A stretch of 64,000 nt of DNA from Massalongia carnosa (Eukaryota): positions 1,302,001-1,366,000 of the forward strand of contig OZ287087.1 in assembly GCA_965645245.1 (NCBI GenBank), read 5' to 3'. Shown here piece by piece: positions 1-64,000 of this stretch. Each line of letters opens with the position of its first letter. Position 1 is the first letter of the stretch. The notes under the pieces are model-generated. The model worked only from the letters and a program-made list of their open reading frames with translations. It did no database searches and had not been told where the DNA came from. The translations under genes were made by a program, and so were the position numbers.

Positions 1-12
1 CCACCATCTGGG

Positions 13-3000
13 TTGAAAACTCTCGATGGAACCCCCTTCCAGACTTATTTTGATCCTGCCCTGCGCGTCGGGGTTGTTGATGACAATGGTCTTGAGCGAG
101 TGGCCGAGCAGGCGTTCGTCGCGTCAGACATGTATGGGGTGGACATGATCCTGGGCTTGCCCTGGTTGGGTCATGCCAATCCATCCATCGGCTGGCGCGA
201 AAGGAGGATAATCCATGAAAGCCACCTCATTGAGGGTGAAGTACGAGATGACCTGCCAGGGGAACGTCCCGGGGTCACTGTAGGCGATGAGGAAACCCCT
301 CATCGAAGTATCAATCTCCCAGTAGTGGCAATGGTGAGTGAGCAGGAGATCTTTGACATCTGCGAATGCGAGGGCGTCGACGCATTCCTAATAGACATTC
401 GGGAAGTGCTCGGTGGGAGCCCGGAGTCGGAGTCAATAGTTGGTGCCATCTCTACGTCTAGCAATAAACTTCTGCCTCTGTATCAATCCTACAGTGACGT
501 CTGCTCCAATGAAAAAGCTTCAGTGCTACCAGAACGAGGGCCCCACGACCATAAAATCAATCTGGAAGGCGAACCACCCCCGACCCGGCCCATGTATAAC
601 CTCTCCCTCACCGAACTAGAAACCCTAAAAGACTACATCGACGACAACCTGGCAAAAGGGTATATTACCCATAGCACCTCACGACTAGGCGCGCCCGTCC
701 TATTCACCAAGAAGAAAGATGGTAGTCTACGTCTCTGTGTCGATTATCGGGCCCTAAATGCTGCTACGATTAAGAATAAGTACCCTCTACCCCTGATCCA
801 GGGGCTGTTCGACATCGTCAGCGGGTCGGCTATCTACACCAAGTTGGATTTGAGGGACGCATACAACACCCTCCGAATCGCCGCCGGGGACGAATGGAAG
901 ACGGCCTTCAGATGTAGATATGGCCATTTTGAGTATAGAGTCATGCCCTTCGGACTGGTCAATGCCCCCGCCTCCTTTCAAGCGTTCATTCACGAGGTGT
1001 TGAAAGAGAATCTCGACCAGTTCGTAGTAGTATATCTTGACGACATCCTCATCTTCTCCAAGACGGAAGAGGAGCATTCGGGCCACGTTCGATGGGTTCT
1101 GGATCAATTGCGGAAATGGAAACTACACGCAAAGTTATCGAAATGCACCTTCCACGCGTACGAGCTGGACTTCCTGGGCTACATACTCTCCCGAAAAGGC
1201 ATCGCCATGGACCCAGGACGAATTTTTACGGTGACGCAATGGCCGGAGCCGAAATCTCATCGAGAAGTTCAAGTCTTTCTTGGATTCGCCAACTTCTATA
1301 GACGCTTCATCAAAGGATTCTCGCGCATAGTGGCGCCAATCACTTCCTTGCTGAAAGGTGGGGACAAAGGCCGTTTCCGGGGGAAGTTCGTGTGGACGGA
1401 CAAGGCAAAGGGGGCTTTTGAGGCGTTAAAAATCGCGTTCACTAGCGCCCCAATGTTGCTGCATTTCGATCCTGCAAGGCGTATTAAGCTCGAGACGGAT
1501 GCGTCAGATTTCGCCCTATCAGGAATCCTCAGTCAACTAGTCGAAGAAACGGGCCAATGGCACCCGATCGCCTTCTGGTCCCGGAAAATGACCCCTGCAG
1601 AAATCAATTATGGGGTCGGGGAGAAGGAAATGTTAGCAATCGTGGAAGCGTGCAAAAATTGGAGACACTATCTTGAAGGGGCAAACTTCCCCGTCAAAGT
1701 GCTCACCGATCATGGAAACCTTCGCACCTTTTTCACAACCAAAACACTATCTAGACGCGAAGCGCGTTGGTGGGAAAGACTATCCAGTCTAGACCTACAG
1801 CTCGAGTACAGACCTGGTCGGAATAATCCGGCAGATGGACCCTCGCGACGCCCGGACTACGCAGGGCCAGGCTTGCATCGTCAAGACGAGGCCACGCTGC
1901 TGGGTCAGGGGGTCGTCGGGGGGGAAAGCGAGGTATATCAAACGAGAGCCTACGCATTAGTTTCTTCAGATGAAGTCGGTCAAGGGCCGAAGGAATCCTT
2001 CGTCTTCAACAATACTCCACCGGAGACGCGCACGGAATCCTCAATTGCTGTCGTAGGGATGGATACCACCCCGAATGCTGCACGGGCGTCGGATCCTGAT
2101 ATCCAGGCGGCAATGAGAAGGACCAAGGGGGGGAAGAAAAAGGGCAAAAAGCCTGCCCCTCCGAAGTCAGACGAGACCGCGGCTGACTCCAAGCCTGTGG
2201 GATTCCGACTCGTCGAGGCCGAGAGGGACTCGGACACATTAAGCCAGCGCATCCTAGACGTGACTGAGTCGGAAGCTGCCTTTGCATCGCCCCCCCTGGA
2301 ACTCAGCACCGTCCTTCGTATTCTTCAAGAGACTGATCACCTTGCGAAGCGAAGACGGCCCCTCGCCGCATCGTCGTTGCAGGGAGAGCTGGATCAGGAA
2401 AGGGATGGTCAGAGGCAGCCCACCGAGGGAATGGAGGGGGTCGCAGGAGACGACCTTCCTGCCGATGAGAAAGAAGACGGGCTCTGGCATCTCAAAGATG
2501 ACATCCTCTGTCGAAATAACAGGTGGTATATACCGCCTGGATTGCTGAGAAACGAACTGCTAAAAAGGAATCATGATGATCCAAACGCAGGGCATTTCGG
2601 TACCCTCAGAACGACAGAACTTCTCCAACGAAAATACTACTGGCCCCGAATGGTCCCTGATGTCAAGCACTACGTTGATACCTGTACTCGCTGTCATCAA
2701 GTCAAGGCAGTCAGGCATAGACCATTCGGCGAATTAGAATCCTTGCCAGTACCTCTGGGTCCAAGACAGAATTGGACACTAGATTTCATTACGGATTTGC
2801 CCCCGAGCATCCGCCGCACCCTTATTTTTGATGCAATACTAGTAATTGTTGACAGGTATACAAAGTACGCCCGATACATCGCGGCCAGGAAAGACTGGAC
2901 GGCGGAGAACCTTGCCGACGCCCTGGTAGAAGAAGTCTTCACCCGCTTTGGAATGCCGGTCTCGCTGGTGACCGACAGGGGAAGCCTGTTCACCTCGAAT

Positions 3001-3867
3001 TTCTGGTCCAACTTTTGCTATCATCTGAGGGTACGGCTCAATTACAGTGCGGCCTTTCACCCCCAGACCGACGGGCAAACGGAACGTCAAAACCAGACGT
3101 TGGAACAGTACCTTCGTTGCTACGTCAATTATCAACAAGACGACTGGGTGTACTGGCTACCGATGGCAGAATACGCCTACAACAACAGTCGGCATAGCGT
3201 ACTGAAAATGTCCCCATTCGAGGCCCTTTTCGGAGAGGCACCGAGGTGGGAGGAGGAAATAACGAAAACCGAAAAGGAAACGCCAGCAGCGAAAAACAGG
3301 GCGATAGAAACGCTCGAAAAGAGACGTCGTCTCGAAACTCTGCTGCAAAAAGCATCATCAGATCAAGCTAAGTACTACAATCAGAAGCACACCCCGATGA
3401 CCTATCGGGTCAAGGACAAGGTACTACTTAATGCTAAAAACATCTCATCTACTAGGCCTTCAAAGAAACTGGACTATAAATACTACGGTCCTTATGAGAT
3501 AACCAAGGTTATAGGAAAGCAAACGTATCGTCTGAAACTACCGCCGCTACTAAAAGGCGTCCACGACGTCTTTCACGTCAACCTTCTAGAACCATACAAT
3601 GAAGACTCAGCAAGAGGTCCTGAGCTCCCCCCGGCCATCGAGGTCGACGGCGAGGAGCAATACGAGGTGGAGGAGGTACTGAGCAGTCGAATCCGATACG
3701 GGAAACTGCAATATCTGGTCAAATGGAAAGGATATCCGGATTTGGACAATCAATGGCTGTCATTGGAAGACATGGAAGGGTCACAAGACCTAATTAGGAT
3801 TTATCATCGGACATACCCATCGAACCCGTCGAAAAGCGGGGAAAAGAGAAGAAAGATAAGCAAATAG
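13..3867 (+). CDS. pol: Gypsy Pol polyprotein (protease C-terminal part, RT, RNase H, integrase, chromodomain); 5'-partial
   Basis: DMILGLPWL; LCVDYRALN, YLDDILIFS (RT); ETDASDFA (RNase H); H-H-C-C zinc finger, VTDRGSLF, QTDGQTERQNQ (integrase); YEVEEVL...YLVKWKGY (chromodomain). No internal stops. Confidence 0.95.
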   Translation: MKTLDGTPFQTYFDPALRVGVVDDNGLERVAEQAFVASDMYGVDMILGLPWLGHANPSIGWRERRIIHESHLIEGEVRDDLPGERPGVTVGDEETPHRSINLPVVAMVSEQEIFDICECEGVDAFLIDIREVLGGSPESESIVGAISTSSNKLLPLYQSYSDVCSNEKASVLPERGPHDHKINLEGEPPPTRPMYNLSLTELETLKDYIDDNLAKGYITHSTSRLGAPVLFTKKKDGSLRLCVDYRALNAATIKNKYPLPLIQGLFDIVSGSAIYTKLDLRDAYNTLRIAAGDEWKTAFRCRYGHFEYRVMPFGLVNAPASFQAFIHEVLKENLDQFVVVYLDDILIFSKTEEEHSGHVRWVLDQLRKWKLHAKLSKCTFHAYELDFLGYILSRKGIAMDPGRIFTVTQWPEPKSHREVQVFLGFANFYRRFIKGFSRIVAPITSLLKGGDKGRFRGKFVWTDKAKGAFEALKIAFTSAPMLLHFDPARRIKLETDASDFALSGILSQLVEETGQWHPIAFWSRKMTPAEINYGVGEKEMLAIVEACKNWRHYLEGANFPVKVLTDHGNLRTFFTTKTLSRREARWWERLSSLDLQLEYRPGRNNPADGPSRRPDYAGPGLHRQDEATLLGQGVVGGESEVYQTRAYALVSSDEVGQGPKESFVFNNTPPETRTESSIAVVGMDTTPNAARASDPDIQAAMRRTKGGKKKGKKPAPPKSDETAADSKPVGFRLVEAERDSDTLSQRILDVTESEAAFASPPLELSTVLRILQETDHLAKRRRPLAASSLQGELDQERDGQRQPTEGMEGVAGDDLPADEKEDGLWHLKDDILCRNNRWYIPPGLLRNELLKRNHDDPNAGHFGTLRTTELLQRKYYWPRMVPDVKHYVDTCTRCHQVKAVRHRPFGELESLPVPLGPRQNWTLDFITDLPPSIRRTLIFDAILVIVDRYTKYARYIAARKDWTAENLADALVEEVFTRFGMPVSLVTDRGSLFTSNFWSNFCYHLRVRLNYSAAFHPQTDGQTERQNQTLEQYLRCYVNYQQDDWVYWLPMAEYAYNNSRHSVLKMSPFEALFGEAPRWEEEITKTEKETPAAKNRAIETLEKRRRLETLLQKASSDQAKYYNQKHTPMTYRVKDKVLLNAKNISSTRPSKKLDYKYYGPYEITKVIGKQTYRLKLPPLLKGVHDVFHVNLLEPYNEDSARGPELPPAIEVDGEEQYEVEEVLSSRIRYGKLQYLVKWKGYPDLDNQWLSLEDMEGSQDLIRIYHRTYPSNPSKSGEKRRKISK

Positions 3868-3967
3868 ATCTTTTCCCATACCGGGCATACGAAAAATATA
3901 ATCTTATCTTATCGACCTAAGACACAGTTAAGTAAACAGCTTTGATTATTGCTAAAAAGAAAGCTAG

Positions 3968-4527
3968 CTACCCCTCATGATCCGACACCTGTTCCTCACC
4001 CTCCGGGACGGTCACGGGAAGCCCCTTTTCCCACCGAAGTAGGGCGTCGGTCTCAAAGGCCTGCCGTCGGATCTGCGCAAGGGCATCTAGTCCCTCCACG
4101 CTGTCGGTTTTCAAGGCCTTGGCACGGGCGCGCTCCCAAATGGCCACACGGGCGACATATCGCTCATGCTTGGCAGCGAGAGCAGCGAACCGGGCCCGAT
4201 TTGGGGTCGGCAGGTTGTTGATGGCGGTTGCCTCTTACAGCAACCGAAGGACCGTCCGCCGAAAAGGAACTGGGATCGGGCGACAAACCTCCTTTCGACG
4301 AATGCAATCAGCGCACTTCCCCGAGGCTGGTTATCGGTGGTGCAGTTGAAATTAAGTTCAGGATTGTGTTGGGAACACCGATGGCAGAGAGAAGCCTCCG
4401 AAGTGGGGCCGACCCATTTGGGAGGCACCCGCACCGCTGCAGCAGGGGGAGGAAAGTCGGGCAAATGGACATCGTACGCTCGGGGTGGCCGACGGCGACT
4501 GGCGGCGGGGGGTGGTACATCAGACAT
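3968..4527 (-). pseudogene. Antisense accessory ORF of Gypsy A with a six-Cys (Zn2Cys6-like) motif; one frameshift and one premature stop
   Basis: ATG at 4527. Adding one base to the C-run at 4319-4322 gives CHRC-x10-C-x8-CADC-x6-C. The frame then runs through a single TAA (4235-4237) to TAG at 3968, ~186 aa in total. Confidence 0.6.
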
Positions 4528-4732
4528 AATTGGGAAATTGGAGGATTGAACTGATGAAAAGTAAGTCATGGATTGGGGACTACTGAGGGGAGATAGACAG
4601 GCCACGTGGCTATTTATGCTCGAATTACTGGCATTACGAGGGCATCCGACAACAAAGAATATCACCAACAACGAAAAGAAGATATCACGTGAGTCGAAGC
4701 CTCCTGCGACATGAGCCCTAGGGGGAGGATAA

Positions 4733-5109
4733 TGTCAGGACCTGCCATAGAGACTACGGAGAAGGATACGGAAAAGGGGCATCAGCATGGACTCGGCCGC
4801 CGAACCCGGCTCGACCCTAATGGGCTGATTCCCCTGTCGGCCACATGCCGTCTCAGGGGGACGGCTGGCGAGGAGGACGGCTGGAAACCCATGTAGGATG
4901 GCACTAACCGCCCAAAGGGGCCGGGAGCCATTTGGACCAATCAGATAGCTGGGGGCTATCTGATAAGGGAGTCTTAGGGGGAGACACGTCTGTAGCATAA
5001 AGAGGTCGATGCCCACCTTATTCTAAGGGCATAGATCAATAACATACATTATTGAGACACCCCATTCACGTGACCAACACGCCCTCTGAGTAGAAGCATA
5101 CGTCTTACA
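4733..5109 (+). repeat. 3' LTR of Gypsy A (377 bp)
   Basis: Starts with TG right after the PPT and ends with CA. Imperfect terminal inverted repeats TGTCAG/CTTACA. Composition switches abruptly to AT-rich after 5109. Confidence 0.8.
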
Positions 5110-6312
5110 GGTATGATGAAAATAAATTCGAAGATTTGATATGTTGATAAACTTTGTGCTCGAAATCGTCTGAACAAAATGAATAAAATAATCTGTTGAA
5201 GATGAGAATGAGACAATTTTTATGTTTTTTCGATGTCGTTTAATCGTCATGATCTCGATTTCGAATGATCTTCGAACAAGAATGCGATATTTTTCGAATT
5301 TCATGTTTATGATAAATTCATTCGTTTTTATCGACAATTCGACGTAGTTCAATTCTTGAAACTGCTCGCTTATTTTCACAATCTTTTTCAAACAGGATTA
5401 ACTTGTTATCGAGACGAAATTCGAGTTCGCTGATTGATTCGATTTGAATCTTCGTTTATCAGAATCGTGACGTCATTATGTTAAATTCTCGATCGTCTTC
5501 ATCGTGTCGCAGATTATTCGAATTCGTTTTTTCTTTTATATTCAATTTCGCTCGTTCAGATGTGATTTGTTCGCATCTTCATTTTCTGTCAAAATCAAAT
5601 GAATGCTCACGTTTTTTTCAATCTTTTTCGTCTTTCTCGTGTCTCTTTATGTTGATTTTCGCTGTTTTGCTGTTTCTGTTTTCTGTCGTTATTTTCTGTT
5701 TTTAGTCAATGTCGCTGTATGTCTATCATCAATTTCTCATGTCTGTCGACTTTCTATCGTTTCTGCTTTCTACTTTCAGTCAAATAAAAATCGCATCGTG
5801 ATCGTCAAATGTAAAAGAATGAATTGAGTGATATGGATATGCGTGATTCACTATAATTAAGAATGCAGAAGAACAGAACAAACAAAAGATAGAACAAAAA
5901 GTCTGATATGATAAATGAATAAAATGATCACTGCATGCCTCGCGTCTCGTGTCTCGTGTCTCGTGTCTCGCGATTTCAATTGCTTTATGTGAGCTGTATG
6001 TGTAGCTATGCTACTGTATATTGATGATGTTTTATGAAAAAGATGACCTCTCTATATATGAAATAACTCCGTCACCTGACGCCTTAATCGAGACCCTCGT
6101 CGAGGTCACATCGGACAAATCTTGTTCCGATCCTTGCTTGCAGTCTAGAGATTTTTGAGCGATCACCGCTTAATTCTTCTACAGCGTCACCTGACTTTTC
6201 AATCCTGCGAATTAAAAGATATAATACATAATCTCGCGATTAAGTTTTATTTTACTATAATTGATGTTCACGTTATCTTCGCTGTATATGTTGTCATTCG
6301 ATCGTTCACGAT
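5110..6312. other. AT-rich degenerate relic (hypermutated old repeat)
   Basis: Low GC, almost no CC/GG dinucleotides in 5110-5930, no credible ORF. Confidence 0.6.
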
Positions 6313-7331
6313 TGTAATACGGATGGCGCTAGAAGGATACGTGATCGCCTACGGCGGTTGCGGGATTAACTAGCATGAGCCAGGCCGTAGTACTTAGTCG
6401 CACAGCCGTCGAGGTTGACACGACGCCACCTTCCCATACAACTCCGAATCCTACGTTCTAGACTCCTTACAGATCAAACACCTGTCGAGGCCGTGGTGGT
6501 AGATTGCCATGGAGTAAGGCGAACTCCTGTGGAGAAGCCGTGAACTCTATATGGGATCTACTGGCCTACTCGGAGCTACTCGATCTCTTGATGGATCAAG
6601 AGTTGTAGCAGGAGGCACGGCTAGCTGGACGCAGCTTGAGCTCGGCCTCCCCGGTGTAAACTTCAGCTTCCACCTTTATTGCTACGTTGGTAGTGATGTC
6701 GACTGAGTGAACCTACATGACCTTGTGGTCTAGACCTTGTGTCTAGAGGCAGGTCCGCAGTGTAGATAGAGATTCAGTCGGAGGTAACCTTCCATCGCTA
6801 CGTTGGTAGTGGTGACGGCGAAATGAAGCTACATAGCCTCGGCGTCTAGACTTTATGTTTAGAGGCGGGCTAGCAATGTAGTGAGGGATCTAGCCGGAGG
6901 TAGAAGTGTTCTACCTTGCAAGGGAAGGTCTAGAAGGCTGCTCGAGGCTGACTAGATGATCCAGCGAACGCCGAGTTCGTAGATGGATCCTGAGGGATGG
7001 TTAGATGTAAGGCGATAAGGTCAGAATTGGGTTGCAAGGCTCCTAAGGTTCCAAGGCTCCCAAGGCTATAGGCTTGGGGTGAGTAGGATAAATACCAGAA
7101 CGAATCCTGTAGTATTCGTTAGCAATTAGTCTTTATTCTATGAACAACCTACGTTTGGGTCTCGGACGAGATCTCTTGGTCTAAGCACTTCCACATCCAT
7201 TAGTTCTTTGGATCACGTATACTCTCGGAGACTAGCACGTAGTAGCTATCTTCCTCCTCTCACGCTGAGCATTTCCCCTTTCGAGATCAGTGTCGCTCGT
7301 GATAAGCTTACTGGTCTCGTAGCCCATTACA
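6313..7331 (+). repeat. 5' LTR of Gypsy B
   Basis: TGTAATACGG...CCCATTACA, near-identical to 13608-14626. Confidence 0.97.
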
Positions 7332-7334
7332 ATT

Positions 7335-7343
7335 CTAATTGCT
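7335..7343 (+). promoter_or_regulatory. Self-priming primer-binding site (Tf1-type)
   Basis: CTAATTGCT is the reverse complement of AGCAATTAG (7121-7129), which lies ~27 nt downstream of a TATA-like ATAAATA in the LTR. Confidence 0.7.
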
Positions 7344-7421
7344 CTCATACCCTACGGGTCAGCCAGCCCGTTTGGAGGAAGCTTAGCTAGTGGAGCCATC
7401 TGTTTTTGAACTCCGCAAACG

Positions 7422-8573
7422 ATGTCATCAAACTCTCGCCTTCGCAGGAATGTTCGGCAAGGTCCAACAAGATCTCCCCAGGCAGAAGATATTTCAATGC
7501 CCGCGGAAGATACGCCGACACCAAGTACTGAGGAAGCTACGGGTCCTGCTAAATACACAGAGGAAGATCTGCAGAGAATCACAAAGCTCTGCATGGAGTC
7601 GTTCCTCCAGGCACAAGGTAGTCGACATGAAGGCCCCCGAGAAGGTCAGTTGAAAGCTTGGTTCCCGGATCTCTACTATGGAAAGTCCCATATGGAGTGT
7701 TACCATTTCTGCCAACAATGCGAAGACCACTTTGACACCGCCGGCGCCACCGGGTCAAACCGTACACCCTTTGCCGCATCTTTCCTTCGTGGCCGGATTA
7801 GCTTTCGTTGGCACCAGCACAAACGTCGAACCCATGGCGAAGAGGTAGGACCTTTGTCTTGGACCGAGTTCAAGGCTTTCCTTCGGAAGAATCTTGGGGA
7901 TTCCAGGGCTTTTGTGGACGCAACCTGGAGTAGGATCAAGCGGGACTCCCAGTATCAACAAGAAGAAGTTCAGGATTGGGCTTCTCACCTGGAACATATG
8001 CAATCTATACTCCTGGAGTTTGATGCTGAGGGAGCTCCAGAGGAGTCGGACCTTATCCGGTTCTTTCGTGAAGGCCTCAAGCCTTCGATAAAGGCCCAGA
8101 TGGAACAACGAGGAAGGGAACTAGACAGTTGGGAGGAGCTGGTCGAAAAAGCGATCGATGCTGAGGCAAAAGCTAGCCTGCAGCCGCAATCGATCATCCG
8201 TGAGATGGATCAGCGTTGTCCACATGGAAACCGGCCCGCTCATGCTACTGTGGCCAAACCCCAGACCTCTACTCGAGACCCTCGAGACGAGCCTAGCGAA
8301 AAGCCCAAACCGTCGGGTCCGAAGCAATCAAACTCCTCGCGCCCAGAGAACAGCGAGATTGCTGACAAGAAAACTCGGAGAGAAAAGAAAAGGCAGCGAC
8401 GTCTTGATCAAGCTCGAGATCGGAAAGGCTCGGAGTCGACTCCGGCCACCGGTGCCAACACTTCCAGCGGCACCAGCAAGGACTTGTCCCAAATCACCTG
8501 CTTCAACTGCAACAAGAAGGGACACTACTCAAGTACTTGTCGCGAGTCCAAGAAGGACGCCTCAAAAAACTAG
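7422..8573 (+). CDS. gag: Gag of Gypsy B with CCHC zinc knuckle
   Basis: CFNCNKKGHYSSTC knuckle. Ends at slippery heptamer AAAAAAC (8564-8570), with pol in the -1 frame. Confidence 0.92.
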   Translation: MSSNSRLRRNVRQGPTRSPQAEDISMPAEDTPTPSTEEATGPAKYTEEDLQRITKLCMESFLQAQGSRHEGPREGQLKAWFPDLYYGKSHMECYHFCQQCEDHFDTAGATGSNRTPFAASFLRGRISFRWHQHKRRTHGEEVGPLSWTEFKAFLRKNLGDSRAFVDATWSRIKRDSQYQQEEVQDWASHLEHMQSILLEFDAEGAPEESDLIRFFREGLKPSIKAQMEQRGRELDSWEELVEKAIDAEAKASLQPQSIIREMDQRCPHGNRPAHATVAKPQTSTRDPRDEPSEKPKPSGPKQSNSSRPENSEIADKKTRREKKRQRRLDQARDRKGSESTPATGANTSSGTSKDLSQITCFNCNKKGHYSSTCRESKKDASKN

Positions 8574-10321
8574 TATCGGTCTTGGCAACCTCCGCGCCTC
8601 CGACTGAAACTAGTAAGGAGGCTAATCTTGAGCGGGTTCCTTGTATTAGATATCCGGTCCGTTTGAGGAAGGATCAAGACGAGATACAGGCTTTGATAGA
8701 TTCGGGCAGCGAGGTCAACGCAATGCACCCCGCTTATGCCGCGAAACTAGGGCTTCGTGTTAGGGAAACAGATGTTGGGGCGCAAAAGATTGATAGATCT
8801 CACCTGGATACCTTCGGTATGGTTATCGCAGGGTTCGCGGTCAAGGAGAAGCTAGGGAAGGTTCGATTCTTCCAGGAAACCTTCTTGTTGGCTAATATTA
8901 GCCTGGATGTGGTCCTTGGGATGCCTTTTCTTACACTCAGCAGTGCGGATATACAGTTCGCAGAGCGAGAGCTCGCCTGGAGAACCTACACAGCTGCCGA
9001 GGCTTTACCAACAACCAGACGTGTGGAGATCATCAATAAGGAAGAATTCGCGGCGGCGGTCCTTGGAGGAGACGATGAGGCATATGTGGTGCATGTAATG
9101 GCCGTAAGCAAGCCATCGTCCATGCCGATCCACGCCTCTCGTCAGGCCCAAGTAGCCTCGCTAGTGAGCGAGGAGGCCAAGATCCCCGTTGAATATTCCG
9201 ACTTCTCTGACGTCTTCTCCCCTGACTCCGCAGTAGAGCTACCGGAGCACACCGGCATTAACGACCATCCTATCGACCTAGTAGATGGTAAGCAGCCACC
9301 TTATGGCCCAATCTACAGCCTAGGTCCTGTGGAACTAGAGACACTGAAAACCTATATCGAAACCAACCTAGCCAGCGGTTTTATTAGGCCTTCCCAGTCT
9401 CCGGCTGGTGCTCCGATACTGTTCATCCGCAAGAAGGACGGTAGTCTCCGCCTGTGTGTGGATTATCGAGGACTCAATACCCTGATGATCAAGAATCGGT
9501 ACCCGTTACCCTTGATCGGAGAGTCGCTTGATCGACTAGGCCGTGCCAAGCGATTTACCCATCTGGATCTCACGAATGCGTATCATCGGATGCGAATTCG
9601 AGAAGGTGACGAATGGAAGACGGCCTTCAGGACTCGATATGGCCACTTCGAGTATCAGGTTATGCCCTTCGGCCTTTCCAATTGCCCAGCTAGTTTTCAG
9701 GGCTATATCAACAAAAGTCTAGCAGAGAAACTCGACATCTTCGTCATCGTATACTTAGATGACATCCTGATCTATACCGAGGACTCAGGCCAAGGCCACG
9801 TTGAGGCTGTTAAGTGGGTCTTGGAGAACCTCCGAAAAAACGGACTTTTTGCCAATCTAAAGAAGTGCCGTTTTCATCAGGATGAGGTTCGCTTCCTAGG
9901 CTACGTTGTCTCTGGCCAAGGAATTCGTATGGAAGAGGAAAGGATTGAAGCTGTCAAGAACTGGCCAGAACCCAAGTCAGTACGAGACGTCCAGGTGTTT
10001 ATGGGATTCGCCAACTTCTACCGGCGGTTCATCCGGGGGTTCAGCAAGATTGCTGCTCCACTCACCTCGATGCTCAAAACAAACTTGGTAGCCAACACTG
10101 GGCCATCCCCAAAGGCAAGGCGTGGAGAGGAAGGATCTTGTTTCCTAACTCCTGCCGCTAAGTTAGCCTTTGCCCAATTAAAGCAGGCGTTCACTGAGGC
10201 ACCGATCCTCCGACATTTTGACCCTGAGCGCCACATCCGACTTGAGACGGACGCCTCGGGTTACGCCATAGGTGGCGTTCTTAGCCAGCTGGATATCGAA
10301 ACCGGCCAATGGCACCCAGTA

Positions 10322-12136
10322 ACGTATTTACTAGCCAATCGGGCCAGCTACCCATTCGGGCCACCCACCAAAACCAACACCAAAATTTCAACTTTTTCGC
10401 CTTGCATCTTGTACCACACCACCATGGCCTCATCAAATGAAACCATCATTGATGTTAATAGTTCTGATACTAGAATGGAATTAGCTATCGCTGAGTTGAA
10501 AAGAAATCCTGCTATATCTCAGCGTCAATTAGCTAAGGAGTATAACGTGCCTAGATCTACCCTTCAAGCACGTATTCACGGTCGGAAATCAGCCAAAACC
10601 TATCATGAAGAGTCTCAACGATTATCAGTAATTGAGGAAAGGGCTCTGATTGGCTGGATAGAACAGATGACCGAGTGGGGCTGGCCCCCACGCATACAAC
10701 ATCTAGAAAGCATGGCAAAAAATCTTCTGAATGCGAAGGGCGATAGCGAGCCTTTGGGTCATTGTTGGTATCAGAATTTTTTAAAGAGACACCCTGATTT
10801 CAAGTGCAACCACAGTAGAAATCTGGATCAAGTCCGAAAAGATGCTGGAAACGTTGATATCATAAAAGACTGGTATCAATTATACTCGACTACCCGAACG
10901 AAGTATGGAATAGCCGACGGAGATGTATACAACATGGATGAAAAAGGGTTTGCCATGGGCATCGCCGATAGCTCCAAAGTGTTAGTAAAAGTCACTGAAG
11001 CTGAAGCATTCAACGTCCATTCGGGTAATAGGGACTGGGTTTCAATGATTGAATGTGTTTCATCTTTGGGATCCGTTTTACCAGCTTATTTTATATTTCA
11101 AGGAGTTCGAGTACAGCAAGCCTGGCTAGGTCCTATCAAGGATAATAGGACCACCTTACAAGTCAGTCCCAATGGATGGACCACCAACGAAATAGCACTC
11201 CATTGGCTGAAAGAGGTGTTCGATTTGCATACTCGATACTCGACATACGCAGGGCGTTTATAGACTTCTTATACTCGATGGACACGAAAGTCATGTATCT
11301 ATCGATTTTATGACTTATTGCGAGCAACATAAAATCATACCGCTTTGTTTGCCCCCTCATTCAACTCATCTATTGCAACCTCTGGATGTGGGCGTTTTTT
11401 CACCTCTAGCTAAGGCCTATAAAAAACGGGTAGCAAATCACTCTCGCTATGGGGCCGTCAACGTTTCGAAGATAGATTTTCTAAGTTATATTCAGGAGGC
11501 TAGAAAGGAGGCCATGACTATTATCAACATCAGCTCTGCATGGCGAGGTGCAGGTCTAGTACCACTCGATCCAAATTATGTTCTTGCTAAAGTATCGAGA
11601 TCAAACCCTTTTCCGCGTGATATTAACGCTATCAGTACTCCGAAAACAATCAAGAAAATCAGAGAGACTAGTGAGACCCTTCTACAAAATATAACTCCGT
11701 CTCTTCGAGGGCCTGTTGAACAGCTGAAAATCATAGCTCTTAATGCTATTGCTGATAAAACCATTCTAACACAGTCAAATCAGGAGCTTATTGATAAACA
11801 AAAGACTCGACGTACAAAGCAGTCTAGAAAGGGTTGTGAAAAGGCTAAGGTGCTGACTGTGGGTGCAGCACGTACAATGATGGAAGAAAAGGAGAAGGCG
11901 GCTGAGGCAATAGCCAATCAAAAGGCTAGATATCATGCCTTAAACGGAAAGGTAAAATTTGCGAAAATAGTATATAAAGAGATGGGTATGGATATTGATA
12001 TTTTCATGTAATTATATTGGAAATAGATGATGATAAAATCATGTAATAATGGTTGTTAAGTTGATAAGATGATTTGGTCAAATTTTTGGTGGGGTGGCCC
12101 GACTGGGTAGCTGGCCCGTTTGGCTAGTAAATACGT
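10322..12136 (+). mobile_element. pogo/Fot1-like DNA transposon nested in Gypsy B
   Basis: ~52-bp TIRs ACGTATTTACTAGCCAA.CGGGCCAGCTACCCA...; TA target duplication at 10320-10321 and 12137-12138. Confidence 0.96.
10424..12011 (+). pseudogene. Fot1/pogo DDD transposase with a +1 frameshift near 11258
   Basis: HTH_psq-like YNVPRSTL, CENP-B-like region, YNMDEKGF, (RYR)LLILDGHESH, LQPLDVGVF. An extra T in CGTTTATAGA shifts the frame. Confidence 0.9.
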
Positions 12137-13286
12137 TAGCGTATTTTTCTCGGAAAATGATTCCTGCGGAAACTCGTTACGAAACTCACGATGGGGAACT
12201 ACTGGCCATCGTTGAAGCCTTTAAGAATTGGAGGCATTATCTTGAAGGTTGTAAGCATGAAGTTCTCGTGCTTACAGACCACAACAACCTGCGGCGATTT
12301 ATGGATACGAAGAGTTTAAGCCCCCGCCAGGTTCGCTGGGCGCAAGAACTCTCTCGTTACAATTTCCGCATCGATTATCGTCAAGGCAAGGCTAATGGAG
12401 CTGCCGATGCTTTATCTCGCTATCCTCAGAGGAGCCAAGGCGAAGAGGAAGTGCTTCGAGCTGAGAATACTCGAATCCTTCACCGATTGCAGTCCTCACT
12501 GACCAGCGCCAGCATCTCTGGTATCACTAGTACTCAGCATCTCACCCCTCCACACCACGTCATTATCTGCGGAACGCATGTATTCCCTCAACTACGTCAG
12601 TTTTGGGATACGCTCCGCCAAGACTTGACCTCTGAAGGTCCTTACAAAGTCAGCATTGGTGGCATGAGGTTGAGGTTGCAGGAGTTGCAGGAGGAAGATA
12701 CCCAAGCTCAGATGATCAGAGCAGAGAAGCTTGGAAAAGATGGCTGGGAAGACACCGATGGGATTTTGCATTATCAAAGCAAGCCTACAAGCTGGAGCTT
12801 CCAAAGCGGTGGCGCATCCATGATGTCTTTCATGTATCACTGCTGGAGCAGGACACCACAAGGAAGGGGCGGGTGGACGAGAAGATCGCGGAGCAGCTGG
12901 AATTCGAAGCTGGTAACGATGAGGAGTACGAGGTTGAAGGCATTTTGGATAACGCAGTTTACGCCAAGGAGTCAGAAGCTGGCCACCTACCAGGCCTCTA
13001 CTATCTGGTCTCCTGGAAGGGCTATCCAGAAGATGAAAGTACGTGGGAACCGGCGGCAGCTATCAAACACTTACGGAAGATCGTCAAAGCCTACCATGAG
13101 GGTAACCCCACCAAGCCGACAGCAACCTCTCCTCCTATCGACACCGCACCGCCAATGGCTAAGCCGACCGTTAAGCCTAATAACAAGCGGAAACGCAGCC
13201 GAACAGCTACCAGTACTCGGAGCAAGAAGGCGAAGAAGTAGTAGCCTCTGGGTTTCTCTCCTGCCACCTGCTATGGAATCTAGGAT

Positions 13287-13515
13287 CGGTTTTCCCTTCG
13301 TTTTCCCGTTATCTTATCAGGGTTTAAGGGTTTTTCATCGATCTTGAGAAGTCGGTTTTCCCTACGTTCTCCCGTTGTCTTATCAGGGTTTTAGGGTTTT
13401 TCATCGATCTCGATAAGTCGGTTTTCCTCCTCAGTTCCCACTGGGTTAGGAGGTTTTTCATTGACTTCGGAGGCCGGTTTTCCTCCTTGCTATCATACAA
13501 GGAAGGAGGTTTTTC
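13287..13515 (+). repeat. Decaying tandem repeat (about 4 units of 57-66 bp) in the Gypsy B 3' UTR
   Basis: Recurring CGGTTTTCC...GGTTTTTCA units. Confidence 0.75.
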
Positions 13516-13607
13516 ACCGCCTGCCATACACATCATACCACCCACCTAACGTGTCGTTACTATCCACTACACGCTCGGCGAAGCTCGCGTCCTAGAGGGG
13601 AGGCAAT

Positions 13608-14626
13608 TGTAATACGGATGGCGCTAGAAGGATACGTGATCGCCTACGGCGGTTGCGGGATTAACTAGCATGAGTCAGGCCGTAGTACTTAGTCGCACAG
13701 CCGTCGAGGTTGACACGACGCCACCTTGCCATACAACTCCGAATCCTACGTTCTAGACTGCTTACAGATCAAACACCTGTCGAGGCCGTGGTGGTAGATT
13801 GCCATGGAGTAAGGCGAACTCCTGTGGAGAAGCCGTGAACTCTATATGGGATCTACTGGCCTACTCGGAGCTACTCGATCTCTTGATGGATCAAGAGTTG
13901 TAGCAGGAGGCACGGCTAGCTGGACGCAGCTTGAGCTCGGCCTCCCCGGTGTAAACTTCAGCTTCCACCTTTATTGCTACGTTGGTAGTGATGTCGACTG
14001 AGTGAACCTACATGACCTTGTGGTCTAGACCTTGTGTCTAGAGGCAGGTCCGCAGTGTAGATAGAGATTCAGTCGGAGGTAACCTTCCATCGCTACGTTG
14101 GTAGTGGTGACGGCGAAATGAAGCTACATAGCCTCGGCGTCTAGACTTTATGTTTAGAGGCGGGCTAGCAATGTAGTGAGGGATCTAGCCGGAGGTAGAA
14201 GTGTTCTACCTTGCAAGGGAAGGTCTAGAAGGCTGCTCGAGGCTGACTAGATGATCCAGCGAACGCCGAGTTCGTAGATGGATCCTGAGGGATGGTTAGA
14301 TGTAAGGCGATAAGGTCAGAAGTGGGTTGCAAGGCTCCTAAGGTTCCAAGGCTCCCAAGGCTATAGGCTTGGGGTGAGTAGGATAAATACCAGAACGAAT
14401 CCTGTAGTATTCGTTAGCAATTAGTCTTTATTCTATGAACAACCTACGTTTGGGTCTCGGACGAGATCTCTTGGTCTAAGCACTTCCACATCCATTAGTT
14501 CTTTGGATCACGTATACTCTCGGAGACTAGCACGTAGTAGCTATCTTCCTCCTCTCACGCTGAGCATTTCCCCTTTCGAGATCAGTGTCCCTCGTGATAA
14601 GCTTACTGGTCTCGTAGCCCATTACA
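13608..14626 (+). repeat. 3' LTR of Gypsy B
   Basis: Direct repeat of 6313-7331; about 5 substitutions seen by eye. Confidence 0.97.
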
Positions 14627-15008
14627 ACGATCGAATCGTAACATTTTTCACGAATTACACAAAGAGAATTCGAGAAAATCTCGATCGAATATTGAATTGC
14701 GTGATTTTTCTTTTTTAAAAGATTTTTCACGTATTATACAGTTTGATAAACTCGTTCACATAAATCGATTTTCGATTGATATCACATCAAAACAAAAATT
14801 ATCATTATTATAATCACGTAAGAATAAAAATCATATTATCATAATGTTAAAAATGCAAAATCATTATCCCTTCGTCTGGCAATTTGGCAGCCATTTAGGT
14901 AATATTCAATTTTACACGCGCCGTCTCCGGGTAATGACTAATAACTTTAATCTGGCCAATCAGATTTTCCCTTTTCAACGATAATGGGTACAACACCTCA
15001 ATCACCCC

Positions 15009-17430
15009 TCATGATCTATGTAAAATTTCCCAACATGCCTCCTTTTTGTAACATGGTCCATAGCTCTTACATTGCCATCTGGTCTGACTTGCACGTCGTC
15101 TTTTGGTGCAATTTTCATCAATTTCCGCAAGTGGTCGGCGTCGTTTGAGTCTTGGCACTTGCCTTTTGCAGGCCAAACAATAGTCCTTCTTATTCAAATG
15201 CTCCCATTTGCAAGTTGACTCGACGTCTTTATTAACGTCTTGATTAGTAGTAACTATGACATCTGTCGGACGTTTCCGTAGGGCACCGGCTTGATTGGAT
15301 AGTAGGGCATTTACTATTTCTTTTTGAAAGTCCAAATGGCTGAGTGTTGAATTCGGATACAGAATTCTCCACAATTTGAAGGCATTTAGAACGGCTGCAT
15401 CCAGAAGAAAGATGAAAATTGACCACCAGTAGCGACGATCAGATCTTTGAGGTGAATAATATGCTCTTTGCTGAGCATTCCCATCTGACCCGCCCATGTG
15501 CTGGTTATATTCCACGATGGGCATGGGAAATGGAAGCTTTTCTTCTTCATCATCAACGATGACTCTGGAATTTGCAGGAATTCCGTGACGTCGACGGGAA
15601 TTCTTGTAGAAAGAAGTCTTCAAATCCTCAATTGTATGAACCGTGGTCATGAATTGCACAGTGTTTAAATCCACCCATGCCATACACAGAATGTCCCCGT
15701 CCTCAATGTTTGATTTTTTACTTTTATTTGTAGGTACCGTTATTAATGCCTTCTTTCCGCAGTCCTTATTCTTGGTGGCTGCAACCCTCAGACGTAGAAG
15801 ATGAACAGGAAAACCGCATCCTGATTTAGCTGTCCCACAGGCACCAATTCCAATAGTTTTCAGAGCTTTGAATAGCTTCGTATTTGTGAAGAAGTTGTCC
15901 AGAAAGATGACGTATTTCAAGCCTTCATCAGACGGTAAACTTCGAGCCAGTTGAATGACGACTAGGGAGGAAGGAGACAAATCCCATTTGGTTGTCGGAA
16001 ATTTCAATTGTCCAGGCGTTTTTAACTCACTAATTTTGGACACCTGTCTTGCAATTAGTACGATGCAAATTGAGGCCTTTTCTACTCACCTTGGAGGTAA
16101 ATAAGATAATTTTCCTGACATAAACTATAGATTTTGAAGCCTACACCAGCCGCCTTGGTGGCTATTTGCATAGTATGGCAGCTCCTACCCCTGAATAAAA
16201 TCAATTGCTCGTCAACTGATACATGACTTCCAGGAATCCAGTATTTCTTTGATGCTTTTCGAAAGTCTGTGGCCAATGGTTCCAGCTTTTTCCACCAATC
16301 AGGGCCTCGAGTATCAATGATCTCATCTTCGTCGGGGTTGGATATCTTCAAAAATCGTTTGAGTTGCTCCCATCTTCGAAGACTCATGGCTTGAATCACC
16401 ATGTCATGTATGGCAAATTTAGGAGACGTGTTCCAATAGTCAGTAAGACGTGGCATCAGTATATACCCCATATATAACAGAATTCCCAGAAAAGCTCCTA
16501 CTTCAGAAGAAGAGGTGTCATGCCATTGACGTCTCTTGATGTCGTTTAGGGCATACTTCTTTTTCGCTTTAAGATTGGTGTTTTTAGCTATGATTTCAAG
16601 CATTTCAAAGCTAAAGAAGAGGCAGAATAAACTGAAAGGAGTCTGATTTATTGTGACGAAGCGAGATAGTGAATAGATTTCTACCATTGCGCCACCTGTC
16701 CTTCCCGACCAAAAGGCACAATACTTAGTCCGCAGACCAAGCTCTATTCTACTATAACTGGGTCTCCTGCTATGTTTGCTGTAGGTCCTGCCGTCCGCAC
16801 CACGCTTGGTCGAACCGTTACACTACCGCCCGTCTAGCTGCGGCTAGCCCCTAGCCGCTTCCAGTTATAGTTAGCCCCGAAGAATGGGCTCTTCATAGCG
16901 TACCGCCCTCGCCGATCCGACTTAGAGAGTTTTCATCCAACGCTTTCCCGTTTCGTCCTAGCTTCAGTCCGTCGAAGCAAGGCGAAAAAGCGAGGAACTC
17001 AGGTCAGGAATCGAACTCACGACTAGTACACCGATTGATGACTAAGTATTCTGTGACGAAGCGAGATAGTGAATAGATTTCTACCATTGCGCCACCTGTC
17101 CTTCCCGACCAAAAGGCACAATACTTAGTCCGCAGACCAAGCTCTATTCTACTATAACTGGGTCTCCTGCTATGTTTGCTGTAGGTCCTGCCGTCCGCAC
17201 CACGCTTGGTCGAACCGTTACATTTATCAAGCGCAACGTCTCGTCCGGCTGTGGTTTCGAAATGGGATCGAAATTGGACAATAATTTGATGACGGAGGGG
17301 GCATGGAGTCAATTATGCTTTGTACGCTGGGTTTATTCTTTTTGGCCTGTTCTTTCAGAATTGAGGGGGGCAAAGCGTCTGATTGGTCAGGAACTTCTAT
17401 CTCAATGCCTCTCATGATTATTCTAAACAA
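15009..17430 (-). pseudogene. piggyBac-like (DDE_Tnp_1_7-type) transposase; TRIM insertion, frameshift near 16100 and a 46-nt intron at 16044-16089
   Basis: VSVDEQLILFRGR, FLDNFFT, YNQHMGGSD, Cys-rich C-terminus; intron GTGAGT...TACTAAT...CAG. Confidence 0.88.
16652..17222 (-). mobile_element. TRIM (terminal-repeat retrotransposon in miniature), 571 bp, non-coding
   Basis: Identical 171-bp LTRs at 16652-16822 and 17052-17222 (TG...CA), 229-bp internal region, 5-bp TSD TTTAT. Orientation inferred from the self-priming PBS at 17040-17050. Confidence 0.93.
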
Positions 17431-18350
17431 ATTGTAGATGTTTTAATAATTTTCAACTGATGTTTACCTTCTTATTTACAAAAAAGGGGAGAATGTTTTG
17501 AAGTTCGCGACTCAGCCCTACGGTATCTCACTAAGCCTATTTAAGGTGGCTGCCAAATTGCCAGACGAAGGGATAATATAATTTATACATTTATTATGAC
17601 CGTTTTTGTTATACGAATAAGAATAATTTTTTCGAATTTAAATTGCTTAAATCATCGTTAAACGAAATTAAGTAATCGATACGATTAAATTAAATCTTAT
17701 CTGATTCGCTCAAGATTTCCGTTGATGCTCTGCTGATAGAAGTTGAACATTCAACAACTTTCGTATTATCATTTATTCTGTTTGAAAACAACAAAACCGA
17801 TGAAGCTCGACTCATTCAAACACGGTAGGTGATTGCTTTGCTCTATATTTGTGCAATCTAAATCTCCATCAGATGTGTCAATACACCTGTCATTATTGCA
17901 GCAAATGTCACATAGTTCTTCGAATGATACGTTCTTCCTTTTGCGGAACGGACCACCAGCCTGTCGCCGGCCAGAACGTGACGGACGTGTTCGAAGTTTG
18001 TGCAACATGCAGCCTTCCAACTCCGGAGTCGGACTGACGATTTGAAGTAATGTTTTCCCATGTCTTCTTTTGGCAAGATGCTCGACTAACCTACAAAAGA
18101 AAGACCAGATGGTTTCACAGCTCGATCCTAGGTGCATATGGGCTAAAGACGGGGAAGTCATCGGTTGACTAGATTTAAGTAGCATACTACAATGGAGGCT
18201 TTCAAGTACATTCAATCAACACTATCATATCAAGTTCATATATGTGCTCGTAGAACATAGACGTGATTACTATGCAAACCGCGTGCTGTAGTATGTCAGG
18301 CTTGTTCGCATGGTGGGGGAACATGGCATGTCAACTGTTTGTAACGTAGT

Positions 18351-18836
18351 TCAAAGCATGGACGGATTGCGTGGCATTAGATACATAGGAGGGCTGCCGC
18401 ATGTATGGTCTTCGATAAAGGGAGGCACGCTGCGCTCGCCATTGAGGTTGTGAGCATTGGCAGTTTCGATGTTGACTTTTTGGCGGACTCCTGCGTTGGC
18501 AAGCGCCTTTCTTGCCTCGCCCCGGCCGAAATAGATCGTGATCACGGGCAGAGCGTTGTACTCCTGCAAGTGAGCCAGTGTTGCATCGTAGGAAGTGTTG
18601 AAAACATCAAAAACCAGCTGAATCGTGTGCGGCCATATGCGCTTCACCAACAGCCTCGCTGACGACTTGTATTCCTCGCCTGGTACGTGCATCATATCAG
18701 AGTCCTCGAGCTGTTTCAGGGCTGTGGACAAGAAATCTTCGGTGGCCGACAATGCTGAGTGCCAGTGGGGACTTTTACGAGTAATAGTTGCGAACACTCG
18801 GGTTGCATTTCGGCCTTCATCGTCGTCGGTGTTCAT
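18351..18836 (-). CDS. Hypothetical protein (161 aa), possibly with an upstream intron at ~18840-18913
   Basis: Protein-like open ORF in balanced-GC DNA; GTACGT...TACTAAC...TAG intron signals just upstream of the ATG. Confidence 0.55.
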   Translation of the reverse strand: MNTDDDEGRNATRVFATITRKSPHWHSALSATEDFLSTALKQLEDSDMMHVPGEEYKSSARLLVKRIWPHTIQLVFDVFNTSYDATLAHLQEYNALPVITIYFGRGEARKALANAGVRQKVNIETANAHNLNGERSVPPFIEDHTCGSPPMYLMPRNPSML

Positions 18837-20677
18837 ATTCTAGAAGCTGTTAGTACTCTCACGTAAACATTGTACTGTGGGAAGACTTGCTAATGTGAAG
18901 TGATAAAACGTACCACTTTGCTGCAAGACGAGTGATGATGCAGGGTTTGAGCTCTCAATGTTGCGAAGGCGAACCAGATACTTCGTGTGATTATCCGAAG
19001 GCATAACAACATTTCGAGCGGGACTCGGATCACTAATCAAGAGGAATAACTATTATCCGACGAGAGAAGTGGCTTAACTAGTACTCTCCCTTCACGTGAT
19101 AGTCCGTGGCTCACCGCTGACCATCCGCACAGAGTACTGTAAGAGGATCACCAATACACAAGACAAGTTGGCTCCCTTTTGAGCGACAACTCCCACTTAC
19201 GGCTCTTTGTCCAGCTCTTACAGCCTCTTGCGGAGTTCCGAAACCATCGCTTCAGACTTCGCAGTTTCATCTCGTCACGTCTTCGACCAAGCTGATGATG
19301 TGACGGGGATGTACATCCGTCGATACCTCAGCTTTATGTTTTCAAAGCGGAGCAGTTGCAAAATTGATTGAGCTGAGGTTCGCCTCGTCATCAAGGTTGA
19401 ACTCGACATCACTCAATCGGCGAGGGGCGGGCGATGCGCTCGGGGACTGAGGGGTAGTTGATCGAGAAGCTTCGTTGTTGACCACCAAGAATTGGTTGCC
19501 GGTATTAGGGGTTGACAAAGTTTCCGGGTCCGGTGGTCTCTCGAGAGCCGGTGAACCTGCCGTTACGAGTCTCGGTGCTTCGCATGATGGGTCCTTCGCG
19601 TCAAGGACATTGCTGGTCGGAGTTCGAGGAGCTTTTGATGAGGTAAAGCGTTTTGATCTCTGGCGGCAGCCTCGTCGCTTTCCCACAGAAGGCATCGACA
19701 TTGCTCGGGCACAGTCCTTTGACATCGCAAAATCATATCGCCTCGGTCAGCGGCCGCGCATGGCGTAGAAGTACGATCATAATACATAACTGCCTTGGAA
19801 GCATCGATCTTGGACATCAGCCATCTGGGTGGCAGGCCGCAGCCTCAGGATCATCCTTTGTCGGTACAATGCCCGTTTTCGAGCTAGGGGATTTGAGGGA
19901 TATGGGTAGTCATGGCTGAGTGAGGAGATGTATTTATTTGGCTTTTAATGGAGGATAAGTGTGTTCAATGAGATGGCATCCAGAGAAGCAGACCTTGATC
20001 TGTCAAGCTTCTGTGTGTGACCTTGCATCAAAATCAAGCAACATACCATCTTTACCTTTTGAACAAAGAGATCACACATCCTGTATCATTCATAGCGAAG
20101 GAACGGAGGGATGGCAACACGACTGCAAAGAAATGAAAGAGAGAATGGAAAGACGTCATTGAAAGCGGCAGTCGCTATAAAGTCCTCTGTTGTGATCCGT
20201 ACCTTGTCGACAGTTTTTATCGTGATTGTAGCCCCCAAGACTGAAACTACCTGTTGCCCGAGCCCTTGCTCTTCATCAACACAAATAATCAAAAAATGTG
20301 ATGACCTAGCGTCCGTCATGAAAGAGACTTCTGCTGCATCGTCTCGTAAATATCAATTACGACTCAGAGTACATATCATCTAGATGGGAATCACGGATCC
20401 ATTCAGCTCAATCCTGAGGGTGACAGCAATGCGCCATGATGCCTACACTGTTGGGAGTATTTCCAAGACGGTATGACAGCGGAGAGAAAAGAAAGCGAAT
20501 TGCCCAGTCATAGATAGGTAGTATCCGGGTCAAACGAAAGATCTCACTAAACTACAATGATGCTACTGAGCTAGCTACGGTACTTGACTATACTCTCGAG
20601 GTCGTTGAAATAGTCGTACTGGTATGAGCATGCAGTGCTATAGTCGGGTCAATATAAGTATATCAAGAACGAATACC

Positions 20678-22012
20678 TTATTCATAATCTTCATCAACGA
20701 CCGTCTTCTCCACAACCTCTCGAATAGTCACAGCCATTTCGCGTTCTTTAGCTGCTGATAGCTTTTCCGCGAATGAACTTACGCCCGTGTCGCCTTGCAC
20801 GAGGGGCGCGAGAGGCATGATATCTCCTATCTCAAGCGCAAGTGCCTGAACCACGCCTTTGCGCATCCACTGACCCGGAGTACCCCAGATTTTTCCCATT
20901 CGGATCTTTTGAGAATCACTTTCCCAGCCATCCACCATAAACCGACGACGGCGAAAAATTGTGATCAAACAAAGAAAGTACAGGTTTCGCTTTAGAGGTC
21001 GGGCTTCGGTTTTAAACCTCAGACGTTTGTTGTGAAGATCCCGATAGCGTGGACCGTTCGAGTAGAGCTGCATGGACAACAAGGAATCTTCTAGTACGAT
21101 CAACCTAAATTCGTCGATCGATTCATCATCCGGCACGATCACGACTCGGCCATCATCTAAATGTGTCTCGACCATTGAAAACAGAATGAGCCCATTCTCG
21201 AAACCCCAGATGACGTTCCAGCCTTCGTCCATAGACAATCCAAAAATATAAGAAGCGTTAAACTCTCCAATGCCATATGGCACAATGTGTGCGACTGTTG
21301 TATGATTTGGTTGATGCCAATCCTTGGTAACGGGACACCACATCAACGGCCCCGGCAGATCCGACTCCGGTGCATCATGTGCGGGTGAACCTACCGTCGG
21401 AATGTACGCATTTCGTACGAGCTTTCGGAACTGCTCGTTGTCGGTATCACTGCGACCTCCCAACTTCTTAAACCTAGCCCCTGCGGGCTCGGGGAGACTG
21501 TCCACCAATGCCGCCAGGTAGGCCTCGCCGATCCGCCCATGTGTAGGATGGGCCATAATTCCATTTTCGAGTTTCACCCGGTCTCGAGCCAAAGCTGCTC
21601 GCTCACGTAGCACGATCTGATCGATACCATCGACATCGCTGAGAATTCGTTTCATCGTCGACCTGTCTACGGATTTAGTTTCCTTGAGATTCCTCAACTC
21701 ATTGCGACAGGCTTTGTGATGCATGGCCAAATCTTCCAACAGCGGCTCTCGATTCCCGACATACTCTTTGGCACGGCTCGGGCTGAATGAATCAAGACGC
21801 AACTGCGAAGAAGCGGACGCGGTTCGTATCCTCTCATTCAAACGCTCCCTCTCGTCCGCCAGTTCGTTGCTGAAACTGCGGTAATCAGGTTCAGTGGATG
21901 CTGCGAGGCGTTCCAGGGGGTCTACGAGGGCGTTCGAAAGGCTCTCTCGCTGTTTGCGGCGCTTCTCAAGTCTACTCAAAGCGGAGCTTCCTTTCGGGGT
22001 CGGTGAGTCCAT
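20678..22012 (-). CDS. Fungal HNH-type endonuclease-domain protein with an N-terminal coiled-coil-like region (~444 aa)
   Basis: WCPVT...VAHIVP...ENGLIL...HLDDG..VIVP pattern typical of fungal HNH_2 proteins; likely start MDSPTPK at 22012. Confidence 0.8.
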   Translation of the reverse strand: MDSPTPKGSSALSRLEKRRKQRESLSNALVDPLERLAASTEPDYRSFSNELADERERLNERIRTASASSQLRLDSFSPSRAKEYVGNREPLLEDLAMHHKACRNELRNLKETKSVDRSTMKRILSDVDGIDQIVLRERAALARDRVKLENGIMAHPTHGRIGEAYLAALVDSLPEPAGARFKKLGGRSDTDNEQFRKLVRNAYIPTVGSPAHDAPESDLPGPLMWCPVTKDWHQPNHTTVAHIVPYGIGEFNASYIFGLSMDEGWNVIWGFENGLILFSMVETHLDDGRVVIVPDDESIDEFRLIVLEDSLLSMQLYSNGPRYRDLHNKRLRFKTEARPLKRNLYFLCLITIFRRRRFMVDGWESDSQKIRMGKIWGTPGQWMRKGVVQALALEIGDIMPLAPLVQGDTGVSSFAEKLSAAKEREMAVTIREVVEKTVVDEDYE

Positions 22013-22558
22013 CGCTGAATGTTTTAAAAGGGAGCTGAGAGAATACAAGAAGTAGAAGAGAAAGAAAGGAAGCCGAGAAGTTTTTCTGTGGGATCTTCGT
22101 ATCAGTATGAACAACAACAAGAAGCCGAAGAGATTGTTTGCGGACGGAATCTTTCTACTTCTACGTGGAAAAATGATCGTTCGGGGAAGGAGCGAAGAAA
22201 GATCTAGATATCATGACCAACTACTCGTGCCAAAGTCTAATTATGTACCGACCCCGAGTGATGCGCGCCTCACATGGTTCTGATATGAACAATACATGAG
22301 TTATAGTACATGTTACGTAGAAATCTTGGTCTGTGATTTGTCAAAAAAAAAATCCGTTGAAACTCGATGAAGCTTGACACATGCTGAGGATTTAAATCAG
22401 CGACTTAAGTTCGCGTAAAGTTAAAGATTGTCAGTTAACTATTCCCTTATCAACAGAAAGTGATGCCTCTCCAATAATCAGCTGGACCCAATCAAAGTAA
22501 CTTTAAAGATTTACGATGATTAAAGCTATAATTTGAGATTTAATATTGATTCTCATGA

Positions 22559-23557
22559 TCATTTGACAGTTTTGTCAGTAGGATCTACATGATCCGTATA
22601 CTGATACGTCAAAGGTTGCCAATTAACTATCTTCTTATCAAAAGGAAGTGGTGTCCCTTCAATAATCAACTGGACCCAATCAATGTCCATACCCGCTTCC
22701 CTCATCACACAATCGTATCTAACAAGCATCTCAAAGCACATGGAAAGATAATCGGTGAGCTTCTTCATATCGGCAAAGCAATCAATGTGTCCCAAGTACC
22801 ACAAGTTCCTTATCGACGCCGACTTCTGTTCCATTGCATCCCAGCGGCAAGAATCGCTCCAGAAGCGGCGGTGTGGTATTTGTTGCGCATCAAAGTCAGA
22901 CGATCTTAATATGTCATTCACGTATCGCAAATTCCATCTCCCCGTCTGAATCTTTTCCCATTGTGCTTCAGGTAGGCATCCGATAACGTTCAGATATACG
23001 TAAGCTGGAAGCGTGGCGTCGGGTATGGCAGCTATACCATGCTGGCAATTTTGGCCACAGGAGTGAAGATCCTGAAAAGGTATTTCTGGATGACGTGCCA
23101 TACGTAGAAGGGTGCTCATATTCTCATGGGCGTCGAGTCCTCGTGGATCCAAGAGTGCTTTTACCACGTTTGCGAAGGGACTTGGACAGTAGAAATGATC
23201 ACCATCCCTTCCCGCCTTAACCCACACCGAGAATATCTGCATCTCGGGACAGAAATCAAGTACATCATGACGACTCATACGATCATCTCGCCAGGCGTCA
23301 GAAAAGAGCTTGTCAGACGGGCAAAAATCAGGTTTCTCCGTTGAGTATTTCTCTCTCTCGGTCCGGGAGAACTCTCGGATTACACTAGCCATAACACGAG
23401 CAAAGTGATGAAGATCGGAAGCTTGCCGGGGCTGATTTCGAGCCCGTAGTTCGGGAAAACAGGGTGGAAAGCGAGTTTGTTCGTCCGCCGGCGGAGGGAG
23501 AAATACTTTGAGATGGCTACAGACGAGGTTCCAGGGGATTTTATGATCGAGATGCAT
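22559..23557 (-). CDS. Hypothetical protein (332 aa)
   Basis: Intact 999-nt ATG-started ORF beginning MHLDHKIPW, protein-like composition; function not recognised. Confidence 0.65.
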   Translation of the reverse strand: MHLDHKIPWNLVCSHLKVFLPPPADEQTRFPPCFPELRARNQPRQASDLHHFARVMASVIREFSRTEREKYSTEKPDFCPSDKLFSDAWRDDRMSRHDVLDFCPEMQIFSVWVKAGRDGDHFYCPSPFANVVKALLDPRGLDAHENMSTLLRMARHPEIPFQDLHSCGQNCQHGIAAIPDATLPAYVYLNVIGCLPEAQWEKIQTGRWNLRYVNDILRSSDFDAQQIPHRRFWSDSCRWDAMEQKSASIRNLWYLGHIDCFADMKKLTDYLSMCFEMLVRYDCVMREAGMDIDWVQLIIEGTPLPFDKKIVNWQPLTYQYTDHVDPTDKTVK

Positions 23558-24348
23558 TTCGCGTTTTCTTACAGCTTGTAGAGATAACTAGGAAGTTGAC
23601 CTGCGTTCAGTGATGTTTCTATACTTAGTGGTTATTGAAGTGTTCAGAAAGAGTAGAGCATCTGTCAGTGTAATTACTGGACAATCGACAGGAGCTGGCA
23701 ACGAGTAAGTCGTATCGCAGTACGGTTTGGCGATATAATAAGTATGAAGTTTAGAGAGAATATGAGATCGTGTTGATTAAAGACTCGCACTTATACTGAT
23801 TTATTAATTTCTAGAGTATGTATATATTTGAGAAGTTGAGAAGAGAAGACAGCAATCGACGAGATCGTGTCATTTACGATTACGTTGCGAAATGGGTTTG
23901 AGTCGGGTTTTCGGATTTGGATTCGAGGGGGTCTAACCCGAACCGACGAATTCGAGTTTTTTATGCGTGTTTCCGAGTTAAACCGTTCAACTCGATTGGA
24001 TTTTTTTGCAAATTTTATTGTCAATTATGATATTAAAATTCTGCTTACTAATTATCAATTTTTAGTAATTAACTTTTCAAATTTTTGAAAAAATAAAGAA
24101 ATAACATCATTATTTTATTTGTCAACTAAAGTTTTTCATTTGTATATTAAAGTCGATTTAATATTTTTCAACATATCGCTCGATATATTAATATTCGAAG
24201 TTGAATTAAAAACGAGTAAATGAATGGAAAAATAAACTCGCAGTTTTTGACTTGTTTAATATGCAAGTCATGATTGAAATCACAAGTACAACGTATTAAT
24301 GGATTGAAAATAACAAAAACTATCATCCTCAACTCAACACTCGTGTTC

Positions 24349-25478
24349 TTATTCAGTCTCCTCTCCATCAGAAGGCGGCCCATCCGAATCATCACTCCCA
24401 AAATCCGGCTCCCCCGAACTAACCCCATTCCTACCCAACGACAACGTTGCAGATATAGTTCTCGCGAGCACATCTTCATCCTTGATCGCAATTGGACTAC
24501 CATGGCCATTCTCAGCCGCAAACTGCGCCTGGGCCCTTAGATCGGCAATCGAAACACGATGCCTGGCTGCTGTGGATACAGAGGAAGAGGAACCACTGGA
24601 CAGCTGTGAAGCTAAGGTTTGGGATGACGCTCGACTGTTGGTCATTTTTCCAGTGGAGGAAGTGGTTAATGTAGTAGTGTTGGTAGTTTTAGCGCTATCA
24701 GCTCTGGCCAGAGTAGTTTCCTCGCCATCCTCGCCGGCGTTGTACGGAGTTTCCTTGGTTGGTGTTTCTGGTGCGCCATCGTCATGACCCGATAAAGCAA
24801 CCTTGGGATCACTGGCGACAGCGAGACCACCATAACGACGTTCTTTGATGAGCTCAGCCCGCTTGTCAAGGCGTGTTTCTGATTTTGGATTCAGCGATCG
24901 GAATTTCATGATCACAGCTAGAGACGTACCATTGATCTTATCCTCGGCAATCAAGTTTCTAGGGAAGCCGCTTATGGGATAAAAGCTTGTTTCCTCGCTG
25001 TGAATGCCCTTCATCCTCAGATAGATGGTCGTAGAGCTGAGCTGAGAAGGCACATCTATACTGATAGGGTCATTGAAGTGGAACTCTGCTCGGTTGATCA
25101 TGCCCTCAATCATACTCTCTGTAATTAGTATCTTCTGATGAGTTAGCGCTATTGCACCCTGGAAACTATAATCACTTGTCTGGTTTCGATCAGGGACGCC
25201 GATGTCGTGTTTGACTGTGAAAAAGGGCTGGTAACCAGATGACTGCTGATGTCGTAGGTGATCTCCTAAAGCGCGCATATTGCTATGTGATTCGGAGAGT
25301 TTGCGTTCAAACCGACAAACAATTCTCCCTGCAATAAAACGTTACAATAAGCATCATGAAGGATGTGGAAAGCAAATCATACCTGTACAAGTCCACGTCC
25401 CAGAAGCTTCGTCGTACCAAAATCGTTCCTTAGAAAAGTAGAATGTACTAGCAACAAGCATGTGAGCTATCTTGGCCA
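24349..25478 (-). pseudogene. 3' fragment of a probable fungal patatin-like phospholipase-family gene (intron 25329-25382), 5'-truncated
   Basis: Spliced translation IAHMLVASTFYF...CTG|RIVCR...YPISGFPRNL resembles the C-terminal motifs of fungal patatin-like proteins as I recall them. The sequence abuts Gypsy C gag. Confidence 0.55.
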
Positions 25479-25872
25479 CCGGTGCCGAGGCACCGACCGA
25501 TCTGTCTGAGTTCGCGCACAAGTGTCAGCGCTTGTATCAAGACCTCAAGGGATCGTACCGAAGCAGGGCCAATATGGATCGTTATGCGGAAAGTAAAAGG
25601 CCCAACACCACTGCCTCGACTTCTAGCGCCCCGACCACGACGACGACAGCCTCCACCATCAAGACATATATCCCTCCTCATCCCGCCATCACGACCTCGA
25701 CCCCCAGGCCCTCTTCATACATGACGGATGAAGAAAAGGAACGATTGAGCAGGGAAGGTCGTTGTTTCTTTTGCAAGGAGCATGGACATTTGTCCAGAGA
25801 TTGTGAGCTGAAGAAGAAGAGCCGGCCAGCGAAAGTACAGGAAATCGCTGAGATTGCGGACTCGGGAAAAGA

Positions 25873-28800
25873 GTGACCTTCATCAAAGACGCAGATGAAG
25901 GTGAACCAGTGTTGATTTCGTCAAGCTGTTTACCCGGTGATTTGTTCACCGATGAACCCCTGGTCATACAATGTAGACTGGGCAATAGCGAAGAAATAAA
26001 AGTGATGGGTCTATTGGACACAGGTGCCACTGGGCACGCTTTTATTGATGAATCAACAGCGCGTGAAGTTTGTGAAAAGCTTCAGATCTCCCCTCAAAAA
26101 CTGACCAGACCGAAACCAGTAAAAGGTTTTGACGGTAAACGAGGCAAAGACATTACTCATGCCATCTACCCTACCCTGACCGTACAAAGCCATAAGGAAA
26201 CTATAGCTCCTCTTCTAATCACACAGCTGGGGCAACACAAGATGATTCTGGGAAAACCCTGGATGAGAAAGCATGGAGTGATTATTGACATGGCCACAGA
26301 CCAAATAACTTTCTGGCCAGGTCATTGTTCCCATTCTGGAGCCCCTCAGCTGCCCAAGGAGGAAAAGATGATGAAGGAGTCCGAAGAGGCTAGAACGACC
26401 ATGAAAATACTGAAACGACCCGAAGAGGCAAGAACGAATACGAAGGAATCAGAGAAAACTAGTCCAGAACAGCTCAGTTCGTCAGAGGTATTATCTAACA
26501 AAGCTGACGTTGGACTATCAGAAAGACTATCAGGCTCTGGAACCGAAGATAAGCCGACTCTCGAAGATAAACCGATAGAAATGGCGATGATAGGGGCTGC
26601 TGCGTACCGACTGCTGTCTAGACAAAAGAATGTCGAGTTGTTCTCCATCTCCTTGAAAGACATCGAGTATCAACTGAGCAAGGAAGACCGCCCGCCAACT
26701 GATCCAAAAACGATAGTTCCCCCCGAGTACCACGAATTCCTGGATGTCTTCTCCAAGGCAGCATCCGATACTCTGGCACCTCATCGAACCTATGATCACA
26801 GAATCATTCTGGAAGGAGACAAAGATCACGGGCATAGTCCGCTTCGGAGCATGTCGCAGAAGGAATTGGAGTTCATCAAGAAATATCTTGAGGACAACCT
26901 TCGAAAGGGGTTCATTGAGGCGAGTCATGCTGCGTGCGCTCTATTCTGTTAGCGAAGAAGCCAAACGGAGGCCTTCGTTTCTGTGTCGAATATCGGAGGC
27001 TGAATCAGTTATCGAAGAAAGATCGCTACCCCATTCCCCTGATAGAAGAAACCCTGGCACAGCTGAAAGAGGCTAAGATCTTCTCCAAGATTAACATTCG
27101 GCAAGCGTTTCACAAGCTCAGGATGGCCATAGCATCCGAAGATCTGACAACGTTCAACTCTCGTTTTGGTGCCTATAAATATAAGGTACTACCATTCGGA
27201 CTTTCTGGCGGACCAGCTTCCTGGCAGCACTACATTAACGATGTGTTATTCGATTACCTAGACAAGTTCTGCACGGCTTACCTGGACGACATCCTCATTT
27301 ACAGCAAGAATCTGAAGGAACATCGGGAGCACGTCCGGGCCGTTCTAATCAAACTTCGAGAAGCGGGATTGCAAGCAGACGTTGACAAATGCGAATTTCA
27401 TGTGACGGAAACCAAGTACTTGGGACTGATCATTAGCGTCGATGGCATTCGCATGGACCCAGCTAAAGTCAAGGCCATTCAGGAATGGGAAATCCCAACT
27501 TGCCTACGTGAGGTCAGGTCGTTTATTGGTTTTTGCAACTTCTACCGACGATTCATTAGAGGTTTCTCGAAAATCGCCAAACCCTTGGACGCACTGACGA
27601 AGAAAGAACGAATCTTTGAATGGACTTCAGCATGTGAAAAGGCATTTCGGACTCTGCAGAAACGAATTGGCGAATCCCCAATTCTGATACACTTCGACCG
27701 AGACAAGCAGTGTTACTTGGAAACGGACTCTTCGGACCACGTCAATGGTGGCGTGCTTTCACAAATGGGGGATGACGGCGAGCTTCACCCGGTAGCGTTC
27801 TTCTCCAAGAACATGAGCCCTGCTGAGTGCAACTACGAAATCTACGACAAGGAACTGCTGGCGATCATCCGCTGCTTTGAACAATGGAAACCGGAACTGG
27901 AAGGCACCGATTTACCAGTGAAGATCTTCACTGATCATCGAAGTCTGGAGTATTTCATGTCTACCAAAAAGCTGACCAGAAGACAGGCTCGCTGGGCGAA
28001 GTTCCTCTCGGAGTTCAATTTCGTCATCACATATCGCCCGGGCAAGAAAAACGAAAAGGCAGACGCTCTGACCCGAAGACCCAACGACAAACCTCAAAAC
28101 GAAGAAGACGAACGACAACAGCATCAGCTTCAAACTCTATTGCCTCCGGAAAGACTGGAACTACAGCCTATAGAAGAAGCTACGGAACCGAATGAAACCG
28201 CCACCGACCCACAGACTTTGGACGAAAAGGTAAAACGAGAAAACTCGAAGATGAACTCTGCACAAAGATCAGAAAAGCGATGGAAGACGACACCCCCTCG
28301 GGCAACACCATGCCAAACATAAAAATTGTACGATAAAAGATGGACTGCTATATGAGCGAGAACGCTTATGGGTCCCGGACAACAAAGGTACAATTCTCGA
28401 AGTCGTAAGGCAGATTCATGATCAAATAGCGGTAGGGCACCCCGGAATAGCCAGGACCATTCAGACGATCTCCCGGAATTATTACTGGCCGAACATGGGC
28501 AAAGACGTTAGTCGTTAGGTTCGCAGCTGTCACATTTGCAGACGGGCAAAAGCACCTAGGGATAAAAACAACGGGCTACTGAAACCCTTGCCCATACCCG
28601 ACAAGCCATGGTCTGACATCACCCTCGACTATGTGACAGGACTCGCCAAAAGCAAAGGACAGTACGACGCCATCCTGATGGTAGTGGACCGGATGTCAAA
28701 GGAAAGACACTACATTCCATGCACATGTAGCGACGAAGAAACGATCGCCGAGGCCACAGCGAAGCTACTCATCGACAATGTCTGGCGCCATCACGGACTT

Positions 28801-29697
28801 CCGAACAGCATGCTTTTCGATCGAGGACCCCAGTTCGTGTCAGCGGTATGGAAGGCCTGGTGCAAAATTCTTGGGATCACAGCGAAACTGTCGACGGCTT
28901 ATCACCCCGAAACCGATGGACAAAGCGAAATAGCAAATCAGGAAATGGAACGTCACCTACGGAGTTTCACAAATTACAACCAGGATGACTGGGTGGACCT
29001 GCTTCCGATGGCCGAATTCGCGGCAAACAGTGCACCGTCAGCCACCACTGGAGTGTCACCGTTCATGGCTACCAAAGGATACGAACCCCGAATGAGTTTC
29101 GATCCGGTCGAGCTGTCTGCTTCTTCCACCAGAGAAAGGTTGGCCAACGCCAAAGCTAGGGCCATCACGGACGACATGCAGAAAGTCTGGAACTTCGTCA
29201 AACAAAACATGGAACGAGCTCAGGAAAGGCAAAGAACAGCGGCTGACCGACACCGGACGGAAATCTCTTACCAGGAAGGAGACATGGTGTGGCTGTCAAC
29301 CAAGAATATCAAGACTGAACGGGCATGCAAGAAACTGGACCACAAGATGATTGGTCCCTACCGAGTCAAGAAATTGGTAGGATCATCCTATCAACTGGAG
29401 CTTCCACCCTCAATGAAAATACACGATGTGTTCCACACCAGTTTGCTCCGGAAAGTCGCAGATGACCCGCTTCCTGGCCAGATAAACGACCCACCTCCAC
29501 CGGTAGTTGTCGAAGGGAATGATGAATGGGAACTGGACGACATATTGGACGCTCGGAAACGCTACCGGAAGATTCAGTACAAGTTCAAGTGGAAAGGAAT
29601 TGACGAAGACCTGACGTGGTACGATGCTGACGGCTTCGAAAATGCAGAAGAGCTAGTGGAGGACTTTTACCAACGACACCCTAACAAACCACGATAA
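25873..29697 (+). pseudogene. pol: Pol of Gypsy C (PR, RT, RNase H, integrase, chromodomain) with frameshifts and stops
   Basis: [37 protein letters not shown] and WELDDIL...FKWKG spread over ORFs starting at 25873, 26934 and 28588. Confidence 0.92.
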
Positions 29698-29811
29698 GCA
29701 ACGGCAGTGTCATACAGTCAGTCTAACCGCATCAAATCTCGACGATTAGAACCCGGGGATAACGCGGACGTTATCGCGGTCAGGTGACTCGCTATCTAAA
29801 GCAGGGGGAAG

Positions 29812-30067
29812 TGTCACGATTCTACCTTTTGCCTTTAGGAACTAAGCCAAATCGAGCAACTACGGAAACCGTAGACGGACCTGTCGGCCGGCCGGCAGGA
29901 GTCACGAGATAGCGCGGAAAACTCTTTCACGACCTTACTGAATGGGTACAAGAGAGCGCGTTGCTTTATAGGGAACGAGTCCGACTTTTCGAGTCTTTCT
30001 TTCCTCTTTATCTTTATTGTTTTCGTTCATGACGTCCCTATGACTAGCCTCTAGGTAGACCGTAACA
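29812..30067 (+). repeat. 3' LTR of Gypsy C (256 bp)
   Basis: TGTCACG...CGTAACA immediately after the PPT. Confidence 0.8.
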
Positions 30068-30344
30068 AATGGGTAAAACATTTTATGACAAAACGATCGG
30101 TCAATCTAATATTCGATGAAAATATAATCAAAACCTATTATGTTGAATCAGGAATTCCACAAGGCTTACCTATTTCACCTATATTATTTTCGATCTACAT
30201 TCGTCACTTATTTCCGAAAGTACGAATGAAATTAAATACACATTCTCCTAGTTTTATTGATGATGTTGCAATATATGTCGAAAAAAAAACTGCAAAACAG
30301 AATTGCCAAGAAATCAAAATCATAGTTAAAACAGCATTTGATTG
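30068..30344 (+). pseudogene. AT-rich LINE reverse-transcriptase fragment
   Basis: GIPQGLPISPILFSIY and FIDDVAI motifs. Confidence 0.8.
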
Positions 30345-30789
30345 TGTTAGAATATACAAATCAGGCTACTTCATTTGTACCGCACGAGTATGACGCACGC
30401 TAATGGCTAGACGTATCGCTAGTCTAATACTAGGATACCGTACATTTTCTATAAAGCTAGCTATTCCCACTATATAGAACAAAAGCAAGCGTTCTATCCT
30501 CTATCTACTATACTGCCTTTTAATAGGTTCTGAGCCCGGCCGCAGGGCGCCTCTTTACATGTGTTTACTTATCTTACTTTACCTACCCTAAGAAAAGCCT
30601 TCTTACCGTCGCAAACAATTACCGTCGCGAATAATCTCCTTCAAAAAATCCGACAAAAATCGACACATATAAAATAGTCGGCAGTGTTTGAGATGGCTTA
30701 GCACTACTATCGGGCGCCCGGCTTCTTCTTTACCCCTTACTAAACGAACGCTAATAAAGATTTTAATAGGCACCTCCTTGCACTTCGTT

Positions 30790-31003
30790 TCGATATCTCG
30801 GATGATCTACGTTCCCAATAAAAAACCGGGAACGTGACATCCACTTTACTTTGATGTCTCGGATGATCTACATTCCCAAAAAAAATCGGAAATGTGACAT
30901 CCAGGTATCTCGGATGATCTACATTTCTAATAAAAACCGGGAATGTGACATCCAGATGTCTCGGATGATCTACGTTTACAACAAAAAACCGGGAAAGTGA
31001 CAT
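30790..31003 (+). repeat. ~50-60-bp tandem repeat (x4) in the Copia leader
   Basis: TCTCGGATGATCTAC...AAAAA.CGG.AA.GTGACATC repeated four times. Confidence 0.85.
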
Positions 31004-31202
31004 CTATTGGAATGAAACGAAATCTCTCTGCCATCGATTTTGCCCTCTATTCATTGTCAGCATCTGCGTATCAGTTATAAGACTGCAGGATTATAGCTTC
31101 GAGCAACAAAAAAACGCTCTCGATTTATCAATCCTAAAGGCACAACTAAAAGCCTCAAATCTATCTTTGCACCTGCTTTTGCTTCTGCATTTAGATCTAT
31201 TA

Positions 31203-33509
31203 ACGTAACTCACTGGGCAACGGGACAAACTGGGCAACGGGACTAACTAAATTTCGCTTAATTTCTACAGCCTCCCTCTCACCCGTTTTACATACAAATT
31301 CGGCTTCAATGTCTATTAGACGTGAAATTGATATTTTGTCTTCATGCAACTTAATCACATTTTACGTGGTTGACGTACAATACGACCCTGTCTGGTAGTT
31401 TGAACCTTCTTCACCTCCTCCACCAACTCCACCTCCACCTCTACCCCCCCACTCACCTTCACCTCCTCCACCCCCTCTACCTCTTCTGTCATTGGTTGAA
31501 GCACGAGAGGAGGTAGTAATCGTCTTTGAAAAGAACAAATAGGCTTACTTTGTGAACTATCAGGTGCTTTCTGAGGACTTTTCTGAGGACTTTTCGTCGA
31601 AGATGCAGTAGACGTTTGTCCTAGTAAATCAGGTCCAAATCGACAAATTTCCCTGAAAGTTTTGATAAGGTCCTGCTCAGCTCGTTTTAGCTGAGCGGCC
31701 TTCTTTTTTTCGTCTTTCACCTTTTGCTGTCTTTGTTGAACGTCTTCAAGGCTTAGAACTCGAGCCTTTCCTCCAAAGTGAGGCCTGCTACGATTGGCTC
31801 GATGATGGCGCCGTACATTGGCCTGAAGAAGCTCGTTGTTGGTGATACGTAGCAAGGGAGAGTCTGCGAAGGCATATTAAGCGCCTTTTATCAATTTATT
31901 TAGCGCTCGAACGGGAGTCGAGTCTGATTCTTCATCATTTCAAATTCGACGAATCAGTTGATTTATTTGATCGATATTTGCAGGTTTATCTTTTCAATTT
32001 CGTGAGAGTTTTGAAGGGTTGGCGGAGTGTTAGGATGAGAGGAGGTGATATTCGTGGTGGTGGTAGTAGTAGTAGTGGTGGTGGTGGTAGTGGTGGTGAT
32101 GATGCTATCAGTCTTTCGCAACACCGATTGTTTATTAGTGAGTTTTTGAAGAACTGATGACGGATTGTATGGTACTAATCCGGTTGCTCTCTATGCAGCC
32201 AGTTCGTTTTTTGTATTGATTGCTTCTTTTCTTGCTTTATGAATGATCTTCAGAAAATCCACCTTGTCCACTGAACAGACGTTGAATCGGGTGACGACCT
32301 CAAATTGTTTTTTGTACTCCGGTGATAAGGGCCCAAAAACACTCATGTCCAGAGGTTGCAACATATGGGTAGTATGTGGAGGTAGACACAAAAGAATGAT
32401 TTTCTTTTAGTTGCAAAACTTGATGAATTCGGTAGAAATATGGGAAGCATGACCATCTACTATAAGAAGTCGATATTCACCGTGTAGATATTTTGCAGTA
32501 GCAGGTTCAAAACACTTTTTCAACCAATCAAGACCTAGTTCATTGTCTGTCTATCCGTTTTCGCTGGTAGCTATTTCAGTGTCAATGTCCTCCAGTGCAT
32601 CGTACCAGGCCTTTTGCTTGTTGACTCCTTTGAAGATGACGAAAAGAGGTAAACTTCGACCGGTAGTACAAATAGACTCGATCAATGACACCCATTCTCG
32701 ATTACCTGACTGTGCTGAAAAGGCTTGCTTTTCGTGCTTAGAAATTACTACTTTAGCATTAGCAGCTACCCCCATCATGAATCCCTTTTCGTCTATGTTG
32801 TAGATGTCTTCATCAAGAATTCGGTGCTTTTCTTTCATGGAGAGGAAAAGGTCAAACCAATGCTGAAATATCTCTTCATTCTCAGCGAATAATCGTTCTT
32901 GATCTAGTGTGCGACTGTATTTAGCCTGCAGATCGGGATGACGATGTAAAAAATACTGTTGCCAATTGACTCCTAGAACAGTATGATTCCCCCTTGCTCG
33001 TAGTAATTCTATGGCCATTTGACGTAGCTGAGCTATTTTAGCAGGCCAGCCCCAGGCGTACATTTGTAAAACCCAGTTCTTCAAAGCGTCTTTTTCCTCG
33101 GGGGTCAGCAGTTGTTTAGTTTGATCAGACGTAAATCGTGATTGACGACCCTGAATGCGGGCATGAAGGGTAGACTTTGAAACATCATATAGAAAAGCTG
33201 CCTTCGTAATGGAAAGAGCTCCATCGGCCTGTTTCCAGGCCAAAAAGGCTGACTGTAATCGTTGTTGATAGGTGGAGGTGGGGTGAAAACATAAAGGAAT
33301 GGAGGTCTTGTGGGAGGTGGTTTTTTTACCTACACCCATGATTATAAAGTTTTAAAATGATGAATATAATCTACTGTGATGTCTAAAGCTGAATTTGTAT
33401 GTAAAATGTATGTAATGAAGGCTTCATCATCTAGAGTGGTCAAAAAGTGATGATTTCGGAATTACTTAGTCCCGTTGCCCAGTTTGTCCCGTTGCCCAGT
33501 GAGTTACGT
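31203..33509 (-). mobile_element. pogo/Fot1-like DNA transposon nested in Copia
   Basis: 44-bp TIRs ACGTAACTCACTGGGCAACGGGACAAACTGGGCAACGGGACTAA; TA duplication. Confidence 0.95.
31355..33339 (-). pseudogene. pogo DDD transposase with several stops
   Basis: YDVSKSTL, YNIDEKGF, SENG*, DGHASH, LPPHTTHMLQPLD. Confidence 0.88.
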
Positions 33510-33920
33510 TATATCAATCACGGCCCCATTCCTACGTGGCACTCTTGCCAAGATCCAATGACTCTCAGAGCCTCAATCAAATAATAGGCCGGCAATAAGG
33601 CTAGAACGAGATTCTCAACATATATTACAGGCGGCTAGTGCGCCAATCGTTGCTTTTCTCTTAGAGGATAACTCAGATTAATCAAAATTGGATTGCTTTG
33701 TACCATCATCCCTGAGCCTCCAGTCACTCCCGGTCAGTCCACATCGAAATCGGACCTAGAACCGCCCAGCGACTGTGATCCTTTCGGTCTAAGAGCCAGA
33801 ACCAAGTAACCAAGCACTTATAATAGCACTCCGTCGGAATCCGGTAAAACCAAACACCAGTTCAAGCCAGTCCGTTAACAAGGACAATCCATCAAGCTCT
33901 TCCATTAAACCCTTTCTGTC

Positions 33921-36900
33921 ATGAGTGAAAAAATCTCTGGGTCGGGGTCCTATAGCGCTATTGATAGGATCCCTAAGCTAGTGGACCACGAGGGTTATCC
34001 AGCATGGAAGCGAGCCATGCGGGATTGCCTCAAAATGATAGATCTTTGGATCTATTGTGATAACACCCAAGCTGCACCACGCCCCAACGCTCCCAATGAT
34101 GGCTTCAACAAATGGAAAAAGGGCCAAGATAAGGCCTGCACTGCTCTTTGATTAGCTTGTGAAGGAAATGCCTACACCGATATAGAAGACCATACTACTG
34201 CTTCCGTCGCCTGGGACCTGCTTGAGTCAAACTATAAGCCTCGCGGTTCGGGATTCCTCAATGACACCTTCAGAAAATTAGACAGCCTTATCCTATCGGA
34301 TTGCAGCAGCCCTGCAGACTACGTTACCCAATTTCGCGCCACGGTCAATAAGCTTCGCACCTTCTCAAGCAAGCTAAGCCTGGACGAAAACTAGCTTATC
34401 TATAGCTTCCATACCAATTTAGGCTTCGAATACAACAGCTATTTCGAACGATACGCTCATAATCATGATCCTTTTAATGAAATGGGTGAACCCAAGCACA
34501 CGTTAAGTCAGGCTATGCAGCATTTCCAAAACACTGTGACCAACCCAAGCAAGTCCAGCGATAAGGCCGTAATCGCAATGGCAGCTGTTTCAAACGCTCA
34601 AACCCAAGCAGGAGCACAATCCGGAACAGCCCATTCTCGAATCATCACCAAGACCATCAATTACTGCAACTTGTGCCGAAAGGACTATCACGTAGAGAGC
34701 GAGTGTCGTGAAAAATATCCACACCTCGTTAACCAAGACTCACAGCGTAAGTCCAATAAGCGTCGCAGGAATTCCAAAAGTCAACGTCAAAGTCAAAAGC
34801 CAACCGGAAACAATGACTCAACCAATGGAGTCTTCTGCGCCTACATGGCTACCGCGGATATAACTAAAATATCTAAGCTCTGGATCTGTGACTCTGGAAC
34901 TTGCCAACATATTACCCATGATCGCTCCATCTTCACCTCATTCAAGAAATCCGATTGCCCACCAATTCAAGGTATTGGAGGAGTATTAATTCCCAAAGGA
35001 ATAGTTAACGTCATGTTGCGGTGTGCCGGTAACGAGGGTCTTCGGGAGTTCCCTCTTTTCGATGTGTTATACGTTCCGGACGGAGGCCTAAATCTCATCT
35101 CCCAAGGACAATTACATCGAGATGGATGTCCCCTGAAGATCGTACCAGAGGGAATTGAAATCGGGAACTATGGTATCACCGCTCGCCGCCAGGACAACAA
35201 TCTGTATATCCTGAACATGTGGAACGTCTCTGAAACCGCTCTCGCTCTCGCTGCAATTAATAGCGACACGATAAAAATGTGGCACGCTCGTTTAGGCCAT
35301 CTTGGAACTCAAAACATTCTCAAGCTCGCTGGCATGTCAAAAGGAATGGACCTCACCAAGCCCCCGCCCCAAGACGCCTGTCCTCCGTGCGCCATCGCTC
35401 AGTCCCAAGTAGAACCATACCGGGCCCCCATCCAACTAGGCAAGCACCCGCTGGACTTAATTCACAGCGATGTCCAAGGACCTTTCCCAGAAGCCTTGAA
35501 CGGCGCCAAATATATGGTGACCTTTCTTTGCGATTTCGATAAAGAGTCACACGTCACCTTACTGCGCGTCAAAAGCGGAATCCTTCAAGCATTTAAAAAC
35601 TACAAGAAGCAAAATGAATACGAGGACAAACGAATTAAGCGTTTGCGATCGGACTGTGGGGGTGAGTATGACTCCAAGGACTTCGAGAATTTCAGAAACG
35701 AGCATGGCATTCAGTGGGAACCTACCGTACCGGGAAATCCACCCATGAACGGGACAGCCGAGCGCCTAGGTCAAACGCTTCACAATTTAGCCAGCACCAT
35801 GCGAGAAGGCGCTAAACTCGACATCAAATATTGGGCTGCGATGGTTCTCACTGCCAACTACCTAAGAAATCGACAACCAACTGCGGGACGCTCCATCACC
35901 CCTTACGAGTCTCACACCGGCAGCCCACCAGAACTAGGACATCTAAGGATAATAGGACAGACTGGCTATGCGCAAAATCGCAAGCCCTCCACCGGATGGA
36001 AGAAATTTCAGGAACGAGCCACCAATGTACTTTAGTGGGATACGAAGGCGATCACATCTATCGAATGATAAATCCAGAGGGTGCGGTCATGCGTTATTCC
36101 AATGTTCAGTGGATGGATAACAATCCCCCAACTCCTCCTTCCTTATCATTCTCTCAAACTAAAAGAGCCCTACATGTTGGACAGTCAGGACCGCCCACAA
36201 GAAAGCAAAAAATTACCCATCATACGGACGCCCCTCATACGGACCTATTCGACGCTCATGAATCCATAGAATCAATTCCCACTGGACCTCCCCCATCAAA
36301 CGCTGGACATGAGGCATAGGCAAACCAACGACACATTGAGCCTCGGTCCCAGGCAGATATTCTCTCTAAGCACCCAAAACTTCGTGCCCCCTCGCCTGAC
36401 CCACTAGCTCTCTTGGCTCTTCTTGCTCGAGCCAATGACCCGGAGCCATACGAGCCTAAAACCTATAAACAGGCCGTAGACAGTCGAGAGGAATAGAATT
36501 GGCGAAGGGCAATGCAGGAAGAAATTGACTCTATCAACGAAAATGATACCTGGATCCTCACCTCCCTGCCCCCGGACCGCAAAGCCCTGCGAGGCAAATG
36601 GGTTTATAAAATCAAACGAGGCCCGGCTGGCGAGATTCTTCGTTACAAGGCTCGATGGGTTGTTAGTGGCTTTGAGCATCGTGATGGCATTGACTACAAT
36701 GAGACTTTTGCTTCAGTAATGAAGCCAATGAGCTATAAAGCCATCTTCGCTATCGCTGCAGCCAATGACTGGGAAATCCACCAAAAGGACGTAAAAACAG
36801 CCTTCTTGTACGGAAGGGTGGACGAGGAAATCTACGTGGAGCAACCAACCGGTCTGGATGACGGGTCAACGAGAGTTTGCAAGTTGAAGAAAGCTCTTTA

Positions 36901-38050
36901 TGGCCTGAAACAGTCGTCTAGAATCTGGTATGAAACGATCACTACTTTTTTCAAGTCTTATGAATTCGTTCCAATCAACGCCGACCTTAGCGTTTTCGTT
37001 AAAGAAGGGGTTGTCGTAGCCATTTACGTCGATGATTTAATCATCACTGGCTCTTCTTCTTCCGAGATACAACGTGTCAAGAATCTGCTGAGCGACGAGT
37101 TCTCGATAGTTGATTTAGGCCCTATCAATTACTACCTGGGCATGACGATAACTTGGGATCGGGCTAATAGGATTCCTCGCCTTGGTCAGCAGGCCTATCT
37201 GGAAAAAGTACTACGCGACCATGGCATGTGGGACACTAACCCCGTAGCTACCCCGATAGATGGGCGACTGTAGGCTGCACCAGAGGGCCATCAGGCCACA
37301 GATGACTCTCGCCTCCGCTACCAATCAGCGGTGGGCTCTCTCATGTATGCTATGCTAGGCACCAGGCCTGACTTAGCCTACGCCGTATCGGTGGTCAGCC
37401 GCTATGCCTCTAACCCAACCGACACGCACTAGAAGGAAGTCAAATGCATCTTTCGATACATCAAGGGCACTCTTCCGTTGCAGTTAACATACAAAGGTCA
37501 CTTACAACCCTTGAACGGTTTCACTGATGCGGATAGGGCCGGAGATCATCATACCCGAAGGTCTACCCCTGGCTTCGTGTTTAATGTGGGTAGTGGCGCT
37601 ATTAGCTGGTCTTCCAAACGACAACCGACCGTAGCCCTATCTTCTTGCGAAGCTGAGTACATGGGTCAGACTCAAGCCACCAAGGAAGCCGTCTGGTTGT
37701 CTAGTCCTCTCGACCTACTTTCAGCACCTCAAGTCCCTGGGAATCACTCTCTCCAAACCTAGAGAACCTCTGTAGCCCTTGCCTGCTTGCCTACATCTTT
37801 CGCCCTAAATGCTATCATCATTCACTGCGACAATCAAGGAGCAATGACTTTGGCCAAAAATCCCCAGGCACACGCGCTGAGCAAGGATATTGACATCCAA
37901 TGGCACTGCCAATACCAAAGAGAGAAGATCGAATACAAATCAGTGGAATTTCGCTATGTTCCTACCGAAGAGCAGGTAGCTGACGGCCTAACCAAGGCCC
38001 TACCAAAGGACAAATATGTTGTCTTTCGAAAGGCTTTAGGCTTAGAGTAA
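33921..38050 (+). pseudogene. Copia Gag-Pol with multiple stops and frameshifts
   Basis: CNLCRKDYHVESEC, WICDSG, WHARLGH, LRSDCGGEY, YKARWV, DVKTAFL, IYVDDL, SSCEAEY, ADGLTK. Confidence 0.93.
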
Positions 38051-38502
38051 ACTAGAAGCCTTTTGTCGTAAAAATCCGACTTTAACCCAAAAAAAAAAGA
38101 AGTATGACCCACAGCTGAGCCTGTGCGGGTGTTTTCGTACATCGCAAGCAGCATTAGCCTGCAGAGTATACTGACTCACCTGTAGGTGATCGACTGGGAA
38201 GCATGATATTATACTGGAGTATGTGGGAGTTATTGAATTTCTCTTTATCATATGGGAGTGCTATTTCAGTGCCTGAGTAGGAGTGTTAGAATGTACAAAG
38301 CAGGCTACTTTATTTCAGCCGCACTCGCCTTCTACCGCACGAGTATGACGCACGCTAATGGCTAGACGTATGGCTAGTCTAATACTAGGATACCGTACAT
38401 TGTCTATAAATCTAGCTATTCCCACTATATAGAACAAAAGCAAGCGTTCTATCCTCGAATTTCGATTTTACAATTTGTCTTTGTAAAGTACGTAAATGTA
38501 GC

Positions 38503-38899
38503 AGGATAAACTTATTCTGATTTTACTGTTCGATCTCTACCCAACGTCCCGTTTCGATAATTTCGTCTTCTAGCTGACCTAGTATCTATTTTCTAGTAGC
38601 TGAAAGGCGAAGTACGAACATTGTGACTATATTGCTCTACAGTAGTTGTAGGACAATAGAATAAAAGTCGCTATAGAATAGCAGTAGGTAGAGTGTAATC
38701 AATAGATTGATCACTGGCCCTCCGAAAGAGGTTGGCGAAGGGCTCTTTATCCTATAGCCCCGCCTTGATCAGGCCACGTTCGTCAAACTTATTACTATTA
38801 CATAATTAGACGGGCTCAGACTATTGCATAAGTGTCTTCCCGCGCACCCCCTATAGAAGTGTGCGACCACTTCCTGTCTTGTAGGAAGCTATCCTGACA
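38503..38899. repeat. Probable solo LTR with an eroded left terminus
   Basis: Flanked by GTAGC at 38498-38502 and 38900-38904; AGGATA.../...TATCCTGACA inverted termini. Confidence 0.5.
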
Positions 38900-38904
38900 G
38901 TAGC

Positions 38905-39370
38905 GTTTTTGTTTTGACAGTAAACTTTATCAAAATGTCATTTCCAATTTTGGTATGGAATAATATGTTTAAATTGAGTGTAGTATTGACATTTCGTTTC
39001 ATTATTTGAATTTCTTTAAAATAATGAATGGAGTTCAACAATAGATGTTCTAGCGTTTGGCGTTCGTTGTATCGATTCGTGCATTTTGACGAATTATTAT
39101 CTTTTAATCGATATAGATATGATCGAAAATAACCGTGTCCGAATTTCTTCCTCATAATGGTAGCAACTATTAATTTCGAACAATTGTTTAACAAGTGATA
39201 AAAGCTCGATTTGCCAGGTTGCGTTTCGAATTTCTCGTAATAATTGCCTTTTGACCTGTATCGTTGCCATTGATTCCGTAGATAAAACGTGCAGGAACTT
39301 TCGATTTCGTTCCCGTACCTTCGATTTTGTTCCTGCAGTCACGAGAAGATTCCATCGGGAGTATACCACA
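38905..39370 (-). pseudogene. AT-rich LINE ORF2 C-terminal fragment
   Basis: GHGYFRSYLYRL...C...QTLEHLLL zinc-finger-like tail of Tad1-type ORF2. Confidence 0.65.
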
Positions 39371-40139
39371 TGGGTACTAGCTTAATAGTGGATATATAAA
39401 GGTAGGTTTGGGTTGTCAATTCTCTTTTGATGATGATGATGATTGATTCTTGTACCGATCTGACACCGGCCGAAGGCTGGCCCATGCGGGCTATCTACTT
39501 ATTCTTACAGGGAAAACCTTTTAAAGGGATAAAATTCATGCAGACTGCGCCATTATCCCAAACGTGTTCCGTTTCTGGACTGCATTCTTCGCTCGATATT
39601 CTGTGGAATCCTTGACAAAATGAGAGTTATCACTCGTATAACAGTTACGATGCTAGTGAAAATTGGGTCAGCAAATTTGCATTTATTATCCATGTGGTTA
39701 GTTTTTTCAACATTTTCGACGAGCTCATGATGGTTCGATAGTCGTTGGTGCCTATTTGTTTTAGCACTTCATACGAGACTGTGCCATCTCAGACCTGAGA
39801 TTAATTTGCTACTACTTTTCATTTGCTTACTATTCGGCTTGTTATTTGGCTTGCTATTTTTTCATGCGAATCTCAAAATATCTCGGATTTCTGCTCCGGA
39901 CCTGCTCCGCTTCGCTCCGCAACGGCCCTGCGCCATCTCCTCCTTGACACCCGCCAAAGCATCTGTCAAAGCATCTTTCAAATAGTCTCCCAGATAGCCT
40001 CCGCTGATTGTAATAAGGCCCCACATCTAGCTCCTAAATAGCCTTCAAATAGTCTCTGCCGCTTTTCAAATAACCTCCCTTTTTTCCCTGAAAATTCCAC
40101 CTCGACGTTTTTTTGTCTGCTACCCAGAACACCGTTAAT

Positions 40140-41420
40140 CTACCATCTAGACCACCTTTTGTCAATCATCCAAACTATCTCTTGATCACCGTCCTGACCA
40201 CCTTTTGACCACTACCCTGATCACACTTTGACCGTCACCCGTATTACTTTTTGTCCACCCTTCCAGGCTATCTTCTGTCTATCGTCCAGATCAACTGACA
40301 GATCATCGTCCAGACCACCTTTTAATCATCACCCAGATCACCTTTGTCCATCATTCAGACCCTCTTTAACCACTATTCATATCATCTTTTATCCATCACT
40401 CATATCATCTATTGACCAACGTTCATATCATCTTTTGTCCACCTGCAAGACCACCTTTCGACCTTCACTCAGACCACCTTTTGATCACTATTAAGATCCC
40501 CTTTTTTCCACCTCCCATATCATCTTTTGTCCACCTGTCAGATTATCTTTTGCTCACCTGTCAGATCATCTTTTGTCTATCGTCCATATCATCTTTTGTC
40601 TATCGTCTATATCATCTTTTGTTCATCGTCTTGACCAACTTTTGATCATCACCCAGACAATCTTTAGTCCATCACTAATAACCTTTTTTTCACCTGTCAG
40701 GCCAACTTTTGTTCATCACCCAGATCACCTTTTGTCCATCGTCCAGACCACCTTTTGACAACCTTTTGACCACCTTTTGCCCATCTTTTGTCCATCATCT
40801 AGACCACCTTTGTCCATTACTAATATAACCTTTTGTCCACCTGTCAGGCCACATTTTGTCCACCTGCCAGAGCACCTTTTGTCCACCCCTCATATCACCT
40901 TTTGATCATCGTCCAGACCACCTGCCAGACCACCCGCCAGACCACGTGCCAGACCACCTTTTGTCCACCTGCAAGACCATCTTTTGTCTACCTGCCATGC
41001 CACAATTTGTCCACCTGTCAGACCACCTTTTGTCCATCCCTCATATCAACTTTTGATCATAATCCAGACCACCTGCCAGACCACCTTTTGTCGACCTGCC
41101 AGACCACCTTTTGTCCACCTGCCAGACCACCTTTTGTCCATCCCTCATATCAACTTTTGATTATAATCCAGACCACCTGCCAGACCACCTTTTGTCTATC
41201 ACCCAGACCACCTTTTTTCTACCTGTCAGACAGACCACCTGCCAGACCACCTGCCCGACCAACTTTTGTCCATCACCCAGCCACCCAGACCACCTTTTGT
41301 CTATCACCCAGACTACCTTTTGTCTACCTGCCAGACAGTCTTTTGTCTATTACCCAGACCTCTTTTTGTCCCTCACCCAGACCAACTTTTGTCTACCTGC
41401 CAGACCACCTTGTGTCTACC
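40140..41420. repeat. Degenerate C-rich minisatellite array, core CCAGACCACCTTTTGTCCACCTG
   Basis: Dozens of ~23-24-bp units interspersed with 12-bp CCAGACCACCTG subunits. Confidence 0.9.
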
Positions 41421-41859
41421 ACTAAAAACATTGAATAGCCAGTAATTAATGATGATAGAAATAAATTATGAAATAGATGAAGCAGATGATGAAGTAAATG
41501 ATGAAGTAGCAACGCGTTAACAAAACAATAATAATGTTGACATAATTGACACTAAACTACATCGAGTGAACATTAAACCGAATCGAGGTTTTTTGCAAGT
41601 TCGTTAGACGGACGGATTTAGCGCGGTTTTCGGGAACATCAAAACATGAAAACCTCAAATAACGACCACCTCTCACGTCCCACAACGGGCGTAAAAGAAC
41701 GTAGTTTTCGTGATACGGATTGATATCCACAGGATTAGTTGAACCACCAAGTTTGACGAAGTAAAACGGTCCGGTACGGTGGAGGCAAGAGGGGAGTTTT
41801 TGGTCCTGTCCGCACGACGTCCTCTCCGCATTATTACTACTTCAGTACTATATAGATCT

Positions 41860-44800
41860 GCCGTTGATTAGCCTGCAATGTAGAATGATGTGTTTGGCTG
41901 TCTGCTTCTGCTATCCGCACGAGCAGGCCGGGGTAATAACGCCCGGTACCCGACGATTGAACAGGAAGTTTGCCAAGCCTATTTTTTCGGTGCGGATTTG
42001 CGTGGTTAGCGCGCTTTCCGCTTTCATCAGGTTGTTGTGAATCTTCAGTCTCGTCCTACTGAGAGATCCCAACTGTGCCTCTGTCGGGCGGGGAATGCGG
42101 TTCTGGTACGTCTTCAATTTGGAGTCCCAGCGTTCCTTGATGCGTTCTGTGATGGCCTTTGTGTGTTTCTCTATGGTATGGCGTGTCGTGGTGCATTTTT
42201 CGAGGTGCGCCGGGTCGGGTGTAGACCAGGGCGGGGGCGATGGGGGCATTGTGACTGGTGCCTCGTTATTCAACATTTTGCTGGCCAATTCGTATTTCAA
42301 CTCTCCTGGGGTGAGGTGTTGCGTTCTTTTGCGTCCTGCCTTACCCCGTAGCTTGTTCGCTATTGTGTTGCAGGCTTTGGAAATCAGTTTCGCCTGCCCT
42401 GCAGCCCGTAGACGATACCTTGCTTTTATCTGTAGATTGTCCAGATGCAACTCCATGGGGGCGATGAACGTTTCCGCTTCGAGAACTTCGACGGGTGTTG
42501 CCTTGAACGCCCCTATCACGGTGCGTAAGCATTTGTTCTGCATGACGCTGAGTTTGGACGTGGTGGCCTTGTTTTTCTTGATTTCCCTGGGTGTGTGCCA
42601 CACGGTGCTTCCATAAGTCATTGCCGGGCGAACGACGGCGGTGTAAACCTGCCGGGCCTTCGCGAAAGAAGCTCCCCAGGTGGATGTCGAAATTTTTGTG
42701 AGCGCCAGCGACTGCGACGTCATCTTTTCCTGTGTTTTCCGTATGTGGGCTCCCCATTTCAATTTGGTGTCGATTTGGAGGCCCAGAACTCGTATGTCCG
42801 TTTTCGGTTCTATTAGGTTGTTTTCTATTTGAATAGTAGCCGACATGTCGAATTTCTTTGGATTTCTGGACAAATGAATGAGCTCATATTTATCCGGTGC
42901 AAATACGGACCCGTGGCGTGCCGCCCATAGTTCGCATTTTCTGTGAATTCTTTCGAGGGTTCTGCACTTTTCTGTTACAGCGCCGCCGTATAAGGCTGAT
43001 AATTACTAAGCCTGATGACTCAGCGGTGCTGAACACAGTCATACATACTATAGTCAGGTCAAGCGATGACTAATGGGACGGGACAGAAGGTCTGAGCCCA
43101 CGGAGGAACGTCCGCCCTTAGTTGGCATAGTTTGCAGAGTACTGAAGAAACTCGACCTCGACTATTCCCACTGATCTATATAATATGGTGTTAGGCCCAC
43201 CTAGATAGATCATCTTACAATTTAACTACTCCGTACTAAATTGTTCTACTCTTAACCCACTACACTACTCCTAGTCCAGAGTCACTCTAACATTTTCTTC
43301 CGTGCTCTTGCCGTATGCCAACACATTTACGTCGTCTACAAATCCTAACGCGCTCGTGTTTGTGCCGGGTCTCTCGCATATCTCTAAAAGGTCCGTATTG
43401 TAGAACAGGTAGAGAATAGGGGAAATGGGTGAGCCTTGAGGAATGCCCGTGCGCACCGCGAACTCCTCGGTTACTCGCCGATTTATCGTTAGTGTGGTTC
43501 TTCTTTCCTTCAGAAAGCTTGCCGTCCAGTCTGTGATCCATTTCGGGATTTTCCTTTTTCGCAGATTGTGTATCAGCCTGCGATGAGACACTGTGTCGAA
43601 TGCGCCTGCTACATCCATGCTGAGGAGAGTTGCCACCTTATTGTTGCCTTGTCCCCATACAGTGTGTACCTGTTCGGTGAGGAGTTCGAGCGCAGACTCG
43701 GTAGATCGGGCACGCCGAGCGCCCATTTGTGTGTCCGGCAGGAGACGGTGCTGTTCCGCTATATAAGTAATCTTCCTTGCGATGACTGCTTCTAATACCT
43801 TACCCATTGTGTTCAGTAAAGCTATGGGTCTGTATGCCTTTGGACTGGTATTGTATTTCTTTCCCGGTTTTCTGAGCGTGATCGTGTTTGCTCTTTTGAA
43901 CTCGTGGGGATGATACGCATGCGTGACGCAAGCCTGAAATAAAGGGGTTAGCAACTCTGCTAGCTTTGTGGAGCATGCCTTGAGAATTCTGTTGGTGATC
44001 CCGTCAGGGCCCGGAGCCTTGTCGGACTTAAGACGTTGTATGTTTGCGATCACTTCATAATTTGTGATTGTCATGCGGCAATCCGCGGCGGCGGGGTAGA
44101 ACGACCCGGGTATGTCGCTCAAGTCGGCCGGCGGGGGGGGGGGGAAAGAATTTGGCTTTCAGCATTTCCGCTTTTTCTTCGAACGTCTCCGCTGTTTGCC
44201 CTTCGTGCCTCAATGGCGGCATTTTCGGTATCTCGCGGGGCTTCTGACTCTTGTCTTTTGCCCATCTTGCTAGCTTCCATATGCCTAACGGCGACTCGGT
44301 GGCTTTGCTTATCTCTTTGCGAAATGAGAGCGTTTTTGCTTTTTGGATTATCTTTTGCTTCTTGTCGTTGGAATTCATATATGCCTTCCAGTCGTCTAAG
44401 TGGCGCGATGACGACCAGAAGCGGCGCAATTTGTGAGTCTTGCGGGTGGCGCGGTTGCATTCTTCGTTCCAAAAGGGTTTCGCATATTCGCTGGGTCTGG
44501 CCCAGGGGACGGAGGCGGTTATGATTTTCTGCAGGAACTCTTGAATTGTCTGGGCGTACTGATCTATTTCTGCGGTTGAGCGGGGGTGGGTCACGGGCGG
44601 GGCGTTGCTTTCAGCCTCCCTCAATTTCTCCATGTTCAGCAGCTTCCATGCTCTGCGCTTTACTTTCGTTAGCTGTTCACTCCCGAGAAGAATGCGAGTG
44701 GATATCGGAATGTGATCAGAGGATTGATTCATTTCCGGTCTTGACATGCAGTGTTCCAGTCTTTCCGCCAGAAATTCCGACATGAATACTAGATCTATAG

Positions 44801-45395
44801 TGCTAAAAGAGTTCCGGGCCTCCCACGTGACGGTTCCTTTGGGCAGCGTCAGTGAGAGGTCAAATTCTTCTACTATATTCAATAACTGATCTGCGGCTGC
44901 GTGTTGTGTTGGCCTTGTGATTCCATTCCAAAAGGGGTGGTGAAGATTGAAGTCGCCGAGAAGAACGTGCTGTGCGTCTGCGGCAAGCTGCTGGCGTACG
45001 ACGGGGAGTGTGGACGGGCTGTCTGTGGATGAATAAGAGGACGGGGACGGGTTGTACACGTTATGAATGTGCAGCACTTTTGTAACCCCATCGGTACACA
45101 CGTTCAATTTCAACGTGCATAGATCTGCGGTAGGGAATTCTACTTCCCAGCTTTCCGGGTCTATTTTCTCGTTAACGTAAAAACATACGCGTGTGTCACC
45201 GCCGGGACGATACAGGAGGTGAAATCCACTTTGATGTGAGCTGAGCGTTGTGGGAGCGTGCGTGCTCCGCCACGGTTCCTGTATTGCTATTACATCGTAG
45301 TCCTGCGTGTTTAAATCTGCCAAAAGTGGAATCATTGTGCTTACTCGATCATTTCTGACGTTGTACTGTAGTATAATGGAGTTTATGTCCTTCAT
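41860..45395 (-). pseudogene. LINE ORF2 (endonuclease-RT); frameshift in the G-run at ~44133-44144, solo-LTR insertion, late stop
   Basis: LQYNV, IAIQEPW, GDFNLHH, SDHIPI; KAPGPDG, YRPIALL, GIPQGSPISP, FVDD; CSCG...HIILHC. Confidence 0.92.
42973..43292. repeat. Solo LTR (320 bp) in the LINE 1 RT
   Basis: TGTTA...TAACA with TSD TTTTC. Removing it restores TEEKCRTLERIH. Confidence 0.9.
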
Positions 45396-46990
45396 AAATC
45401 TCCTTCTTCCATTACGTCCGTTGCCGGGGCGGTGGGGTGGTCCGATTCTGGGTCGGCGGGGGAGGGAGATGATTCAAGGGTCGGCGGGGGGGGGGCCGGA
45501 TCCGTGCGGAACGGGGCGGGTATTGCTGCGGTTGGTGTGTTTGGTGGTCTGCCAAGAGTTGGCTTTGCCATCGCTCTTTGCATGTTCATGGGTTTCATGA
45601 TCTCCGTGTCCTTCCATGACATGCCCGCTACGCGGCTGGGACCTGCCGAGGAGACTTCTTGGGAACCCGCTGGGGCGGTTTTCCTTTTCTTGCTGGTGAC
45701 GACCTTCCAGGAACCGTTGACAGGTCTCTCCGTTGCCTCCCCTGGTGTTGCGCTGCATTCCTTGTCCGTTGAGGTTTGAGACGAGAAGATGAATGACCAC
45801 GCTACGATCGGGTCGCCCGTGACGAAGAGCTGGGGTGAGCTTTTCCTGGCCTTCTCTATCTTGCTCATTTCTAGTAATCTGAGTTTGCATGTTGGGGCCC
45901 ACGCTACGTGGCCTCTCTCATCGCAGCATGCGCACCTTTTGTGTTTACCTGTTGTTTCTGGGTTGCATTCGTTAGTCGAGTGCCCGCCGGCGCAGAGCCC
46001 GCACGCCGTTGGGTTGCGGCAGCGTTTTGCTATGTGTCCGTATTTATAGCAGTTGAAGCACTGCGTTAGCTTGCAACTTTTTACGAATTTTTCGCAATTC
46101 TTAATCTCATGATCGACGAGGAAGCCCTCGGTGATGAGGCGGTTCGCCATCGCGGGAGTCTCTACTTCTACATGCAGCGACGAGTATGTCTTCTTTTCTT
46201 TGATGGCCCTGAACGACCAGGCGATTCTCGTGATTTTTAGGCCTGAGTGTAATCGTGCGTTAGCTGCCTGCAGGTACTGTATGGTTTGATTCTGATTGGT
46301 GGCATCGATATGTGCCATCTTTACTCCGCTACCTCGCACTGCATAGGTGCGGCGTTGGACTGAAGCAGACGCCGCAATCGCAGTGGTCCATTCAGTGTTT
46401 TCATATAAGGTTTTCTTGACCTCTGCTGATTCTGCGTGAATTCGTATGTCTCCGCTTGTAAGTCGCAATATTCCCACTATCCCTTCGACGTTTTTCCGCA
46501 GCGATTCCACCAACTCCTGAGTGGGCATCTGTCTCACTATTTCTCGATCGGCCTCGTTCGTGACTCGTAGTGTGATCTCCCGGGCCCTTTTGGCCTCGCC
46601 GGGGGATGGCTCTTTGGTTTTTTGGGGTTTGGGGTGCTTAAGATTGTACGTCGGGCATTGCCCGGCCTGGTTCTGGGGCGCCAGCGGGGTGGCCGCGGCG
46701 GCGTAGCTTGTGGGGGGCTCGTTATTCTTTTTGGTGCCTTCTATGCGATTAAGTGCGTTTCTTATGTCCCGTAGGGACTCTGTTACCGTGACGGTGTCTT
46801 CGTTTTCCGAATTAATGTGAAGCTGGGCTTGCAACGTGGCTTTAACCTCCTTCAACAGAGTTTGCGCCACCGGGTCTCCTACGCTGTTACCGGGCTTTAA
46901 GTACTCATCTATCTTTGCTCCCAAGAGCTTTATCTTCTCCTCCTGCTCCTTCTTGCGTTTCTCGCGGTCTTGCGCGACTGTGTTTATCAT
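45392..46990 (-). CDS. LINE ORF1 (gag-like nucleic-acid-binding protein)
   Basis: CFNCYKYGHIAKRC, CGLCAGGHSTNEC, CACCDERGH; stop overlaps the ORF2 start (ATGA). Confidence 0.9.
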   Translation of the reverse strand: MINTVAQDREKRKKEQEEKIKLLGAKIDEYLKPGNSVGDPVAQTLLKEVKATLQAQLHINSENEDTVTVTESLRDIRNALNRIEGTKKNNEPPTSYAAAATPLAPQNQAGQCPTYNLKHPKPQKTKEPSPGEAKRAREITLRVTNEADREIVRQMPTQELVESLRKNVEGIVGILRLTSGDIRIHAESAEVKKTLYENTEWTTAIAASASVQRRTYAVRGSGVKMAHIDATNQNQTIQYLQAANARLHSGLKITRIAWSFRAIKEKKTYSSLHVEVETPAMANRLITEGFLVDHEIKNCEKFVKSCKLTQCFNCYKYGHIAKRCRNPTACGLCAGGHSTNECNPETTGKHKRCACCDERGHVAWAPTCKLRLLEMSKIEKARKSSPQLFVTGDPIVAWSFIFSSQTSTDKECSATPGEATERPVNGSWKVVTSKKRKTAPAGSQEVSSAGPSRVAGMSWKDTEIMKPMNMQRAMAKPTLGRPPNTPTAAIPAPFRTDPAPPPPTLESSPSPADPESDHPTAPATDVMEEGDL

Positions 46991-47581
46991 TTTCGAAGTT
47001 TTTCGTGAATGTATGTATGTATCAATCCTCTTATAGACGGGTAAAAGTACCAATTTGCTGTAAGAGTCCGTCAATTGTCTCTTTACTTCCTTATCTTAAT
47101 TGTATTCGTTTCTAGTATCCGTATGACTTTTCTCTAGGTAGATCATAACAATTCAGACCTCTGATGTTTACGACGACACGATTTTTTAAAACGTTATCGA
47201 TTTTTTTTCGGACGATAAAAACTGAATAACTGAATAAAGTATGTGTATTGATTTATATTAAACGTTTCTGTCAATGCATTTCGTTAAAGATTTTATCTAT
47301 TATTCTCCTGTCATTTATTTTCAGAAGATAGATCTTGAATTTTTCAGAGAAATTAAAATGTCAACCCTTGCGAAGAGATATTAATGAAGTCTTCGTCCTT
47401 TTATAATGAGAGAAACTCGTCTAACAAATCTGAATAAATTCTGATTACTATCATGTGGTTATAAATCATGACATCGTTGACTAATTTATTTTCATAATTT
47501 TTATTAGATACCGTGATAATTTTCTTAATAAAATATTCGGAAGATAATAATAAAAGATTTAATGTAGATTAATTTTTAATA

Positions 47582-47685
47582 AATCGGTCCACTTCCTTCT
47601 ATACAATCGGTCCTCCACCTTCTACACCATCGGCCCTCCTCCTTCTACACTATCGGTCCTCCTTCTTTTACAATATCGGTCCCTC
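47582..47685 (+). repeat. ~23-bp pyrimidine-rich tandem repeat (x4-5)
   Basis: ATCGGTCCTCC.CCTTCTACAC-like units. Confidence 0.7.
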
Positions 47686-48906
47686 ACCACGGAGAAGCCA
47701 AAGGCCTTACCGTGGGCCGACCGTTAAAAATAAAGATTTGCTCCGTTCTCATCGCATCAAAACAATGCTAATTTAATGCGTTCACAAACGTCGCAGACGT
47801 ACGTACGGAAGAGGATATGAAGGCCTACCGCCGGGGGGTCGAATGCGCACTTCCCTGCTCTATGCTTCTAAGGGCTCAAGTCTATTTATGCAGTTATCAG
47901 CTGGAAGAAGATATGGATCAAAGGAGCCGTATTACCCCCCACCCGAGCACGGTCGACACGCGTTCTAGCTCCTGATTACGCCGCGTAACGGTATAGAAAG
48001 GTGGAGTAGAACTCTACCGGGTCGGTGGCAAGTAAGGTGATGAGTCTGGTGATTAGTCATGTGGTCGGGTGCTGGCCTCTTGGCGTTCCGGTTATATGAG
48101 TCTTTTTCTCGCACTTTCCTTCTTATCTTTCGGGATATCTATCTTCGGATCAAACTGCTATCAACATATACAACTATTATAGACACTTTCATTCATATAG
48201 CTTGTCGGCCATTGATGGGCATGACGATTCATTCATCGATGCAGTGAGGCTCTGTTGGTTCGGTCGTTTGTTTGTTTGTTTTATCCTTCTATCGTTCGCC
48301 ACTACCCAGTTTTTCCCTTCACAACGGGTGGGGTTTTCGCTAAAAATTTCTTTTTCGCCACCGGTTTGTTCTTTCAAAACTTAAACAGAATACCAAAAAT
48401 CATAGGGTTCGAAACAAACGGGTTGGGTTTTCAGTAGAGAAACCCGATCCGTTGCGCGTCGTAATCCTGTGATTTAAGTCTCCCCATGCAGTCATCAGCT
48501 AGAATCAACAGAACGCGTGCAGGTACCGGGGCGAAGCCACCTCAAGAAAACTCTGTCACGAGGTGGAATAATAATATCTCATTTAACAGGCCAGGCCTGT
48601 TAAATAAAATCAAGGAAAACCCAGAGTCACAATACACATAGTCCTAAACTACACAGTTAAAAATAGTACAGTTACAAAGCATAGTTACAATGAATATAAT
48701 CACACAGCATATGGTTATAAATCACACTGACACAAAAAATACGTTTACAAATCAATAATACATCCCTATAAAGGAATATCTGTTATGGCTCGTTAAGGCA
48801 GATCTTACCCCGTCAATATCGGAGTACATGTTATTGATAAAAACAAAATCGCTACTGGAAAATGGATACTAGATCAGCTAGATGACGAAGTTTTCGACAC
48901 GGGAGG

Positions 48907-49077
48907 TATGACGAAGCGAGATAGTGAATAGATTTCTACTATTGCGCCACCTTTCCTTCCCGACTAAAAGGCACAATACTTAGTCCGTAGAATAAGCTCT
49001 ATTCTACTATAACTGGGACTCCTGCTATGTTCGCTCTAGGTCCAGCCGTCCGCACCACGCTTGGTCGAACCGTTACA
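48907..49077 (-). repeat. Solo LTR of the TRIM family (171 bp)
   Basis: Diverged copy of 16652-16822, with TSD GGAGG at 48902-48906 and 49078-49082. Confidence 0.92.
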
Positions 49078-51159
49078 GGAGGTTAGAGAGATGTCGCACC
49101 GTTACAGGAGGTTGGAGAGAGGTCAAACAGTGAAATCAGAAATGATTTATGCTGAAATATTTACGAACTTTACAAAGACAAACTGTAAATTCGAAAATTC
49201 GATTACTATAGGTTGTTACTAATACGGAGTAAAAACGGGGCAAAATTTACGATTTATAGATGAGGTATAAACGGTTGATTTATCTGTATTATAGAAGCAT
49301 ATCCTCGGTGGCGTTACAGTTGCTAAAAAATGCAGCGGAGCTTCTGCATACGCAAAAGCAGGTCGACGACGAAGTCGCAAAGGCGCCCTATATCCTCAAT
49401 GACACTCTACTATCTATTCAACAAACACTGACACGCATAGAACGGAAGGATAAAATTCCCCAAAGCTACGCCGCTGCCGCCACAGGGCGAGGTCGTGATA
49501 GACACGCACCCCCAGCGAACAAAAATGTCAAGTCCCAACCGACTTCAAAGCACAAAATACCTACATCGAAGGAAGCGCGACGCGCTCGAGAAATCACTGT
49601 TCATATAACGGAGAATATAGATATGGAAAAAATAAAGCTGATGCCAACTATAGAGCTGGTAGAAACATTGCAAAATAAAGCGGAAGGAATACAAGGAGTA
49701 TCGCGCTGGTTAAATGGCGATATAAGGATTCATACGGAGTCATTGGAGGCAAAGAAAATTCAGCAGGAAAAGACCGACAGGACCCGTATATTGGTCTCCT
49801 CCGCAGCGGTGAATACTCGTACCTTCAAGGTAAGGGCATATGGAATCAGGGTGGAAAATATCAAAGTGGCCAATCAATCAACTGCTATCGCGTATCTGCT
49901 GGCCGCTAACGCACGCCTGCGTCCTGATCTCAAGATCATCAAAGTAGCATGGTAAGTCAAGGCTATCAGGGAGAAGAAAACATACTCCACGCTATACATA
50001 GATGTCGCGACCGCCGAGATAGCCAACCGGCTCATCACCGAGGGCCTGATAGAGGACTACAAAATGAAAGACTGTGAGCGTTTTACACGCGGTTGCACCA
50101 TGACCCAATGCTTCAATTGTCAGAAATATGGCCACATAGGTAGATCATGTCGCAATCCCGCCGCATATGGTCACTGCGCCGGTGGACATCAAAGTAAAGA
50201 ATGCAACTTGGAGACAACAGGGCACTACCATCGATGTGCCGTATACGGAGAAAAGGGACACGAAGCGTGGTCTACAGTATGTAAAATCAGAAAGGCTGAA
50301 AAGCGAAAAACTGAAATTGGTATGCAGAATCGCGCTCCACTATACACAATCGAGTCACAGTCGCCCTCATTCCAGTTTTAAGGAGCGCCGACACTCGCAG
50401 CTACAAAAACGAACGAAATTTCGTCAACGTGGAAGATTTTGAACGGCAAGATAAGAAAAATGCACAACGCGGGGCTCTCAGCCGATTTATCACCGGGCTT
50501 CCCCCGAGGAGAGCAAGTATCAACCTGGGCTAATATAGGCATTATGAATCCTGAAAACATGATCAAAGCCTTAGCTAAATCAGCGCTAGGTAGATTCCGC
50601 GCAGAATCCGTACTAACGACAGGTACCCAGGCCACCCCAGTCACAGTGGTCGAAACAATGGAAATCCTATGAGGGACACAAAATCCCTCTCGATATTGCA
50701 GTATAGTATCAGAAATGACAGAGTAAGTACTATGATACCCCACTTATCAGACACAAACACCTAGGACTATAATATCATTGCAATACTGGAGCCGTGGCGC
50801 AACCCATCCGCCCCCACATCGCTCAGTTCACATTAAAGTGGCTTTCACCTTTTATACCGCCCAGGAGGTGACACCAGAGTGTGCTTCTATATTAACGATT
50901 CTATAGATCCTGACAGCTGGGAAGGAGAATTTCCCTCGGCCGACATGAACACGCTAAAAATAGAAACAAGCACCGAAGGCGTAGCGGAGGTGATCCATAT
51001 ACAAAACGTATACAATCCCTCCCCTTCCTCCTATTCGTCCACTGATAGCCCTTCCACTCTATCGACCGCTCGGAGCATGCTAACCCAAGGCGTGCATCAT
51101 ATCCTGCTTGGTAATTTTAATCCGCATCATCCATTTTGGAACGGTCCTTTAAGACCCAC

Positions 51160-51655
51160 TGTAATAGCGCGGCAATACAGGACTGCGCTAGCTCCTGGGA
51201 TGACTCACCCAAGAAGACCGGGTGACTGATAATCCGGATGCTTAGTCATGATAAGGCGGATAGCAATACTAAGCCATCAGCAATCAGCCTTACCAGTTTG
51301 TTAGGCAGCAACTGAAGCTATTCAGATAAGCCTCGATCTCATGGGAGGCCTGGGATGCCTAGGAGACCTCAGCTGAAGGCAACAAGGCTATCTGCTAGAC
51401 CTCAGCTGAAGGCAACAAGGTTATCTGCTAGACCTCAGCTGAAGGCAGCAAGGCTATCTACTAGACCTCAGCTGAAGGCAACAAGGCAGACAGGTAACCA
51501 GACAAGTAGTTAGTAAATAGGACCCCAAGGGGTATATAGAAAGCTCGATTCCCATCTTCAGGGAATCAGCTTTTAGCTTTAGCACCTACCAATCTATTAG
51601 CAGTCACACTGAGCATTATAACCCATAAGGACTAGTGTCTACTGTCCCTCTTATA
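51160..51655. repeat. Solo LTR (496 bp) with an internal 33-bp tandem repeat
   Basis: TGTAA...TTATA (mutated CA end), TSD CCCAC; AGACCTCAGCTGAAGGCAACAAGG repeated x4 at ~51364-51486. Confidence 0.85.
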
Positions 51656-52008
51656 CCCACACAACATGCTGCAGCTGATCAATTGTTAGATATCATCGAT
51701 GAATTTAATCGTTCGCTAACATTGCCAAAAGGCACAGTAACATAGGAAGCGAGAAACACGTTTAGCACGATCGATCTAGTTTTCATGTCAGAATATCTAG
51801 TTGAAAGACTTGAATACTGCATGACCAGACCAGAATTAAATCAATTGTCCGATCATGTACCGATATCAACATGCATCCTACTCGGTAGTGAGTCGCAACC
51901 AAAAAGTAAACGCAGGGCAAGGAATCTTCTGAATTTGGAAAAATTAAGGGAACTCGAGCGCCACGCATCTCTACCGACATCTCCCTGCATACCTGCCGAG
52001 ATCGATAC

Positions 52009-52492
52009 TGAAACGAGGAGACCTTTTCCCAGCAGGTATTCACTACTAGAAGACGGGATCCATAGAGGCTACACAACGTAATGATCACAATAGAGGTACA
52101 AATAGGTAGGGTCGGGTCAAAGGGTAGACCAAATGCTACCCTTTTGAAGTGCTTGATTATTGATCTAAATAGAATAAGACAATCCACAACCTAAGCTCTT
52201 CTTCCGTACCTTGCCCATACTACCTGGTATTCTCGGACTCCGAAATACTTCGATCTCCGAAACACTCGGGTAGATGAGACTAGGCAGGCGAGCTAGGGGA
52301 GGTAAGGCGAGGCGAGGGGATACTTCGTGTACTACTAAAACACCTCCATAAGAAGTTAATTCCCTACACTATGCCTAACTGGGTTAGGCGGGACCTTATT
52401 TTCTTGGTCGTTATTTTGGCTGTACGTATCACACATAGCCATATAGGCTAGTCTTACGTTCAACGAATGCATACTAGGCCTACCCTATTACA
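52009..52492. repeat. Solo LTR (484 bp)
   Basis: TG...TTACA with TSD GATAC; the LINE frame resumes after it. Confidence 0.82.
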
Positions 52493-54453
52493 GATACGTA
52501 TACAGAATCGATTCAAAAAGTCCTACAAAATGTCATCAATGCAGCCGTTCCATTGGCGAAACCTAGCGAATATGCTGAGCCTTTTTGGATAGAAGAATGC
52601 AATATTGCCATCAAAGCCACTCGATAATTACGCCGCATATGGTCTGACATACATGATCCAGCGGACTGGTCCAACTACATGAAATCTAATGACAAGAAAC
52701 AGAAAATTATCCAAAAAGCAAAGAGGACAAATTTTCGTCAAGAGATCAGTAAGGCTGCCGACAGGCCTTAGGGTCTGTAGCGGCTAGCGAAATGGGCTAA
52801 AGACAAAAGTTACTCAGCTAGATAATTACCCAAAATGCCGACTTTAAAGTTCAATTATAAAATAGCAGACAAGTTTGATGAGGAATCCAAAATGCTGAAA
52901 AGCATTTTCTTTCCCGCACCACTACCGGCCGACTTAAGCGATATAGAGGGATCCTTCTATCCAACATCGCCGCACTGTGCAATAATTATCACCAGGTCAG
53001 TATCGAAGGCCCTGCATCGGCTCAAGCCCGATAAAGCACCGGGTCCTGACGGCATATCTAATAGAGTACTCAATTCATACGCGGAAAAACTTGTTAAACT
53101 ATTAATACCTCTGTTTCAGGCGTGCGTTACACTTTCGTACCATCCCCGAGCTATCAAAATGGTAAACACAATAGCATTAAGAATAATAGCCAAAGGAAAT
53201 TACACTACTCCAATGGCTTACCGACCAATTGCATTACTCAACACGATCAGCAAAGTAATAGAATCTATTATATGATCAAAAATAACCTATTTAGCGGAAA
53301 CATATCGGCTCCTACCCGAGAAACAGATAGGAGCGAGGAAGTGCAGATGTACAGAATCAGCTCTAGAGTTGTTAACCGAACAGGTTCACACGATTTAGGG
53401 ACAAGGAAAAGATAAAGTAGCCACACTTTTAAGCATGGACGTCGCCGGCGCGTTTTATATAGTTTCACATCATAGACTAATGCACAATCTACGTAAAAGA
53501 AAAATCCCGAAATAGATTACTGATTGGTTAAACAGCTTTTTAAATGATCGTAGCACAACTCTAGCTATAAATCGAAAAGCGTCGCGGTGAGAACTGGCAT
53601 ACAATAGGGCTCCCCTCTCTCATCAATCTTTTATCTATTCTATAATGAAGACCTATTGGAAATATGTGAGCGACCAGGCACAAACATAAGTAACATAGGA
53701 TTTGTAGACTATGCTAAAATTTTGGCGTATGGAAAAAGCACCGAAGAGAATTGCAAGACTTTAGAGTCAATACAGACAATGCGAAAAGTGGGCTTCACGA
53801 CACGGATCTCTTGTCACTGATTACAACGCTCTAACCTCAGGCAACATATGACGTAGTGCTATTTACCTTATGTTGAAATAGGTATATGACTATGGCTATA
53901 TGGCTATGATAAAAATGGTATGTATGACCGTGATGTTAAGGATGAAGAGTGCTATTCAGCAGTCTTTGTCCCATAACTGGTCACCCTCTGCTAAGCGAGG
54001 TGATAAGATTATCTGAGCTGATCTTATCTAATCTCCAGGCTAAGCCTAATACGGCATCTACGGTTTCTGTAGGTGCTCTCTCCATCTTGGGCAGTCGTAG
54101 GTGCTATGTTCATTGAACTGGTAGGTGTTCACTGTACTGGTAGGAGTTGAATATCCAATACCTTATCCAACCGAAAACGGATTTAGCACTGCTTGTAGCG
54201 ACATTATTAACACGCGTGGTACAGTCGACTGCAAAAGGTTGGTCGCGACCCTGAATTTGGGACCACACATCAAATATTTATGCGAAAATGGCAAAATGCC
54301 GGCAAAAATCTGAAAACTACCCTCACCGCCTACATGCCAATGAAGTCGTACTACTGGTCAGTATTGAAGCGACTTGTAGATTAGTATATGTAGATGCCAA
54401 TCCCCGTCTTTTTTCCCTCCCCCCTCTGCCATTCCCCATTTTTTATCTCAGAT

Positions 54454-56603
54454 ATGAAACTTCGTGAACCGAGAGCAAAAAGATCAAATTCCGGCCCCCC
54501 CCCGGCTGGAAAAGAGCCTTTCAAAGGTAAGAGAATCAAAGTGACTTTGGGAGGGCCGAGAGCCAGAGCCATTGTCGCCGCCGGCATCGATGAAGCCTCG
54601 CCGGAATCGACGTCGGCCCCTCCCAAGCCAAAGCCTCCCCTCAAGTCAAAGCCCCCCTTCAAGCCAAAGGCCCCCCTCAAGCCAAAGGCCCCTCCCAAGC
54701 CAAAGGTCTCTCCCAAGCCAAAGGCCCCTCCCAAGTCAAAGGTCCCGCCTCAGCAGTCAAAGACTTTCGAATCGAATTATTATAGTCCCCTTGTCATTAC
54801 GGAGGATTCCTCCGACGACTGGACGGATGAAGACGAGAAGCAGAGGTGGCAGGGTCAGTGGAGAAAGGAGAACGCGATGAAAGCTGTAGATGCCGAAGAT
54901 GATGCCGAAGATGATTCCGAAGATGATGCCGAAGATGATGTCGAAGATCTCAATGTGCCTAGTAACTCGATTGTCAGTAAGAAGTCTAGAAAACCAAGAA
55001 GAAAGGAACCCTCCCGTTTATCCCCTTCGCCACTGCCTCCGACGGTAATCAAATATCTACTAAATGTGAAGATGTCGTATGAGAAGCACGTCGTTTTCGA
55101 GACGGTGATTCCATACGAAGTCAATTCAACTACGTCGAAAAGATTCTTTTTGAGAAGCTACACCGGGGCCATGAGTTTGAAAGCCGAGACGTATGCGAAT
55201 TCCAAAATGTATGCTTGTCATTTGGTCGAATCAAAGCGACCGTGTTATGGAATTGAATCAAACCGCATGAAAAATCAGCTCTCATGTTGATCGAATCCTG
55301 GCAGCCCATTGAGGAGGTTCTAATTCATTTAGAAGACAGCAGCATTCGAAAGAAAAGCTTCGCGGTTGATCTTATTTTCAACTTCAGTCGTACCAAAGAT
55401 GGCGTCATTCCTCCCGATGATCCTATTGCTGCTGCCACAGCTGTCGCCACCAAGAAATTGGGAACCGCGACCATGAAGCTGCAAAAAGAGATGGAGGAAC
55501 GAGCAATGTTGCAAGGCATGACGGCCGAAAGAATGTCCGAATTGCAAAGTCTGCATCTCTGTGAAAAACGCGCATGTAGGAATTTCGGACAGTACTGTTG
55601 GAATGATGAGACGAAGAATCAGCATTATCCTCTCAACAGTGCTCATTTCGTGACCTGGAATAAAGCACTAGATGATGGAATTTCAGGCGTTGATTCTCGA
55701 ACACCTCCACCGAAGATCAGAGAGAATTTATTCTCCCTGAATAAAGGTAAGAAAAAGACTGAATCATCATCTCCAAAATAGGAAACCTCGTCTCAGGAAA
55801 TGCTCTTTGGAGGTGGGCATTCCATTTATCAACATCCCATGTATCAACACCACTCGTACCTAAACCCCCACTCGACATTTCCCCCCTCGTCATTGGCATT
55901 CCCCTCGACATTTCCCTCGGCATTCCCCTCGGCATTTCCTCCCTCGGCATTTTATCCTTCTCAGTATGCTCCTTCTACATTACCTGACTCGAGACGAGCC
56001 CGTGAGGAAACGCCGTTGGATTGGAGAGATTCGAGATCATCCAGAAGCAGTCGAAGCGTGAGTCGATTTCTCCCTCTCCCCTCCGTCGCCCGCAGCAGTC
56101 CAGTGGAAGAAGATCTGGAAGACTATGTCAGTTGGCTCGTTCAAATGAAGCCTCATTTGAAAGGAGTGCTCACCAACGCCTGCGATCGATTGATGGAAGG
56201 TGGGTACGATCTGATGACCGTTCAATCCTTGAAAGGCATCGAGTATCAGACGTTCTGGCAGGAACTAGGAATTCCTCCGGGAATCGGGATTCAACTGGCG
56301 CGAGACGTCAGTAAATTTGGAAGAGAAATGTCTCGGCAAATGCCTTTGCAAATGTCTCGACAAATGTCTCGACAGATATGTCAGCAAATGCCCCCGCCTC
56401 CCCCTCGGCGTCAACGCCATTTACCGACATCGCAAATGGCCACTCAGGCGGTCACTCAGGCGGTCACTCGGGTGGATAAGGGGATGGAGGATGGGGAGGT
56501 GGACGGGGGCGGGGAGGTAGGATCTGGAGTGAGAGATACAATTGAGGAAGATGAGACGCATAGTCTAGAATACGATTATGCCGAAGATGAAGATGAGGAT
56601 TAG
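54454..56603 (+). pseudogene. Accessory (cargo) gene of the Tc1-like element, ~700 aa when joined
   Basis: Three consecutive ORF blocks: a frame change (frameshift or intron) near 55280 and an in-frame TAG at 55779. PKPK repeats, acidic tract, HLC..RAC....YCW....H motif, SAM-like ELGIPPGIG segment. Confidence 0.7.
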
Positions 56604-56618
56604 ATACTATGTATCTAA

Positions 56619-57663
56619 TCAGATTGAAATGGTTGGATACTGAATGCCAGCCAATCTAAATAAATTTCCCGGGTCTCCCATTCTCAGATCTTTGACTGCA
56701 TCCCGAAGAAATTGTCCGAATCCCCCATACTCCTCCGTGTACGAAAGACTCATTTCTCCATTCCGTCGAATCCATGCCTTTAGCAATGCAAACGACGTTT
56801 CAATTGGATTGAAATCTGGAGAATAAGGAGGTAGTCGTGCCAAGGTGACGTTGGCTGTCTCGCACATCTGAATAAGCTCCTGATTCCAATGAATGCTGGC
56901 ATTATCTAGTACTAAAACAGATCTAGGACCTCCATTGGCAGTCGTCTGAGGAAGAACCTGATTTCGAACGAAGTCGTTGAAAATTTCGGCAGTTATGGAG
57001 CCCTGATGCACCTCCCAAGCTATATAGCCATCGACGGTAAATGCAGGAAGAATGCTCCATCTCTTTGACCTTTTCAAATCCTGAATCATGATTGGAGGGA
57101 CGCCTGCCTGAGCCCATCCGTATCGTCGGTCACCTAGTCAGAAAGTCAGAAAAATGACGAAGATGGGATGAAAGATGAGATAGGAAATAACCGGTTCTTT
57201 CGCAAGCTGCACTTTCGTCCAAAAAGATCAATTGCTCTGCAGTCCATTCTCCGAGTCTCTGCATCCATCCATCTCGAAGGCCTTGATTTCTTTGAGCTGC
57301 TTGTTTGATCACCTTCTTTCGATTCCAACCAAGCCTTTTTAGGGCACGACCAACGGTGGTCTCATCTGCAGATATCTGAAATTCGTCCCAAATGAACCAG
57401 CACATTTCATCCAGATAGGCATGCGGACGTTGCTCCAGATATTTCAGAAGTTCAATCTCATGAAATTGACTGAGTTTACGAGGGCGATGTCCAATTGACA
57501 ATTGAGGTAGAACCACATCTCCAAAATGAGTCCAATTACGTCTCATTCGTTGAATCTGTCTGATGCCAACACCAGTGACAGATGCAATTGTCTTATTGCT
57601 GTCACCTCGTACAAAACGAAGCGTGATTGTCTCACGAAGGGTCTCACTGAGAGGGGGGGGCAT
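56619..57663 (-). CDS. DD34E Tc1/IS630-family transposase, two exons (intron 57134-57191), 328 aa, apparently intact
   Basis: HTH region, IFLDES, VLDNASIH, LPPYSPDFNPIE with 34 residues between D and E; the GT...CTGAC...TAG intron gives ERTG|DRRYGW in frame. Confidence 0.92.
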
Positions 57664-58872
57664 TTTGGGAAAATGGCAGAGGAGAGAGGGAAAAAAGACG
57701 GGGAATGGCATCTACATATACTAATCTACAAGTCGCTTCAATACTGACCAGTAGTACGACTTCATTGGCATGTAGGCGGTGAGGGTAGTTATTCGGATTT
57801 TTGCCGGCATTTTGCCATTTTCGCGTAAATATTTGATGTGTGGTCCCAAATTCAGGGTCGCGACCAACCTTTTGCAGTCGACTGTATGAGCAGTTCAACG
57901 ACGGTGATGAAACCTGCATTAGACTTAGCACGGATATGAGTGTTTATTAACCGGCGATCTGTACATAGCTTTCTTTCTTCATCTTACTAGTTTTCGTACA
58001 TAGTCCCTATTAGATTTCTATCTAGGTCGACGTGCTACATCTCAATTCGCTCCTACAAAGTACGAACTTATTCACTTGTCTAGAAATCCCAAAAGATTCA
58101 ATATGGCTACATCTATCAACATTGCAAGTACCAAAATTGAACCAAAAACGGACATTAGAGTCTTAGGATTGCAAATCGACACCAAATTGAAATGGGGACC
58201 GCACGTTCGTAAAACGCAAAAGGAAATAGTTAAACAATCCATAGCATTGACAAAAATCTCCACATCAACTTGGGGTGCCACCTTCACTAAAGCAAGGCAA
58301 GTTTACAGCGCCGTAGTGCGTCCGGTCATGACATACGGGTCAACCGTATGGCACATGCCCAAAGAAGTCAAAAACGTCAAAAACGTCAACGAGCAAGCTC
58401 TCCGTTATGCAAAACAACTGCCTTCGCACCATAGCCGGTGCCTTTAAAGCCACTCCCATTCCAGTTCTTGAAGTAGAGACATACATAGCACCCATAGATA
58501 TACACCTCGACACGCTACAGGCGCAGGCCAGATATCGACTCCGAGCTGGAGGTTAATCGAAGGTCATATCTTCCGCATGCAGCAAATTAGTTAACAAACT
58601 CCGAGGCAAGGCAGGTCGCAAATGCCTTCAAAAATCCACTCTTGGAGAGCTGAAGCATATCTGGGCCAAAAACCTACTGATCGACGCAAAAATCGTTCAA
58701 CTACCCAAAGCACACTCACCATGGTCCGACCCCTCCCCAGCGCATCTCCGCGAAGTTTCCGTAGCAGCGTTGGCTCGTCAAAAAAAAAATGCAGACAATT
58801 AAATCACGACAGTTGAAAATCTGGAACGACTTGTAGAGCGCATATCAAAATCGCGTCGCCGAATCCTCCATA

Positions 58873-60778
58873 ATCGTGCCACGCCTCACCCCCTAGCGGG
58901 GGTGCTGGCCACCCAAATGACGTACACCACCCATATGACGTTTTTTTCGATTTTTGACTTCAACTCTTCAACGATCACCATTCAACAACACAATGCCTAC
59001 CAATTATGAAGAATTGGAGCATCATATTCAGGATGCCCTGGATGCTATTGGCGATGGCGAATACCGCTTTGCAACCGATGCTGCCGTCGCATTCAACGTC
59101 AAAGTCAGAACTCTTCAGAGACGCATTGCTGGAACCCATACTTCCTTCTTTGAACGTGAGCCTCATGGTCATGCTCTAACTGACGATCAAAGAGGTGCAA
59201 TAGTCATATATTTGACAAGACTGGATAAACTATCGATTTCTGCGCGCATCAGGCATCTGCGGGGTGCAGCAAATTACCTTCTTGCTCAGGCGAATCCTGT
59301 CGATCCTCCCCGAGTCGGACAGCACTGGCCAGCACGATTTCTAGCTCAGCACCCTCAATTTCATAGGAGGAAGCAGACACCTCTTGCAGTCGAAAGGAAG
59401 ACTTCCCTTACAAACGATGTTGCAAAGGCTTACTTCCATGAATTTCGTCAAATTTGTCACGAGAAGGGGATCGGACCCGAAGATATTTGGAACATGGACG
59501 AGTCAGGCTTTCGGATAGGCGTTGGCAGGGGTCATACTGTCATCACATTGCTTGCCAAAGGTCCTGTTCGTGTTACTGATCCGGGTGTACGTGATCTGAT
59601 CAGTGACGTTGAAAATATTAGTGGTGGAGGAGCGACGATCCCTCCGATGCTCATCGTGCCCGGAGTTTATATTCTAAATAAATGGGTGCAAGAAAACGAC
59701 CTCGACGACGATATACTGCTTGCTACTACTTCCTCTGGGTATTCCGATGATGTTAAGGCTTATGAGTAGATACAGCACTTTGAAAAACATAGTCGGAAGA
59801 CTCAGGTAGGTGGCTGGAGACTCCTTATCATGGACAATTATGGATCTCATCTTACATACGAATTTATTGAGTACTGCAATCACAAGAATATCATCTTGTT
59901 CGGTCTTCCCCCGTATTCTACACATGTTACTCAGCCATTGGATGTGGGAATATTTCAGCCCATGAAGCACTATCATTCCGATGTAATTGACGATGCTGTT
60001 CGACTCGGGAGCGATAATTTCAACAAACAAGACTTTTTTGCCGCTTTCACAGACATGCGAGCAAAGGCCTTTACTAGATCAAATATTCTATCGGCCTTCG
60101 AACACACTGGTCTAATTCCTTACTCACCTAAGATAGTGCTAGATAAAATAAGTGGCTGGCAACCCCCTTCAAAGGAGCCAACTCCGGACCCTTTCGGCTC
60201 GTCACCATCCTTTCAAGGTACTCCACATGGTCCTAAGCAGTTGTTTAGACGCGGAAGGGAGTTACAAAGAGGTCTAGAAGACTTTTATCTGCCCGAGGAT
60301 CGTCGTAAAAAGATGGATCAATATTTAAAGGGGTCGCTCGAAGCTGCGAATTCGCTAGCGTTGGCGGAGCGAGACATTGCAGCCACTCAAAATCATCACA
60401 AACAACGCTCAAAAAGAGAAGCACTAGATGGATCGCTTGCTCAAAAGGGCGGTGTATAACTGTGGGCGACGCAAGAGGAAAAATTAAGGCCTGGAGGATA
60501 GAGAAAGTGGCTAAGCATAATAGAGCGAAGGAGCGGCAAGAGAGGATCGATGCAAATGCACGAAATAAGTGGAATAAACAGTGCGCCCAAGGCTTCAAAT
60601 TGATAGGTAAGAAAGCTGATCAGTGGATCAACACCTGGATAGAGTTATTAGACATAGAATATGAGGATGGGGCTACTTTTGAGGAGGTAATAGAACTTTT
60701 TAATTAAAAACGTCATATGGGTGGTGTACGTCATTTGGGTGGCCAGCACCCCCGCTAGGGGGTGAGGCGTGGCACGAT
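58873..60778 (+). mobile_element. pogo/Fot1-like DNA transposon with 73-bp TIRs
   Basis: ATCGTGCCACGCCTCACCCCCTAGCGG... perfectly inverted at both ends; TA duplication. Confidence 0.96.
58993..60707 (+). pseudogene. pogo DDD transposase with a premature stop (59767) and a frameshift (~60455)
   Basis: WNMDESGF, MDNYGSH, LPPYSTHVTQPLDVG. Confidence 0.9.
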
Positions 60779-62385
60779 TAGCGCAATTAGTCCCACTAAG
60801 CAAAAAACGACTAAAAATACAGACGCTGTTAAAAAAGGCAGAAAGCACCCTGACAACACAGATCCGCACCGGTAAGATCGGTCTAGCTGACTTCCTCTAC
60901 CAGCGATGGGTCCCCGCCGTCACCTCACCGGCCTACCCATGTGGCTGGCACAGACAAACTCCAGAACACGAAATTATGCTCTGTAGACTTATTGACAATA
61001 GATAAAAGATGCTTCGCGCCGCTGGCACGAACAACTATCAACAGCTGACCTAAACATCAAAAACTCTAAAGATATTAAGTACTTGGCTAATGAAAACAGG
61101 TCTACTGACCCAATTCTCACTGGCATCTATACTATTGTACAATTAAAAGTAGTTTCACTTCTCTTTTTCTTCATATCTCACAAGGCGTCACAGTTCTAAC
61201 ATTATTTTCGCTCTGCGTCTCCTGTCCGACGTCGACTCGGTGTCACATCGGACAGGTATCAAGGGATATGGTTTTTACACCTGAAAAAGGTTTTCCATAT
61301 AACATAACTTAGATAGCTTTGCCCGCATGGGCCGGCCTACGGCCGGTGACATATCGGAGTATGAATACATCATTATCATCAGCATAGAAACACATCTTAA
61401 AATAGTTTAGTGTCATAACCTTAGGTTGAATACACATAATTAATAAATAGAAAAAAAAAATCGGAGTGCATATTTTTTTGAGGTTCAAGTCCTTTCTAGC
61501 ACTTATTTTCTGAAAATTTTGCATTTTGACACGGGCATGGTGTGGATTTGACACTGGTTGACCTCCATGGATCACGAAACGAATAAAAAGAGTTCAACGG
61601 AACTTCGTCAATATTGTTCTCGAAGACCTCGTTAATATTTTCATAGGCCTCGTTAACAACGTTCGATCATACTCTTAAAGATTTTAGTCTTGTCATTCAG
61701 TCATCGGCTGAGAGCTAGAGACATACGACACGGGTCAGCTATGTCTATCACACGGGTCTCCTTCGTCTACAACTCGGAGACCTCCGGCTGAAACAAATAA
61801 AACATTTAGAGACATAGAGTGGGGTCACACCCTGCACGAAGCAAGAGATTTGGGGTTTGAAAACTATCATATTGATAGCTACCATGAGCAACACGGCCCG
61901 AACCGGGGTCGCACTAGGGATAGTAAAGGCAATCTACCTTAAGGGCGGTTGGGGGTATTCGGACATGGTCTTGAGATGGTCTCAAGATATTATCCACTAG
62001 AACGTTCTTGTCTTAGTCTATCTACATATTGATTTCGTCATTCAAGAAAGCAAATAGTGTTCAGATATTTTGTTTTCAAGACAATCTCGTGACTTTGTTA
62101 TATGTAAGATATCTTATGACGTGGAATGCATGTTTCTAACAACATCATCTCAGGACGATCTTCGTTTGAAGAATTTCATCAGATTAGCTCAAGATTCTTT
62201 TGAATCAGGAGTGCTTTGAAACAGTGTGATATTTGGTTGACAAGATTTCAAGTACCAGTCTGTGTTAGAGCCAAGTGCAAGCAAAACATTTTCTTCGGTC
62301 AAGCTATGAGAAGCTAAATACGATTGCACCAACAACTTCAAGCAAAACATCTTTTCTTCATACCAGTACAAAAAAAGGAAAGCGT

Positions 62386-63305
62386 TCACGAGCTAAACTG
62401 ATCCTCGTCTTCGTTCTCGGCCTCGGTGACCTCCATCTCATCCATGATGGTACCAAATTCCTCCGTCTCTGGCTTGTCTGATGATTCCTTTCTCAGACGT
62501 TTTGTCCGAGCTGGTTTCAATTTGAAATGGTGTGGCTTGATGTTTTGGTATTTCGCCATTTGGGGAAACGTATCATAGAACTCTAGCAGGGAGGTTCGAT
62601 CTGTCCCTTCTGCTCTGGGGGCATCCAAGAACAACTTCGTCTTCGCCGCTAAATTAAGAAAAACCACTTGTTTTATATCAGTATGTAAATATCATCAGTT
62701 CTCCCATGCCTTGTCACGTACCTTTAATCCAATAGGGTCCTCGAGGTATTACGCCCTTTTTTGAAGACTCATGAAACATCAAATCTTTTGCAGCCCATGG
62801 AAAAACGGTTTCAGCATCGTGAGGATCGTATTGCTGTGCAAAAGCATTGAATAATCTGCTCGAGTCATGCTCGGATTCCAGCAGCCCTAGGTTGTCTCTC
62901 CTCATCGTAGACTTCACATAGTCCTAACAAAATTCAGAAGTCGAGTATAAACGCTAATAGCAAGCTACATACTTCAATACAGGTCAGAGAGCGATATTTC
63001 CACGTTGAAACGTTGGACTGCGCTTTGGTGAGTCCTTTCCTGAAATATATATCTTCGTCATCCACATTTTCCTTGATTTCAGTACGTGCGATATGCGCTA
63101 TCTGATCTGCGTCCAACTTGCCATAACGAAGCGCAAATAGCCGCAAAGCAGCCTCCAATCGCATCGCTATTATTTTCCATTCCGACGTAATGGCGTGTCT
63201 TCTCCGCCTCTTTTTTGTTGATATTTCTGCCGCTATTGGCCCTGATTCTATCTCGGATTGTGTCATAGGTTCAAGGACCTCTTCATTTGAGGATGAGATA
63301 TTCAT
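62386..63305 (-). CDS. Hypothetical three-exon protein (~271 aa; introns 62924-62972 and 62667-62721)
   Basis: GTATGT...TAG and GTACGT...AAG introns join three ORF-track fragments in frame; KKRRRR NLS-like motif; acidic tail. Confidence 0.65.
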
Positions 63306-64000
63306 GATTGTATTTGTGATATCAGCATGAACGATAGTGCAATCGGAAGAAAGCCTGAAGAATGGTAATGTTCTGAAACAGTGTGCTAAAGCCCTAAGAA
63401 CTAAAATATCAACGCACAAGCAGTTCATGAGAATACCTCACCTGCGCACAGAATTGAACTCAGTCATAAGACACGATGCCTCGTCGTGTATTTCAGGATG
63501 ATGTGACGGAGAATATGATGATCGATGAAGGTCATGTTTTGAGGAAGAGAAGAAAGCCTAAACCATTGACACTACTTCAATCATCTCAGCAGTAAGCCTT
63601 CTTCATATCAGTCTGAATAAACCAGACCTTGATGAATTAAGTTTCCAGGGTCCTCCTCTTGTGGAAAAGGCATTGATTGTTTCAGCATCCACTGTTCAAA
63701 GCAGTGTCCCACAGGCCAACCCACAGCCTTTCAAAAGTCAACCGATAGACTTCCCCGATCATGAGTCTATGCAAGCCGGTTCTTCATATCAACACAATTC
63801 TGCACATATTCATGAGGAGCAAAAGCAGACTCAGAGCTCAGAACCAATAGCAATGACGCATAAGAAGAGAACCATAGAGAATCTCGATAAAATTCAATCA
63901 TCGTCTAATCAAGTTCCTGAACAACACGTTTAAGACAATTTCCCAGCCGATATAGAGACGGCATTCGATCAAAATAGTGATTATGACCGGGAAACTGATG

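Follow-up and report, generated by a model that had tools for sequence, protein, structure and literature searches.

The 64,000-nucleotide stretch of DNA analysed here (the window) harbors a 3663-bp fungal Tc1-like cut-and-paste element (54222–57884) that is probably a two-gene transposon: two convergent genes, encoding a DD34E transposase and a partner protein of 600–800 aa from an undescribed family, lie between long terminal inverted repeats (TIRs) that would act as promoters, with the partner serving as a helper. This two-gene layout departs from the usual one-gene organization of Tc1 elements and has partial precedents in a two-ORF element of Pyrenophora and in the Dici elements of a yeast. 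The parts of the element, apart from details of the partner gene, are as follows.

54220..54221, unstranded: left copy of the TA target-site duplication (window sequence; empty-site contigs X2 and X3)
54222..54433, plus strand: left TIR, 212 nt, first letters CAGTCGAC (repeat search, TIR comparison)
54454..56603, plus strand: gene 2, an accessory-gene pseudogene of ~716 codons if read through (ORFs, homologues, lesions)
56604..56618, unstranded: 15-nt gap separating the convergent stop codons (ORFs)
56619..57133, minus strand: transposase exon 2 including the stop codon, with the second D and the E of DD34E (ORFs, Pfam, alignment)
57134..57191, minus strand: transposase intron of 58 nt, GT..AG, GTTATT...CTGACTAG (window sequence; exon ends from homologues)
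57192..57663, minus strand: transposase exon 1, with the HTH DNA-binding region and the first D (ORFs, Pfam, homologue alignment)
57672..57884, minus strand: right TIR, 213 nt (repeat search, TIR comparison)
57885..57886, unstranded: right copy of the TA target-site duplication (window sequence; empty-site contigs)

The two TIRs are 97.2% identical over 213 aligned columns and constitute the sole such pair within the window. A reading made earlier from the sequence alone had described TIRs of ~215 bp, a TA duplication and start codons within ~20 nt of the inner TIR edges, all of which are borne out: TA flanks both ends, the gene-2 ATG (54454) lies 20 nt inward of the left TIR, and the transposase ATG (57663) lies 8 nt inward of the right TIR. 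The near-identical N-terminal extensions noted in that reading, MPIPVFFPS and MPFPVFFPS, are likewise present, read from upstream in-frame ATGs inside both TIRs. The left TIR contains a TATATG box (54385–54390), a CT-rich tract and an ATG at 54394; the sense-strand CT fractions of the TIRs are 0.80 and 0.73. The element is inserted at a TA: contigs from two public runs (X2, depth 4103; X3, depth 92.8) join 54218 to 57884, skipping 3665 nt, with three shared letters at the joint and a single TA left, as in a precise empty site, the joints having short sides (25 and 29 letters) within repeated flanks. Given the intact transposase, sibling contigs of ~99% identity and the empty site in related samples, the family of the element looks young. 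The window as a whole is a dense transposon graveyard that includes nested transposons.

The transposase (328 aa, minus strand) is encoded by two exons separated by a single intron, is free of stop codons and is full length relative to its homologues, in keeping with the intact spliced DD34E transposase claimed previously. The match to Pfam DDE_3 (PF13358) has E 1.6e-22 and a bit score of 80.4 (cut-off 28.6). HTH_33 reaches 25.9 bits (cut-off 25); the values for HTH_32 and HTH_23 stay under the respective cut-offs. The catalytic residues D148, D234 and E269, nearly invariant in 88 relatives (alignment A7), are present in the window ORFs, the latter two giving the D..34..E spacing. A gap between two transposase exons occurs at the same position as the window intron in a diverged relative from a metagenome contig (L001, described below). 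By its TA duplication, TIRs, DDE_3 domain with DD34E spacing and N-terminal HTH region, the element belongs to the Tc1 family of the IS630-Tc1-mariner superfamily.

Gene 2 is a pseudogene in the window copy, dead through three mutations. Its coding region is split over three ORFs (54454–55290, 55284–55781 and 55800–56603) by the following lesions.

55229..55230, plus strand: lesion 1, a 1-bp deletion (GAT ATC to GA-ATC) causing a frameshift; runs X1, X2 and X3 all carry an extra T behind 55229
55254..55256, plus strand: lesion 2, an in-frame TGA (WN*IKP versus WNGIKP); Gly (WNGIK) in 6/6 sibling proteins covering the site
55779..55781, plus strand: lesion 3, an in-frame TAG; Gln (CAG) in relatives, with T>C at 55779 in X1–X3

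These breaks are identified as lesions because sibling copies and distant homologues alike read uninterrupted through all three, with conserved residues. Introns joining the three ORFs were also considered, with 30 frame-compatible GT..AG pairs enumerated, and were rejected because homologues are continuous, with conserved residues, across both junctions. The ~700-aa plus-strand gene, previously described as a long non-transposase gene, is therefore neither continuous nor spliceable in this copy.

In sibling copies, as in a diverged relative, gene 2 accompanies the transposase. Contigs from X1 (55230–57715) and X3 (55689–56798), representing sibling copies, cover both genes, and 13 near-copies of gene 2 (≥90% identity) are found on at least 10 different Mb-scale contigs, as told apart by 10 distinct lengths. 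The expectation that other copies would keep gene 2 holds in part: the gene stands beside the transposase in siblings, but none of the 13 near-identical ORFs is full length, the longest reaching 536 of ~716 aa in a protein collection whose ORF calls may be shortened by homopolymer errors. A subfamily at 56% identity comprises six members, three of which have intact ORFs of 584 aa.

The diverged relative, on metagenome contigs L001 and L002, has gene 2 followed by a convergent transposase between its own TIRs. Its gene-2 homolog was matched by HMM at E 1e-34 to 1e-39 and its transposase by tblastn at E 1e-41 to 1e-67, with identities to the window element of ~37% and ~56%, respectively. The TIRs on either side measure 146 and 140 nt, and the start codons are 3 and 43 nt away from the inner TIR edges; between the window and L001 TIRs there is no meaningful similarity (best local score 17). 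Both loci are decayed: the transposase is interrupted by two stops, gene 2 by one stop and one frameshift. No demonstrably complete two-gene copy was seen among the sibling ORFs, L001 and L002. L001 and L002 were the only true matches among the four loci returned by the related-locus search, and both are two-gene (2/2); the remaining two, L003 and L004, were discarded as pattern-only matches with no HMM match and bacterial-looking ORFs.

A broader association of gene-2 homologs with DDE_3 transposases, a check suggested in the sequence-only reading, is found in L001 and L002. Of 26 gene-2 relatives looked up, 4 share both their source and an identically sized contig (4066, 10484, 50441 and 3180 bp) with a transposase relative, and the other 22 have no such contig match among the 120 transposase relatives listed. 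No relative was found in the genome-contig and viral-contig collections, and a profile word search with alignment A2 returned P0006 only. Across elements, divergence is much faster in gene 2 than in the transposase (identity range 23–37% versus 39–58%), and pairwise distances of the two genes among five elements show no correlation (rho 0.25, p 0.49; computed with a window transposase carrying one extra Gly codon, 329 versus 328 aa). Taken with the sibling contigs that span both genes, the same convergent layout in L001/L002 supports the earlier proposal of a two-gene family, in which gene 2 moves with the element and defines the lineage.

Turning to the protein encoded by gene 2, the family is fungal and undescribed; a threshold of E≤1e-3 gives 455 cluster representatives and one of E≤1e-10 gives 133, and short forms of ~225 aa also exist. 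No Pfam family matches gene 2 or 30 relatives (E≤0.01). The partner has a basic N-terminus and long disordered, repeat-rich linkers, and three parts are recognized or predicted in it.

55040..55412, plus strand: predicted beta-grasp (PB1-like) domain, approximate coordinates from P0004 residues 51–174 (homologues, structure model)
55560..55658, plus strand: Cys-x4-Cys-x6-Cys-x8-His motif and conserved Trp (invariant in 16/16 diverse members)
56094..56321, plus strand: invariant SSP motif, then a five-helix SAM-like domain with GYDL..Q and GI.PGIG..LA (alignment, structure model)

The three Cys, the His, the Trp and SSP are invariant in 16/16 sequences at ~22% mean identity. For the beta-grasp model, PB1 chains rank at the top (4mjs_A, Z 6.6, rmsd 3.1, 85 residues aligned), followed in VIA-align by 2npt_A (Z 6.1) and NBR1 (5.6). 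SAM chains top both lists for the C-terminal model at Z 5–6.6 (SARM1, Z 6.6, rmsd 2.5, 63 residues aligned) and lead in Atlas at 0.79, with the HhH domains of NusA and RAD51 scoring like SAM chains. In Foldseek searches of the PDB neither model has a match at E≤1e-3, the best values being 0.018 for the beta-grasp and about 2 for the SAM-like model, and Pfam SAM (PF00536/PF07647) appears in 1 of 82 members at E 0.0044, with none over the cut-off. The assignments as PB1-like and SAM-like are predictions from structure models, and the fold scores of both are middling (Z below 8).

In textbooks, Tc1/mariner elements stand for the minimal transposon, a single gene between two ends, and tools such as Sleeping Beauty are built on them. 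Fungal Tc1 examples include the repeat families Molly (1862 bp) and Pixie (1845 bp) (PMC3017866) and impala, named in PMC7325037. With these the window element has in common the TA duplication, TIRs, N-terminal HTH region, DDE_3 domain and DD34E spacing; it differs in being twice as long and in having a second conserved, convergent gene and TIRs of ~212 bp. The premise that fungal Tc1/mariner elements carry a transposase only is qualified by two reports, that of the Pyrenophora two-ORF element (PMC3538342) and that of the three-CDS Dici elements (PMC13469147).

The first of these is the 3.4-kb "transduplicating" Tc1/Mariner element of Pyrenophora tritici-repentis described by Manning et al. 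2013, of which 31 of 46 copies have both coding regions and to which transcripts map; a similar tandem pair is reported in Alternaria (PMC3538342). It resembles the window element in size and in having, as a Tc1/Mariner transposon, two coding regions between its TIRs, and P. tritici-repentis DDE-3 proteins are ~50% identical to the window transposase. Its second ORF was reported to match Osmo_CC (PF08946) and was read as captured host sequence (PMC3538342). Osmo_CC is not among the 25 of 53 Pfam families listed for 82 gene-2 family members (E≤1) and is absent from 30 members at E≤0.01.

Beyond Tc1/mariner, PIF/Harbinger elements are cut-and-paste transposons that encode a transposase together with a required Myb-like (Myb/SANT) DNA-binding protein and create a 3-bp duplication. 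They offer a functional model for an element-encoded cofactor, but the window element has a DDE_3 transposase, a TA duplication and a predicted PB1-like/C-C-C-H/SAM-like partner, and no Pfam match to Myb occurs in gene 2 or its relatives. MuDR, of the maize Mutator system, has a MULE transposase and a 9-bp duplication. Two convergent genes, the transposase mudrA and mudrB, a helper with no known function, have their promoters and start sites in its ~215-bp TIRs, and read-through between them gives antisense transcripts (PMC3440606). The likeness extends only to the two-gene, TIR-promoter layout, with promoters shown for MuDR and putative in the window element; the latter differs in its DDE_3 transposase and TA duplication, and mudrB is unrelated to gene 2.

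Dici1 and Dici2 of the yeast Diutina catenulata are ITm elements of ~4 kb with a TA duplication, DD34E and more than one CDS, namely a 143-aa unknown protein, a 477-aa transposase and a relic transposase, between TIRs of 8–33 bp; fungal elements related to them are reported to carry a single CDS (PMC13469147). Their TIRs start with CAGTCGGT (PMC13469147), against CAGTCGAC in the window element, and as described there they differ further in the order of their three CDSs, in their short TIRs and in having no PB1/C-C-C-H/SAM partner. The ciliate elements TBE and Tec belong to the Tc1/mariner superfamily and have several ORFs, with very long TIRs in Tec (PMC7325037); by this account they are ciliate-specific, and their other ORFs encode a recombinase, a zinc-finger protein and similar products. 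A described two-gene fungal Tc1 element with such a partner was not found in the literature searched, Repbase reports and subscription papers being outside its coverage.

We propose, along the lines of the symmetric TIR promoter put forward in the sequence-only reading, that an inward-facing promoter lies in each TIR, on the model of maize MuDR, such that the two genes would be co-expressed. What points to such promoters is the TIR–ATG geometry (20 and 8 nt), the TATATG box and the CT-rich tract. The two transcripts would end in or beyond the 15-nt gap and thus be antisense to each other. The partner may be a helper that works in the nucleus, associates with itself and is provided in trans by intact copies; its most likely task would be to aid the transposition complex in its assembly or targeting on TIRs or chromatin. 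Supply in trans would account for the persistence of copies that, like this one, combine an intact transposase with an inactivated partner gene.

Gene 2 could instead ride along passively, as a host gene that was captured a single time between the TIRs (transduplication) and has no role for the element, which is how the Pyrenophora element was read (Manning et al.; PMC3538342). The inactivation of gene 2 in the window copy and in many siblings and its faster evolution fit such a history. We nevertheless regard it as unlikely, as linkage and convergent layout persist at ~37% (gene 2) and 56% (transposase) identity between elements with unrelated TIR sequences, 16 members at ~22% identity all share the domain architecture and the C-C-C-H/SSP residues, both lineages have the start codon at the TIR edge, and no single-copy host parent was identified. 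It is hardly credible that the layout is a composite or nested artefact, with an unrelated gene or element inside an ordinary one-gene Tc1: nested transposons do fill the window, but no second repeat pair or duplication surrounds gene 2, its ATG abuts the TIR, and order and orientation recur in L001/L002 and in the sibling contigs.

A role for gene 2 against the host, in anti-silencing or anti-RIP and not as a transposition cofactor, would have an analogue in VANC of the Arabidopsis VANDAL elements. Fast divergence and long disordered, repeat-rich linkers would suit such a factor, and PB1-like and SAM-like modules typically occur in scaffolds of chromatin and signalling. The dense transposon graveyard of the window speaks against it, and nothing separates this role from that of a cofactor; we judge it improbable.

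Extending the helper reading, it is possible, although we lean against it, that a widespread, unnamed fungal Tc1-like clade is a true two-component system, in which the DD34E transposase depends on the dedicated, self-associating PB1-like/C-C-C-H/SAM-like partner and the same promoter, present in each long TIR, drives both genes inward, a MuDR-like design of independent origin within Tc1/mariner; in that case the Pyrenophora "transduplication" would belong to the clade and not be a gene capture. A second constrained gene kept across deep divergence would show that Tc1/mariner can evolve helper-dependent two-component systems like those of Harbinger and MuDR. If so, a fungal protein family of 455 cluster representatives without annotation would gain a function and the published transduplication case would be re-read. 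The family of the window element, being apparently young, is a good entry point.

Long TIRs are otherwise a feature of the Minos and Sleeping Beauty type (IR/DR) subgroups of Tc1, in which each TIR has two transposase-binding direct repeats. Within the TIR of the window element, the repeat TA(C/G)ATGCCAAT occurs at TIR positions 110 and 170 and is the only one found.

The Tc1-like element at 54222–57884 carries a transposase gene on the minus strand and a convergent partner, gene 2, on the plus strand, with the following features:

54222–54433 and 57672–57884: terminal inverted repeats (TIRs), 213 aligned columns, 97.2% identity
54454–55290, 55284–55781 and 55800–56603, plus strand: gene 2 ORFs, a three-way split
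54597–54764, 54889–54948, 55895–55940 and 56323–56390, plus strand: coding tandem repeats in gene 2
57134–57191, minus strand: transposase intron, 58 nt, beginning GTTATT and ending CTGACTAG

Aligned base by base over about 210 nt, the TIRs are mismatched at 6 positions and differ by one indel, and the termini read TA-CAGTCGAC...GTCGACTG-TA. Among contigs of three public sequencing runs (X1, X2 and X3) compared with the window, one in X2 and one in X3 link 54218 to 57884, omitting 3665 nt and with 3 letters in common; this joint corresponds exactly to the empty site and retains one TA, its sides being short (25 and 29 letters) and its flanks high-depth repeats. These data demonstrate TA insertion of the Tc1 type and bear out the long TIRs and TA duplication described from sequence alone. 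No further copy of the TIRs was found within the 64-kb window. The flanks (53222–54166 and 57887–58884) have depths as high as 12472 (X1), compared with about 380 within the element, and are 93–96% identical to run contigs, the element being about 99.4% identical. Where flanks and contigs differ, the window mostly has T/A and the contigs C/G (in X1, T>C 35 and A>G 23 versus C>T 6 and G>A 7), a bias that is RIP-like in direction.

The two minus-strand ORFs match HTH_33 (E 7.5e-6) and DDE_3 (E 1.6e-22). Alignments with five full-length homologues (326–369 aa) start at the ATG (57663), break off at residue 157/158 (57190), pick up again at 57134 and continue to the stop; these exon ends, read against the window sequence, define a single 58-nt intron. 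The spliced protein is an uninterrupted 328 aa. Across 88 aligned transposase relatives, D148, D234 and E269 are nearly invariant, identifying a DD34E enzyme, and the window protein has the same residues. Relatives were found in both Ascomycota and Basidiomycota. The transposase gene is intact in this copy, as originally read, and the element agreed with the Tc1 family on every criterion tested.

Gene 2, initially taken for an ~700-aa gene, is in this copy a pseudogene with three lesions, on the evidence of homologues, tblastn and run contigs. Candidate introns joining its ORFs were enumerated and ruled out by homologues reading through both junctions: six relatives from the read-through query are uninterrupted across HLVDIKATVLWNGIKPHEKSALMLIES and SSPKQETSSQE. 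By tblastn the frame changes at 55229/55230, with an in-frame TGA at 55254, and contigs of all three runs have an extra T after 55229 and read C, not T, at 55779. Two of the three lesions are missing in every run contig that covers them, in X1, X2 and X3 alike. Close to the gene 2 start lies a run of nine C (54495–54503) that may be variable or mis-assembled; the sibling ORF P0168 has seven C and uses a different frame, starting from GTG 54466 of the window, leaving the true N-terminus uncertain. The tandem repeat units are 18-nt PKPKAP, 12-nt DAED, and 12-nt FPSA and SRQM, and 15-nt insertion polymorphisms occur at 55927 (X1) and 55940 (X2, X3).

The gene 2/transposase junction is spanned by sibling contigs in X1 (55230–57715) and X3 (55689–56798); over 2.5 kb, the former departs from the window at 15 letters and has a 15-nt insertion. 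The protein collection contains 13 ORFs at least 90% identical to gene 2, on contigs of 10 sizes (0.23–3.8 Mb); none is complete, as they span only 138–536 aa. A second subfamily, 56% identical, has six members, three intact at 584 aa. Some sibling truncations, those in homopolymer runs, could be assembly errors.

A metagenome scan returned four loci, two of them true (L001 and L002); L003 and L004 were rejected as pattern-only false matches. Both true loci have, on the plus strand, a gene 2 relative (about 37% identity to window gene 2), followed immediately by a minus-strand transposase relative (about 56%) whose two exons are separated by a gap at the same position as the window's. The TIRs of the metagenome element lie at 4240–4385 and 7669–7808; in L001 they are unrelated in sequence to the window's, with ATGs 3 and 43 nt inside their edges. 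The L001 copy is likewise decayed. The two loci share an in-frame stop (L001 5557–5559, L002 2504–2506) inside the gene 2 Cys/His motif, at the conserved C(W/Y) position, and cease to align upstream of L001 4657.

Contig sizes provided an indirect test of linkage: for 4 of 26 further gene 2 relatives, source and exact contig size match one of the 120 transposase relatives listed, against a roughly estimated chance expectation of well under one. The pairs (gene 2/transposase) are:

P0014/P0176: 4066 bp
P0023/P0180: 10484 bp
P0043/P0191: 50441 bp
P0090/P0257: 3180 bp

Contigs bearing gene 2 relatives include 13 sizes within 3.2–4.6 kb, about one element. Gene 2 moves with the transposase. The two-gene family proposed in the sequence-only reading, with gene 2 homologues beside DDE_3 transposases, is supported, and what that reading observed was largely right.

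A gene 2 profile search of 1.84 billion cluster representatives returned 455 at E<=1e-3 and 133 at E<=1e-10, many of 600–800 aa, plus a shorter class near 225 aa. Of the 150 representatives listed, some 20 measure about 220–236 aa (e.g., P0104, P0112, P0121), and such short forms match the Cys/His region and SAM-like domain only. Named members come from Brigantiaea leucoxantha and Pyrenula sp. (lichen-fungus MAGs) and Polyplosphaeria fusca; no Pfam family was found in 30 members. In an alignment of 16 diverse members (about 22% mean identity), all share a basic N-terminus and long low-complexity linkers; three Cys, a His and a Trp are invariant (spacing C-x4-C-x6-C-x8-H), as is an SSP, and a shared C-terminal block reads GYDL..Q....W..LGI.PGIG..LA. 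Alignment-based AlphaFold models show a beta-grasp domain (P0004 residues 51–174, pLDDT about 90) that leads into a long helix and Cys/His knuckle, together with a five-helix domain (pLDDT above 95). The closest structures are PB1 domains for the former (middling Z of 6.6, 6.1 and 5.6) and SAM, with HhH close behind, for the latter (middling Z of 5–6.6); Atlas gave a weak SAM lead (0.79), and Foldseek with the domain models no match at E<=1e-3. Identity between the two subfamilies is 79% in the SAM-like block, versus about 50% in linkers.

The TIR edges lie 20 nt (gene 2) and 8 nt (transposase) from the start codons, which confines any internal promoter to the TIRs. In both TIRs a TATATG box precedes the ATG by about 65 nt, and a CT-rich tract, a mark of fungal core promoters, comes shortly before that codon. 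We infer that promoters within the TIRs drive both genes. Their convergent stop codons are 15 nt apart, and the transcripts must therefore overlap or end inside the other gene. ATGs at 54394 and 57711 within the TIRs are in frame with the downstream gene, making a leader MP(I/F)PVFFPS possible for both; the L001 TIR (4350–4358) has ATGCCGTAG in its place, a two-codon upstream ORF, and the shared leader is therefore not conserved. The basic N-terminus, two self-association-type modules and zinc knuckle of the modeled gene 2 protein suggest a nuclear scaffold, which, supplied in trans, might help assembly or targeting of the transposition complex; an anti-silencing factor is a conjecture on equal footing.

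In maize MuDR, TIRs of about 215 bp contain promoters, the genes mudrA and mudrB converge, and read-through is antisense (PMC3440606), a layout that would parallel the design inferred here. Tc1/mariner superfamily members with several ORFs are known in ciliates (PMC7325037) and, since 2026, in a yeast as Dici, whose extra CDSs are other than gene 2 (PMC13469147). The closest precedent, by its description, is a 3.4-kb two-ORF Tc1/Mariner element of Pyrenophora tritici-repentis (46 copies), interpreted as transduplication (PMC3538342). Neither the gene 2 family nor a conserved two-gene clade of fungal Tc1 elements was found described in the literature searched.

One kilobase downstream lies a second DNA transposon (58871–60780), and window 1–50000 is a transposon nest:

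58871–58945 and 60706–60780: perfect 75-nt inverted repeats of the second transposon
58993–59769 and 59830–60459: its ORFs, the latter with a DDE_1 match (pogo/Fot1-type)
130–3867: Ty3/Gypsy pol
15009–16687: piggyBac-like DDE_Tnp_1_7
34482–37273: Copia
43271–45395: LINE endonuclease/RT

An 846-aa ORF in the nest (8723–11263), in which RVT_1/RNase H continues in frame into a pogo-type HTH and DDE_1, is a nested insertion read through.
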